NCBI RefSeq assembly: GCF_000372725.1
Contig: NW_005201732.1
Location: 248,001 to 312,000, forward strand
DNA length: 64,000 nt
Reading direction: 5' to 3'
Source: Emiliania huxleyi CCMP1516
Taxonomy: Eukaryota
Part shown: positions 1 through 64,000 of the stretch, piece after piece
Layout: the number at the start of each line of letters is the position of its first letter
Numbering within the stretch: position 1 is the stretch's first letter
Position numbers and translations under genes: made by a program
The notes under the pieces: model-generated
The model's database searches: none
The model's input: the letters and a program-made list of their open reading frames with translations, nothing else
What the model was told of the DNA's origin: nothing

Positions 1-2448
1 TCGGGCCTGTGGGCGCAGCGCGCCCTCAGCGACAGCTACGATGTCACACTCGTTGACTTCAAGGACTACTTTGAGTACACGCCCGGCGTGCTCCGTCTCT
101 TCGTGCAGCCGTCGTGGCTGAGTCGTCTGTCGGGGCCGCTGCCGCGGCGGCGGAATAAGCTGGTGGTGGGCGAGGTGGTTGCCGTCCACCCCACCGAAAT
201 CACCCTCCGCACGGCCGACGGTGAGGAGGCGCAGATTCCCTTTGACTACCTGCTGCTCGGATGCGGCTCTCCTGCTGCCAGATGCGACACACACATCCCC
301 GTAGTGTTGGCGCCGGCACCGGAGACGACGCGTGCTCAGCTATAGTCCACTGGTTCCACCGCCCTCGCGCTGCAACCACCGTATCCGCAGCCCTCGCATT
401 CCCTCGGTGCGGGTGTGCGATGCGTGAGACAGAGCTACCACGCACACCCGTCACTCCCCTCGCGCCTCCCTCCTCACTCCCGTCTGTCTCCCTCCTCCAG
501 GGTCGTCGTACGCGGCAGCGCCCGTCAAGGCGTCGCCGCGCGAGCCGGACCTGCCCTCGCGCCGCCGCTCGTGGGAAGAGGCTGCCGCCCGCCTCGCCCG
601 CGCCTCCTCCGTCCTCATCGCCGGCGGGGGCCCTGTCGCTGTCGAGCTTGCTGCCGAGGTCGCACCTCCCCCCGCGCCTCCCCCGCACCTCCCCCGCATC
701 CCCCCCTCCTCCCTCCCCCTCTCTCCTCCTCCCTCCCCCTCCCCCTCCTCTCCTCTCCCCCGACCTCCCCCTCCCCCACCCCACCAGGTGCTCGACGCGT
801 ACCCCTCCGTCTCCGTCACCCTCGTCACGTCCGGCACATCCCTCTGCTCGGGCACGCCGAGACTAGCAGAGACTAGCAGAAGCTAGCCGACACCAGCCGA
901 CACCAGCCGACACCAGCCGACACTAGCAGAGACTAGCCGAGAGCAGCGCCTCCCTCTGGTCCGGCACGCCCTCCGCACGCGCCTTGACCCGCGCGTCCGC
1001 ACGCCATTCTACCTCGGGACCCTGCTCGGGGCCTCCGCCTCTGTAGGCCTGCCCGCCGCCGTCGGAGAGGCGTCCTCCCGCTGGCTCGAGCAGGTATTCA
1101 TCAATCACTGGTGAGCAACCAGTCACTCAGCACTAGGCGTCCGCCCGCTGGCTCGAGCTGCGCGGCGCGGCGCTGCACTACTCCTCGCGGGCCCCTCCTC
1201 TCTTGCCTCCCGGCTGTCCGCTGGGCAAGGAGTGAGGCCGGGTGCGTCTTCACTTCAGGTCGAGTCGGTGCGGCCGGACTCGGTCACGCTTGTGGGCGGC
1301 CAGGCGCCGGCTGCGCACCCCCACTCCTAGCCGGACCTCATCTCCCTCTCGCCGGCACTGACAGTCCGCGGGACGGGCACAGGTCCTCTCCGCCGACATC
1401 GTCTACCCTTGCATGGGAGCCCCGCCCGCCTCCGCCCCCCTCGAGGGCTCCCTCGCCTCGCAGCTTGACGAGCGGCGCGCAAGTAGCCGAGATCGGCCGA
1501 GATCGGCCGAGATTGGCCGAGCCCAGCCGAGGTCCTCCTCGCTAAGCAGCTCGAGGAGCGCTGCCGGCGCCGCAGCGTGCGTCAGGCCACACGATGTTCA
1601 GCGGTTGCCGCATCGCCCCAGGCGCCGGCTGCGCCTCACGCCGCAGCTGCAGCCCGCCGAGCAGAACGGGTCTCCGGCCTCGGGCTGGTCGCGCGTGTTC
1701 GGGATGGGGGACGTCGCCTCCCTCCCGGCGGGAGAGCTGCAGCTCGGACACACGGCCGAGCTCAACGCGCACGTCGCCGCCGAGAACATGCGCCGCTCCG
1801 CCGCGGGCAGGTGACACTTCCTAGACACTTCCGAGATACTTCCCAGACATGCGCCGCTCTGCCGCGGGCAGGCCGCTCGACGCGTGCCCCGCGCCTGAGA
1901 CGCGTCCGGCGTCAGCCCGGAGGTCAGCCCGAGGCCCCGACCCTCAGGCCGCTCGAAGAGTACCCGCGCGGCGCGGTCGGCTGCGAGCGGTCGCCTCGCG
2001 TGTTTTGCGTCTCGCTCGGGCCGCACGACGGCGTCGTCGCATTCAACGGGCTCGCCTCCCCAGATCTCCCCAGATCTCCCCAGATCTCCCCATATCTCCC
2101 CATATCTCCCCACATCTCCCTTCGCCTTCACCGGGCTCGCCTCTCCCGCTCGAGTGTGGTGCGGCGGGCCGGAGCACCCCCCTGAGCCTGCTCGGCACCC
2201 TCCCTAGGCTCGTGCTCTCGGGGGAGATCTGGGGAGATCTGGGGAGATCTGGGGAGATCACCCTCCCTAGGCTCGTGCTCTCGGGCGCCGTCGCCGCCGT
2301 CACCAAGCGGATCCTCGAGTGGACAAAGGTCGCCGCGTGCGCCGAGCGGCCCGTCGGGGTCGCCTTTTGGAAGTTTGGCGACGCCGCCTCCGCGTGGCTC
2401 TCGATGACGGTGCTGCCGCCGCCGCCGCCCGCGCCGCACGAGCCCAAG
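1..2448 (+). CDS. FAD/NAD(P)H oxidoreductase, AIFM2/FSP1 (AMID)-like, multi-exon, 5' end outside window; probably continues into the DCC1 domain
   Basis: Frame 1 from base 1 reads SGLWAQRALSDSYDVTLVDFKDYFEYTPGVLR...FDYLLLGCG. Later exons read SSVLIAGGGPVAVELAAE (second Rossmann motif), VLDAYPSVSVTLVT and VFGMGDVA...GHTAELNAHVAAEN (FAD-binding GD motif). Introns contain 10-mer repeats. Confidence 0.8.
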
Positions 2449-2514
2449 GTGGGCCCTGCTCTTCGACGGCGTCCGAAACACAACGTCGGAGATGTCTTGA
2501 AGTGGTTGGAGTAG

Positions 2515-2989
2515 GTGATCCTGCTCTTCGACGGCGTCTGCCTGCTCTGCTCCACCTTCGTCCACTTCCTCCTCGACCACAACGCCGACCAGCGGATCCA
2601 TTTCTGCGCGCTGCAGTCCGAGCCGGGCAAGGACATCCTCACGCGGCGCGGGCTGCCGCTTCGACGCGCCGACTCGACTCGTCGCCAGGTCGACTCATGT
2701 TGGGTGGGCCGCTCCTTTGATTAGGCACGGGCTGCCGCTCGATGTGTCGACGGTGGTGCTCATCGACGAGTGCGGCGCCCACGTGCGCTCTTCGGCCGCG
2801 CTGCGCACGCTGCGCCACTGCGGCGCGCCCTACTGCTTCCTCTACGCCCTCGCGGCGCTGCCCCGCCCGCTGCGCGACTTTGGCTACCGCATGGTAGCCG
2901 CGAGCCGCTACAGGCTCTTTGGCAAGGACGACGGCTCCGCGTGCCGCCGCATGACAAAGGCGGTGCGCGCGCGGTTCCTGTCGACGTGA
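2515..2989 (+). CDS. DCC1/DUF393-type thiol-disulfide oxidoreductase domain (2 exons)
   Basis: VILLFDGVCLLCSTFVHFLL (DxxCxxC motif), FCALQSE, then HGLPLDVSTVVLID...RSSAALR...PRPLRDFGYRMVAASRYRLFGK. Intron about 2646-2724; stop at 2987-2989. Confidence 0.85.
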
Positions 2990-3492
2990 AGCCGCGCGGG
3001 CTTCTCGCAGGCTCTTCTCTCTGGTCGAGCTCTCTGGTCGAGCTCTACCTCACCTCGGGCTTGGTTGGAGAGACGGCCTACGGATCTGAAGCAGATCTGA
3101 AGCCCCGCCCCTAGGCTGTCGCGCCTTCGGCGCCCAGCGTGCCCGGTCATTTTGGTCGAGATCGCCGACATTCCTCTGGCGCCCGTGTGTGTTGAGGCGG
3201 GTGTATTTATGTGAGAGGGCCGGAAGCGCAGCGACATGTACGAGTACGCTGTAGTGTACGGCCGACTGCCGACACAAATAGACCGCAATGGGCTTGGGGC
3301 TTGGGGGGCCCCGCTCCACACGCCTCTATTCCTATTCCGTATTTTCTCTAGAGACGTGTACACGGTAGATCATATCTTACGGTACCTTACTGTGTACTGA
3401 GACGCACGACGTCAGGTTCGTCACCGTGTATCGAGATCTCAGGCGTCGTACGTCCCTTGACGCTTAAGTCCGATTAGCCTCCCTCCCGCACG

Positions 3493-4768
3493 CTACTCTT
3501 CCAGCTCCCAGTCGGGGGCGAGGCTCTGCGCGAGCGTGCACGCTCTGCGCGTGAGGCGGAGCGGGAACCCGTCGGGCGCGCGCACGATTGCGACCTCCGC
3601 CACCAAGTCGCCCATCATCTGCTGGTGCGGGGGCGACACCACGCGGAGAGGGCGGCCGAAGCGGCTGGCGGAGCGGTGCTGCAGCGAAGCGAGCGTGTCC
3701 GGCAGCGACACGCCGAGCGCGGTCACGTCGAGGCAGAGGTGCGCCGGGCCCGGCGCCGCGTCCGACGGCGGGCGCGCCGGCCGCTGCAGCACCGCCGGCG
3801 GCACCTGTCGGGGCGGGCGGGCGTCAGGCAAGGCCGGGGAAGGGAGGGGGAGTGCGTCGGTGCAGAGGGGCCGCCAGAGCGCGTCTGGAGTGGTGGCGGC
3901 GCTCTATCCGCCTCTCTCGCATGCGGGCGTGGCGTGGGCTCGGCAGAGGGTGCGTCTCGCAAGGAAGAGGGTGCGTCTCGCAAGTTTAGAGGGTGCGTCT
4001 CGCAAGGAAGAGGGTGCGTCTCGCAAGTTTAGAGGGTGCGTCGCAAGGAAGAGGGTGCGTCTCGCAAGGAAGAGGGTGCGTCTCGCAAGGAAGAGGGTGC
4101 GTCTCGCAAGGAAGAGGGTGCGTCTCGCAAGGCGCCTCGACCAGCTCGATGGAGAGGGGCGTCCAAGGCGCGCAGAGCCAGGCGGCACGGGCGCCGTTCG
4201 TCGTGAAGCGGCGCCGCGGCTCGTAGTGGAGCAGCGACCAGAACGCGAGCGACTGCCGTATGCACGAGACTCGCAGCGTCGCGTGGCTGAAGCCGGACGG
4301 CTCTGCAGGGTCGCGCCGCGCCACCAGCGCCATCAGCGGCGAGGCCGACGCGTTGGCGCCGCTCCCCTGCGCCACGTCTTCGCCGCTCCCTTCCGCCACG
4401 TCGCCGCCGGCGAGCTCGAAGCCGAGCCCGCGCAGAACGCCCTCGTCGCTCGGAGTCACCGGCCGGGCGAGCAACGCGCTCCCGCACCGCAAGTCGGGGT
4501 GCTCGCGCGCCGCGTGCCACAGCAGCTGCCTGGCCGCATCGCCGCCCTCCGGCGAGTCGGCAGGACTGGCCAGGCGCAGGCCGCTCGCGTGCACAGCGAA
4601 CGGAGCGGCCGGGTCGCGCTGCAGCTGTAGGCTGCCCACCGGCGCGCCGCCGCCGTCGGGCGTGGCGAGGAGCAGCATGCACGTGGCCCACGCCGCAGAG
4701 TCGAGCGTCAGCGAACGGTGCGGCAGGCTGGGCGAGGAGAGCGGGGCGGCGTCGATGCGCACCCTCAT
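3493..4768 (-). CDS. VOC/glyoxalase-like domain protein (2 exons; start uncertain)
   Basis: FSHATLRVSCIRQSLAFWSLL...LSIELVE is joined via GC-AG intron 3805-4135 to PAHLCLDV...VAIVRAPDGFPLRL, matching the paired betaalphabetabetabeta VOC motifs. Confidence 0.6.
3946..4131 (+). repeat. 21-bp tandem repeat (GAGGGTGCGTCTCGCAAGGAA and variants) inside an intron
   Basis: About 9 consecutive units are directly visible. Confidence 0.95.
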
Positions 4769-4910
4769 TGGCGGGAGCCAGCCCAAAGACTAAAGAAGAA
4801 ACTCCGTCTTGAGAAGAGAAAAAAGAAAACAATGGAACGACGGCTAGCACCACACTCATATCGTTAAAATCCCTGTGTGTAATTGCGGCACGCAGGCGCT
4901 AAAGAGGGCA

Positions 4911-5065
4911 ACCTGCCTTGCCCCAGGACGCAGGAGCCAGGTAAAGACGTCGCCGTCGGCGCGGTGAGGGCGCGAGGCTGTGGTGCTGTCTCCAGTCGAC
5001 CAGCAGTCGACGCGGCGATGACGCGCTGGTCAGCAAAGGCCTCGATCTTCTTAGGCAGCAGCTGG
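4911..5065 (-). pseudogene. Degenerate RCC1-repeat fragment
   Basis: Similar to the RCC1 units at 5341-6250 (GCCGTCGGCGCGGTGAGGGCGCGAGGCTGTG, AAAGGCCTCGATCTTCTTAGGCAGCAGCTGG), with indels. Confidence 0.7.
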
Positions 5066-5340
5066 GGTTATTGGGGACAACAATTTGAACAGCTCTAGGT
5101 CGGTTTAAACGCGAGGTGCGTTGCCGTGCAGCGTGCTGACTGTGCTGTGCGCGCCGGAAATGAGCGGAAAACCCCGATTGGCGATTGTCGTGACTGCTGA
5201 CTCTCGGGGTTGTGACTGTTTGTGCGCCCGCCGAAGAGTCGGCCGAACAGGGGATTTCACAACAAAACTCCCTCGTAATGCGAGTGATCGCCCTTTGCCC
5301 AGATTCGCTTCACTTTTTTCCGTCCCTCTCCCCCTCCCTC

Positions 5341-6765
5341 TCACTCCCGCGACCACACCTCGATCTTCTTGGGCAGCAGCTGGTTCGACAGGTCCTCTCC
5401 GTGGCCCAGGCAGGCGTCCTCGCCCCTGCCCCAAGCGAGGACAGCGCCGTCGGCGTCGAGGGCGAGGCTGTGGTTCCCCCCTGCCGACACAGCCTTGACG
5501 CGCTGGCCAGCTAAGGCCTCGATCTTCTTCGGCAGCAGCTGGTCCTGCTCGTCGCCGTGGCCCAGCTGGCCATAGGCTCCACGGCCCCAGCTCCAGACGG
5601 CGCCGTCGGCGGTGATGGCGGAGCTGTGGCGCTCTCCAGCCGAGACAGCCACGATGCGCTGTCCAGCGAAGGCCTCGACCTTCTTGGGCAGCAGCTGGTC
5701 CTGCTCGTCACCGTGGCCCAGCTGGCCAGCGTATCCAAAGCCCCAGCTCCAGACAGCGCCGTCGGCGGTGAGGGCGAGGCTGTGCTCGCCTCCAGCCGAC
5801 ACAGCGACGACGCGCCGCCCAGCAAAGGCCTCGATCTTCTTCGGCAGCAGCTGGTTTTGGTAGTCGCCGTGGCCCAACCGGCCTTGGTATCCACAGCCCC
5901 AGCTCCAGACGGCCCCGTCGGCGGTGAGGGCGAGGCTGTGGCTCCATCCAGCCGCAACAGCGACGGCGCGCTGGCCCGCAAAGAACTCGATCTTCTTCGG
6001 CAGCAGCTGGTTCTGCTCGTCGCCGTGGCCCAGCTTGCCTCGCCAACCATCGCCCCAGCTCCAGACGGCGCCGTCCGCGGTGATGGCGAGGATGCGAGCG
6101 GCTCCAGCCGACACGGTGACGACGCGCTGGCCAGCAAAGGCGTCGATCTTCTTTGGCTGCCACTGGTGCTGCTCGTCGCCGAGTCCCGGCTCGCCGCAGC
6201 CCCAGGACCAAACGGCGCCGTCCGCGGTGAGAGCGAGGCTGAAGTATCGTGACGCCGCCACACCAATCGCGCGCTCGCCTCCGGAGCGACCGGAGACGGG
6301 TCGGCGTCTTGAGCTGCAGCACGCCCTCGCCGTGGCCGAGAAGGCCTGGAAGCTCCTCCTCTTTGTCCTCCTCGCCCTCCTCGCCCTCCTCACCCTCCGC
6401 TGCCGTGCCGCACGACGAGAGCCGCCCCTCGCCGTCGATGAAGATGCTGTGCCGTTCGCCTGCGGCCGCCCTCGCCGGCGGGTTGGACTCGCGCAGCAAG
6501 GCATAGACGCACAGCCACCGCACGGCGCACCTCTCGCATTCTGGCTGCGCCGGCGGCTCGTAGCCGGCCTCTCGCAGGCGCAAGCGGATGCCCTCCTCCG
6601 CAAGCGAGGCGTGGAAGAGCAGCGAGACGGCCGCGACGCGAGCGATGTCGGCGGGGTCGCAGTGAGAGAAGGCGCGCACGAGGAGGTCCGTAGGGAGGTC
6701 GAGGAGGAGGGTGGGCGGCGGCGTGGAGGGCGAGGCGGCGGCGGCGGCTGCGGCGGCGAGGCGCG
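5341..6765 (-). pseudogene. F-box-like + RCC1-repeat protein, frameshifted near 6285, no clear start codon
   Basis: N-terminal LLDLPTDLLVRAFSHCDPADIARVAAVSLLF is in one frame. About 6 RCC1 repeats (HSLALTADGAVWSWG..G.LGHGDEQ..LLPKKIE) are in another frame. Confidence 0.75.
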
Positions 6766-7267
6766 CGGTTTCTTTCTTTTTTGCGCTTTCGGGATGTCTG
6801 TTTTCTTTCTTTCTTTTTTGCGCTTTCCCTTGGGATGTCTGTTTTCTTTCTTTCTTTTTTGCGTGCGGTCCTCCCATCCCTCCCTTGGGTTGTCTGTTGA
6901 ATTTCCTTTCTTTCTTGTGGAATTTATAAAAGAAATTCTAAGGATTTGCGAACGTTGAGTGAGGAGAACGCAGCCGCGGTGCACACTGCTGGCGAGTGCT
7001 CTGCGGTGCGGCGGCGGATACTGGCGAGGTACTTCCAGCATGCTGTGGGAACAGCTGAACGCTGCTCCTCGCCAAGGCTCGCCCCAGCATCTCAGGTTCC
7101 CTCGCCCCCCGGGCAAGGGGGACCCGTGAGGCGTCGAGTGCCTTGTGGGCTCATTTCACGCCCAAGCGATTTGCGGGCGGACGGCCGGTGGCTAAGCCGC
7201 CGCCGACCAGACCTCGACGAGCACGCTCCCTCGTCCGTCGCCGGCTGCCACCCGCGCCGACCGATTC

Positions 7268-10200
7268 ATGGACGAGCTCTGCATCGAGGGCTGGCTCCAC
7301 CGGTCCAAGAAGGGCGATCCCACGCAGCGGGAGCGACGTTACTTCTTCTCGAGCGGCTTTGCCGTCGAATACTGCAAGACGCCCGACCGGGCCAGCCGCA
7401 CGGGCAAATTCGACCTCCGGATGGTGGAGGAGCTGGATGAGCCCGAGCCAGGTATGCTGTTTGTCCGAGTGAAAGGCAAGACACATCCGCTCCATGTCTT
7501 TCTTCCGAGCCCGATGGAGGCGCTGCAGCAGGGCGACGGAGCCGACGCCAAGGCGTGGAGGATGCTGTGGGCGAGCGCGGTGGATGAGAGTGTCGTCTCA
7601 CTGGCGCTCGAGTCGGCTCGCGACACCAACCTGGCGGAGCGCTTCACGATGCTGCGCGAGGAGAAGCGGCAGACGCGTGCGCTCCTCGCCAAGTCCGCTT
7701 CCGCCCTCCCTCGCGACTCCAAGGAAGCTGAGGAGGCGACGGCTCCGAGATAGTCCACTTCACACGCGCAGCCACCTCACCAACGCCCACTTGCGAGGCC
7801 CTTTGCATGGGACACCGTGAGAGGGAGGGGCCGGTCCTTCATTCTCTCGCCCGCCGTCAGCTAGACCCCAAACCCTCTCCTTCCCTTCCTCGCCTGCAAA
7901 GGCGGCGAGGAGGAAGACCCCAAACCCTCTCCCTCCCTTCCCCGCCTGCAAAGGACGGCGAGGAGGCGTCGGTGCTGTGCATCCCACTCGAGGTGCTGGA
8001 CGCGAACGCGGACATCGTGGCGCCTGAGACCCCGTCTAGATCCGAGGCCAAGACCGCCGCCGCTGGCGCAGACAGCGAGTGGTCCTTTGCAGAAGTTCGG
8101 TACGGAGGGCAGTACAGGCAAACGCTCGCGAGAACACTTGCCTCCCACTCCGCCACTCCCCCCCATCCGCCGCCCCTTCCCCGGCCCTCGCCTCGCAGCT
8201 TCGTCACCATCGGCGCCAAGGAGTTGGTGCAGGCTGGAATCGCAGACGGGATCAAGCAGTTCAAGGCGCAGCCCACACATCCCGCCACCCACCCACCCCC
8301 CGATCCCCCGCCCGTCCTCGTCCCCCTTTCGACGGCCTGGATCGCCGCGAGACCGCAGGCAAGCCCCGACAAGTTCGAAGCGATGTGGTTCCAGGCGAGA
8401 CAAGCCGGGACTGGCCGAGATTGGCCGAGGTTGCCCCACTCAAGACCCGCAGACTCCGACACGCCTCCCCCACCCGACGCAAGGCCGACATGGTGGACTG
8501 GCCCGTCGAACAGCAGAGGTACACGCTGCTGCTGCGCGAGGGCACCTCGGGCTTTGAGCCGGACGACAGCACGCCTCAGGGAGGCCTCGCCGGCTAGATG
8601 CCACGTGCCCACAGCGCAGCACCAACCCTCTCCCCGCTCTCCCCGCTGCGAGCACAGCACCCCAAGGCGAATCCCACGGCGAGCTGCGCCCTGCACCTGC
8701 CTTTCCGATTGCCAGTGTCATTCCACTGTTATTGCCCAGTGTGTCTCCTCTCCCTCCTGACACTCAATTCCGTGTACTCTGTTCGCTCTACGCTGGACTG
8801 TTGCACGAAACTCTCCGCTCATTCCTTACTTTATGCGTCNNNNNNNNNNNNNNNNNNNNNNNNNNNNNNNNNNNNNNNNNNNNNNNNNNNNNNNNNNNNN
8901 NNNNNNNNNNNNNNNNNNNNNNNNNNNNNNNNNNNNNNNTACCATCACCAGCCAGTGTCGGAGCTGAACGCTCCCGCGGGGGGGGCCGCCCCTGTGGCGG
9001 TCCCGGACCCCGCGCCAGTGCAGCCTGTCGCGCCAGCCTCTCCGCTGCCGCCGTCGCCAAAGGGTGCGCCGGCGGCAGACGTTGTCGACCATGATCAGCT
9101 CATGGCGCTGCTCGGGCACGGCGCACCTGCGGCGCCGAGCGAGGAGGAGGAGGAGGAGGAGGAGGAGGAGGCAGCCGTCGCGCCGCCCGTGGCCGCCACC
9201 GCCTCCGCGAGTCAGCAGAGCGAGGCTGCCTCCGAGGCGGACGCCGCCGCTACTGGGGCAGCGGCGGGCGAGGCGGCGGGCGAGGCGGAGGGGGGGGCGG
9301 AGGGGCGGGCGGCGGACGTTGTCGATCACGACGAGCTCATGGCGCTTCTCGGGCACAGCGCACCTGCAGCGCCGAGCGAGGAGTCATCCGAGGAGGAGGA
9401 GGAGGAGGAGGAGGAGGAGGAGGCCGTTGGCATCTCGCCGCTGCAGGCGACTTCCCGAGAACCGTCCCCTCCCGGGCCACTGCCTTCCAAAGCGCTTAGG
9501 GGCCCTCCAGCCGCTAGCTGCCTCTACTGCCATCGACGCCCTCGGCTTCGCTGCCCGGCCGCTCCCGCCTCACGCTCCCCCGCCCTCCCCCCGCAGCTCG
9601 TCGCCGCGTCAGTGCCCGTGCTCTCGCTCGAGCGGCGGCAGGAGCTCGGAGGCACAAACGCGTCCCCCTCCGACCTCAAGGCGGAGGTCGAGGCGCTCAC
9701 CCCGCGCGGCTCCGGCCAGACGCCGCGGGGGAACGGCCCGCCCTCGCCGGCGCAGTCCCCAGCTCCCGCACCACCGCCGCCGCCGCCCGCTCCCGCACCG
9801 GCCGCACCAGCGCCTGTCGCACCGCCGCCACCGCCCGCTCCCGCCCCGGCGCCGCCGCCTGCTGCCGCCGCCGCCCCCGCGTCTTCGGCTCCGATGACGC
9901 CGCGCAGCCAGGCGCAGAACGAGCTGGAGGAGATGAAGCGACAGGTGGAGCCGAGACACGTCCGAGATGCCCTAGCCGCTGCTTCTCAGACCACTCAAGA
10001 CGATTGTCCCGTTCGGCTCGTCCCCTGCCGCCGCTTCTTCCGTGCCCGCTCCCTCACTCTCTCTCCCTCACGCCGCCTCTGGCCTCACCCTCTCGCGCCC
10101 CTCTCCCGGGCAGCTCGAGGCGATGAAGGCGGCGCAGGAGGCGCTCATGCGCGAGAAGGAGGCACTGCGGAACGAGAACATGAACCTCAAGGTCACCGGC

Positions 10201-12146
10201 GGCGTGGAGGTCGAGGAGGACGAGGACGAGAAGGCGCTGCAGCACTTCCTCGGCAAGCTGCGCGCCGCGCTGCACCTCGGGTGTGCGTCGGGTTGCATCT
10301 CGGATGTACCTCGGCTGTAGGCAAGCTGCGCGGCGTGCTGACGATGCGCTCCGAGGGGCGCTTCGACCAGAAGCTGTTCGACGAGTACAATGGCGTGTGG
10401 CACTCCCACGCCGCGACACCTCCCGCCACTGCCATGCCGCCCTTGCGTCCCACGCCGTGCTGTCAATCTCCGCTGATCTCGGAGAATCTCGGCTCTCGCG
10501 TTGCCGCCTCACACGCCCGCCACGGCACGACGCGACACGTCCGCGACACGTCCGTGACATGTCTGTGACACATGTCCGCAGGCGCCCTCGTCCAGCTGGC
10601 GGACGAGCAGCTGCAGGAGCTGTACGGCAGCTTCATGCAGATCTACGTCGAGGAGGCCTCGGACGAGGTCTTCGCGCGGCTCGGCATCAGCAACGATCCG
10701 GACGACGCGACGCTCGGCTTTGCCGAGATGATGACTATTAAGCTGGGCGAGCTCATCGACCAGCCGCGCCGGCTGCGCATCCAGGCGTTCGAGGCGCAGC
10801 AGAGGCGCAAGCTGCAGCAGGAGGAGGATCGCGAGCGGAAGCAGGCGACGATGCGCCAGGCGATGGCGAAGGCGTCCGCCCGCGCCGCCCCGGAGCTTTC
10901 CAGGAGCCTTCCGTGAGCCTTCCGTGAGCCTTCCGATAGGCGTCCGCCCTCGCCTCGGCCAATGCGAAGGTGCACGGGGCGCTCGGCTGGCTCTGGCAGA
11001 CGCTGGCGGGCGGCGAGGGCGAGGTGTCCGAGGTGCGCCGCTTCAAGCGCAAGCCGGAGCTGGGGCTGCTCGTCTCAGACGCGGAGGAGCTGCGCAAGCT
11101 GTCTCCGTACGCGTGGCGAAACATGGGCTGCTCCGGCCTCCGTCCGCAGGAGAGCCCCCCCCCCCCCCCCCTCACACACACACACACACACACACACCGC
11201 CTCGCGGACCGCCACCCCTCTCCACCCGGGCCGGAGGGTGCCGTCCCGGCCGGAGCTGGTCGCGTGAGCTCTACCCTGTCCCGCCCCACCTCACGCCTTG
11301 CCCTCCACGCCCCGCCCGCCCGCAGGAGATGCGCTGCCTTGTGCACGTGCTCGGTCGGCCGGGCATGCCGGCGCACGCGGAGGACTTTCTCAAGATGCTG
11401 CAGGTCGCGAGATTTAGCCGGGAGCGAGTCGAGATGGAGGCGAGAGAGGGGCGATGACGCTCGGACGAGGCTGCCAGAGGAGGTTGCAGGCTCTGCTGCA
11501 GGTCCAATCGTTAACGCTTCAGTCATCATTAATCGGGTTGGCCCCCGCTGCAGGTCAAGCTCGGGCAGACGGTCCCGTCGGAGCAGGAGGTGCGCGCGCT
11601 GTGCGAGCCGCCGGCCTCGATGCTCCCGTGGCGCAAGGAGCAGCCGGCCGAGCCGCCCTCCGCACTTCCGCCGCCGCCACCGCCCTCTGGGGGGCCGCCG
11701 CCGCCGCCGCGAGCGCCGCCGCCGCCGCCGCGGCCGCCACCGCCGCCACCGTCTAGTTCGAGGTCTGGCGCCGGCGCGGGCGAGGGCTCGGACCCGCAGT
11801 CGGCGCTCTTTGCGGCGATCGCGGCGCGCAAGGAGAAGCAGGAGGCGCGGATGCGGGCGATCGAGGCGGGCGATCTCAAGGCGGCTGCTCTAGATGCGGG
11901 ATGGGTAGCCCTGTGCTGGCCCGCTGCCGGAGACTGTACTCGACTATGCGCCATCGTATCCACGCTGCACCCACTGTATTCAGCGGTTAGCTGTACGCAC
12001 GCCACGCGCAAAGTGTAGTGCGCATCACACTGTGTGCCCGCCGGCAGGTGGAGGACCCGCGGGAGGCGCGGCTGAGGATGCTCAAGGAGCAGCGCGCCGA
12101 GGAAGCGGCGGCGAAGAAGGCGGGCAGGGCCGCGGCGGGCGCATGA
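7268..12146 (+). CDS. PH-domain protein with acidic/Pro-rich region, coiled coil and WH2-like C-terminus (multi-exon, spans assembly gap; may be two genes)
   Basis: MDELCIEGWLHRSKKG...ERRYFF...VEYCK...GKFDL...WRMLW is a PH pattern. Later exons are poly-Pro and end QSALFAAIAARKEKQEARMRAIEAG...; stop near 12146; N-gap 8840-8939. Confidence 0.55.
8840..8939. other. Assembly gap
   Basis: Run of N. Confidence 1.
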
Positions 12147-12439
12147 GGAGTCAGGGGGGCGCGGAAGCCGGGGCGCGAAGGCGCACACGTTAGCAGGGTT
12201 GGCAGGCACCGGAACACGAGAGTCGTGTGTGCAGGCGTGCGAGGGTTGGGGCAAAAACATCTCCCAACGTGCTGTGAAGTATAATGCTATCCGTTAAAGG
12301 CGACGGAGTCACGGAGAAACACAAGACTTTCCGGGCTTCCCCACTCAAACGTACGCGGTACGGCTTCTACCGGCGATCCACGCACCGGCGTAAATACGGC
12401 CGTCCAGACTACCCGTCCTCTTCGACAAACGCGCACACC

Positions 12440-13394
12440 CTATATCCCCGAGGGCTGCTGCGCATGCCGCCACAGCGAGGGGACCGGGGTGATGTGCAAG
12501 TTTAGGTCTGGGATCGCTTCGCCGTCCTCCTGCTCGTCGGCGTGGAGCGGCAGCGGAGCACCGACGAGGCCGCCGCAGCACTGACGGCCGCGCTTCTCCG
12601 CCAGCATCAGCTCCTGAGGCGAATCAAGGGCACGATAACCGTGTCCACGCGCTAATGTTGGGACACCTCCGCGTCTCTCTACGTCTCGGGAGCCCCGCAC
12701 ACCACCCACCAAGTGCAAAGGGCAAGCCGGGCTCACCTTGAAGCCCTCAAAGCCAAAGGAGCCCAGGACATCGAGATTGAGCTGCTCGCCGAGTGCCGAT
12801 GGGCCCCGCTCCAGCAGCTCGGCACAGAAGGCTGAGAAGTCGAGGCCGACGACCCGCGCGGCGAGGGCCTTCTCGATGTGCGCCTCGAGAACCGCCACGT
12901 ACCTGGTGACGGACGGTGCGAGTGATCGCAAACCCTCCCCCAAACGGTGGTGCGGGCCGATATCTCTCGTGTGAGAGGCGGTGTCTGTGCTTCATCGCCA
13001 CAACGCGCACCTCTCAAAGATGGCGGTGTACTCCAGCTTGTTCTCTCCCTCCTCAAATTCATCACAGTGTGCTGAGAGGAAGCCGCCAACCTCCTCCTCA
13101 AAATGAGGCTCCATCATCACCTGGCAACCAGAGAGACATGCTGGCACTGGTCTGTGAGCTCTGGAACTGGACGTGTTGGCGTGGTTGGCGAATGGGCGCC
13201 TGCTCCAGCTGCAGCAGGACGGCCTCAAAGGAGGAGGAGCCGCCCGGACCGGCGTGCTCCGTCAAGACTTCCTCCTCCTCCTCAGAGCCCTCGCCGACGA
13301 ATCCACCGTCCACCAAGTCATTCTCTAGCCCGTCAAAGGCCACGCCCGCGACGAGCGGGTCGGACGGAGGCGTGGAGCGGGGCAGCACCGCCAT
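12440..13394 (-). CDS. BART/ARL2-binding-protein (ARL2BP/CFAP36-like) domain protein, multi-exon
   Basis: Exons read MEPHFEEEVGGFLSAHCDEFEEGENKLEYTAIFER / YVAVLEAHIEKAL...FSAFCAEL...FEGFK / ELML, matching the ENKLEYT..F..Y..LE BART signature. Confidence 0.75.
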
Positions 13395-13788
13395 GTGTCT
13401 GGCACACGCGGCAAGACCGCCGACGGAAAGGTGGATTGTAACCGACACGGGACCGGAACGGACGAAAGATTTTGGATTCTTTTTATTCGCTCCCCAGTTC
13501 TTTCAAGAAAGAAAGAATACACAGCAAGGGAGGGAGGAGCACTCTCCATCCATCCACGAACGAGCAACTCGAACGAGGCGCAAGAAAAGAAAGAAAACAC
13601 GCAACCAGGGAGGGATGGGAGGACGGCACGCCGCCACCACACAGGGATTTTAAGGAGAGCGGGTGTGATGCCTCCACACCTGGTCGTGCGAGGGAGTTTT
13701 GTAAATTCGGCTCCGCAAATTCTTTGGCGATCAAATTCTTTTGTTGACTTTCGGCAGTCTCCTCGACTCTCCGCGGCCTGAGCTCAGC

Positions 13789-15471
13789 ATGCGGCTACCA
13801 GCAGCGACGACGTCGACGAGCCTTTCCTACCAGTATTACCCACTCACAACGGGCCGTCACTGTCCTATCCTACTCAAGAACGGGAGGAAGCGAGCAGCCA
13901 TCCGCAAGTTCTTCCGTGGGCCCGTCACCTCAAACCATGCGGCGCCGACTGCCATCGCTGTGCCTCCTCCTCCGACAGTAGTTGCCGTTCCCATCTCCTC
14001 GCCGCCACCACCGCCACCGCCGCCGCCGCCGCCACCACCACCAACGTTGTCGCCGCCACCGCCGCTACCACCTCCGCCGCCTCTGTCGCCGCCGCCGCCG
14101 CCACCTACTGCGCCAGCACCCGGCTCAGTGGAGGCTCTTGACGAGCTCCACACCTCGAAGAGCTACGAGACGCTGTACGAGCACCTGGCCGCGCGCGACG
14201 ACGCCGCCGAGCTCCATCTGGCGTGGCGCTTTGCCCGTGCTCACCACGACCTAGCCGACTCGTTGCCAGAGGTCTGAGACGTGAGAGGGCAGTGGCTATA
14301 TGCACACCACCCCGACGCCAGCCGCGACCCCGCCGCCGGCCGCAGGCGGACAAGGGCCGCAAGGAGGCGCTGCTCCGCGCAGGCCTGGCGGTGGCGGAGG
14401 CGGCCCTCGCCCGCGCCGAGGAGGGCGACGCTGAGAGCGCCCTCTGCCACAAGGCGCCGAGACGGGACGTCGCCGAGATTCGCCGAGATGCGAGTGGCGC
14501 CGAGATCGTGTCAACAGTTGTGGCGAGATGCCAGCAGCTTCGCCACAACAGCTTCGCCGCCGCCCTCGCCGCCGCCCTCCTCCGCCCTCCAACGCCCAGC
14601 ACCGCCGCCTCTGACTGCTGCCCCTGACCGGCGCAGTGGGTTGGAATCTTGCTCGGCGCTCTCGGCACCTACCTGCCGACTAAGGAGAAGGTGGCCAACT
14701 CGTTTCGCATCCGCGACGCGCTGCAGACGGCGGCGGAGATGCGGCCGGCGGACGGGTCCGTCCAGCTCGCGCTCGGCGAGTGGTGCTTCAAGGTGCGCTC
14801 GGCCGCTGCGGGCCAGGAGAGAGAGAGAGGGTGGGCCGACGGGTCCTCTACTTCCCTGCAGCCCTTGGCGTGTCGCACGTCGGTGCCCGGATACCCTCTC
14901 CCAAAGTGGGCACCCACTCGGACCCCACTCGGACCCCGCAGGTGGCTGGCATCGGTTGGGTCGAGGCGAACGCCGCGAAGCTGCTGTTTGGGCAGGCGCC
15001 CGAGTCGACGTACGCAGAGGCGCGCTCGAGACTCTAGATGCGGACCGCGCATCTTGGTATTCTGGCGAGCACTCGAGACCTCATCTCGAGCTCGTGCACG
15101 CCCACGAGGCGCCGGAGTGCAGTGCACGAGATTGTGCTACAGCCGAGCCGTGTGTTCTCTTACATCAGGCGCTCGACTACTACGAGCGGGCTTGGGAGCG
15201 CAAGCCGAGCAAGAAGGTGGAGAGTGGCCGAGAGGGAAGGGGAGACGATTGGAGAGCGGTCGAGAGCGGTGGGGATGCGGCGCACACGCTCCTCCACCTT
15301 CTCACTGTGGAGACCGCCACCCGATCTCAGGCCGCGTACAAGGCGAGCCTCGCTTGCGACAAGCTCTCGCGCGGCGCAGACTCGGCGGCCTGGCGCACGC
15401 GTGCGCTCGAGCTGCCCGGCGCCGGCGCGGCCGACGCTGAGATCGACCGACTCGCTGCGGCGGCGAGATAA
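13789..15471 (+). CDS. Regulator of microtubule dynamics (RMD1/RMDN/FAM82-like) TPR-like protein, multi-exon
   Basis: LAWRFARAHHDLA, ALCHK-W-GILLG, KEKVANSFRIRDAL...P.DGSVQLALGEWCFKVAGIGWVE...LLFGQAPESTYAEALDYYERA. Confidence 0.8.
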
Positions 15472-15884
15472 CACGTTTGGCCGGGGGGCGCGGCGGGCGG
15501 CACTAGTCGCACGGGCCGCGCCAGTCGACGCCAGCGATCGCCAGCTCCGACCGCGTTTCGCACACCGCTCTTTGGCCTTTGCCCAGCCCCGGACGTTCAG
15601 ACTTCAGTGTCACGAGTAGGAGTACGTCGGTAGCGAGCAGCATGATCATTGGTGTGTGGGGTTCAACGTAGCGAATGAGTCAAATTCTCAAAAATACAAG
15701 CGCACTACATCAGAGGGACACAGGCAGCCAACCCTCCCGCGCTGAGGCCTGAGGCTCAGCCGCTCGGTCCCGGTCGCACACGCGCCGACGCGGCCGGCCC
15801 TTGGCAGTTTCGCACACATGCGCGATCCCGCGGAGAGCGATCTCTAGGCGGGAGCGGCACGCAAGCTGTGCCCCGACCGCGTGC

Positions 15885-18400
<2,516 letters not shown>

Positions 18401-18409
18401 TCAGGTAGC

Positions 18410-18870
18410 AAAACAGACAACCCAAGGGAGGGATGGGAGGACGGCACGCCGCCACCACACAGGGATTTAAGGAGAGGGGTGTGATGCGCTAGCCGTCGCC
18501 CACCCTTGGGCGTCCGCCTCTTCCTATCTCTCTAAAGAAAGAAAGAAAACAGGCAACCCAAGGGAGGGATGGGAGGACGGTACGCCGCCACCACACAGGG
18601 ATTTTAGGGGAGAAGTGTGGTGTTAGCCGTCGCCCACCCTCGGGCGTCTACCACTTCCTATCTCTCTCCGCAGTTTATCACCAATTCTTGCAGCGACCTT
18701 CATGCCACCTCGCATTCTTCTCACTCTCGTCGTTCTCTCTCCTGCTGTCTCTTCCCCTCTCTCTTCGCAGTACCAGTAGTCTCTCTCCGATTCTCGCTGC
18801 GACCTTCGTGCCACCTCGCGGTCGCCCCCTTCTCGTCGTGCTCTCCCTTGTCGCTTCTTCCTCTGTCGCG
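18410..18870 (+). repeat. Dispersed intergenic repeat family (longest copy, internally duplicated); other copies at about 4864-4880, 6860-6900, 13595-13670, 22018-22225, 39147-39262 and 52032-52055
   Basis: Shared core ACCCAAGGGAGGGATGGGAGGACGGCACGCCGCCACCACACAGGGATTTTAA and an adjacent CTTCCTATCTCTCT...GTGCCACCTCGCGG segment. Confidence 0.9.
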
Positions 18871-19382
18871 TCGCTCTCCGCGGGGACAGGCCCTCCAACC
18901 AAATTCGGGTCGGAGCGTAGCGGACTAGCGGAGTGAGTGGGCCCCGAGTTTGAAAAGGGCGACGGACGCTTGCGTCCTAGCCTCCAACAACGCCTCCCCG
19001 GCGCAGAGGGGCCCCCGGAGGGATGCACAACCGACCCACGCCACGCCGCTTGCTTGCGGCGGTCCTCTTCGTCTCTCCGCTGCGCAACGTGATTCCTTTG
19101 CGAGGCGCCGTGAGCAGAAAACGATTTTCGCCGCCCGAGAACCATTTGGCTCTTATTTTTACACCCATCTTCGCTCGAGCCCGGCATGTCGCTGCGCTAT
19201 TCGGTTCGCCGCGGCAACCCTGGAGACGAGGCACGGGTGGGCGACGCCGACGCGGACGAAGGCGCATCTAGCTCAGGCTGGAAGGCTGAGATTGAGTCCA
19301 TCACCAACGGTGCGGTCGGCCGCAAAACTCGCCGCCACCTCCTCTGTCTGCACTGAGCCTCCTCGCACTGCGCCCTCTGCAG

Positions 19383-20774
19383 GCACCCACCCGGCGCTGG
19401 TGGCGGAGTTGGCGAGCCACAAGGCGACGATGCAGCAGCAGATTACGCAGGCGGAGGCGCTGAAGAATGCGCAGACGAAGAACGTGCTCGCGCTATTCGA
19501 GTGCGACAAGAAGCAGGTCGATGATGAGTACAAGGTGCACCACGCCTCGCGTCGCCGCCGCCGCCGCCGCCGCCGCCGCCCGCCGCCCGCCGCCCTTCTC
19601 GCCCGCGCGCGCGACCGGCCGCGCGTGCCATCACCTGCGCCCCCGCTCCGCATCTGCTGACCCAACCCGCGTGCTCCCGCGCTGCGCAGGCACAGCTCGA
19701 GTTCTTTCAGAGCCGGCTAATCGACTCGCTGGAGCAGAAGCAGCGCGCGATGGCGAGGCAGGTCGGCTTCAAGCACGGCCGGCGCCCGGCGGACCCCGCC
19801 AAGGGCGACGCCAAGGGGGGGGAGGGCGACGCCAAGCGCGCCAAGGTGGTGTGCACTCCTCGCCGCCGCCCTCCCGGCCGCTGCTTCCCGCTGCCTCTCT
19901 CCTCCCTGCACCCTCTGCCCCGCCGCCGCTCACTGCCCTGCGTCCGTCGCCGCTGCCCTCGCTTGCTGTTGCGCTCTCGTTGCCGCTCGCCCCTCCCTTG
20001 CTGCCGCGCTCACTCGCCGCCCTCGCCCGCCGTTTCCCTCACTCTCGCCGCGCTTGCCCGCTAGGCGGCGCCCGGGCCGAGCGTGAACTACATGCTCAAG
20101 CCCGAAGAGTGCAAGGCCGACATCGAGGAGATCTTGAGGGCGCGCCGCCGCCGCCCGGCCGGCCGCGCCACGCCTCGCGCGCCAACCCGCCGCCCTCGAC
20201 TCACCCGCGGCCCTTCTGCCTTGCAGAATGTGGACCACTACACAGTGCGCAGCGCCGCGATGGCGAGCGGGGACGCGCACGGCGGCAACGAGGTGTGGTA
20301 CGACCGGAGCCGGCTGCAGCTGCATTGCCACGGGCACAGCTTTGAGCGAAACGGCGCCGTCCTCGTCTATCAGCACGGGCAGGTGGCGAGACGCTCCCGA
20401 GACGCTCTCCGAGACGTTCCTAGACGCTTCAAGACGCTTCCCACCCATCATGCGCCTCTGGATGGCGTCCGCGTCTCTGCGTGCACCCTCTGCTCGCGCC
20501 GCCGCGCCCGCTGACACGTCGGCTGACACGTCGGCTGACACGTCCGCCTCCGCGTCCTCGCAGCGGCTGGAGGACGAGTGGACCATTTCGGCGATGAATG
20601 CGGTCGAGACGACGCTGCGGGCGCGCGGCGCCTGCGAGGTCCGCGCCGTGCGGCGGCGCCCGCCTCACCGCCCCCTCCCCCCACCTTTGCCCGCAGGCGA
20701 GCGATGGCGCCAAGCTCAAGGTGACCCTCTCGCAGCTGCGCAGCGGCCGCTACTCGCTCAAGCCGCCTATGTGA
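19383..20774 (+). CDS. SDS3/BRMS1-like Sin3-HDAC complex subunit, multi-exon (5' exon uncertain, possible ATG at 19186)
   Basis: N-terminal coiled coil, VNYMLKPEECKADIEEILR, and C-terminal beta region WTISAMNAVETTL...ASDGAKLKVTLSQLRSGRYSLK. Confidence 0.6.
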
Positions 20775-21358
20775 GCGAGCAGCGGTGGCGGCGGCGGTGC
20801 GCCGACGCCTCGGGGAGGTTTGCTGGGAGCGCCGGCGCGTGGCCGCTGGTTGGGGGGGGCGCTCAGGCTCTGCGGGCTGAGAGTTGGCGCTGGCGGCGCT
20901 GGCGCCACGCCCGCATTGCCCCCGTTTTTTCTGCGCTGCGCGGGCGGCGCGGGGCCGCTTACCGGCCCGGCTGCTCACTTGCTGTGCATTTGCACAGGGT
21001 GCCGTCCGGCTCGCTGGGCTTGGGCTCGCGCGGACCCGCTCTCGAAAAAGGAGGCGGGCGCGGCGCCTCGGCCTTGGCATAAATCATATCATTTAATTGC
21101 TTATTGGGTGTCCGCGGCCCCCCTGTGCGACTGCGAGCAAGCGAGCTGCCCCTGCCTGTCAGTGACGACGCGTGTTTTTTATGTTCTCGCCAAGTTGTCA
21201 CACCCGCTTCTCACCAAGTTGTCACACCCGCATGCACCCTCCACACTGTGATAGTGAGAACCGCGGCAGAACCGCCACGGGAGCAGGATCGACGTGCGGT
21301 GTCTTCTGTCTGTACATCTGCGGCCCCGACCGACTGACCGGCCCCTCCCAGCGGCTCA

Positions 21359-21915
21359 TCACGACCAACCACCGTGCATCTCGGACACGGGGACGAGTCT
21401 CCTCTCGCGCATGCAGAGGCCAAGCAGGTTGAAGCCCGGGCACGCAAAGCACCCGACGATGAGGCAGAACCTAGCAGCCAGGCGCGGGGCGGGTGAGCTT
21501 TGCAGACCACCCGTCGCCATCCAGCGCAGCCGGCACTCACCAGCCCGCCGGCGAGATCTCCTCCACCTCGACCAGACGGACCTGCGGCCCGTGCAGCCCC
21601 ACTGGCTGGCCTGGCACACCGACACCCATCGAGACCACCGGCGGATCCTGCGCACCCACCCCCGGCGAAACCGGAACACCCTCCACCGCTGCGCCCGGCG
21701 ACATCAGCGGCACGACGACCTATGCGGGCGAGGTATTGCTGTGCCACGGTGCAGTGCGCGACGCTGCCTCTTACGGTTGTAGCCTGGATCGTCTCTCCCG
21801 GCCGAACATCCGGAGGGCACTGCACCGCCATAAGCGCTCCGCCAATCTGAACCTGAAACGCCTGGCCAGGCGCCACGCCCGCTGGGACGCAGACCTCGTA
21901 GAGCTGCTCTTCCAT
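21359..21915 (-). CDS. Small hypothetical protein with Cys-rich hydrophobic C-terminal segment, spliced
   Basis: MEEQLYEVCVPAGVAPGQAFQVQIGGALMAVQCPP...; last exon FCLIVGCFACPGFNLLGLCMRERRLVPV. Confidence 0.45.
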
Positions 21916-22999
21916 GATATACAAAAGGCAAGCGACCACACGCGCGTCGGGGGCGGCAATCGGAAGAATTCTACGAGGGGCCCCGCAGCAGACTGGCACA
22001 AACTACTGGAAATGACAAGGGAGAGAACGACGAGAGTGGGACGACCGCGAGGTGGCATGAAGATTGCAGCGAGAATCGGCGAGAGACTGCGAAGAGAGAT
22101 AGGAAGAGGCAGACTCCCTAGGGTGGGCGACGGCTAGCGCGCCACACACCTCTCCTTAAAATCCCTGTGTGGTGGCGGCGCGCCGTCCTCCCATCCCTCC
22201 CTTGGGTTGTCTGTTTTCTTTCTTTCTGGCACAAACTAGCACCACAAAAGGCACAGCAATCGGAAGAATAACCCGGCTTGGGGAATGTGAGGTTACCAAG
22301 AGCACTCCAAGTGCTCCAAGTGCCCCTGTGAGGTTGATGACTGCACTCCAAGTGCTCCGCGCAAGAAGAATTTCAAAAAAGTCGAGAAAAAACAAAAAAG
22401 TTTGTTTGATTTCTTTCTAGCTTATACGGAAGAGTTACTCGAGTACAAATCAAGTCTCTCCGTCTCACACACGAGCCGACATGCACGGCACAGACAGGTG
22501 AGGAGTAGCGACTCATTAACACAGCTCACAGGCAACCCAAACAAGAATTCCTCGAGCAGATCCCTCCCACCCAGAACCGAACCAAAACAGAGAAACCTCT
22601 TCCTCGAACCAAAACAGAGTCAGAGAGACCTAGTCCTCGGAGAGAGAGAGACAGGACAGAGTAGTGGTCTTGTAGTGGGTCTCGGAAGCTCTCCTCTCGG
22701 GCTAGGAGCCAGCCCCTCTCCCTTGCCCCCGGAACACTGTGTCCGAGTCGAGGCGTGTGCTTGCCGGTCGACGGCCGCGCGCGGTTGGCATTGTGACGAA
22801 GGTTGCGCGCGGCCGCGGCGCGCCCGCCATGGTTCGGCGCGGCGCGCCTACCAGCGGCAATTGTCGAGGCACGGGAACACTTACCCGGGGTCATCCTCTG
22901 AGCCTGGTCGTCGGCGCCGCGATGCCACGGCGGCGTCGGCGTCGCTGTTCGTCCAAGTTCTGGGTGTGAAGCCACCACCGACTTCGTGCAGAGAGACGT

Positions 23000-24227
23000 A
23001 TGCTCCTCGCCGCTAGCCCGCAGCTCTTCACTCCAGTCGTCGCGCCGCCGTGCCCGACGCCCGCGGCTGGCAGCCTTGCCGCAGCATACCCGCTCGAGCC
23101 GCACGAGCTCGCTGGCCCATCCGCCGTGCAGCACGCGTGCTCCCTCGAGCGATACCTCGAGCGCCAGCCGCTGCCACCACATACACACGATGCGTTTGGC
23201 GAGCTCACTGCGTGGCTCGACGCGGCCGGAGAGCGGCCGCTCATCCTCGACTCGGGCTGCGGCACCGGCTTATCCACCCGAGCGCTGGCGCTGGCGCACC
23301 CGCAGTCGCTCGTCCTCGGCGTCGATCGGTCTGGCGATCGGCTCGGCCGGCGACTCGGGCCGCACAAAACAGGCAAGGACGCCGTCCCGCCCAACGCGCT
23401 GCTGCTGCGAGCAGAGCTCGCGACGCTGTGGCGCATGCTGCAGATGTCTGGCCGTCGCGTTGGCAGCCGCTTCCAGCAGTTGTGACCGCCCTCCCGCCCT
23501 CCGCCCATCCGTCTCATCCTGCGATTTTTGGCTCACAGACCACCACCTGCTGCTCTACCCCAACCCGTACCCGAAGCCGCGCCAGCGCGGCCGGCGGTGG
23601 CACTTTCACGCCTCGCTCCCGCTCCTGCTGGCGCTCGGCGGCTCGCTAGAGGTGCGCTGCCCGGCAGCCTCTCTCCACGCACCCCTCCGCCGCAAACTGC
23701 ACTCCCGCGGGCCTCAAAAAAAAAGGTGCGGTCCAACTGGCTGCCCTACTTGCTCGAGTTTCGCGCCGCCGTGCAGGCGATCACATCCTCCCTCCCGGCT
23801 CGCCCCCTCGGCAACTCCCTCCACACACCCCACCCCCACCCCGGCTGGCTAGCAGGCGGTGGCGGCGTCTCCTGCTGCCCCGCCGCACGTGCGACAGGCG
23901 CGCCGCGCCGCCGACGCCCCGCCTCTCCGCGCGCCACCCGCCTCCCCGCACCCACCCGCCTCTCCGCGCCTCCCGCAGGCTGCGGCGCGCAAGCTGCCGC
24001 TCGGCCTCACGCGCGCGAGTCTGCCGGCGGCGGAGGACGGGCTGACTCTGTTTGAGCGCAAGTACTGGACGTCCGGCGAGGGCCTCTACCGGCTCGCGTC
24101 GCCCGGTGCGCTTGAGCCAGTCAGCGGCCGAGTGGTGCGTCAGTACCTCGAGGCCCTGGGCGGGCGGCGAGAGGTTGCCAGAGCGGCTGCCGAGTCGTGT
24201 GCCGACGGAGTGGCGCAAACACCGTAA
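23000..24227 (+). CDS. tRNA (guanine-N7)-methyltransferase TrmB-like SAM-dependent methyltransferase, multi-exon
   Basis: PLILDSGCGTG (SAM motif I), VLGVDRS, NALLLRA, LLYPNPYPK...RRWHFH, LEVRSNWLPY, TLFERKY. Confidence 0.8.
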
Positions 24228-25592
24228 AACATGGCTGCACTGTGTACCCCTTTGGGTGGTCAAAGCTTCGTATCTAATGAAGTGAGGGACCACCTCGTCC
24301 GCCACACTTGCTCCCACTTTGATATCATTGATAGATGATAGAAAAAAGGCGCGAAGAAGAACAGCGCCAGGCTCGGACTGGACACCAACGCGGTATGGGT
24401 GGACGCGAGACATATGTTGATGACGAGCTCTGGGGGGGGGGCGGGGGCCCCCGGAGGCACCGTGCGCCGCGCAGCAGTCCGTGCGCAGTGCGGAAACGGG
24501 GCCCCGGCTCTCTCTACTAGTCTCTACTAGCACCGACTTCCCGATCTAACCCGGTCTAACAGAGGGCAGATTTGGAGAGATCTCGAGGAGTACATACAGA
24601 TAGACCCTCCAACCATCAGAAAACTCCGACCTGATCGGTCGTACTGACCGCCGACAGATCACTCCAGACAGCAGACAGGCCGAAGTCTGCACGCGGCCGG
24701 CCGGGCGAGAGGCTTGACACGATCCGACCCTGCGACCCTGACGCTGCTGCTCTAGCTATCAGACATGCACTACTGACTGCTGCCACAATGTGCGACCGGT
24801 GCTGGCCCACTTGGCGGCCTTCCCGTCAGTGGTGAGGCGCAGTTCAGAGCTGTCGATGGCGCGATGCCGCACTGGTCCCACATTGGTGACACGAGACCAC
24901 CACGTTTGCCGGTCCAAGAGAGAGATTCCGGCGCTGTCGTGAGAAGGTGCATGGTCCCTCTTGACTGCGCATGCGCGCGAGGCTGCGTAGGCATAGCCTC
25001 GAGAGTGCCAGCAGCCAATCCGAGGCATTTTGTGACGCGCATTGCGTCAGAAGCGTGCACTCGCTGGAAGGACACCTTCCTACTGGCCGTACGATCAGGT
25101 CGTCACTGAATGCTGGAGACTAAGGCCGCGAGCTATGCAGGTGGTCAATTGTGCAGCTTGGCACGGTCAGCAGCGCCGACAGGCTGTCGCAAGGCGTGAT
25201 AGCATCGACCATGGTTGGTCGCAATGCGCGAAATTCTCATGAAACAAGCAGAAAATCGCGCAAGAAAAATGCCAAAAAATCATGGCCATGGGACCCCATC
25301 TCCCCCCGCATGGGTGCCCCCTAGGGGGCCCGCCTCCCCCCAGACAGAGATGACGAGATGATGACACGCTCGAAGCGACACAAAGACAAACAAGCTCACA
25401 AGACACACAGCCAGCGGGCTGCCACACACCCTGAGTGGGCGTACACATCACTCAGGGCCACGTCCCCCCTGTCGCCCCCCCCCAGCACTCAATGCCCACT
25501 CATATGATGAGCGCGCGCGGTCCCCCTCGCCAGTGCTGGAGGCGAACCTCCCGAATACAAGTCCGTGTTCCCGCTTTTTTTGGCTCGGACGA

Positions 25593-27246
25593 ATGGACCT
25601 CGCTGTCTGCTCTGAGGACCGCAGCGGCTTGCTGAGCCGCCTTGGCCGGCAGCCGCTGGCGCAGCTGGCGAGCCTCCCCTCCGGCTCTCCTGCCGCCGGC
25701 GCGACCGCCGAGGGCTGCCTCCTGCTCCGCGACGATGCGCACACCTCGGCGGAATGTGAGGACGCCGGCGCCCGATGCGCCCGGCCGGCCAGAGCCTCTC
25801 AACCCCCCGCGCGCGCGTCCCACCCCGCGCAGACGCCGACGAGTGCCGCCGCTACCGCCTGGGCGTGGCGTCCACGCTCTTTGCGCAGGCGGCGCTCAAC
25901 GCGGCCGAGGCGGTCGAGCAGGCGTGCCGGCGCGGCGCGCTGCTCTCCACGGGCATGGCGCCGCTGGACGAGGCGCTGGGCGGCGGGCTTCAGACCGGCG
26001 AGGTGGTCGAGCTCGTCGGCGCCTCGGGCAGCGGCAAGTCGCAGGCGTGCATGGCGATCGGCGCGCGGCAGCTCGCCGCCTCGGACTGGCACGTGCTGTA
26101 CATCGACACGGCCCTCTCCTTCACGGCGGAGCGGATGCTGCAGCTGGTGCAGCTCGAGCTGTCCGAGGCGACGCCCGCCGCCGGCGCGGACGGCGGCGCC
26201 GCGGCCGCAGCCGCCGACCCGCGCCAGCTCGGCAAGCGGCGGCTGCGGGAGCGGCTGCGCGTCGTGTCGGAGGCGCAGGACGTGCTCGGCGCGTGCTCGG
26301 CGCGTGCTCGAGTCGTTGGGCGTGGAGCCGGCGCCTGGAGCTCGCCGGAGGCGTCCTGTAGGCCTGCTCTGCGTGCTCGAGTCGCTCGTCGCGGAGCTCT
26401 CGAGCTGCACCGACGGAGGGTCGTGGTGTGCAGCGATACTTCCGAGACGCTTCCGAGACCCTTCCGAGACGCTTCCGAGACCCTTCCGAGGCCCTTCCGA
26501 GACCCTTCCGAGGCCCTTCCTGCCCTCGCCGCCGTCTCCACTCGCCTGCGAACGACACCTGCGCCTCCACCCTGCCCGCACCGCCGCCGCCGCAGACACG
26601 CCCGCAGACACGCCTCCTCACACGCCCACGACGCGTCCGCAGGTACCGCCGCCTCAAGCTGCTCATCGTCGACTCGGCCTTCGCGCCTCTGCTGTCCGAG
26701 GCGGCGGAGGACTCGCGCTCCCTCGCAGGCGCGCAGCTCGCGCGGCTGCAGCTGCTCCTCCGCCAGCTGGCGGCGCGCTGGCAGCTCTCCGTCCTCGTTA
26801 CCAACGCGGCCCCCGCCGGAAGCAACGTCCGCCCGCCTCGGCCACGCGAGGCAGACTCGCTGAGCCTTCGGGGAAGCGTCTCAGAGCCTTCCTGTAGGTC
26901 CGCCCGCCGCTCGGCCACGCGTGGCAGCACACCGCCCACGCGAGGCTCGCGCTCCAGCTGCCGCCGCGCCGCGCCGCCGCCGCCGCCGCTTCGCCCGTGG
27001 CGGAGGCGGAGGAGCGCGCCCGGCTGGTGAGCTGGCTCACCGTGCGGCGGAAGTCGCACGCGGCGCGCCACCACGCCGACCCGTCCAGAGGCACGCCGCC
27101 GCCGGCCCTCTCGCTGCGACTCTGCCGCGCGACGCACCGCCTGAGCGTGGCGGCCGGCTGACCAGAGGGCTCGCCGGCAGCGCGCGGCCGCCGCCCCGAC
27201 CCCCTCGGCCTGGGAGCCGCGGGACTGCCGCGACTGCGGGCTGTGA
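25593..27246 (+). CDS. RAD51D: RAD51 paralog, RAD51D-like, multi-exon
   Basis: LSTGMAPLDEALGGGLQTGEVVELVGASGSGKSQ (Walker A), VLYIDT..SF.AER, LKLLIVDS (Walker B), VLVTN, RPPLGHAW. Confidence 0.75.
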
Positions 27247-27553
27247 GGCGCGCACGGTGGGGGCAGTGAAAAGTTACAACGTCTTGAGGCCACGTGGCGC
27301 AGCGTTCCCACATGTGCATGCACATGAACAGCGGACAGCGTCCCGGCGCCGGTGCACGAAGCGTTCGCTCGTGTGCCGGCGCGCGCGAAGTATGGGCTAC
27401 TGTCGGTGAACCTTCTTTTCTACCAGGCTAGGATTGCTCTCAATCCTAGAAGTCGAAGGATTGTGAGCAGCACTCCTCGGACGCGGCTCGCAATCGTAGC
27501 ATCTCTGTGGCTGTGCGGTGTGCGGCGATTGTGAGCACCCCCACGCCGCCTCG

Positions 27554-28039
27554 CTTAGGGTACCCCTAGGCTTAAAAGGGTGGGCCCTGGGGCGCCTGCG
27601 GCTTAAACGGCTTAAAACCGGCCTAGGCCGGTTTTAAGAGCTGCTGGGCCTCCGATTCCTTAAACGGTCTTAAACGCTTAAACGCTGCGGGAGAGCTCCC
27701 GAGGTCGATGGTCCGGGAGGCTCCCCACAGACGCCGGAGGCCGGGAAGCTGGCTACAGTCAGCTGGCACGCGTCCCCTATGCGAGTATGGCTCCTGCCAG
27801 TGCACCAGACTTACAGATGTGTCTTCAGAGGCGGGTTTGTGCCTAATAACGGCAGTATTGGAGAAAACGGCGCCGAACGCAGCGACGCGTGCCGGTGAGG
27901 CCGATTTTCTTAAACGGTCTTAAAAGAGGGACCCCCCGTGCCTGCAATCTCTTAAATGACAATTTGAGCCCCCAAACCTCCTCATTTCTTAAAAGGTCTT
28001 AAAAAAATCCGGCCCTCAGAACCCTAGGGGTACCCTAAG
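27554..28039. mobile_element. MITE (~485 bp) nested in the left TIR of the outer element
   Basis: TIR CTTAGGGTACCCCTAGG / CCTAGGGGTACCCTAAG, flanked by direct repeat CCGCCTCG (8 bp; can also be read as 10-bp GCCGCCTCGC); internal TTAAA-rich motifs. Confidence 0.85.
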
Positions 28040-28205
28040 CCGCCTCGCAATCCTACATCTTCTAGGACTAAGAGCAGCTCCGCTCCCAATGACTGGTGAC
28101 GCTTACGACTACTACCAGCGCGCTCGCAATCCGAGCAAAGTCTAGGATTGCGAGCAGCTTGGCTCACAATCCTAGCACGATGCCGCTCCGAATTCGAGCA
28201 GTAGC

Positions 28206-30474
28206 CTGAGCCCTGTGTGGTCTGACAGCCTGACAGCAAACCCCGGACAGCGCCTGACAGTGCCCGACAGTCTGACAGCACGTCTCTGACAGCCTGGCAG
28301 CAGAGCCTGACATCAGAGGCGTCCCGTCGCTGTCAGGCCCTAACGTGACAGCCTGACAGCTGCCCGACAGCCCGACAGCACACAGCGGCCTGACAGCAGC
28401 GCTGACAGCCCGACAGCCCGACCAGCCCGACAGCAGCACAGACCGTACTCAGGCCGTGCAGCCTCTTTCTTGTGTCCCATGAGGGTATAGCAAAACTATT
28501 ACATGCAAAGACATGTGTATGTGGTCCGCGCCTTCGATTCTGTGGAGTCCGCGCCAACCTCTGTGCACAGACCGGCTTCTTCAAGCAGCCGTGATTGCAC
28601 TTTCCTCTGGCTGACACCTATGTCGAGGGTGGCGCGTTGCTGGAGGAGCCGGGAGAGAAGGAGGATGATCCAAACGGCACACCCGATGCTGAGCCGGCCG
28701 AGCTGACCGCCATGGGCGCACAGGATGCTGCAGATGCCGAGGCCGTGCTGAACCAGCTGATGCGGACGGGGGCCAACGTGGCTCGTGGCGCCTCCAACCG
28801 GCGGCGAGGAGGGCAGCAGTAGCGCAGAGTTTTTTGAGGAGATCCGTAAGCTGCTGGCAGATTTCAACGTCTCCATCCAGGAGGAGTCAAAATTAGATAT
28901 TCTTACCTTCTTGCCCCCCTCTGAGACTGGAGACAGTCACCACAGATACATACGTCTGTGGGAGTGCCCCCCGCCCCCGCTTGCCCTGCCTGCGCAGGAT
29001 AGCGTGCCCCGATAGTGGCGACACATAGCGAGGGACACTGCGCAAGGAGGGGGTGCGTCGACTTCTTTTCTTTTTTTTTTGTCCTCTCGGGGGAATGTTC
29101 TCTCGGCGCCCATGGCCTTCTGAGGTTTCGTACTAATGACGTCCTTCTTGGCACTTCGGGCGTCGGTGTGTGCGTATCTGTGGTGTCTAATTCCCCCGGT
29201 ATGCTATATAGGTTTCGAACGGCGACCTCCCTTTCACTCGCACCGATTCCTTGCTGGATACCTTTCCGCAAGCGGAAGGTCGCCAGTTCGAAACCTGCTT
29301 GCCCCTTATATTTTTTTCACCTGAGCGGGCTCAATTTTGCTCTAGGTGCCTCCTACGATTCGATCCCGCGTTCTCAGGCAGTCGCCTGGTGCGTTGTTCG
29401 TTTTTGTCATGGGAGTGTTTTCTGCTTCGCGTCATCACTCGCTCCAGGAGGAGTCAAAGGATCGCAAGCTCCGCTTCCACGTCAAGCGGCTCATCAAGTC
29501 CCATCAGCAGCGAGGCGAGGATGTGGATGAGGAGCTCGACTTCTACATGGATGATGATGACGGTGACCACGCCCTTGCCGCCTGTCACACACACACATAA
29601 GACGTGCATTCTCATCTCTCCCTCTTCTCTTTCTCTCCGCAGTTGCGGTGCTCTTCACCATGGAGGACAGCTCCAAGGTCTTTGCCATTGGCAACATCGA
29701 GCAGGTGGCCGTCGCCGACGGCACGGTAGACGCGCGCCGCGCCACTGGCAGCTCGAGCGCAGAGTACCTGCGCCAGCTCTCGATGAGTCAGCGCAGCAAC
29801 GGGGTCTTCATCAACGACCCCAAGGGCCTCTTTATCCTCCGGTGGTACCGTGAGGTGAAGGGTGACGGGACCCCCCCAGACGACCCGCGCTACCAGAACA
29901 GAGCGTGCAAGTACTACAAGCTGACGAGCGACAACGATGGGGAGGCCTTCCGCTGGACCAGCAACTACCAGATCATCAGCAAGGTGTACCTGAAGAAGCA
30001 CTCCCCCCTGCCTCTCTGCTATTCTCTCAGTGCGGCAGACAAGAAGATGTGGTGACGTCCACCATGAAGAAGATGGTGGGACCGGAGGCAGAGTAGAGAC
30101 TAGAGTATGTGCAGCAGAGTCCTGCTGGTCTCCTCTTGATAATGTCATAAGTGTGGCTGGTGTGTGTCAGAGCCTGACAGCACCCCGACAGCACCACCTG
30201 ACAGCACCTGACAGCAACAGCCCAACGTCTGACAGCAGCAGCAGCCTGACAGCTCTGACAGGTCCGACAGCGTCTGACAGCAACACCCGACAGCTCCGAC
30301 AGCACCCGACAGCTACAGATCCCCTCTGATGTCAGACACGCACCCGACAGCACCCGACAGCACTGACAGCACCCGACAGCTGGTCTGACAGAGGCACCTG
30401 ACAATGCCTGACAGCTGCCCGACAGCCCGACAGATCACCTGACAGCACCTGACAGCCTGACAGCCAGGGCTCAG
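28206..30474. mobile_element. Non-autonomous TIR DNA transposon (8-bp TSD, hAT-like) with TGACAG/CGACAG subterminal arrays and internal coding remnants
   Basis: TIR CTGAGCCCTG / CAGGGCTCAG; TSD GCAGTAGC (28198-28205, 30475-30482); dozens of (C/T)GACAG motifs at 28221-28435 and 30175-30463. Confidence 0.85.
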
Positions 30475-31990
30475 GCAGTAGCGCTCGCAATCCTACATCT
30501 TGTAGGACTATGAGCGGCGGTGCTCACAATCGTACCAAAAAGATCCAAGGACTGCTAGTTTGCTAGCAGGCGCACAGGGGGCGCTCCCAATCGCTCCAGC
30601 CGCGAACGCTTGTGAGTGAGCGCTCAGCGCGCCGGGGGGGTCTCCTCAATCCAAACAGTGATCGCACCGATTGCGAGGGGACCCGCGGTCGCAATCCTAG
30701 AAGTCATAGGATTGTGGGCGGTGTCGCTCGTAATCGGCGAAAGTTCTAGGATTGCGAGCGCTACTGCTCGCAATCAGAGGCATGTTCCTAGGATTGTGAG
30801 CCAAGCTGCTCGCAACCCTAGAGTTTGCTCGGATTGCGAGCGCGCTGGTAGTAGTCGTAAGCGTCACCAGTCACCTTGTGAGCGGAGCTGCTCTTAGTCC
30901 TAGAAGACGTGTAGGATTGCGAGCGTGGATGCTCACAATCGCACAGAGATGCTACGATTGCGAGGAGTGCTGCTCACAATCCTTCGCGCTTCTAGGATTG
31001 AGAGCGAGGCTGCTCTCAATCCTAGCCTGGTAGAAAAGAAGGTTCGCCGCTACTGGAACTCGAGGCTATCTTCCGGGAGGCCGACGCCGTGCGCGACTCG
31101 GTGCTGCGCGGAGGGCGCGCGCCCGGCAGCAACACCGACCTCTTCGAGATTGTGCGCGAGGCGGTCAACCAGGTGAGCTGAGCGATGGTCAAGTCGGTGA
31201 GCTGAGCGATGGTCAAGTCGGTGAGCTGAGCGATGGTCAAGTTGGCGGAGCGAGGAGGCGTGATCGAGGCGTGCCGCCCCTCGACGTGATCGAGCTGCAG
31301 GCGGGAAGCTCGCTCGAATGCTCGCTCGCGACTCGCTCGCTGCTCGCGTGGGGCGTGGCTCTCGTGAGCATTCGTGCCGCGGCCATGTGTGGTATGGGAG
31401 GGGGTTGCGTGCACGGGACGGCGATGGAGGCGCCTGCAGCATGACCGCGGGGCGCGCGTGGCACGCCCGCGCACAGCAACGGGAGGTACCTCGGTAGCCC
31501 ACCGGTGGCGACGGCAGTGCGCCGTGGCGTAGTGGCGTCCGCAGCATGACAGCGGGGCGCTCATCGAGTGAGGCATATCGGGAGGAGGTCGTGGGGTGGG
31601 TGGGTGGGGGGGGGGGGGAGGCTGGGGCGTGACACGCGGCCTCGGGCGCGCTGCCGCCCTCAGCTCCGCTCCAATCAGAGGGAGTACGCACAAGGAATTC
31701 CTTAGAGAGATGTTAGAGGTGGGTTAAGGACTACCAGGTTAGAGACGTGGAGTGTGTGTGTGAGAGAGATTTTTATTAACCAACAAGAAATCACGACTCT
31801 TCTTGTGTGTGTGAGTTAGTATCTTCACAGATCACAGCTGTGTGAGCGCTGTAGGAGCGGTGCGACACCGATATCGTTCAAGGACAGTGCGGGTGTTAGT
31901 ATCTTGCCCGCTGCGGTTAGTTCGGCCTCGTGGTGCTTCGGACTCGTGGTCCTTTTCGGCCTCGTGGTCTTTCGGCCTCGTGGTGAGACG

Positions 31991-32743
31991 ATGCAGGCAG
32001 CAGCCCTTGCTGCGGCCACCGCTGTCGGTCTAAGCCTTGGTCTCTGGGCGCAGTGCCGCTGGCGGCGCGCGGCGCTGGCCATACGCAGCGCAGATGAAAA
32101 CGACATGCTCACGTTCGTCATGCGCGCCCTCTGCGACTCGGGCTGCGACACCAAACGCTACGGCAACCACGTCCTTCTTTATCTCACCTCACACACCGAC
32201 GACAACGTGTCGTCAGTCGCTGCAGGCGCTGCGATGGCCCGTGCTGCGCTGCCTCCGGGGATACAAACTTTGCTGCTCGGTCTGGAGAACGAGAAGCTCG
32301 AGCCGCCAACACCTTGCTACGGTGGTCCGCAGGTACTCGAGGAACTACTCGACCGCGCGGGGCTCTCGCACGAGCGACTGCCCTACGAGCTGCCATATGC
32401 GAACACTCTCACAGAGGCAGAGACCGTCATTCGCGAATGCCAACGGCAAAATGCGATGGCGTTGGTCGTGGTGGCGCCTCCGTTCCACATGCCACGCGCC
32501 CTGCTCACGTTTCTGAGCGTTTGCGCTCGCGAAATGCCCGCGCTGCACGTGTACGCAGCAGCTGGCGGCACCGCTCCGGGGTGGTGGAACGCGGAGGTTG
32601 TGCACTCGCAGGGCGTTGTCCGTGGCGTCCGCACGGATCTCGTGCAAGGCGAGGTGGAGCGCATGCGCAGATACTGTGCAAAGGGCGACCTGCTGACGCC
32701 GCGTGAGGCGCTGCAGCTGCTCGCGAGGCGCGACGAGAGGTGA
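31991..32743 (+). CDS. DUF218/YdcF (SanA/ElyC-like) family protein, intronless, N-terminal hydrophobic anchor
   Basis: ANTLTEAE...VVVAPPFHMPRALLTF resembles the DUF218 NT.EN and HM.RA motifs. Confidence 0.6.
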   Translation: MQAAALAAATAVGLSLGLWAQCRWRRAALAIRSADENDMLTFVMRALCDSGCDTKRYGNHVLLYLTSHTDDNVSSVAAGAAMARAALPPGIQTLLLGLENEKLEPPTPCYGGPQVLEELLDRAGLSHERLPYELPYANTLTEAETVIRECQRQNAMALVVVAPPFHMPRALLTFLSVCAREMPALHVYAAAGGTAPGWWNAEVVHSQGVVRGVRTDLVQGEVERMRRYCAKGDLLTPREALQLLARRDER

Positions 32744-33901
32744 GCACTTCGTGTGAGCACTCGACTGTCCCTTTTTTTGGGACTTTTTAGCGGTATATCG
32801 TTCGTTTGTGCGCTCTGGCACGCTTAAATGATGACCCGGTCATGCCACATGCGCTGAAGGTGAAGTGCCATCGAACACTTCGCGCGAAGCAGAGTACACA
32901 CTACGCGCGGCAGCGGCGACGACGACGAGAATCATCCGTGTCCCATCTCTCTCTCTCATATCCGTCTCGGGACAGGCTAGAGGGAGCGGACCGTGAGTTG
33001 AGGAAATCGGAGGACGCGACCCACTTCGCCACAGACGGTCCCGCGCCTCGCCGCTATGACGGCGACACGGCCGCAGCTCGTGTGCGTGTCGCCGTCTTTG
33101 TCCGGAGTGAAAAGTCCAACGCGCTCGTCGGTGACGGTGTCCTCCAACCTGCGCCGCGCTCGGCGAACCTCGACAGCGCCTTCGATGGCATGCAGCTCTT
33201 GCGTCAGAAGCCTGGAGAGCAGCTCCTCGGCTGCTCACACGCTCTGCACAGTTGACACAGCCTACTGTGCGGCTACCACAGCTGTGAAAGCGATGGGCTC
33301 GCCCTCACTGGCCCTCAGTCACTTGTGCTGCGGCTTGTGTGAGCGACACTGCTCGGCGACTGCCGGCACACTGTGAGACCATGGGTGTGAGGTAAAACCA
33401 CGCTACCAGCGCTTGGTCACATCGGCCCCGAGGTCAGATCCATCTACTCTGTTGATGACAAGACTTGTCTACCGGCTGGAGCCGAGCAGGAGGGCCAGGC
33501 GCACAACCCCTGGTCAACTCACGGTCCACACCCCGTAGGGCCACACGCCCGCGCCTCATCAATGGATCCATGATCCGCGGCAGAGCCTGAGCGCCGACGG
33601 CGCGTGTGCGACCTGCTCTCGCATCGATGGATGATGCGCCAGCGGCAATAGCAAGAGCGATCATGCCCCGGTCATGCATGCGACAACACCATACAAAGGA
33701 CAAAGGTCAAAGGTCAAAGCAGGCGGGGGACTCTCCTACACTGCTCGCGCGTGAGACTCTTACGCCTGATCGGGGTTGGCCGCAAACAGAACAGGCAGCA
33801 GCGGGATGGCAAGCAGTGCAAGGGCAGCGACACCCGAGTGCAAGGGCGCAATTTAAAAAAGAAATAGTTCGCGCCTCTTCATTAGCATTGGATCGCGTGA
33901 G

Positions 33902-35302
33902 ATGCTCGTCGTCACATACTTGTCAGGTTTGTCCTTCTCGGTCGGCCCGGCCGCGCTGCCGCAGCCGGCTCCGCCCGGCTCGCCGGGCTGCTCCGCCTCG
34001 CACTCCGCCGCAGGGCGGCACGGCGCCGCGACGCTCGCTGCGCACTCCGAGGCGTCCTCTGCAGACGGCTGGCGCGGCGGCAGCGGACAGCGCTGGCTGC
34101 TGCAGCCTGCGCAGTCTGCCGCGCAGTCTGCCGCCGCGCTGCTCGCCAGCGCTGCGCTGCTCCTTGGCTCAGCCTCGCCCGGCTACGCCGAGAACGAGCT
34201 GGCCGACCTGGCGCAGGGGCAGTTCAAGTCGGAGCTGATTGACCCGCAGTGCTTCGCCAAGTCGTGCAAGCTGCAGACAAAGGCGTGCGCGGAGAACGGC
34301 GACTGCATGAAGGGCCTCACCTGCGCCGCCAAGTGCATGGGCGACACGCAGTGCACCGTCGGCTGCTTTGCCAAGTTTGGCAACCCGGTGCTCGACGACG
34401 TGCTCTCGTGCACCATCGAGGACCAGAGCTGCCTGAAGATCGCCATCGTCGCGCCGGGGGCTGACGGTCCGCTGGACGCGCCGCTGCCGCCCAAGCCGCT
34501 CGTCGCGGTGACGCCGCAGCAGATGGCGGGCAAGTGGTACAAGGTGATGGGCTGGAACTCCAACTACGACTGCTACGACTGCCAGCGCAACTCCTTCCGG
34601 CCGGCCGCGCGGCAGCAGGCGATGGCCATCGCGGCGGACGGGTCGGCGGTCGACGTGGACGTCGAGTACTCGCTGCCGCGGCAGCGCGCGGGCATGCCGC
34701 AGGACTTCCACGCGCAGCTGCACGAGAAGCTCGTCTTCGACACGACGCCCGGCTCGCACCGGACGGCGCACACCGAGGGCAAGATGTTTGGCCTCACCTT
34801 TTGGGAGAACTGGTACGTGATCGGCGCTAACGACCGCGGCGAGGACGCGTTCCGCATCGTCTACTACACGGGCAAGACGCTGCAGAACAAGTACGAGGGC
34901 GCCTTTGTGTACGCGCGCAAGCCCGACCTGCCCGCCTCCGCCATGCCGCACATCTACTCGATCGCGCGCCAGGCCGGCCTCGAGCCGACCAGCTTCTGCG
35001 CCATCGACAACCGCTGCTACGCGGCGCCCGCCGCCACGGCGGGCGAGACGCCGCAGCCGCCGCCCTTCACCAACGTCGCGGCCGCCGACACGATCGAGCT
35101 GGACGAGGCTCCGCTGTCTGCGCCCGCCACGCCGCCGCCGCGGATGGGCGTGCTGCGCGACGCGCAGGAGTTCCTCGAGGACCCGCGGCCGTTCGGGCGG
35201 GCCATCTTCGAGAAGCAGAAGAAGATGTCCGAGATCCGAGAGTTCGATGCCGACGGAAGGTCGCTGCCCTCAGAAAACTTCCGCTCAAGCGGCAGTCGTT
35301 GA
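33902..35302 (+). CDS. VDL: Violaxanthin de-epoxidase-like protein (VDL/VDE family), plastid-targeted, intronless
   Basis: Bipartite presequence ending A-x-A; Cys-rich domain CFAKSCKLQTKAC...CMKGLTC..KC...QCTVGC; lipocalin motif GKWYKVMGWNSNYDCYDCQ; ENWYVI; YEGAFVYAR. Confidence 0.85.
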   Translation: MLVVTYLSGLSFSVGPAALPQPAPPGSPGCSASHSAAGRHGAATLAAHSEASSADGWRGGSGQRWLLQPAQSAAQSAAALLASAALLLGSASPGYAENELADLAQGQFKSELIDPQCFAKSCKLQTKACAENGDCMKGLTCAAKCMGDTQCTVGCFAKFGNPVLDDVLSCTIEDQSCLKIAIVAPGADGPLDAPLPPKPLVAVTPQQMAGKWYKVMGWNSNYDCYDCQRNSFRPAARQQAMAIAADGSAVDVDVEYSLPRQRAGMPQDFHAQLHEKLVFDTTPGSHRTAHTEGKMFGLTFWENWYVIGANDRGEDAFRIVYYTGKTLQNKYEGAFVYARKPDLPASAMPHIYSIARQAGLEPTSFCAIDNRCYAAPAATAGETPQPPPFTNVAAADTIELDEAPLSAPATPPPRMGVLRDAQEFLEDPRPFGRAIFEKQKKMSEIREFDADGRSLPSENFRSSGSR

Positions 35303-35769
35303 CCGCAGTACGCGAGTTCCGAGTACCGACAGTGGACAGAGATGTGTGGCAAGTGGCATGCGTTGAGGTGGTGCGTATGTGCGAGTGATGGGGTGTTATC
35401 CGCGTAGCATGGCTGAGGCTTGGGGCCAGTCACCGCTGTTATTCAGTAGAAAATACATCATTACACATGACATGCAAAACACTAACCGCAGACGCCAGAC
35501 CTCTCGTCTCTCGAGAGAACACTTCACATCCCCGGGGGTAAGCGTAACACCTCCCCTGTGGCTGCTGGCTCCCCCTCCCCCTCCACCGCAAACCGGAATC
35601 CGCTCTCGCGGAGGTAAAACCCAGAGCTTTTCGCGCGCGCACGGCTTCGGGCTGGGCATGCTGACCTGTTGCGGGGCCCTTGCGCGCTGGTCCGCTGCCG
35701 CGCCGTGGACCTGGCTCGGTTCCACGGTAGGAGAGATGCTCGGTCCTCGGTGGGGCGTGCTGACCGCTG

Positions 35770-37319
35770 TCAGCTCTGCGGGATCATGTCGGCGTCCAGC
35801 TGCTGTAGCCGCGGCGCCAGCCGCAGAAGCGCCTGCCTGTAGTCGGCGAGCTTGCTGACCGGGCAGCCCTCGAGGTAGATGGTCTTGAGGACGGGGAGGG
35901 TCGACAGCTGCGCCACGTCGGACAGCGTGGCGATCGGGTTTGTGTTGAGCCACAGCTCCTCGAGCGAGGCGAGCGAGGCGCACTGGCGAAGGGGCAGGGA
36001 GAAGCAGCGTCGTCAGGCAGGAGGGGCGGGAGGGGCTTGCGGTGACTTGTCGCGGCGGAGACAGCGTGCGGTGCCGAGAGCACGGCAAGGCTCTGGCGAC
36101 CACCCGACACGCAAGCGTGGGAGTGGGTCTAGCGGTGGAAGCTTCTCGGAGTGACGCCTCGATGGCCGCCAGCCGGTTGGCGGAGAGGTCGAGAGTGTGC
36201 AGCCGCTCGAGCCGCACGAGCGTGCCTGGATGGCGCGGGCGGGGAAGCGTTGATGCAGAGGCGGCCGGCAGGGTGGGTGGGAGGTGCGTCTCTCGCCCAT
36301 GCTGTCGATGCCGTTGTGGTCCGCGTAGACCTCGCGCAGGGTCTCTAGCCCCTCTATCCCTGCGGTCAGGCGAGGGCGGCGGCGGGCGGGGTGGCGGTTC
36401 AGGGCAAGGTTCGAGAGGCGGGCGGCGAGGCAGGCGGCGAGGCGGGCGGCGAGGCGGGCGGCGAGGCGGGCGGCGAGGCGGGCGGCGAGGCGGGCGGCGC
36501 CCTCAAGCGAGCGCAGCCTAAAGAAGCGGCCAAGCGACTCAATGGCGGCGGGGTGTGACTGTCGAGTGTCCCTTGCGGGCAGCGGTGCCGGTTGGAGGCG
36601 ACGCCGAGCACGCGCAGCGCAGGCAGGCCGGCGAGGCCGGCGAGGCTGTTGATCTTGTTCCGGCCGAGGTGCAGCTCCTCGAGTCGACGCAGGTGCTGCC
36701 GCGCAGCCGGGAGGACAAGGTCAGCCTCGGCGGCGGGCGGCGTGCGCGCGGGCGGCGCGCGGCGGCGCGGCGCGAGGGCTTGCGGCGCGACGGCGGTGGC
36801 GCGCGCCTTGAGGCAGGGCACCGTGCGGATCTGGTTCGATCCGAGCTCGAGGAGGCGGAGAGCAGGGAGGTTGGCGAGCCCGCCCAGCTCCGAGATTGAG
36901 TTGTTGGCGAGGAAGAGCTGCTGGAGCGAGGCGAGGCCGGCGCCCTCCAGGCCCTCGATCTTGCCGATCCGGTTGAATGACACATCAAGCATCGTCAGCG
37001 CCTCGAGCCCTTCCAGACCCTCTATCCGCTCGATCCGGTTCTCGTAGAGCTCGAGCTCTGCCAGCTGAGAGAGCGATCCCAGCCCGCGCATCTCGGCGAT
37101 GCGGTTGGCGCGCAGGTTGAGCTTCCGCAGCGACGTCAGCCCGTCCAGCTTCTCGATCCTCTCGATCGCGTTGAACATGAGGCACAGCTCGCTCACACCG
37201 GGCTCCGCGACCCACTCGTCCTGAATCGAGGCGAAGCCCGAGCCCGACACGTCGATGACGACATCGGCAGCGGAGCTGGTCTCCGCAGGCGACGCTAGGC
37301 TGTTGTCTGCCGTCGCCAT
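35770..37319 (-). CDS. Sds22/PPP1R7-like leucine-rich repeat protein, multi-exon
   Basis: SDS22-type LRRs (LRKLNLRANRIAEMRGL, LELYENRIERIEGLEGL, LELGSNQIR) and an LRR-cap (LKTIYLEGCPV...YRQ.LL...P.LQQLD). Confidence 0.8.
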
Positions 37320-37878
37320 TCGAGGCTAACGGAGCAGCCACACTCGTCGACGCTGGCGAAAAGAGAAACTTCGTGGCTCCACAGCGAGTGAGTATTGTGT
37401 GTGTGAATAGCTCCGCCGTTCATGGAGGCAACCGATGCGAGTCGACTGGTGTGTGTCGTCTTGGTTTCCTATCAAGAATACTCACTCACTCCGCCTCTGG
37501 ACAGGGTGGCCCGCCCTAATGCCTAATTGACCCCTGTTAAGTGACTCGTTCGCTTTCCACCCAATGTGATTTTGTGTGAGCTCTGTGTCTTGCGTTGCCA
37601 ACAACATACCTACACTCACTCACTCACGACAGCGAGTGTGGGGACTACATGATCCGGGGAAGAATTAGTGCGCCGACGCCCTCGCCCATCCGCGATGGAG
37701 GCAAAAACAAAAGGGCGCCGAGATCTGCCTCCATTGCCCAAATCCCAAAACCGCCGTTCCCCCTCGGGCTCGGCGCTCGGGGAGGACGCGTCCAGGTCCA
37801 CCCCTGAGCCCTGTGCTGACTGCTGTCGCCCATCTTCTCACTTCTGGTTCCACTCTTTTCCATACAAGGTAAAGAACA

Positions 37879-38529
37879 TCACAGCGGCGCGAAGCTGTCC
37901 GCCGCCGCCGTCAGGGCCTCCCCCGCTCCCCCGAGCCACTCCGTCTGCCGCGCGCCCGCAAAGAGGAGGAGCACGCCGCCGCCCGACCACGCCGCCCGCA
38001 CAGCGGTGTGCCGCAACAGCTCGTTCGGCGCCTGCGCGGCGCTTCCGGGAATGCAAGCCAGCGGCGTCGCCATCTCGAATCGGAGGATCCCGCCCCGCAG
38101 GTCGACCGTCCCTGGCAGCACGGCGGACGGGCAGCCGCCACCGAGCGCCGACTGCTCGTCGCGCAGCGACGCAAGCGAATTAGCCGCTGCCGTCAGCGCC
38201 GCCGCCTCGTCGCCCTGCGGCGCAGCGACAGCGGATGCGTTTGCGCGCTGGACAGAGAGCGTAGTGGCGGCCCCAGTCTCGCGGATCGCGCCACGGAAGT
38301 CGCCAGCCGAGAGCAGTGTATTCGAGCCACCGACGCCGCCACGAGAGAGACGGACGAATCCGGAAGGGATAGTGATCGAGAAGCGCTCGTCCACGACAAC
38401 GCGCGAGCCGCCGGCCAAGGCGTCGGCGGCAAAGGCGCGGCGCGGGAGAGGGCTCGTGCCGAGAGGACACATGCCGGAAGCCACAGCAAGCAAGACGCCA
38501 CCGCGGCGCGAAACCGTCACGGTGTTCAT
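37879..38529 (-). CDS. PsbP-like thylakoid lumenal protein (tentative)
   Basis: Twin-Arg SRR followed by a hydrophobic stretch and AFA cleavage site; FSITIPSGF; C-terminal LLLFAGARQTEW...AADSF pattern. Confidence 0.45.
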   Translation of the reverse strand: MNTVTVSRRGGVLLAVASGMCPLGTSPLPRRAFAADALAGGSRVVVDERFSITIPSGFVRLSRGGVGGSNTLLSAGDFRGAIRETGAATTLSVQRANASAVAAPQGDEAAALTAAANSLASLRDEQSALGGGCPSAVLPGTVDLRGGILRFEMATPLACIPGSAAQAPNELLRHTAVRAAWSGGGVLLLFAGARQTEWLGGAGEALTAAADSFAPL

Positions 38530-40204
38530 CGCGTAAGAGCAGCCTGCGGCGAGGTGGTCGTGATAACTCGAAACTTGTGGGACTGAGGACGCGGCGGAGC
38601 TCAGGAGGGATGCTCCAGGTGTTATTTTCAGTTAACCTGCCCCTGAGGTGCCCCTACCTACCTAGATCTACCTACCTACCTACCTACCCTACTTATGGGA
38701 AACTAAAAAAGAAATCATCGGACGGGTGAAGGTGGGGTACTACGCGTTGGTGTCCAGTCCGAGCCTGGCTGTTCTTCACCTTTCTACCTACCTACCTACT
38801 ACTATACCAACTAAAGTCATGGGTGGTGGTACTCTCCTGCAACCACAGTCCTTCCTGAGACATGACAGGCTGCCACTCTCAAGCCCTACAAGCACCAGAT
38901 CACCCACTTGGGGAGGGTTGATATCGTGATTTCGGTCGAATTTTTCTTTTTTTGAAAATTCGTGAAGAGAGGGAAAACCCCGACGGGAGGGCCCAGACCT
39001 ACCCTACCTACCCCGGCATGCTGGCCGCCCAAGCAAAAATAACATACACCTGCCGATATATACCTTCGGTCTTCGTTCTTTCTTTTTTTAGTTCTAGCGT
39101 GAAAAGAAAGACTTGCTCGAGCCCGTCCAGTACAGCTGTTCGCCAAGAGAACGACGCGACAGAGGAAGCGACGAGAGTGGGACGGCCGCGAGGTGGCACG
39201 AAGGTTGAAGCGAGAATCGGAGAGAGACTGCGAAGAGAGATAGGAAGAGGCAGACTCCCTAGGTGTACTACCTTGAGCTTGTCAAAGAGTACCATGAGGG
39301 CGAAGCAGAGGAGGTTGAGGCTCGGCTCGTTCTCGCCCGGGGGGAGGGACTTGGCGAGCGTGTCGAGGAGCCTAGTCGAGCTGCAGGTGGTGAGGGCTGT
39401 CTGCTTGGGGGGGGGGGGGGATCGTGCTGCAGCACTCACGTCGTGCGGTCGGCGCTCGGCTCGAGCCAGAAGCCGTTGTTGACGACCACCCCGTCGACCG
39501 GCCACGCGGCGGGGCAGCTCTGGTACGTGCGGCTGCCGTCGGGATCGGACCCCGGGGGCGGGCCCGCGCGCTCAAGGAGCTCAGTCGCCGTGAGGTCGCA
39601 GAGGGCCGGCACGCGCGCAAGTAGGATAGTCCTAGGGTGGGGACGACCGGGCATAGGACGACCGGATTAGCGGGGTGGGGGTGCGGGAGGGAGGGGGGGG
39701 GGGGGGGGGGGCCACATTTAGAACCCGTTGTTTTTGGACCCCCCTTTTTTTTTTACCCAAAAAGGGGGGCCCCACCCCCTTTTTTTTTCGGAGCCGGGCT
39801 CACGGTTCTAATCCCATTCAAACCCCCTAATAAAAGAAGGAGCGTTTGGCCCAACCCCTCCCCCCGTGGGGTGGGGGGTTCCCTTTTAGAGCTTTTTAAG
39901 GGTCTCCCCCCCCCCTTTCCTTCCCCCCCCTTCCCTTCCCCCCCCCCCCCCTTCTTTCCCCCCTCCCCCTTTTCCCTTTTTTCCCTCTTCTCAAGAATGT
40001 TTACGTTCGCGATCCCATTTCGTTTGCACCCCGAACTGATTTTGTTTAAAGTTAAGTTAGGTTCGTTTAAAGTTAGTTCCCTCCGGCATGTGCAACGAGT
40101 CGAGTTCGTCAAAAAGCGGGGGGGGGGGGGTGCGGCCAAAGAAATAAATTCTACGTCGGGGCCGTCCGTTCCGGGCTGTCTGTCTGCCAACCAAGAGCAT
40201 CGCG

Positions 40205-42290
40205 ATGAGGTTGCACAAGTGTCCGCTCTGTTCATTCACTCACACCTCGCTAAATATGATTGGCCAGCATAAAAGGTCGTGTACAGGCCAGACGGCCGGC
40301 AGCCTGGCCCGTCGTCAAGCATCCATGATGGGAATGCCGCCGTCATCGGATGCTGACGAGGAAGCTGCTGCGGCGTCTTTGTCTCCTGGCCCAGACTCGC
40401 TGCCGGGTGACGACGACACTCGTTCTCCACCAGGCAGTGGTGCAAGTGGCTGCAGCCACGACGCCACACCGATGGAGCAGGAGCCCTCGCCAGGTCAGGC
40501 TGTCGATGCGGCTGAAGCGGCGGCAGCTGCTGCTTCTGCCGAGAGCGCAAATGCGCGTGCGGCCACGCGTGAGCGGCAGCTAAGGCAGGTACTCAATGAT
40601 CCGAGGGCTCAGACGCCGAGAGTGATGTACAGTCTCGATGAATGGCATTGGATCCAGATGAGCAAGGACTCGCAGTGGAGCCGGAAGGATGCGGCTCGGC
40701 ATCTTACAAACGAGGCAGAGGTGCGACGAGCGGCTGGCCAGCCCTCTCTGCGGCTTTTTACGCAGGCAGACATCGACAGGCTGCTTGACGGCTACACTGC
40801 AGATCGTGGAATGGAGTTCTCTCCAACGGACGTGGTTTTTGCGGACGGCTCAAATCCTTTTCCGCGGATGGACGCCATCAAAGGCGCTGCAGGCACCGTC
40901 TGCTTGATTGCATATCAGCGATCCTCGTTGTCCGTGTTGCGGGACATGTTCACTGATCTGGCCTCTGACTCTGCAGAGCACCGGGAGGCGACGCCGTGCT
41001 TCCGCAATGGCGAACGTGTCTTTGGCGCGCCAATTACGGGCACCTGGCTCGAGGCCCAGCAGGCGCGCGTACGTGCGATCGATCCGAACGGCTACGTCTT
41101 TTCGTTTGACATATTTCACGACAAATCGGAAAAGTTCGGGCGCAGCTTTTACCCCGTCTACATTGTCAGCAACCACCTTTCCCTTGACGAGAAGCGCAAC
41201 CCAATCAACTGGCGCCTGCTTGCCCTCTGGCCGATTCTCCACTTTGACCAGTCGCCACCGCTCGGTGAGACGCAGAAGCGGCGGCAGCGGGCGAATTACA
41301 TCACAGCACTGCTCGACACCCTGCTGCGGACCGAGGAGCTCACCGACGCGATGCAGAACGGGATGGACATTGGCGACGCAAGAGTATGGCCGATTTTGCA
41401 GCTCTCTATCCTCGACCACCCGGAAAAGTGCCAAGATGCGAAGTGCAATCAGCTGCGGTGTGAGACTGCGGCACGTGCCCTCTCTAGATTTCCTCAAATT
41501 GATGGTGGTAGTGCCCTTCTAGGTGCGCCCGGTGCCGCGCGGCAAGTGGGGAGCTCTCGCACTACGAGGAGCCAGTGCTGATGCGTTGCACTGAGAGTCG
41601 AGCGCTTTTCAGATTCTACCCTGTATCAAGCCAGGGCGTAGTATTATCCTGCAATCGTGAACAGGCGAGGGAAGAATTTACCGCTTCACACGGCTTGCTG
41701 AGGCAGACTGGCGTCTAGCCGAACCAGGCGAGCGCGGCGAGAAGCGCGCCATCTTTGATGAGTGGCGACGAGTGCTCGCGGGGATCGGCTTGCACTACCG
41801 CGACAATACTAAATGGTGATGAATTTGCCACTCACCCAGCCCGGCGGCAGAGGTAAGTACGCTGAGCGCCTGTCGGCACACGCAGGCACCTCCCCGGCAG
41901 CCTAGCGTACCGATATGGGCTTCCGGTGCTCCACGTCGTCAAACAGGGCATCGGGAAGGATGCGGTGCGCAATGCGAATAGATGTAAACATCGCGCGCCA
42001 CCCATCTTTCCTTTCCAGGCAGTCGGATTTCTTCCCGGGGTTCGCGAAGTCTGTCGCACTCCTTCTCTGAGGGATCCGCCCGTCGCGTCCTCACACATGG
42101 TGGTCTCGGGCCGCTCAGATTCAGCTGACTCTGCGCGATCTCTACGAGTTCGTCGAACACCGCTCACCTGGCTCATGGGCGCGGCTGCTGGCGGCCTGGA
42201 ATGTGTGGGTGCGGACCAACCCGGGGAGCTTCCGCATTGTTCGCGGCCGAACCAAGAGGCAGGGCATCGAGGCTGTGTACGAGCCCAGCT
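40205..42290 (+). mobile_element. Plavaka-type (CACTA-related) transposase, N-terminal/catalytic part with C2H2-like finger; spliced and degenerate after ~41700
   Basis: CPLCSFTH...QHKRSC; NGERVFGAPITGTWLEAQQ...FDIFHDKS...FYPVYIV...LLALWP...WPILQLSILDHPEK...C..LR|CARC; later exon LPVLHVVKQG. Confidence 0.7.
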
Positions 42291-42614
42291 CACCAGCCAG
42301 CTCACCAGCTCGCCGCCGCGGCCAGGGCGCCTCCTGCGCCGCCCCGCGGCCCGCTCCGCGCGGTTCGGCCGCGGCCGAGGCCACGGCGGCCCTCCCCCAC
42401 CACCCGCCCACTCGACCGACCGACGAGCCTCACCCGCGAGCGCTCCCACCGCTCCACCACCCTCGCACGAACTTCGGACGGCGGCGGCGGCGGGCGTGAG
42501 TGACGGTGACACTCCGGTGCACCCTTCTGCGCGTGCCGCCTCGTCTCTCGCGCCCGATCCCTTGGCGTGCGCGCGTCGCCGCCACACCTCCGCCACGATT
42601 GGCTAGTGCCACTA

Positions 42615-43525
42615 CTAGTGACGCCGAAATCGGCGAGTGTCCTTGAACGACCTCTCCGATTCCGTCGGCGACGACGGCGGCGCCTGCTCTCGTAACTCAG
42701 CCAGCTCGCGTTCCCCCCTGTCACGATTCGCTTCGCCGCCGAGGTCGGACAACTGTGCGAGGTCTACAATCTCCGGACCCATCTCGTTCGACTGTGAGGT
42801 TTTTTTGCTCTTGCTCTGGCTCTCGCTCTTGCGCATTACTTCTCTCTGCGAGACCGCAGTGTTCTTGCACGCAGCCTTTGCCTTGCGAGCCGCCTCCGCA
42901 GGCACTGGTGCCTTGGCCGACGTTGGTGGCGTTGGCTTGGCGGGCTTTGGCGCCGCTGATGCCGTTTGCTTGGCGGACTTTGGCACCGTGGGCGCCACGG
43001 GCTTTGGCGCCGCTGATGGCGTCGGCTTGGGGTTAGGATCACTCGAACTGCTGGCACCGCCCGAGGTCTGCGCGGCGGGGTGCGCGCCGCCGCGCCGCAC
43101 AATCACAGGAGCCGTACCATTACGCTTCGGTGCCGCCTCGGCCTCCTCACCCGCCTTCCGCTTCGCAGGCACTGGTGCCTTGGCCGCCGTTGGTGGCGTT
43201 GGCTTGGCGGGCTTTGGCGCCGCTGATGACGTTTGCTTGGCGGACTTTGGCACCGTGGGCGCCACGGGCTTTGGCGCCGCTGATGGCGTCGGCTTGGCGG
43301 ACTTTGGCACCGTGGGCGCCACGGGCTTTGGCGCCGCTGATGGCGTCGGCTTGGGGTTGGGGTCACTCGAACTGCTGGCACCGCCCGAGGTCTGCGCGGC
43401 GGGGTGTGCGCCGCCGCGCCGCACATTCACAGGAGCCGTATCTTTACGCTTCTGTCCCGCCTTGGCCTCCTCACCCGCCTTCCGCTTCGCAGGCTCTGGT
43501 GCCTTGGCCGTCGTTGGTGGCGTTG
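42615..43525 (-). CDS. Lys/Ala/Pro-rich repetitive ORF (internal tandem duplications), truncated by assembly gap
   Basis: Repeated KPTPSAAPKPVAPTVPKSA and VRRGGAHPAAQTSGGASSSSDPNP blocks. Linkage to 44364-44831 across the N-gap is unverified. Confidence 0.45.
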
Positions 43526-44363
43526 NNNNNNNNNNNNNNNNNNNNNNNNNNNNNNNNNNNNNNNNNNNNNNNNNNNNNNNNNNNNNNNNNNNNNNNNNNN
43601 NNNNNNNNNNNNNNNNNNNNNNNNNNNNNNNNNNNNNNNNNNNNNNNNNNNNNNNNNNNNNNNNNNNNNNNNNNNNNNNNNNNNNNNNNNNNNNNNNNNN
43701 NNNNNNNNNNNNNNNNNNNNNNNNNNNNNNNNNNNNNNNNNNNNNNNNNNNNNNNNNNNNNNNNNNNNNNNNNNNNNNNNNNNNNNNNNNNNNNNNNNNN
43801 NNNNNNNNNNNNNNNNNNNNNNNNNNNNNNNNNNNNNNNNNNNNNNNNNNNNNNNNNNNNNNNNNNNNNNNNNNNNNNNNNNNNNNNNNNNNNNNNNNNN
43901 NNNNNNNNNNNNNNNNNNNNNNNNNNNNNNNNNNNNNNNNNNNNNNNNNNNNNNNNNNNNNNNNNNNNNNNNNNNNNNNNNNNNNNNNNNNNNNNNNNNN
44001 NNNNNNNNNNNNNNNNNNNNNNNNNNNNNNNNNNNNNNNNNNNNNNNNNNNNNNNNNNNNNNNNNNNNNNNNNNNNNNNNNNNNNNNNNNNNNNNNNNNN
44101 NNNNNNNNNNNNNNNNNNNNNNNNNNNNNNNNNNNNNNNNNNNNNNNNNNNNNNNNNNNNNNNNNNNNNNNNNNNNNNNNNNNNNNNNNNNNNNNNNNNN
44201 NNNNNNNNNNNNNNNNNNNNNNNNNNNNNNNNNNNNNNNNNNNNNNNNNNNNNNNNNNNNNNNNNNNNNNNNNNNNNNNNNNNNNNNNNNNNNNNNNNNN
44301 NNNNNNNNNNNNNNNNNNNNNNNNNNNNNNNNNNNNNNNNNNNNNNNNNNNNNNNNNNNNNNN
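43526..44363. other. Assembly gap
   Basis: Run of N. Confidence 1.
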
Positions 44364-44831
44364 GCAATTTAGCGCTGGAGGCGAGGGTGGAGGCGGCGTG
44401 GGCGGTGGCGAGGGCGGTGGTGTGGACGTGGTCGAGGGTGGAGTCGGTGTGGGTGCCGTCGCGTAGATAGCTGCCTCTGCTTGGCGAGCCGCCAACTCTG
44501 CCTGGCGAGCTGCCGCCGTCAGCCTCTCAAACGGTATCTCAGTCTCATTGTGTTTGTGGCTTAATACAGTTGCTATTAAACCAATGCCGTCATACGCAGC
44601 CGTCTTCATTTTCCCCAACCAATCGCCTGGATTTTTCCACACTAGCGCAATCGCAACACCAGCGACTAGAAGAAGAATGAGTTTGCCCGCTACATCCCAG
44701 ACCCACCATCTAGATGGTTGCTCCTTTGGAGGGGGAGAAGGCGCGGCCACTTGGTTAGATGCGCACATGTCTACATCGTAGACAGCGCACAAGTTGTTAG
44801 CCAGTGGGTCTACATTGTGCGCCTCAAACAT
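44364..44831 (-). CDS. Orphan membrane protein, low GC, runs into gap
   Basis: ATG at 44831; TM segment WWVWDVAGKLILLLVAGVAIALVW followed by a Pro/Thr-rich stalk. Confidence 0.5.
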
Positions 44832-44903
44832 CCTCAATTCCTTTTAATGTGAGCAAAAAAAATCATGTGTGGCCATGTGTGTATACCTATTCTTGCATTG
44901 AGG

Positions 44904-46232
44904 CTACGCTCGTGCACCCTCTGTCACTATTTCGAGTAGCGTCGCCACCGTATCCTTTTGCTCTTTCCACTCCTTCTTCCCTTCAGTAGCTGTTACTGTA
45001 CGAAATGGAGGGTCGTATTGAAACTCTCGCTCCATAGCCTTCTCAACGTCGTCTACAAATCCAGAATATGGCAGGAAAGCCACATCCGTGTGTGCCTCGG
45101 CGGCTTCCTCGAGGTAAACAAACAGACTTGTAAATAGATCGATTTCAATTAGGAACTTGCCCAGACATTTTGCAGTGTTTCGTTTGTTTTTCAACGCGGA
45201 GAATTCGTCAAACAACTTTCTTAGATTGCTGCCTGCCGCAGGCTTGGGAGAAGCACCGTCATACACCTTGACGTCTATCGTATCCGCTTGGCGTCGGGGC
45301 GAGATTTCTCCCTTTTCAGGCTTTATCAGAAAATTATTGCGCCACACTTGAGCAAGCGCGTGACTCACGCCATCCTCCTCTAGGTCCTCTATTCCAAAAC
45401 GATCTGCGGACAGACAGGGACCCAATCTGTAGGAGTGGGCTTTGTGTAGTGGGTAGGTAAACCGCAAGCGAGGATCCAGATACATTTCCTCTTTATTCTT
45501 GAATTGTTGGTTTAGTCTTGCCGTCTTCCTCTCAATCTGCTCATTCATAGCAGGTAGAATGCTCTGAGGGGCATAGCGCCTTTTCGCCCTAAGTTGGACA
45601 AGTTCCGCCAGCAGCAGCTTTCGTTCATTATTTTTTTCCACCTTCTTTGCGTTTAGTTTCAGGAAGTGCTCGTTAGCGCCTTTGACAGGCCTGCCCGTAC
45701 GAGCCGCTGGCCTATCAGCTGTGGCGTCTGCATTCGGAAGACCAGATCTCTTGTTGTCGTCTCTCGGCTTCCGCCTCATGCACTGATTCAACTCGACATA
45801 GCCTAGCAGGTATCGGATACTAGCCACGCGGAGCAGGTCCTCGCGGAGGTCCGAGACGAGCGACCGTGGAGGATTGCCACCAGCATCACTCAATCGCTTG
45901 TACTGTGACGCGTCCTGCAGCAATGCAAGCGTCGCGCTCTTGAGGGAGTCGAGAAGACTAGCGATACGCTCCCTGTCGATGCTGGATGCTTGGATATCAC
46001 AACCACCCGCATTCGCTGCTCCCAATGATGTTCTTAGCACCGAGTCCTTGAGGGGAGATGCCATCTTACGCATGAGCGTCTCGTCGAAGAGCACGCTCAA
46101 CGGATGCCCCTCTGGCAGCACGTGTTCTTCTTTGCTCAACAACTTGGGCAAATACCTCTCTGGCGTCTTCTGACGTACAGCATCTATTGCTTTGTGTCGC
46201 TTGCTTGACTGAGGAGTCGGAATGAGACTCAT
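44904..46232 (-). CDS. Orphan 442-aa basic protein, intronless, markedly lower GC than host genes
   Basis: Long uninterrupted ORF in AT-richer DNA, where chance ORFs of this length are unlikely; no family recognised. Confidence 0.65.
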   Translation of the reverse strand: MSLIPTPQSSKRHKAIDAVRQKTPERYLPKLLSKEEHVLPEGHPLSVLFDETLMRKMASPLKDSVLRTSLGAANAGGCDIQASSIDRERIASLLDSLKSATLALLQDASQYKRLSDAGGNPPRSLVSDLREDLLRVASIRYLLGYVELNQCMRRKPRDDNKRSGLPNADATADRPAARTGRPVKGANEHFLKLNAKKVEKNNERKLLLAELVQLRAKRRYAPQSILPAMNEQIERKTARLNQQFKNKEEMYLDPRLRFTYPLHKAHSYRLGPCLSADRFGIEDLEEDGVSHALAQVWRNNFLIKPEKGEISPRRQADTIDVKVYDGASPKPAAGSNLRKLFDEFSALKNKRNTAKCLGKFLIEIDLFTSLFVYLEEAAEAHTDVAFLPYSGFVDDVEKAMEREFQYDPPFRTVTATEGKKEWKEQKDTVATLLEIVTEGARA

Positions 46233-46440
46233 TTATTCATAGGTAGGAAAAAAGTCATGTGTGCTCATGTGTGAATTCAGAATGCTCTCGCGATGTGTGA
46301 ATTCAGAATGCTCTCGCGATGTCCGTGTCGTCGAGAGCGGACGCGCTAGCCGCGCCACACCCTGAGGCTCGCCGGCCCCGAGGCCTCGAGGCACTGGCAC
46401 TGAGGCTCGCCCGCCCCGAGGCCCATGGGTCCAATATAAG

Positions 46441-46655
46441 CAAAATTCAGAAATTCAGTTTTTTTGGGAGAAATTCTTCAGAAAATCTTGGCCCCTCGGG
46501 GACCCTGCCCTGGGACCCAAAAAATTATATTTCAAATTTTTCCCAAAAAAACTGAATTTCTGAATTCTTGCGTTTATATTGGCACCTGCGACCAGACCCT
46601 ACAAAAAATATTCCAACAATTTCCCCCAAAAAACTGAATTTCTGAATTCTTGTGA
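46441..46655. repeat. AT-rich inverted/direct repeat set
   Basis: AAATTCAGAAATTCAGTTTTTTTGGGAGAAATT (46443-) is inverted relative to two copies of AATTT(T)CCC(C)AAAAAA(A)CTGAATTTCTGAATTCTTG (~46535, ~46618). Confidence 0.85.
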
Positions 46656-47554
46656 CCCGGACCCTCCTTCAAATCATATATTCCTCCTCTCTCCTCCCTC
46701 CCGCCTCTGCCCCGGCCGCCTCTCTCCTCCCTGCCTTCTCTCTCCTCTCAGCCTTCTTCTCTCTCCCCTGGCCGCCTCTCGCCCTCGCCCGCCTCCCGCG
46801 CCGCGACCGCCCTCACGACTGACGCCCTCACCGCCGCTCTCCCAGGCGGCTGTGCAAGTGCTCGGTGCCTGAGCTGTAGAGGCCGCATACAGACTCGCCT
46901 CATGACTTCGTTCATGTTTAAAGCATAGCTCCAGCAGAATAGTTTGTTTGAAACTCATCAAGACTTGGAGCAACTAGCGGCGAGCGCTCGGATGGGTCGG
47001 GACGTGCCTATGCAGGGCACGGAGAGAGACCCAGTCAGAGAGAGAGAGAGAGAGAGAGGAGAGAGTCACTTGGAGCATTTGGAGTGCTTTCGCGCAAATT
47101 CTTTCTAGAGAAAAGCGAAACGGATGGATGCCGCCCGCACATATGGCGGCTGGGTGACGCGAGCGGTACCATATGGTGGGGTGGTCTGACACCGGAGGCC
47201 GCCGCGCGGCCGGCTGCCGCCTCCAGCCGCCTCAGAGCGGTCATCGATGACGTGAGGCCGCGCCTTGCGAGAACAGTCCAGTCAGTCGACACCGCTTCAA
47301 GACTTGCAAACTTAGAGGTTTGAGTCCTCCCACCCCCTCCTCCACCGCCGCCGCCTCCACCTTCTTCCCACCCCCTCCTCCACCGCCCTCGCCACCTCCG
47401 CGCCCATACCCGGCCGAGCACGCGCGCCGCCGCCGCCTCCATCTCTCCCAACCCTGTCCTCCACCACGCCACCTCGCCTCACCACTCTTCCTTACCCACT
47501 CCGTCGCCCTTGCCCCCCCCCCCCCCCCCCCCCTCCCCCCACAGGACAGAAAGA

Positions 47555-47845
47555 ATGACACCCGCGGAGGTGGTCGCACAGTCCGCTCGTTGCGTAAACG
47601 AGAAGCTTCGAGGTGGACGCAGCGTTGAATCGTATCGCAACGCCATGACCATCCAGTTACAGCGAGAACTTGGCGCTAACCTCCAGGTAAAGCCGAGAAT
47701 TGATGTTCTGTATGATGGACATGTACTACGATGTGTATTACCGGACTTTGTCATCACTGGACCACGCGGCTTCATTCTTCAGATCAGTGTACCTCCTGCC
47801 TATGTCTATCCGGGTGTCTGTGACAAGTCGGACGCTATTGATTGT
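47555..47845 (+). CDS. GxxExxY-family PD-(D/E)XK nuclease-like domain
   Basis: SARCVNEKLRGGRSVESYRNAMTIQL...VKPRIDVLYDGHVLRCVLPDFVI...FILQI resembles the GxxExxY family layout; motif is degenerate. Confidence 0.55.
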
Positions 47846-49725
47846 GCGCATCGATTGCCGACGCGCTGCAGCAGCAGCAGGGCGCGCTGCAGCGGCTGCT
47901 GCCGTCGGACGAGCTGCCCTCGCTCTCGCCCGACAGCGAGATTCACGACCGCGGACTCCTCGTGGACGCGGACTTTGCTCGAGCGGCCGGCGTGACGCAC
48001 GACCCGAGCGAGCCGCTATCCGTAGTCATCAGCTCGCTCGGCCCGGCGCAGCCACCCACCTTGCGCGACCCGCCTGGCATGCAGCTCGGCTCCGCCTACG
48101 GGCAGAGCCGTGCCGGCGCTGCCGCTCTCGCTGACGCTTCGACCTCCTTATCCCTCTCCGCCATTCCCGCTCCCGCTCTCTCCTGCTCCACGCCTGCCTC
48201 GGCGACGCCCTCGCCCCCCGGCTTCGCCGCATCCCCGTCCGCTGCCGAGCAGCCGATCGCCGAGTCCGCCGGTTTCCCCGTCATCCTCCGTCCTGCTTCG
48301 GAGCCGTCGCTGGGCGGACCGTCGGGGACGCAGCTGCAGCACACGACGCCCGGCCAGGAGGTCTTCTCTCTCGCAGCCCGCTTTCCCACCCTCGTCGTCA
48401 ACTACGTCGGCGCTAGAGAGCGACGCGAGGAGTTCTGCGCCGCGATCCTCGAGGCCAAGGAGATGGCGCGCGGCCACGGCTCGGCGCCAGCGTGGCGGAG
48501 CGATTTGGTTCCAACAGCGGGGGCAGACGCGTCCGAGGAGGAGAAGAAGCGCGCGGTGAAGGATAAGAATGCCTTCAACAGCAAGGTGTCCGCCTTCAAG
48601 CTGCTGCTCGACGCGATTGTCCTCGACTCGGGCGCGCTGAAGCCAGGCGGCGTCGACTACCCGTCCATCACCCGCTGCATCCGCCTCCTCTCCGGCACGA
48701 CGGGCGCAAAGAAGTGGGGGGAGGAGGTGCGCAAAAGCTACGAGAACGGCGCGGACGGGTACGGCGAGAAGTCCGCTGCGCGCGCTGCATATGAGGGTGT
48801 GCGGGGAGGGTCCGAGGAGGAGAGGCTCGCTGCGGCTCGCTCCTTCCGCGATGCGGTGCTGGATGCGCTCCGTGAGGAGCCGTCGCTGTCGTCCTTCGCA
48901 GACGCGGGCGGCGCGCCGGGCGCCGCGTCTTCATCGCTGACGCCGCTCAAGCGTGGGCGAGATGAGTCGGTGCTGGCGCGGTTCCTCGCCGTTGATCCCG
49001 GCGCGAGCGAGCGCTCCGCCACGGGAGTGGCTGACTTCACCTTCGCCGACGGCCTCTGCTCCTCCATCCGCGCCACCTCCTTCATGCCGCGCGGGACGCA
49101 CGTCCAGAAGAAGAAGCGGGTGGCGACGGAGATCTCTGCACTGCTCGACGCCGTCAAGCCGGTCTGCGTCTTTCTGGAGGAGTGCTATCCCCCCGTGGGT
49201 GGGTATAAGTACAAGCTGATGGAGCTGAACCACGCGCTTCGCTTTGCCGTCGTGGAGGCGTGCGAGGAGAGGGACGTGCCGTGCTACATGGTGCACTACC
49301 CCCACTGGCCCACCGCCCCCCAACCCTCCGTCTCACTCTCGTCACAGTCACCCCACCCCTCCCCCCGCCAGGTGAACGCGTCGACGTGGCTTTCGCACAT
49401 CGGCGTGAGCTACCCCAGTGGTGCTAAAGACGAGGCCAAGAAGAAGTTGGTACTTGTCGGCGCGGAGCCGAAGGGGGGAGGGGAGAGGGGGGGGCTGCTA
49501 TCGGCACTCGGCCTGCGGCACGACTCCATCCCGTTCGACATGAAGCGACACGATGCAGCCGACGCCGTCGCGATCGGGCTGGCCGGGCTGGCTGGCAAGC
49601 GAGACGGCTACAAGAAGGAGAAGCACGTCGTCACGATCAAGCCCCGCCTGCCTGAGGGCAGCTCTGAGCCGCCGCGTCTCGGCTCCCCCTCACAACTCGA
49701 ATTTGTCGAGCTCTCACAGCTCTAG
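47842..49725 (+). CDS. Protein with C-terminal RuvC-type Holliday junction resolvase domain (intron ~49291-49370)
   Basis: RFLAVDPG...TGVA (D), VFLEE (E), VNASTW, KKKLV, HDAADAVAIG (D..D): all four RuvC catalytic acidic positions are present. Confidence 0.75.
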   Translation: MCASIADALQQQQGALQRLLPSDELPSLSPDSEIHDRGLLVDADFARAAGVTHDPSEPLSVVISSLGPAQPPTLRDPPGMQLGSAYGQSRAGAAALADASTSLSLSAIPAPALSCSTPASATPSPPGFAASPSAAEQPIAESAGFPVILRPASEPSLGGPSGTQLQHTTPGQEVFSLAARFPTLVVNYVGARERREEFCAAILEAKEMARGHGSAPAWRSDLVPTAGADASEEEKKRAVKDKNAFNSKVSAFKLLLDAIVLDSGALKPGGVDYPSITRCIRLLSGTTGAKKWGEEVRKSYENGADGYGEKSAARAAYEGVRGGSEEERLAAARSFRDAVLDALREEPSLSSFADAGGAPGAASSSLTPLKRGRDESVLARFLAVDPGASERSATGVADFTFADGLCSSIRATSFMPRGTHVQKKKRVATEISALLDAVKPVCVFLEECYPPVGGYKYKLMELNHALRFAVVEACEERDVPCYMVHYPHWPTAPQPSVSLSSQSPHPSPRQVNASTWLSHIGVSYPSGAKDEAKKKLVLVGAEPKGGGERGGLLSALGLRHDSIPFDMKRHDAADAVAIGLAGLAGKRDGYKKEKHVVTIKPRLPEGSSEPPRLGSPSQLEFVELSQL

Positions 49726-50989
49726 AGTGTCCGGTACCCCCCCTAACGTGCTGTCATGTTCTGGGGGGCAGCTAGTACGTGCATACGATACGGCTCTGTA
49801 AGGTCGGGACGTATTCTCACCGATGTGGCTCGGTGCGCCTACCTTCCACAGAGTGGATTCTGCAGGACCGTACCCGTGGTACGGCGCGCCGGGCGCCGGG
49901 CGGCGCGCCCGATTCGGTCCATGTTGACCATGTCGGTCGAACCCACCCCGGGCCGCGAATTTGGCAAGTGTATTGAAAACGACTTTTTGATGATGAAATA
50001 CATACATGCAGTGTAGCGCCTGCCGCTACTGTACGCGCGGCGCGCATCCCCCTCTCTCGCCCTCCACGGCCGCTCAGCGGCGCAACGCAAAATGTCTCCC
50101 CGTCGGCCGTCACGCGAGCAAGCGGGCGACTGTGGGCGACGGAGCCGCTGCGCCGTCGGGGCGACGGCGGCGGCGGCGATGGCGGCAGCGGGTCGGGCGG
50201 CTGCGGCGGCGGTGGCGGTGGTAAGGGTGGCGGCAGCGCGGGCGGGGCAGCGCGGGCGGCGGCGGCGGAGGCGGTGGGGGTGGCGGGTGACGGTGGAGGC
50301 GGCGAGGGAGGCGGCGGGCTCGGAGGCGGCGGCGAGGGCTGCGGCGGCAAGGGCGGCGGCGGCAAGGGCGGCGGCGGCGAGGGCGGCGGCGGCGGCGAGG
50401 GGGGAGGCGGCAGGCTCCGATGCGTGGCGAGGGCGACGGCGGCGAGGAGGCGGCGGTGACGCGGAGGCGGACTGGGCGGCGGCGACGACGGCGGTGGTGG
50501 GCTTGGTGGGGGGCGGGCTGGGGAGGCAAAGCGACAGCGGGGGTGCGACGGCGGAGGAGGCGCCGGCAGAGGGGGCGGTGGCGGGCTCGGTGGCGGCCGG
50601 TGGTCGCCACGGTGGTGGCAAAAAAGAATGAGGCCGGCGCGGTGTGATGGCGCGGCCGTTGGGCGCGCCCCGGGTCCCTCTCCGAACAGCGACAGGCAGC
50701 GAATTCTGGGGGCTTGGTGACGCGTGCGCTGCGTGGCGATTACAGCGGCGAGTTTTGGAGGGCGCGCTGGCGCGGCGCGCAGGCCACTCAGAGGCTGATG
50801 TTGGGGTCGGAAGGCTGGCGGGAGAGGAGGCGGGGAGAGTCTGGGGCGACCGGTAGTCGATGCGAGGGTGCGGTGGCAGTCTGGCGAGCGTTGGGAGGCA
50901 GGACTGCTCTGACCAGCCACGCGCGGCGACCTGGTGAGCCAAGACCGGTACACCCCCCTGTGCTCGGCTCGGAGCTTCCGCCCACAGTG

Positions 50990-51575
50990 AGCATGTGCAC
51001 TGCTCTTGACAACTACAACGTGCTGCGCTACCTCCGCGTACTCGTACGCAGCCGCCTTGCCGAGGACGCTGGCGGCGGCGGCAATGCCGACGCAACTGCT
51101 GTGGACCGCTTCCTCGCGGCGCTGATGGCGTGGCTCAAGCTCTTCACGAAGGTGGAGAAGTCTCAGAGCGACCACGCTCGGCTCCGCGGCCTCAGGGCGA
51201 TCTACATGCGCTGCGGCAAGGCAGCCTTTGGCGGAAGCTTCGGCGAGACTTCAAAAAATCACGACGCATGCTGATCCACCACAGCCTTTGCCTCCTTAGT
51301 CTTGCCGCGCCGCTGCTGGTGGGGGGGGAGGCGGCGCTCGGATCGTCGTAAGCAGCGCAACTTCGCGCCCAGAGCTCGTGGCGCGAGCAGATGCATGCGC
51401 GGTGCTGAGCACCTGATTCTCCAGAAGGGGCAGGCCGCAAGGAGAGACCTCTCGCGAGCACTCAAGGCAGGGCCAGGGGGTGCCGAGAGATCACACCGCC
51501 TTCGTGCTCCCCCCTCGGTGCCCGGTGCACCCGACACACGGTGTCTCCTGAGACGCTTCCCTGTCCAAGTATAGT
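50990..51575 (+). pseudogene. Probable C-terminal part of the Plavaka-type transposase, degenerate
   Basis: [17 protein letters not shown]...[12 protein letters not shown]...[14 protein letters not shown] resembles the Plavaka/CACTA helical region and K.H motif; in-frame stops follow. Confidence 0.45.
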
Positions 51576-52162
51576 AAAATGTGATCTAGTATGCAATTGC
51601 CATCTCAGAACAGCTGTGCATCTATAGATGCTTGTGGCGTCTAAGATGGAACGCGTAACACGAAAAGACACGGCGCGGCTATCTCCAGGACAGCCGTCGC
51701 ATCCTAGAATGCCCTGTGTACCCGAGACACATGGTATCTTTGAGATGAAAAGTGCGTCCTAGAATGCGTTTTTGCATTCTAGGACGCATCGGTTAAACAA
51801 AGATGGGGGGGTCGCCCCCCCAGACGCCGCATGGCCAATCGCTTCCCCACCCCGGTCACTCGCGTCACTCTCCGCCCCCTTCCCCTCCATCCGTTGCCTC
51901 TCGTGGCTGGCAGCTCACGCTGACCGAAGCCCAAATGCTCGACCCACCCCCCCTCCCCCCTCAAGTAAGTGTGTCTGCCGTGCCAGCGTCTGAACAGAGA
52001 GCGACTTCGCGGATTGAAAGAGCAGTGAACAGAGAAAGATAGGAAGAGGCAGACGCGTATGCAGTTTTTCTTTCCCCCTGTGTTAGTGCCAGTGCGCGCC
52101 AGTCCCGTGCCCAGTGTTGTGCGAGGGAGTGGTTTTTGTTTCTAAAATTCTTTTCCCGCCAG

Positions 52163-53211
52163 CCACTCGGGGAAAAGGTGTGTAGACCCCAAATCGGGTC
52201 CGGACTTCGGACCCGATTACGCTGCCGCCTCGCGCGCGCCGCTGCTGCCCTCGCCGGCAGCCGCCGCGGTCGCAGTGCCATCGTGCGGACTGGCGGTCGA
52301 CTCGCCACATCGATTTCAACTCACGCGACGCGCTCGGCCTCCGCTGGCGGCTGCCGCAAGAGCGGCTGGCTCACGGCAGCGTCTCGCCGGTTGCCGGATA
52401 GGAGAGTACAGAACGTCTGGAGTGTAACTGTGTACGTGAGATCGGTTTTGATAACAAGCACGGTCGATCCGTCAAAGCGATACACTCGTTCCTATCTCGC
52501 TGGAGGGCTGGCACGGAGCTCTGTGCCGACAAACAGGAAGAGCCGAGCGGCAAGAAGGGCTCGATGGGGAGCGAGAACCGTCAAACGTGCTCACGGAGGT
52601 TTCGGAAGTCCACCCTGATGCGGTCGGTTCCCCCCCGGTTTGAACGCGCAGCTCGCAAGACTCGTCGAGCACTCGCAGCCTCTCTGCGCCTCTCATGCTG
52701 CCGCTCTGCGGGATGTTCAGTCTTTCCGGAAGATATCGTCGAGTTTTGGAAGCTGCGCGGTCAAACCTGGGGGGAAACAAGAGCGTCACGACGGACTTCA
52801 GGTTACACCTGAAGCTCTTCTGACGGTTCTCGCTCCCCATCGAGCCCTTCTTGCCGCTCGGCTCTTCCTGTTTGTCGGCACAAAGCTCCGTGCCAGCCCT
52901 CCAGCGAGATAGGAACGAGTGTATCGCTTTGACGGATCGACCGTGCTTGTTATCAAAACCGATCTCACGTACACAGTTACACTCCAGACGTTCTGTACTC
53001 TCCTATCCGGCAACCGGCGAGACGCTGCCGTGAGCCAGCCGCTCTTGCGGCAGCCGCCAGCGGAGGCCGAGCGCGTCGCGTATCGATCGAGCTCGCGATC
53101 CGGGCCGTGGAGCCCACGAGGAAGACTTCGTCTGCTGGGACGGAGTCCCGACGCTCGCTGCGTCCGCCGGAACTGGGGTCTGCACACCTTTCGTGGCCGC
53201 GTCCCGCAGTG
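52163..53211. repeat. ~1-kb foldback (long inverted repeat)
   Basis: 52323-52582 is a near-perfect reverse complement of 52821-53081. The spacer and outer flanks are also imperfectly complementary (AAAGGTGTGTAGACCCC / GGGGTCTGCACACCTTT). Confidence 0.95.
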
Positions 53212-53287
53212 GAGGCCGCTGCCCACCTCTGGGCCGCGTTGGATATCCACCTCGAGAACCTCGAGAGAGAGTGGACGCGTGGGGTAT

Positions 53288-54298
53288 ATGCTCCTCACCG
53301 ACCTGTCTGCTGACAATCTCGAGGAAGTTGTGCGCCACTGCGACGCGAGCGCCTTCCTCAACCTGCAGGCGGCGTGCCACACGTTCCAAGATTTGGACGC
53401 CCGCCTGGTGCAGCGCGTCTGGCGGGAAATCGCGCTCGCCGCGATGGACAAGCCTTGGCTCGCACAGGACGCGGCTACGGCCGTCGACTGGAAGCGCCGC
53501 TACAAGGTCCTGATGCGCGCTGGCTGCCGCCTCAAGCTGCCTACGGTGTCCATCGAGGAGTTGCGCCGCGAGTACACCTTCCATCTCGACGGCCCCTATG
53601 TCGACGGCCCCTACCAACCCGCGATCGCCTCCCTGACTGGCACCGCTCGCGCAGCCAATTCGGACGCGGAGGCCGACGAAGGCCATCATGAAAGTGTCAC
53701 TGATGCCATCTTCCTCGATTTCAAAGGCGACGCAAGCGGAATGGTTGTACGACCCGCCTATGCTCAACGACACATTCGACGGGATGTCCAGGTGTACATG
53801 CTACACGTGCGCCGCGCTTCGGACGGCAGAGTGGCGCACCTTGCCACATTTGATCTGAGGGAGAGGGACGAGATCTACCACGAGAACCATTCATGCACCG
53901 TGTTTCGCAGCGGCCAGGCCGGCAGCGGAAGCCCAGATTGCCCGTGGCACTCGATTCCAGGCACACATTACTCGGCCCGTTTCCCAGCGCCACCGTGGCT
54001 TGGCATGGTGGAGGAGGCGGGCAATCGCGTCGAAGCCCGAGATGGCAACGCCCGCCTGAAGGTGACGGTGTGGCCGATTGAGTCTGCCCAAGAGCAGCCT
54101 GAGGCTGAGAGCGAGAGCGAGGGCGAGGAGCCCCGCTTCTGCTGCTGGGGCGAGAAGGGCTGCAGCATTGAGCTGAAGAAGCACACGTGCGACGTGCCTT
54201 ACATTGACCACACGAACTTCATGGGCGCGGCGAGCGCCACATTCCCGATCACTCTCGGCGAGTTCCCGGCGGTGCTGCGCGCGCTCGAGTGGGCCTAG
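53288..54298 (+). CDS. F-box-like protein, intronless
   Basis: MLLTDLSADNLEEVVRHCDASAFLNLQAACHTF...VWREI...DWKRRY fits the F-box pattern; C-terminus unknown. Confidence 0.6.
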   Translation: MLLTDLSADNLEEVVRHCDASAFLNLQAACHTFQDLDARLVQRVWREIALAAMDKPWLAQDAATAVDWKRRYKVLMRAGCRLKLPTVSIEELRREYTFHLDGPYVDGPYQPAIASLTGTARAANSDAEADEGHHESVTDAIFLDFKGDASGMVVRPAYAQRHIRRDVQVYMLHVRRASDGRVAHLATFDLRERDEIYHENHSCTVFRSGQAGSGSPDCPWHSIPGTHYSARFPAPPWLGMVEEAGNRVEARDGNARLKVTVWPIESAQEQPEAESESEGEEPRFCCWGEKGCSIELKKHTCDVPYIDHTNFMGAASATFPITLGEFPAVLRALEWA

Positions 54299-54942
54299 GA
54301 TTGGGCGCTTGAGAGTGATCTGCCTTGTTTGCGGACTGCCACGCCAGAGCCTGCCTGCCCGTGCCGGAGCGAGGCACGCGAGGAGCATGTGACGAGGAGG
54401 GGCCTCGCGAACGTCGCGACATTACGTAGTGTGGCTGTGGGGTCCAGGGCGCAGGGGTCCCCGCTGGCCGCGCGCTGGGGGTCGGTTTGGGTGGTACGCA
54501 CGTCTCGCTTGCCTGGGCGGTCGTGGGCAGCTATCAATTAGAATTTTACAATCAATTAGAATACCGCTGGGTGGAGGGCAATAGCGGGCAAATGGCGACG
54601 GTGGTGTTGTGTGGCGATGGCCATGGTGGCAGGCGATATGTCAATTGTCATATAATGTCAACTTGTTGGATTTCGGGATTTGTGAATTGTGAACACTAAA
54701 GAAAAAAGCGCTACACTCAACGTACAATGATGTCAATGAGATGCATCGAGCGGCGGCCCCCTCGCGCCTCGGCACTTGGGAGTCCCGACCGGGGCGCCAC
54801 TCTTTTGTCGCGGCCCGACGTGTCCAGCACCCATGTATGCCCCGTCCCATCTCTGATGCCCGTAGATGCGCCTCGCTCTCGGGAGCAGCAGCGACTCGGC
54901 CTTCCCGCGAGCCCACTACACGTACCTGTCGTCCCTGTTGCC

Positions 54943-56180
54943 TCAGTGCGTCATCGGCTCGGGCTGCGGCTGCATATTCTCGACCTGCTGCATCATCTCG
55001 CCAGACGAGACGCCACACTCCGCCGGCTGGGGCAGCGACGGCGGCACGTTCTCGTTCGGCAGCGAGGGCGGCAGCGACGGCGGCATCTGCCAATCGATCT
55101 GGTAGCGCGTGACTCGCGGTTTTTCCGCGAGGATGGTTCGGACCAGCCGGTCGTGCAGCGGCGGCTCGGGCGGGCTCTCGTTGAGCTCGGGCGCGTCGTA
55201 CTCGTTGTTGACGTAGTAGCCTGCCTCACAACCGCCGCGTCGAGGGGGCGGCGCGCGGGGGAGGGGGGGGGGGGGGGGGGGGGCAGCCCGCGCGAGAGGC
55301 TCGCGCGCGAGGGGCTGGCGGCGCGAGAGCTCGCGCCGCGAGGGCAGTCGGCGCGAGGCTGGACTGCTGGCAAGGGGCTGTGGCTGGCAAGGGGCGCTGT
55401 GCGCGCCTATCCGGATGAACTCGCGCTCGCGGAAGAAGCCGCTGAGCAGGATCACCTGGGCGTGGCAGGAGGAGGAGGGATGGGGTGTAGAGAGGAGAGC
55501 TCGGCCCGTGACCACCTCGCGCCGCCTTGCACCCCCGCAACCGCTCTCCCCTCGCCCTGCCCTACCCCCGCCCTCGCCCTCCCCTCGCCGCTCGCACCGT
55601 CACGCCGAGCAAATCATGCGACGGGATCTTGAGCGGATCGGGAGGGTCGGCCTGTGGGGCAAGCGACCGCTCAGCTTTCGGCGGGCGCTTCGGTGCGGCG
55701 GCGGAGCGACGGCGAGTGCGGAGAGGGGAAGCGGCCATGGTCGGGTGCGGGCTCCCGCGCCTGGAAGACAATCTTGTATGAGCTCGCCTGGAGAGGCGGG
55801 AAGGCGTCGGGCGTCACTCCGCGGCAGCCAGCCTCGTCCGGACGGGGCGCGGAGCGCGGGAGGGGCGATGGGTCGAGGTGGCGTGAGCGCGCGGATGGCC
55901 GCGCCTGCATCGGGCCGACCAGAATGGAGTCGAGCTCCTGGTCGTGCTCGTCGCTCTCGGCAGACCCGACGTAGATGAGCTTCCACTCGATGTCCTCACT
56001 CAGCGGCGCGAGGCACTCGAAGCTCACCTCAAACTGCGGTGCGCACGCTCGCGCAGCGGCGTCAGCCGGGAAACGCGCAGCGGGCGCGCGGCGTGGGTGG
56101 CGAGGGCGCGCCTGGAAGTCGGAGAAGAACCTGGAAGGGTTGTTGAGCACCGACACGTTCGTGACGTTGATCATCGCCAT
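54943..56180 (-). CDS. ASF1: Histone chaperone ASF1, multi-exon
   Basis: INVTNVSVLNNP, FEVSFECL, DIEWKLIYVGSAESDEHDQELDSILVGP, DPPD...DLLGVT-VILLS...EFIRIG-YYVNNEY, ILAEKPRVTRYQIDW. Confidence 0.95.
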
Positions 56181-57765
56181 CGTTACAGAAGTGGGGTAGG
56201 TGAGAATCGCCGGGCCGGGGCCGAAGACAGTTGGTGCGAAGGCGGCTGCCGCAGCGCGGGGTATTTTTTCTTTTTTAGGAATGCTATAGGAAGCCCAGAA
56301 AGGTGTGAGTGTGTGTGTTACACACGAAGCCCAGAAAGGCTCGTCTCAGAGGGTTTGTTTAGGTTTGTTCTCAGAGGGTACCCTCTGTGCCAAGAGAGGC
56401 CATCAACGAGCGGCTCAGAGGGTGCCTGGCCCTCTGAAGGCCTGTGTGCCGCCAAGCCAGCCTCTCTCGGCGCAGCCTCTGAGGCTACGACCTACGTACG
56501 GGGACCCTCTCTCTGACTGAGACCGGCCAAGGCAAGCCCCGCGAGGCCGCTCCTCAGAGGGAGTTTTCAGGCGGTATTTCAAGTCTGTCGTGATCCCCCA
56601 CCAAGCAGAGAGACCCCCCCCCCCCCCCTTCCCAATTTTTTCGGATACCTCAAGTTCGAGCTCACGCGGACGCCGCGGCGCCTCATGGCCAAGCTGGAGC
56701 AGGGGACGGACGTGGAGATCACTACCTCCTCCTCGGGCGGCCGCTCAAAGCACATCCTCAAGTTGACGGGTCGGCGCCGCGGGCCGCGCGAAGCTGTCGT
56801 GCAGGGCTCGGCGCGGGCGCTGTGGGCGAGCCTGCAGCAGCAGCAAGCTGTGTGGTGCCGGGCGCTCGAGCATAGAGTAGCGCCTTTTAGTCATGCTCGC
56901 TGCTCTTAAAGTCATACATGTTTTACTGCCGCCCCTCCCCGCCCTCACTGGTCAGCGCCGTTCGTGGAGGGCTACAGGCAGCTCCGGCCTCCGCCCGGGG
57001 CTCTCGCCTCTGCCGTGAGGGGGCTACCCTCTGAGGTCACGAAAGCCCTCTGTGCCACTGTGCCGCGCCAAGACCATCAGACAGGGACCCTCTCTGAGGC
57101 CAAAATCAGCCAAGAGAGGCCACAGAGCGGCGGCACAGAGTCAGAGTCAAACCCTCTGTGCCGCCAAGCCAGGGGTCCGACCCGTCCTCAGAGGGGGGGG
57201 TCTGGGGCGCCTCAGAGCGCGGAGGTTATATAACCCCCCCTAGAAGTCTTGTGCGTCCACCCATACCGCGCTCTGCGCCGCGCGGGTGTGGTCCCACCAG
57301 TCGTTGCACGTTGGTTTGACTGTGTTTCACCTTCGATACATACATACTCCAAAGTATTTAAGAACCGCGAAGGTGGCAATGCTCGACGGCGTCAGGATGT
57401 CAGGAACACCCCCGACGCGGAACCCCGAGAGGGCCGGACGGTGCAGGGCACACACAGGCCACAAAAATTTGCCGATCCTCCCAGCTCGTTGCACGCGTCG
57501 CCAGCCTAGGCCCGGGCGCACCCCCACGAGAATTGGGTCTGCAGGCTCGGCGCCACGGGGCGAGGGGCGCAGCAGAGGCAGCTCGACGGGAAGAAGTCGG
57601 CGCTCATGCCCGGAAAGAGCCAGGCGCGGAAAGAACGACGGCGGGGGGGGGGTCGGCCGCTGCTCGGCCCGCGGGCGCTCCTCCGCCTTTTTACGGACTT
57701 CTTTTTCTTGTTCGCTTTCGAAAAAGAAACCCGCGTCCCTTGCCGCCGACTTGACTTCGGTGAAG

Positions 57766-58593
57766 ATGGCGCGCTCTGCGCTGGTGGTCCAAAAAGGCTG
57801 GCCGTGGCACGACCCGACCCTTTGCGCCGTCTTCGCCCGCATTTACTCCCAGCGGGACATCTCTCTCATCGTGCTCTCAGAGTCTGCAGCGTGGAACGAC
57901 CAGGAGGGCGCGCTCGAGGACAGCTTGGTGATCCGGGAGGCCGTCGTCCGCTGGCTGTACGAGAACTGCACGCTCGATGTGAGCACGCACCACTGGCGCG
58001 CGCGGCTTCCCGCTGTGCCTTCGCCGCTGCCTGCGCTCGCGCCTCTGCTTCTGCATCCTCGGCTGCCCGACGGCGCGCTGCTCGCCGCTGCCGAGATCGC
58101 CGACGAGCTTGCCGAAGAAGACGTTCGTGTTGCGACAGCCTTCGCCATGCCCGCCACAAGCGTGAGGAAGACCATCGTCATCTCCTTCGACACGTACCGC
58201 AACACCTTTCCGTTCGGCTGGGTCATCAAAAACTGCTCTTGCCGGCCGGGCGCATGCACGCACGAGCGGCGAGCACTCTCCTACCGCGATTCGTGTGCGC
58301 AGGCGGGGCACGCGGCGGCGGTCGTGGCGGACCCCGGAGGATCACTCAGCACCGATCTCGCAAACGGAGTGGAGATCCACGCCGTGCAAGCATACGCGAT
58401 GGGCGGCGTCGGCCCCAAAGCCGTACACGTGAGCATGGACGAGGAGAACAAGGAGCTGCCGCTGTGGTGCAGCAGCTGCAAGAGAGCCCGCACCTGGGAG
58501 ACGGTGTGCGAGCACCAGAGGCTGGTCTTCGGAGACGGCCGTTGCCAGGCAGAGGCCGGCCGCTGCGTGGAGGCCGGCCTCTGCGGCCTCTGA
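57766..58593 (+). CDS. Protein with two SWIM-like zinc-finger motifs
   Basis: CSCRPGACTH (CxCx4CxH) and CSSCKRARTWETVCEH, each preceded by beta-strand-like segments. Confidence 0.5.
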   Translation: MARSALVVQKGWPWHDPTLCAVFARIYSQRDISLIVLSESAAWNDQEGALEDSLVIREAVVRWLYENCTLDVSTHHWRARLPAVPSPLPALAPLLLHPRLPDGALLAAAEIADELAEEDVRVATAFAMPATSVRKTIVISFDTYRNTFPFGWVIKNCSCRPGACTHERRALSYRDSCAQAGHAAAVVADPGGSLSTDLANGVEIHAVQAYAMGGVGPKAVHVSMDEENKELPLWCSSCKRARTWETVCEHQRLVFGDGRCQAEAGRCVEAGLCGL

Positions 58594-58730
58594 GGCGGAC
58601 TCGTTTTTCTATATTCTTTCTTCCTCTATGCGGGGGGCGCGAGCGCCGTCGTGTGTATCTGTTGCGCACATAATATAATATAATAAGTGTGGATAAACGC
58701 TGGGCACACAGCCACACATGTCCAAACATT

Positions 58731-60572
58731 TCACTTCTGGACCATCGACCTCGTCCGCCTTGGAGCTCCCTCTTGCAGCACCGGCAACTCGCCCGCGAGC
58801 CGCGAGGAGTGCCGCGCCGGGGCGGGGGCTGGCGCCTTGCGCTTCGCCGTCCTCCCCTGTGACGACGCATGCTCGACTCGCTGTGTCTTGCCCTGCTGCG
58901 ACTTCATGTGCGAAAGGCACCGCTCTTGCAGCAAGCCCGCGAGCGGAAGCGGGCCGCACCTGAGCTGCACCTCTAGCTCGAGCTCTCCCTCGTCCCACTC
59001 GCCCTCCACTCCACGTCCCTCCTGCTTGAGCTGCGCCGTGGCAGCCTCCCGCGCCCGCGTCTGTGCCGCCTTCCAGGCTGTGTTCTGCTTGGCCTCTCGC
59101 ATCGGCGCGTCGACTGCGTAATCGATGTACTCCTCCGTGAGCAGCTCCTTGCTCGGCCGGAAGCCGTGGAGACTGTCAGGGTTGAACCAGTGCGTGGGCA
59201 CGCCGCCGAGGTCGGCGTCCCACTGCGGCATCTCGACGTACGCGAGCGCATTCACAAACTGCATGACTGCTGGCGGGCGCTGCTGCTGCTTGAGTGCCTC
59301 TGGAGTGAGGCAGACCATGGGCGAGAGGAAGCCACCGTTCAAGTCGGCGTGCTGCCCAAACGCGGCGTAGTTGATCGCGCACCCTGCCGTCGTCTGAGGC
59401 GCGTCCCATGGGGGGTGCCGAGAGGGCGCACCGTAGTTGTGCGTGTGGTCGCGAGGCGTGTGCTGCCGAGCGTGGTGGGTATTCATCACCCGCTCCAGCT
59501 CCAGGTCGGCGCCCTTCAGGAAGGCGCCGACCGCAGCTAGCATCTCGCCCTCCGCCCGGCAAAATTCCTCGTCCTCGAGGAGGGCCGAGTTCTTGGGAGA
59601 GTACTGATTGACTCCACCGTCGCGAGGATTTGCGCGCCGGCCGCACATCCGATGGCATCCCTGCGCCCAGTGGTCGTGGTCCGCGCTGCGGCCCGGATCA
59701 ACGTAGTGCAGCGCCATGAACCGAATCGCCGACTGGAGCGGCTGTTCTTGCTCCGGCGGCAGCACACGCCCCGTGTGCAGGCAGCAGATGGCCGCATCCA
59801 TTCCGCCCTTGTTCGGGCCGTGGCGGACGAGCTCGCGAGTGGAGATGAGCACTTGGCGGGGGCCAACCTTGGCCAAAGGGGAGTGCTGCTTGAACAGCGG
59901 GGGAGCCGGTGGGTTGCCGACGACGCACTGCCAGTCGGGCTCGTCCATGCCCAAGCCGTGCCGAGCCCCGATGCTCATGACGGCACGCAGGTTCCCAACC
60001 ACTGCTCGCACCGCGTCGGTCTGCGCAAATTGATTCGATACGAGCATTGCGATCGTCTGATGAAGGCTGCCCACCCAGTTGTGTCCGGGCGCTGGGCATT
60101 GCGGCGTAGTTGGGTCCGCGGGTGAAGCGGCCGGCGTGGCGGCGGCACGCTTCGCCGCAGCTCGCTCCGCACGCAGCCGCGCCATCGAGATTTTGCTCGC
60201 TTGGGCCTTTGCCAGCCGGCGTGCCTCGCTCGCGAGGGCAGTGGCGTGGTCGACAGCCTGGACCGCGAGGGCGCATAGGCCAGGCTGCTGCGGCGGGAGG
60301 CGAGCCATGGCTGTGGGCAGCGCCCGCTGGATTGGAATCGGCGGAGCCACAGGTGCAGCGTGCGCGAAGGGCGCCACGGAGCCCATCATGTAGAAGGGTG
60401 GCCCGGGCGTAAAGAATGGTAGCACGGCGGCAGGGGGAGGGACGGCGATGGGCTGTGGCTGGTGCACCGCGCTCGCGATGGGGTAAACCCTCAGCGGGGC
60501 AGGCACTGCCGCCGGCAGCCCGCCCAGCGCTGCCACCGCTCCTCCCGTCTGCGCGTCAGTCTGCCACCACAT
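58731..60572 (-). CDS. TET/JBP-like Fe(II)-dependent dioxygenase (putative nucleic-acid base-modifying enzyme)
   Basis: MCGRRANPRDGGVNQY upstream motif; GCAINYAAFGQHADLN (HxD at 59351-59343); THWFNPDSLHG (distal His 59168-59166); basic C-terminal tail. Confidence 0.6.
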   Translation of the reverse strand: MWWQTDAQTGGAVAALGGLPAAVPAPLRVYPIASAVHQPQPIAVPPPAAVLPFFTPGPPFYMMGSVAPFAHAAPVAPPIPIQRALPTAMARLPPQQPGLCALAVQAVDHATALASEARRLAKAQASKISMARLRAERAAAKRAAATPAASPADPTTPQCPAPGHNWVGSLHQTIAMLVSNQFAQTDAVRAVVGNLRAVMSIGARHGLGMDEPDWQCVVGNPPAPPLFKQHSPLAKVGPRQVLISTRELVRHGPNKGGMDAAICCLHTGRVLPPEQEQPLQSAIRFMALHYVDPGRSADHDHWAQGCHRMCGRRANPRDGGVNQYSPKNSALLEDEEFCRAEGEMLAAVGAFLKGADLELERVMNTHHARQHTPRDHTHNYGAPSRHPPWDAPQTTAGCAINYAAFGQHADLNGGFLSPMVCLTPEALKQQQRPPAVMQFVNALAYVEMPQWDADLGGVPTHWFNPDSLHGFRPSKELLTEEYIDYAVDAPMREAKQNTAWKAAQTRAREAATAQLKQEGRGVEGEWDEGELELEVQLRCGPLPLAGLLQERCLSHMKSQQGKTQRVEHASSQGRTAKRKAPAPAPARHSSRLAGELPVLQEGAPRRTRSMVQK

Positions 60573-61522
60573 GCAAGCGGCCCCCGCCCCGCGGCCGCAA
60601 CGGTATTATGCTCCTGTAAAGCAGCTCTTCGCGCGCTCAGGAACTACTGCAACCGGACGGAAAGCGGTCGCTTCTCTATTTGTATGATCTCTCTCTCTAT
60701 TTGTACCAATCCATCCGCGTTATTCGTTGGCGCCGCCAAGTCTTGTTGAGCTTCGGGTGTTGGCCGGTGGTTGTGGCGCAGTTTGTGCGATGAGATAAAG
60801 CAACTCCCCAAGTGCGCCCACCATTCTCGTAGGAGGAAAGAAAGCTCTGACGTTTTTGTGTGGTCAGACCCCCCCCCCCCCCACACACACACATATCCCC
60901 CTGCCCACACACACCAGGCCTCGCGCCTCGGGCGGTGCCGGGGCAGCCCTGACCGTTTGCCCGCCAAAGAAAGCCAATTCTTGACTTGGGCCCTCGGGGA
61001 GGCGGCCTTCTCTCGAGGTCTCGAGATACACAAAGCGGCCAACCCGGACCGTCGGCGCGGCGGTCGGCGCAGAAAAAAAACAAAGAAAGAAAACGGACAT
61101 CCCAAGCTAGGGCTGGGCATGTTGCCTCCTGTCCGCTCAAGTTTCTTATAACCGAACTGCGATGTAACCGAACTCGAGGAATTTGCTTTCGCGGGTCACA
61201 AGGCCACATACACCCTCGCCGTGTCTCTCCTGCGGCCTCGGCGAAGCCACGTCTACCACCTGTCTGCCACGACATGAAGCAACGGGCGGACACACCCGCT
61301 GGCGAGCGGACCAGACGAGAGCAGGGCCCACCGCACACAAGCTGTCCAATGTCTCGCCACAGTGCAGCAGCTGCCCCATGGATCAAGTCTGCGACCTGCA
61401 GTCGTGAGAAGCCTCCCGCCCCCACCGTCGACCCAAAGGGGTGCCAGCAGCCACCTCGTCGTAGCCCTGTGACAGGCGCATGGCACTTGCCAGCACGGCG
61501 CCGCCTCGAAGAGCACCGCAGG

Positions 61523-63612
61523 CTAGCTCTTACTACTCCTCATCCAGAGGACGGTGTACACAGGCCTGCACGCGACAGAGTACAACGGCCAATCTGCGTC
61601 GGTGCGCGCCCACGTGACTTTGGTTTGCACGTCGCCTACGTTCCCTGGAAGACGTTGGAGGTGATACGAGAGCAGCCGCATGCAAGATCCAAGATTGCAA
61701 GAAGGGAGTTTTTCTAATTGTATCTCGAGTACGTTAAACGTTGTCCATCCAGTGGTGCGAATGTCTTGTACCTTGTGGGGAGGAGCGAGCTGGGTAGGAT
61801 GCGCTAGACGATTGATGTAACACACCGGGAGGGCGACGGTGATGACTTGGCGGACACACACACACACACACAACCCGTCCGGCGTCAGCGTCTCGCCGTC
61901 ACCGCCTCCTCCCACACGCCGCACCGCTCGCACGCGCGGACTGCACCGCTCGCACGCGCGGACTCGCATCGCCTTGCTGACCAGCTCTCGGCCACAGTCC
62001 TACTCGCCGCGCCCGCTCGCTCGCCACGATCCCTCCCGCAGGTAGGAAGGCACGGTCCCCGAGCACCTCCCCATCTCGCCCGCGACAAGCGTCGCGCAAG
62101 GGACAGAGTCTGTCGCCGTGGCAAAAATCCCTCTCCCCGCGCAAAACACACGGTCGAGGACCTCGCCGGGATAGTGCGCCTTTGTGCGCCTCGCCGCGTG
62201 GTCGATCGCGGCACCCATGGCGGCGCGAAAGCTGGCCGCCTCGTCAGAGGTCAGGTCGGCGCGCTCCTCCGAGTGGGCCGCCCACCGCGCCGCAAAGGTG
62301 TGGTGGAAGGAGAGGGCCTGCGAGCTGTGGATCCGAAACTCGGGCCCGCCGCCGCCCGGCCGCTCCGCCTCGAGCACCGACTGCACGCGCAAGTAGTTGA
62401 GGCCAAGTTCGGGCAGCGGCGCCACGTCCTGCTCCTGCGCCTTGACCACGACCGGGTGCAGGCCCCACGGGGAGGGCGGGGTCAGGTCGAAGCACCTGCC
62501 GTCTCGCCCGGACGGCGGCGAGGGCGAGACAAAGATGACGCGGCCGACGTCCGTGCACACGCTCCGCTTCCGCTTCCGCTTCCGCCCGTGACCGGTCGTC
62601 GAGCCGCTCTCCTGCGCGTACCGCTTGCGAAGCTCCTCGCCCTCCATCTTCTCGCCCGGAAGAAAGCGGTCTCGTGGACGCACCTTGGGCACGTACCGGC
62701 CCTGGAGCGGAGCGCAGAAGGGTCCGTCGCGGGGGAGGGGAGGGTGGAGGCGGTGACGGGGAGGGGGTGGCGGTGAGGGGGGCGGTGGGCGGTGATGCCG
62801 CCACGCTCCACGGCGTGCGTCGCAAACCCGCGGCCGGCCCCCGCACTGGGCGAGAAGCCATCCGACTGGTCCCGACGTGCCCACCGTGAGGCGTGGCTGC
62901 GTGGGGCGTGGCGGCGGCAGCAGGGGCGCGGGGCGGGCCGGGAGGGAGAGGGGCCGCAGATGCGCGCAGCGCACATTGGGCATGTGTCTGCGAAGCCTCT
63001 TGGTCGCCTCCTCCAAGCTCAAGTGCGGCGGGACGTACGGCCGTCCGGCGCTGACACTGATCCAACCGCCGTCGCTGCGGTACTCACCCACCTCCTCGCC
63101 CTCGTCGTCGCCAAAGGTGGCCACAGGCGTCAGCGCGAGTTGCGGCGTGTAAACGGCGTCGTGCTGCTCGCCTCGGCGCGTCTCCTTGCTCCTGCGGCGG
63201 CCGATGTCGCGCCACGGAAAGTCTGCCGCGGCCGCGTCGAGAGGCACGACGTAGGTGCTGTAGTCGTCCTCGGGATTGACGCAGTCGGTGCCAAACACCG
63301 TCTTGTGAATCTACGAGGCGGGGACGAGCGCTCAACTGCGAGAGAGCCGGGACACGGACACAGCCCGCACGGGGCATTCGCCTGTCTCGCCGCAGCGCCA
63401 AATGTCTCCCATAGGCCGTGTGCAGTGAACTCGCTCCGCCACCGCTCCGCCTGCACTTGGTCGGGAAGGAGTCGATGCGGATCAAAGGCGAGGCAGCGCG
63501 TGGCGCGGAGCTGAAAGAAGTCGGCGTCGAGGATCTCGAGTATCACGACGGGCCGGCTGGCGCCCGACGCGTCGTCGCGCAAGAGAGCACACAGCAGCTT
63601 GTCGGCGCGCAT
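61523..63612 (-). CDS. Hypothetical multi-exon protein with NLS-like RKRKRKR; structure uncertain
   Basis: Coding-like ORF segments at 63612-63330, 63310-62975, 62700-62000 and possibly 61847-61523; no family recognised. Confidence 0.35.
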
Positions 63613-64000
63613 GAGGGCAAGGGACACAGCTCGCACACCAAATGTTTTTCTTTCGTTGTATGAGGGTCAGCTCGGCTAGGGTTGCGCAGCTATGAACAGG
63701 AGCGAGTTCGTGCTGCGCTAGGCTCAGACGGCGTGTTCGCGCTGCGCTAGGCTCAGTACGGCGAGTTCGCGCTCTGCGGCAAGGCTCTCTTGCGGAGAAT
63801 TTATCTCTCGGCTGCGTTGGCTCGCCAAAGTATTTGTTCTCGATGGCGCTGGGTCCGCTGACTGGGGCGGGCGTGGGTGTGCGTGTTTTGTAGAGAAGCA
63901 AAAACGCACGTCGTCCGGGTTCTGTCGTGTGCGTCGAGCGTGCGGGCGGAGGCGAGGCTGAGCCTGTGGGCTGTGGCGAGAGCTAAGACAGAGCAGTGCG

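What the first reader, a model, noticed from the sequence alone, without database searches (positions are those of the whole stretch)
40205..51575. Plavaka-type transposase split by ~8 kb of nuclease-bearing, virus-like cargo
Seen: transposase motifs run in order on the + strand up to LHVVKQG (~41930-41950). What looks like the downstream helical/K.H region resumes only at ~50990 on the same strand. Between them (~42.6-50.9 kb) lie low-GC intronless orphans, an AT-rich inverted repeat and GxxExxY/RuvC nuclease ORFs. Inference: either an uncharacterised mobile or viral element inserted into the transposase, or a large composite element carrying recombination nucleases.
Basis: partly seen in the sequence, partly recalled or inferred. 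Interest (0 to 1): 0.75.

Follow-up and report, generated by a model that had tools for sequence, protein, structure and literature searches.

The report
Site-specific jumping element carrying RuvC resolvase
In a coccolithophore alga, an 8.7-kb piece of DNA that also sits at other places in related genomes interrupts a Plavaka transposase gene at a 5-base motif repeated at both its ends; it carries a RuvC-type Holliday-junction nuclease gene but no recognisable enzyme for moving itself, so it is likely a defective copy of an unclassified element that integrates by site-specific recombination.

Summary
Confirmed, with corrected edges. The Plavaka-type transposase is cut inside a coding exon: the insert is 42278-50957, with CTGTG on both sides (42273-42277, 50958-50962). 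Other runs hold the empty form, 42277 joined to 50963 in frame, and the two halves align in order to intact Plavaka-like proteins. The insert is itself mobile: 8 contigs from 4 of 4 runs join its left end to unrelated flanks, all diverging at 42271-42273. So CTGTG is a fixed target or core, not a random duplication. The ends carry offset, imperfect inverted repeats. Cargo: a spliced RuvC-fold nuclease with intact acidic motifs, a truncated GxxExxY-like frame, two low-GC orphan frames and an AT-rich palindrome. No recombinase, HUH, DDE or capsid domain was detected in 58 frames. A breakpoint at 47852 suggests about 2 kb or more is missing from this copy. Best reading: a non-autonomous copy of a Crypton/Starship-like target-specific element (insertion about 0.95; recombinase mechanism about 0.45). 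'Virus-like' is unsupported so far, and misassembly is unlikely. The database protein EMIHUDRAFT_108988 is a chimeric gene model of this locus.

The parts
40205..41575 (+). Plavaka-type transposase, first large frame; an intron likely begins near 41457
   Evidence: Pfam Plavaka E 4e-7, above cut-off. Paralogues P0009/P0012/P0015 diverge right after NQLRC.
41893..41976 (+). Transposase piece holding LHVVKQG
   Evidence: Aligns to P0040 residues 204-231 (E 0.009 against a small database).
42071..42277 (+). Transposase exon, part left of the insertion
   Evidence: Aligns to P0040 241-276 (1 of 2000 shuffles) and P0041 275-295 (3 of 2000).
42273..42277 (+). Left copy of the 5-bp direct repeat CTGTG (target or core)
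   Evidence: Read from the sequence. Present once at the empty site; other-locus flanks diverge at 42271-42273.
42278..50957 (.). Inserted mobile element, 8,680 bp as assembled (includes 838 N)
   Evidence: Empty-site contigs; other flanks.
42275..42322 (+). Left subterminal imperfect inverted repeat
   Evidence: Score 31; 0 of 2000 shuffles and 2 of 1922 random window pairs reach it.
42618..44831 (-). Orphan frame: hydrophobic stretch followed by Pro/Ala/Lys-rich repeats; likely one gene across the N-gap
   Evidence: An X2 contig links 44364 to the repeat unit in frame, 26-letter side only. No Pfam hit. A similar stretch (94%, read antisense) is in P0034 on another, 2.13-Mb contig of the same named strain.
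43526..44363 (.). Assembly gap (838 N) inside the tandem repeats of that frame
44904..46232 (-). 442-aa low-GC orphan frame, predicted mostly helical at low confidence
   Evidence: Only near-identical relatives (P0019 93%; P0025 full length). No Pfam, PHROG, NCBIfam or PADLOC hit. Model pLDDT 41, fold search uninformative.
46431..46652 (.). AT-rich inverted repeat (46431-46583) plus a third partial arm copy (46595-46652)
   Evidence: spanned by an 1081-nt X1 contig.
47555..47852 (+). GxxExxY-like PD-(D/E)xK frame, cut short at 47852; no E-x-K visible after the Asp
   Evidence: TIGR04256 E 5e-4 and PF13366 E 3e-3, both below cut-off. An X9 contig continues with other sequence past 47852.
47852..47852 (.). 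Internal breakpoint, likely a deletion in this copy
   Evidence: X9 contig with 1995 other letters upstream, X2 contig with 225, and an X1 contig that starts exactly here; GC steps from 52% to 68%.
47857..49725 (+). Frame with a C-terminal RuvC-type resolvase domain (from about 48950), intron 49291-49371
   Evidence: Spliced form hits PHROG 159, E 9e-10. Atlas: feature score 0.94, TM 0.67/0.77 to bacterial RuvC models. Acidic motifs at 48988, 49171 and 49549 are kept in P0053.
50916..50953 (-). Right subterminal imperfect inverted repeat, ending 4 C short of the direct repeat
50958..50962 (+). Right copy of the direct repeat CTGTG
   Evidence: Read from the sequence; junction spanned by an X1 contig, 50891-51332, with 0 differences.
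50963..51265 (+). Transposase exon, part right of the insertion, ending at the K.H motif
   Evidence: top hit (E 7e-6) among 1283 window frames for a profile of two intact homologues.

Best explanation
An 8.7-kb multicopy mobile element sits inside a Plavaka transposase exon at a CTGTG motif that is now repeated at both of its ends, and it likely integrated by site-specific recombination of a circular intermediate, driven by a recombinase predicted to be encoded by fuller copies because none is detectable here. Shown: the insertion, the empty form, other flanks for the left end, the shared start at the motif, and the RuvC-fold gene. Inferred: a tyrosine-type recombinase crossing a CTGTG core shared by element and target, as in Cryptons, Starships and phaeovirus insertions. 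The predicted excision junction would read as 6-bp inverted arms around a 6-bp spacer, with a second 9-bp arm further out. Also inferred: this copy lost about 2 kb or more at 47852 and is non-autonomous. The role of the RuvC protein (resolving Holliday or cruciform intermediates) is untested. Odds: insertion of a mobile element about 0.95; target-specific about 0.85; tyrosine-recombinase route about 0.45.
For: Empty site: X9 contig joins 42272 to 50958 (a 93-97% paralogue). X3 and X5 contigs (98% alike) leave at 42277 with 30 letters equal to 50963-50992. X2 and X6 contigs also leave at 42277, but their loose letters were not shown. The joined frame aligns through the junction to P0040 and P0041 (0 of 2000 shuffles each), while read-through into the insert does not (1710 and 1707 of 2000). 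Other sites: 8 contigs in 4 of 4 runs (X2 3, X3 2, X5 2, X6 1) carry unrelated flanks ending at 42271-42273; the listed pieces differ from the window by at most 1 letter over their first 41-43 bases. The 5-mer occurs at 0.13% of sites per strand in the window. Subterminal inverted repeat beyond chance. Analogues: CryptonS has 5-6-bp terminal direct repeats (PMC3212892). Starship direct repeats arise from a terminus-target match (PMC10104507). Phaeovirus attP has inverted repeats around a short core (PMC13236599).
Against: No tyrosine-recombinase domain in 58 of 58 frames of 75 aa or more; spliced or very divergent genes could be missed. Only one empty/filled pair is known, and right-hand flanks of other copies were not seen. 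The 6-bp arms alone are weak (200 of 5000 random joins do as well), and the spacer of the predicted circle is not in register with the best arms of the empty site. The repeat is also compatible with a fixed target duplication by a DDE enzyme, or with HUH-type insertion. The single difference in the flank contigs could not be placed and might lie in the motif. Some flank contigs of different runs may be the same locus, and three runs (X2, X3, X5) belong to one study. No circle junction appeared among the listed joints (382 joints were not shown).
Confidence: 0.5

Rival explanations
1. A HUH (rolling-circle or peel-and-paste) element of the Replitron, IS605 or Helitron2 kind that inserts in one orientation next to a fixed 5-bp target and ends in the same 5 bases.
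For: Non-palindromic target, short terminal direct repeat and asymmetric inverted repeats. Replitrons have short terminal direct repeats and likely occur in haptophytes (PMC10288648 passages). Helitron2 has asymmetric TIRs (PMC3627910 passages).
Against: No HUH, Rep or helicase hit. No TTTT target as in Chlamydomonas Helitron2. End hairpins were folded but not tested against shuffles.
Confidence: 0.2
2. A deletion remnant of an integrating algal virus (mriyavirus/NDDV-, PLV- or phaeovirus-like) whose ends and a few genes stay mobile.
For: RuvC plus a PD-(D/E)xK nuclease is part of the mriyavirus core, and haptophytes host such viruses (PMC11253617; 10.1101/2022.07.28.501842). Two closely packed low-GC frames share an upstream motif. 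The internal AT-rich palindrome recalls the phaeovirus telRL site (PMC13236599). Atlas neighbours of the RuvC domain and of the 442-aa orphan are mostly phage clusters; the orphan's scores are below 0.9, a lead only.
Against: No capsid, packaging ATPase, polymerase or helicase hit. 0 confirmed matches in 6 of 6 answered IMG/VR scans and none in phage records. The RuvC gene has host-like GC and a spliceosomal intron. No long TIRs.
Confidence: 0.15
3. A non-autonomous DDE cut-and-paste transposon with a fixed target duplication (CTG or CTGTG) and an asymmetric end, carrying captured genes.
For: Both ends have TGTAC/GTACA near the terminus. CTG is a pseudo-palindromic 3-mer; fixed targets of this kind are recalled for PIF/Harbinger and come from no call. 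DDE families are abundant in another haptophyte (PMC5963040 passages).
Against: The inverted repeats are offset by 4-5 C at the right end and are imperfect close to the ends. All 8 other left ends lack a matching G run. No transposase in the insert.
Confidence: 0.12
4. Assembly artefact, or cargo of one large Plavaka element.
For: An 838-N gap and a branch point at 47852. No listed contig spans the whole stretch, and no long reads were available.
Against: X1 contigs span both junctions (40198-42803 and 50891-51332). The two junctions rebuild the empty site exactly. The insert's left end occurs away from Plavaka, and Plavaka occurs without the insert.
Confidence: 0.03

Closest known systems
Cryptons, especially CryptonS of oomycetes and diatoms (PMC3212892, passages)
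   Same: A 5-bp direct repeat at both termini, constant among copies at the end seen; extra cargo genes.
   Different: No tyrosine recombinase detected in this copy. Subterminal inverted repeats are present, whereas Cryptons are described as lacking TIRs. RuvC and GxxExxY cargo.
Starships of fungi (PMC10104507, passages)
   Same: Direct repeat created by a match between element end and target, together with terminal inverted repeats; target preference; cargo.
   Different: Haptophyte host, about 9 kb, no captain (DUF3435) hit.
Phaeovirus endogenous elements of Ectocarpus (PMC13236599, passages)
   Same: Short core present once at the empty site and at both junctions; inverted repeats around the core in the predicted circle; an internal palindrome.
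   Different: Far smaller than a giant-virus genome; no viral hallmark gene, integrase or telomere resolvase detected; GC-rich arms.
Replitrons (PMC10288648, passages)
   Same: Short terminal direct repeats; multicopy; target preference in the founding family.
   Different: No HUH Rep detected. Here one of the two repeat copies is already present in the target.
Plavaka transposons (PMC12730594, passages and part 2 of 7), for the interrupted host gene
   Same: Pfam Plavaka domain and colinear downstream motifs.
   Different: Termini (TGT..ACA or CATCA..TGATG) were not located; haptophyte host; gene disrupted.

Membership tests
Plavaka (interrupted gene) | Plavaka transposase domain | tested here: met
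   PF18759 29.9 bits, cut-off 26.3; downstream parts colinear with P0040/P0041, which hit Plavaka.
Plavaka (interrupted gene) | C(2)C and H(3-4)H motifs of the CMCT clade | tested here: inconclusive
   CxxC appears only if an intron near 41457-41523 is assumed. The first His aligns with P0041; the second is unresolved. No RNA reads cover it (X16).
Plavaka (interrupted gene) | TIRs TGT..ACA or CATCA..TGATG with a 2-3-bp TSD | tested here: inconclusive
   No inverted match longer than 10 nt between 38900-40210 and 51270-52950; the ends may lie further out.
Crypton | 4-6-bp direct repeats at both termini | tested here: met
   CTGTG at 42273-42277 and 50958-50962; constant left start in 8 contigs.
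Crypton | Tyrosine recombinase gene | tested here: not met
   None in 58 frames of this copy; the part missing at 47852 could not be read.
Crypton | No terminal inverted repeats | tested here: not met
   Imperfect subterminal inverted repeat is present.
Crypton | Circular intermediate (proposed for the family) | not testable with these tools
   No raw DNA reads or long reads were offered.
Starship | Direct repeat from terminus-target match, plus TIR | tested here: met
   One empty/filled pair.
Starship | Captain recombinase (DUF3435) | tested here: not met
   No hit.
Replitron / Helitron2 | HUH Rep or RepHel gene | tested here: not met
   No hit in this copy.
Replitron / Helitron2 | Terminal hairpins and asymmetric TIRs | tested here: inconclusive
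   Asymmetric inverted repeat present; end folds not tested against shuffles.
Endogenous virus (mriyavirus, PLV, phaeovirus) | Major capsid protein, packaging ATPase, replication genes | tested here: not met
   No Pfam hit in 58 frames; no such PHROG hit in 9 main frames.
Endogenous virus (mriyavirus, PLV, phaeovirus) | RuvC-like resolvase and PD-(D/E)xK nuclease (mriyavirus core) | tested here: inconclusive
   RuvC fold present; PD-(D/E)xK weak and truncated; kinship to the viral proteins not shown.
RuvC resolvase (PF02075-like) | RuvC fold with the three acidic motifs | tested here: met
   PHROG 159 E 9e-10; Atlas TM 0.67/0.77 between predicted models; D, E and DxxD motifs aligned with P0053. 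Pfam itself gave no hit.
RuvC resolvase (PF02075-like) | Cleavage of four-way junctions | not testable with these tools
   Needs a biochemical assay.

The most novel reading that the evidence does not exclude
A new class of eukaryotic integrative element that brings its own RuvC Holliday-junction resolvase. It pairs a 5-bp core with the target, makes one strand exchange and lets RuvC finish the crossover, or RuvC cuts cruciforms at the AT-rich palindrome of a replicating circular form. It would be a virus-derived, cargo-carrying counterpart of Starships in coccolithophores.
Probability: 0.15. Interest if true: 0.85.

Novelty: new variant of a known kind. Interest (0 to 1): 0.6.

Why it matters
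About 31% of the E. huxleyi genome was reported as uncategorised repeats (PMC5963040, passage). This locus gives base-exact ends, a target motif, an empty allele and strain-level presence/absence for one such family, so its mobilising enzyme can be found directly from long-read assemblies. A nuclear mobile element with a spliced bacterial/phage-type RuvC gene did not come up in my searches. If the resolvase takes part in integration, that would be a new route of transposition. It also flags a database error: EMIHUDRAFT_108988 fuses Plavaka, antisense repeat and RuvC sequence into one artificial protein.

Tried and rejected
IMG/VR scans with the transposase, RuvC domain, 442-aa frame, GxxExxY frame, P0053 and a right-end DNA pattern gave 0 confirmed loci. 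GTDB genomes with the RuvC 5' part: 0. JGI metagenomes with the RuvC frame: 1 locus of 410 pattern matches (L001). Phage records with P0003: none. PDB sequence searches: none. Rfam over 39500-53200: none. PADLOC: 0 of 6. Both single-sequence structure predictions were unusable (pLDDT 33 and 41), and the viral fold search on the second had no match at E 0.001 or better. Polyadenylated raw reads of X16 (about 3% of the run read) showed no depth over the transposase or the low-GC frames. That run may lack the element, so this is not evidence on expression. X9 is only guessed to be RNA; it has almost no cover over 44868-46523, which is not used as evidence. Contig depths at the insert's left end were higher than on the closest empty Plavaka copy (X2 112 vs 24, X3 91 vs 51, X5 40-59 vs 34, X6 15 vs 9), but the tool warns that these are not copy numbers. 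Plavaka TIRs were not found. A random 5-bp TSD was rejected because other loci start at the same motif. A Fanzor/TnpB reading of the RuvC frame was set aside: the profile and Atlas hits were to crossover-junction RuvC, and no zinc-finger motif is visible. A Plavaka-RuvC fusion protein (P0003) was rejected as a gene-model chimera. Five look-ups in earlier findings returned nothing.
Full report
Setting. The window is GC-rich eukaryotic DNA with ordinary host genes (VDE and LRR; HSP90, RCC1, ASF1). Its RuvC frame is identical, apart from one 27-residue intron, to the named record EMIHUDRAFT_108988 of Emiliania huxleyi CCMP1516 (P0003), so the window is coccolithophore DNA. That record begins with the Plavaka frame, continues with the antisense reading of a repeat gene and ends in the RuvC frame. 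It is a chimeric gene model of this locus, not a fusion protein.

The transposase is real and is split. 40205-41575 hits Pfam Plavaka above its cut-off. A search of all cluster representatives with P0003 returned 21 proteins. Two of them, P0040 and P0041, are longer Plavaka-like proteins. The window's pieces align to them in order: 41893-41976, 42071-42277 and 50963-51265. Read as one frame across the junction, the last two score 100 and 127 against P0040 and P0041, with 0 of 2000 shuffles reaching either. The same frame read on into the insert is no better than chance (1710 and 1707 of 2000). A profile of the two homologues ranks the 50648-51271 frame first, the 42071 frame second and the LHVVKQG frame third among 1283 window frames; only the first is strong (E 7e-6, 0.011, 0.9). 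The break therefore lies at 42277/50963, inside an exon.

Empty site. Of 16 runs listed, 7 were laid. A 1899-nt contig of X9 (RNA by guess) joins 42272 directly to 50958; it is a 93-97% paralogue. In one search, contigs of X3 and X5 at 98% identity leave the window at 42277, and their next 30 letters equal 50963-50992 (checked). Contigs of X2 and X6 leave at the same base, but their loose letters were among the rows not shown. A second, more distant Plavaka copy in X2 and X5 leaves at 42276 and differs in the fifth base of the motif. The window has CTGTG at 42273-42277 and again at 50958-50962; the empty form has it once. Whether these empty copies are the same locus or sister copies is not known. 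X1, which may be the source of the assembly and is not independent support, spans both junctions (40198-42803, 3 differences; 50891-51332, 0 differences).

The insert is a mobile family. In one search, 8 contigs from 4 of 4 runs join the insert's left end to flanks unlike the window: X2 3, X3 2, X5 2, X6 1. Seven are in the loose-end table and one in the piece table; 15 loose-end rows and 26 pieces were not shown. The three flanks given by single contigs are unlike each other. All diverge from the window at 42271-42273, so they share the CTGTG start. The four pieces listed with differences have at most 1 other letter over 41-43 bases, which I could not place. Three of the four runs come from one study, and some flanks may be shared loci, so the firm minimum is three other loci in one run. 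A random duplication would not give this pattern: the 5-mer occurs at 0.13% of sites per strand. P0034 shows a 94% copy of the repeat gene on another, 2.13-Mb contig of the named strain. L001 holds a 92% RuvC paralogue behind different upstream DNA, with a SAP-domain frame, so the RuvC module also occurs in another context. Right-hand flanks of other copies were not seen.

Ends. The ends share an imperfect inverted repeat (score 31; 0 of 2000 shuffles, 2 of 1922 random pairs) that is offset by four C at the right. If the two direct repeats recombined, the junction would have perfect 6-bp inverted arms around a 6-bp spacer, with a 9-bp match further out. The 6-bp arms alone are reached by 200 of 5000 random joins, and the spacer overlaps only the first two bases of the repeat. 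This is suggestive, not proof.

Cargo. (a) A minus-strand frame from 44831, with a hydrophobic stretch, that likely runs through the 838-N gap into Pro/Ala/Lys repeats. An X2 contig links the two sides in frame, with only 26 letters on the short side. (b) A 442-aa orphan at 52% GC with only near-identical relatives; folding and fold search were uninformative. Both frames are preceded by a similar ACACATGA-T-rich motif. (c) An AT-rich palindrome, z -9.0. (d) A GxxExxY-like frame below family cut-offs, cut at 47852. (e) A frame ending in a RuvC domain: PHROG 159 E 4e-5 unspliced and 9e-10 spliced, Atlas feature score 0.94 and TM 0.67/0.77 to bacterial RuvC models, with three acidic motifs shared with the distant P0053. 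It has 68% GC and an 81-nt intron that is absent from an X9 contig. At 47852, contigs of X9 and X2 carry other sequence upstream of the RuvC part (1995 and 225 letters), an X9 contig carries other sequence downstream of the GxxExxY part, and an X1 contig begins exactly there. The simplest reading is a deletion in this copy; an insertion in the others, or a local chimera, is not excluded. Pfam on all 58 stop-free frames of 75 aa or more found only the weak PD-(D/E)xK hit.

Mechanism. Shown: insertion into an exon, a pre-existing CTGTG target, other loci with the same left start, and no detectable mobilising enzyme in this copy. Inferred: target-specific integration through a shared core, most likely by a tyrosine recombinase acting on a circle and supplied by fuller copies. 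The pattern matches CryptonS (PMC3212892), Starships (PMC10104507) and phaeovirus insertions (PMC13236599). HUH-type insertion, a viral remnant and a fixed-target DDE element remain open, with the odds given above. The viral and recombinase readings overlap in part. The element fails the membership tests for all named families because the defining enzyme is not in this copy. It works like a Crypton or Starship in its ends, but is not filed as one.

Literature seen. Passages found by term in PMC3212892, PMC10288648, PMC10104507, PMC3627910, PMC11253617, 10.1101/2022.07.28.501842, PMC5963040, PMC13236599 and PMC12220804; passages plus part 2 of 7 of PMC12730594. No supplement was read; the Plavaka data files of PMC12730594 might bear on the host element. 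Searches for a prior description: Emiliania huxleyi + transposon + Plavaka, 0 papers; 0; listings only; no title or abstract start described this element. Repbase and subscription journals were not searchable, so a prior entry cannot be excluded.

Verdict. A real nested insertion whose inner element is more interesting than the split transposase. New variant of a known kind, interest 0.6.

Noticed in passing
window 27404-31049: Nested inverted repeats (28044-28205 with 30760-30923, 91%; 27404-27509 with 30942-31049, 78%) around frames with no Pfam hit and a tract of short CTGACAG repeats; likely another non-autonomous TIR element.
   Followed up: partly
window 52323-53081: 346-nt inverted repeat, 92% complementary with a 67-nt loop, just upstream of an orphan frame (53291-54295, no Pfam hit).
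   Followed up: no
window 13586-13671, 18410-18874, 22009-22227, 39146-39263, 6861-6915: A family of related 50-200-nt repeats in both orientations; 18410-22227 looks like a TIR element of about 3.8 kb.
   Followed up: no
window 46246-46330 and 44857-44890: A shared motif upstream of the two low-GC minus-strand frames, plus a 26-nt tandem duplication at 46266-46322; possible element-specific promoter.
   Followed up: partly
L001 475-1716 (-) and 2141-2675 (+): A RuvC paralogue (92% nt) sits head to head with a SAP-domain frame, with upstream DNA unlike the window; the RuvC module may be shuffled among elements.
   Followed up: partly
P0040 and P0041: Two unnamed Plavaka-like transposases carry C-terminal ankyrin repeats.
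   Followed up: no
P0003 (EMIHUDRAFT_108988) and P0034 (EMIHUDRAFT_448194): Public gene models that read the insert's repeat gene antisense; the first also fuses Plavaka to RuvC. Both are likely annotation artefacts.
   Followed up: yes
window 52077-52130: A very high-depth short repeat with sharp loose ends on both sides in the laid runs; possibly a small dispersed element.
   Followed up: no

What the first reader, a model, noticed from the sequence alone, without database searches (positions are those of the whole stretch)
57766..60572. TET/JBP-like base-modifying dioxygenase in an accessory block, paired with a SWIM-finger gene and possibly lacking the 2-oxoglutarate Arg
Seen in sequence: an apparently intronless 613-aa ORF with N..xxxxHxD, a distal FxxxxxHG about 60 aa later and an upstream M.G.R...G..Y motif. 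It converges on a gene with two SWIM-like fingers. Established: TET/JBP enzymes oxidise 5mC or T in DNA; in fungi they travel with KDZ (SWIM/CxC-containing) and Plavaka transposons; Chlamydomonas CMD1 is a TET homolog that uses ascorbate instead of 2OG. Inference: the segment after the distal His (GFRPSKELLTEEYIDYAV) shows no obvious canonical 2OG-binding Arg strand. This could be a mobile-element-borne DNA-modification module with non-standard chemistry in a haptophyte.
Basis: partly seen in the sequence, partly recalled or inferred. Interest (0 to 1): 0.85.

Follow-up and report, generated by a model that had tools for sequence, protein, structure and literature searches.

The report
Mobile TET-like enzyme lacking cofactor arginine
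This is a real, unspliced gene on a stretch of DNA whose position and abundance vary between samples; it likely encodes a very divergent TET-type DNA-base oxidising enzyme whose whole small family lacks the arginine that normally grips the co-substrate, so its chemistry is an open, testable question.

Summary
The 613-aa ORF (58731-60572, minus) is real and unspliced in RNA-type contigs. It belongs to a small unnamed family (19 representatives among 1.84 billion; 37-58% identity between groups) that keeps H408-x-D410...H469. Pfam, HMMER and hhalign do not place it. Three weak lines agree on TET/JBP: language-model neighbours are fungal Tet_JBP clusters, the family profile ranks phage TET/JBP proteins first, and a model folded from family sequences alone has CcTET, TET2 and CMD1 as its top Foldseek hits (E 0.6-0.9, not significant). 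No conserved Arg lies in either candidate for the last strand, so the loss is family-wide. That is not a CMD1 signature: CMD1 keeps that Arg in sequence, and two of its essential ascorbate contacts are not matched here. The active site was not resolved in the model. The block has a left junction near 57631-57764 and its depth varies 0.5- to 2.5-fold against flanking genes, but no transposase or terminal repeats bound it. The SWIM-like neighbour is real, but a fixed partnership is not supported. Verdict: likely a new variant of TET/JBP with a rebuilt co-substrate pocket.

The parts
58731..60572 (-). TET/JBP-like dioxygenase ORF, 613 aa: low-complexity N-terminus (1-155), conserved core (about 163-560), basic tail
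59343..59351 (-). H408-x-D410, predicted iron ligands
   Evidence: 14 of 15 rows; in register with phage TET/JBP HxD
59154..59168 (-). Distal H469 with F471, R472, P473; CMD1 has the same Arg-Pro after its distal His
   Evidence: H469 and R472 18 of 18, F471 17 F + 1 Y; CMD1 stretch printed
59676..59699 (-). D292-P-G-R295...H299 loop; R295 is the likely counterpart of TET2 Arg1261 / CMD1 Arg244 (inferred)
   Evidence: R295 12 of 13; aligns with the loop Arg of phage TET/JBPs
58905..58985 (-). Conserved block 530-556 after a helical insert; preferred candidate for the last beta-strand; no conserved Arg in 538-550
   Evidence: low confidence in the model
57766..58593 (+). 275-aa ORF with two SWIM-like Cys/His clusters, convergent
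   Evidence: RNA-type contigs in X10; no Pfam match
57631..57764 (.). Left junction of the variable block: contigs of other runs leave the window at 57631 and join it at 57738-57764
62000..63612 (-). Unnamed gene, probably in several exons, sharing the depth pattern of the block
   Evidence: no Pfam match

Best explanation
This gene is transcribed without introns, lies on a position-variable block, and likely encodes a divergent TET/JBP iron dioxygenase that would oxidise the methyl group of 5-methylcytosine or thymine in DNA using a rebuilt co-substrate pocket. Inferred steps: Fe(II) is held by H408, D410 and H469; R295 covers the flipped base and the metal-side carboxylate as the loop Arg does in TET2, NgTET1 and CMD1; the distal Arg clamp is gone and its space is narrowed by F405, F471 and the F/Y at 419; the co-substrate is most likely still 2-oxoglutarate or another 2-oxo acid, held by other invariant polar residues (Q438, R472 or Q549). 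The likely role is that of mobile-DNA cargo that changes the methylation state of its own block. My odds: TET/JBP descent 0.88; canonical Arg absent, given that, 0.85.
For: Family: 19 representatives at E<=0.001 of 1.84 billion, triad kept. Atlas features: the P0005 homolog scores 0.92 with 171 shared features to a cluster with 43% Tet_JBP members, and P0003 scores 0.89 to one with 13% (one source). The family HMM run on 916 unique ORFs of phage loci, 203 of them TET/JBP, puts 25 of 25 and 49 of 50 TET/JBPs on top, best 7.9 bits against 2.5 for any other ORF. Unguided MAFFT puts R295, the long helix, H408, D410 and H469 in register with three phage clades. The family-only model (pLDDT 70.1, pTM 0.76) has CcTET, TET2, CMD1 and TET2 at Foldseek ranks 1-4 of 350,542 chains. 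Arg absence: position 544 shows nine residue types in 20 rows, none basic; 543 is P in 17 of 20; T479 in 18 of 19. Mobility: junction and depth.
Against: No significant sequence match: Pfam none, PDB none, hhalign to phage TET/JBP P=0.64, 0.15, 0.083, and the phage HMM scores the family no better than shuffles (17-97 of 300 reach it). The ranking rests mostly on one phage clade. Atlas recognition values were low (1558, 1642). Foldseek E-values are 0.6-1.5 and TM 0.22-0.32, with FTO at rank 6. Residues 302-323, 371-414 (including HxD) and 546-560 are under pLDDT 50, so neither triad clustering nor the last strand was seen. No base-stacking aromatic is evident in the 540-552 candidate (Q549/E550 instead). 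No activity data.
Confidence: 0.5

Rival explanations
1. TET/JBP descendant that has dropped 2-oxoglutarate and uses ascorbate (as CMD1) or another small molecule to build a non-standard base.
For: No Arg at the site. Shares with CMD1 the Arg-Pro after the distal His and an ungapped spacing from HxD to the next strand (by eye), and a His just after the loop Arg (H299; CMD1 His249, PMC7854593). Bulky invariant residues stand at positions that line the CMD1 pocket (Val342, Ile356, Thr399). CMD1 is Foldseek rank 3.
Against: CMD1 keeps Arg410 in sequence and excludes 2OG by Trp358; Thr399 and Trp358 are essential for it (PMC7854593). Here the matching positions are F471 and a variable C/V/A/H/N at 421 (anchored by eye on the His residues). 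CcTET and TET2 rank with CMD1.
Confidence: 0.25
2. Iron enzyme of the wider double-stranded beta-helix class (AlkB/FTO-like or small-molecule oxygenase), not TET/JBP.
For: No significant sequence link; FTO appears among the weak Foldseek rows.
Against: All three solved TET/JBP subfamilies outrank FTO; Atlas neighbours with a family are Tet_JBP; TET-type helix and loop elements are collinear.
Confidence: 0.1
3. Catalytically dead TET-fold protein that binds metal and methylated DNA as a reader or shield.
For: Arg clamp lost and pocket positions filled with aromatics.
Against: The triad and many pocket-side polar residues are invariant over 37-58% identity.
Confidence: 0.08
4. Ordinary TET pocket in which a displaced Arg fills the canonical site and only the sequence register misleads.
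For: R472 (18 of 18) and R313 (12 of 12) are invariant; the last strand was not resolved.
Against: CMD1 has the same Arg after its distal His and the paper does not list it among co-substrate contacts; R551 is K or G in 3 of 19 rows.
Confidence: 0.07

Closest known systems
Fungal transposon-linked TET/JBP dioxygenases (PF12851; CcTET 7vpn/8jkk; PU, AG and PE types of Kojima 2025, PMC12730594)
   Same: Nearest by Atlas features and Foldseek rank 1; HxD...H triad; mobile-DNA setting
   Different: No Pfam match; no conserved Arg on either candidate last strand; helical insert after the distal His; no transposase beside it
Chlamydomonas CMD1 (7cy4-7cy8, PMC7854593)
   Same: Arg-Pro after the distal His; similar HxD-to-strand spacing; extra N-terminal sheet in the model; no usable distal Arg (inferred)
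   Different: CMD1 keeps Arg410 and needs Trp358 and Thr399; these are not matched; the stacking Phe416 has no clear counterpart
Human TET2 (4nm6) and Naegleria NgTET1 (4lt5)
   Same: Triad, loop Arg, long helix before the first strand; A-G-L-V at 545-548 resembles the NgTET1 last strand
   Different: Arg1896/Arg289 absent; Tyr1902/Phe295 apparently replaced by Gln or Glu
Phage TET/JBP thymine and 5mC oxygenases (Nigel gp2, P12024L gp26, MED4-184)
   Same: Collinear motifs; the best short match is the helix end before the first strand
   Different: The last-strand Arg and Ser are invariant in all 22 rows of the phage alignment and missing here

Membership tests
TET/JBP | HxD...H iron triad | tested here: met
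   14 of 15, 14 of 15, 18 of 18 rows; spatial clustering not seen
TET/JBP | Match to PF12851 or to a TET/JBP profile at significance | tested here: not met
   note that Nigel gp2 also falls below the curated cut-off
TET/JBP | Double-stranded beta-helix with TET-type N-terminal extension | tested here: inconclusive
   Five core strands modelled, top four Foldseek rows are TETs, but E 0.6-1.5 and HxD region under pLDDT 50
TET/JBP | Loop Arg (Arg1261/Arg224/Arg244) | tested here: inconclusive
   R295 aligns there; that alignment is wrong in other parts
canonical 2OG-using TET | Arg (with Ser) on the last strand binding the distal carboxylate | tested here: not met
   in both candidate registers
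TET/JBP | Oxidation of 5mC or T in DNA | not testable with these tools
   needs an assay
CMD1 | Ascorbate contacts Trp358 and Thr399 | tested here: not met
   C421 (variable) and F471, anchored by eye on the His residues (PMC7854593)
TET-carrying DNA transposons (KDZ, Plavaka, others) | Transposase and terminal repeats enclosing the gene | tested here: inconclusive
   None in 52000-64000; the right end of the block may lie beyond the window; Plavaka gene 16 kb away
SWIM zinc finger | CxC-xn-CxH with n about 6-25 (recalled) and a Pfam match | tested here: inconclusive
   Ligands present, spacing off (n=4; CxxC), no Pfam match

The most novel reading that the evidence does not exclude
A marine-protist TET/JBP family that uses neither 2-oxoglutarate nor the CMD1 ascorbate pocket and writes an undescribed modified base, spread between loci on a mobile block.
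Probability: 0.22. Interest if true: 0.88.

Novelty: new variant of a known kind. Interest (0 to 1): 0.6.

Why it matters
CMD1 showed that a TET homolog with an altered pocket can make a new DNA base. This family gives an intronless, expressed candidate with a differently altered pocket that annotation misses (no Pfam match; none of the 20 members of its cluster carries a name). One assay tells whether TET chemistry runs without the Arg clamp or whether a new co-substrate is in use. If the host is a haptophyte, whose linker DNA is heavily methylated (bioRxiv 10.1101/2021.06.11.447926, passages), it is also a candidate eraser of that mark.

Tried and rejected
First AlphaFold model (12 rows, pLDDT 45.4): no usable fold; Foldseek and VIA gave nothing. 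VIA-align on the second model could not be run. Adding phage rows to the folding alignment was dropped because MAFFT misaligned them. An intron hiding an Arg exon: rejected. Last strand directly after the distal His (T479 at the Arg site, Y485 stacking; suggested and by a 15-residue Tyr-to-Trp spacing as in TET2): disfavoured, since 481 and 483 show nine residue types each, charged ones included, and the model makes no strand there at pLDDT 84; it has no Arg either. No relatives in viral contigs or annotated phages; one near-identical locus of 2054 nt in metagenome contigs, too short for neighbours. No whole genome was held, so paralogs and neighbours of distant homologs are untested; the genome-contig collection was not scanned. 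No complex prediction was run. Literature: no paper on a haptophyte TET/JBP came up in searches 40 (0 papers), 46, 49, 57, 108, 133 and 134; Iyer et al. 2013 was not held, and I recall that it and a 2014 paper from that group list algal TET/JBP expansions, so presence in this lineage may be in print. PMC13229309 held none of six search terms on the Arg. The CMD1 alignment figure in the supplement is a picture and could not be read.

Full report
Observation. The 613-aa ORF and the convergent 275-aa ORF are present as described. Two runs that skip the neighbouring ASF1 intron carry the long ORF in single contigs (X10 58658-60607 without a gap; X11 58730-60164 with one small gap), and a metatranscriptome (X12) has six short contigs on it, so the gene is unspliced and no hidden exon supplies an Arg. 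A near-identical metagenome copy differs by 9 silent and 6 amino-acid changes, five of the six outside residues 163-560.

The family. Word-seeded searches gave 4 and 5 proteins; the full profile scan gave 19 representatives at E<=0.001 among 1.84 billion and no bridge to a named family. In the 24-row alignment the 11 near-full rows form 7 groups at 37-58% identity; chimeric-looking P0027, P0034, P0051 and P0056 were left out. Conserved: R295 12 of 13, R308 and R313 12 of 12, F405 15 of 15, H408 and D410 14 of 15, Q438 18 of 18, H469 and R472 18 of 18, D484, Y485 and W500 18 of 18, Q549 19 of 20, E550 18 of 19.

Is it TET/JBP? Direct tests fail: Pfam, PDB sequences, hhalign against phage TET/JBP profiles (P 0.64, 0.15, 0.083), and a phage HMM against shuffles. 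Three weaker tests agree. Atlas features of two homologs point to basidiomycete clusters with Tet_JBP members (0.92 and 0.89, low recognition). The family HMM ranks TET/JBP ORFs in 25 of the top 25 and 49 of the top 50 of 916 ORFs, of which 203 are TET/JBP, mostly through one clade. A model from family rows alone (pLDDT 70.1, pTM 0.76) has strands at 417-420, 435-439, 444-448, 457-463 and 469-472, and its best four Foldseek rows are CcTET, TET2, CMD1 and TET2 (E 0.60-1.5, TM 0.22-0.32; none at E<=0.001; FTO rank 6). The stretch with HxD and the C-terminal block are under pLDDT 50, so the active site is unseen. I put TET/JBP descent at about 0.88, on a resemblance basis; the formal profile test is not met.

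The missing Arg. In 22 phage TET/JBPs the last-strand Arg and Ser are invariant, and TET2 and NgTET1 have the Arg (PMC7854593). Two registers are possible here. Directly after H469, T479 takes the Arg site, but the would-be pocket positions vary freely and the model makes no strand there. After a helical insert (494-518), block 540-556 is conserved and resembles the NgTET1 strand at 545-548; the Arg site is then 543 (P in 17 of 20) or 544 (nine types, none basic). No Arg or Lys is conserved in 474-490 or 538-550. The loss is therefore inherited by the family. Positions that line the co-substrate pocket in CMD1 (Val342, Ile356, Thr399) correspond, counted by eye from the His residues, to F405, M/F/Y419 and F471, which suggests a narrower, greasier pocket. 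I therefore favour 2OG or another 2-oxo acid held by other residues, with non-2OG chemistry as the main rival.

Setting. Contigs of X2 and X4 and a loose end in X12 leave the window sequence at 57631, in what reads as the 3' end of a host gene; the other continuation is not in the window. Contigs with the SWIM-like start join at 57738 (X5, X6) or 57764 (X2) with other letters ahead. Per-contig depth, flank against block: X3 44-57 against 116-147; X4 46-54 against 23-30; X5 30-44 against 75-78; X6 4-8 against 13-14; X2 30-42 against 35-38. The tool warns that depth is no copy number and these runs were chosen for holding the gene, so this is a hint of dosage variation; the junction is firmer. 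The block extends to at least 63600. No matching terminal repeats or transposase bound it. A Plavaka transposase (PF18759, E 4.1e-7, above cut-off) lies at 40148-41578, 16 kb away beyond ASF1 and other genes, so a link is unproven. Precedent: fungal transposons carry TET/JBP genes (PMC12730594, section 3.4 and passages), and red-algal Plavaka elements carry a 2OG-oxygenase accessory gene (bioRxiv 10.1101/2025.02.11.637652, one passage).

The neighbour. Both Cys/His clusters are kept in its only two homologs (86-95%; lengths 151-482 searched). X2 has both genes on one contig, but in X4 the TET contig departs at 58631 and depth over 58167-58617 falls to 5.5 from about 22. The pairing looks like shared cargo rather than a fixed module.

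Novelty. No paper on such a family came up in the searches named under Tried and rejected, with the caveat given there. Four earlier notes of this scan describe Arg-less TET-like clades in diatoms, a fungal transposon and phages; they are unchecked, and a sequence look-up found none like this protein. If right, they make Arg loss a recurring theme, which lowers the surprise of this case and raises the value of one assay. Verdict: new variant of a known kind, interest 0.6.

Noticed in passing
window 40148-41578 (+): Plavaka transposase domain (PF18759, E 4.1e-7) with an N-terminal Cys/His motif, in a separate accessory-looking region.
   Followed up: partly
window 44904-49725: Lower-GC 442-aa ORF without family, a PD-(D/E)XK_3-like piece (E 0.0011, below cut-off) and a C-terminal region that looks RuvC-like by eye; may be virus-derived DNA.
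   Followed up: partly
window 52077-53270: Palindromic element with 346-nt arms at 92% and very high depth in four runs: an abundant non-autonomous repeat.
   Followed up: partly
window 56300-57300, 60900-61120, 63700-64000: Further high-copy repeats that flank or interrupt the block; not matching ends of one element.
   Followed up: partly
window 56033-56112: ASF1 intron with GC-AG ends on the minus strand, skipped in two RNA-type runs.
   Followed up: yes
window 63014-63613: All four runs also hold a paralog of this unnamed gene at about 86% identity with a different intron.
   Followed up: no
P0006 (1064 aa): One homolog has about 600 extra N-terminal residues without a Pfam match.
   Followed up: no
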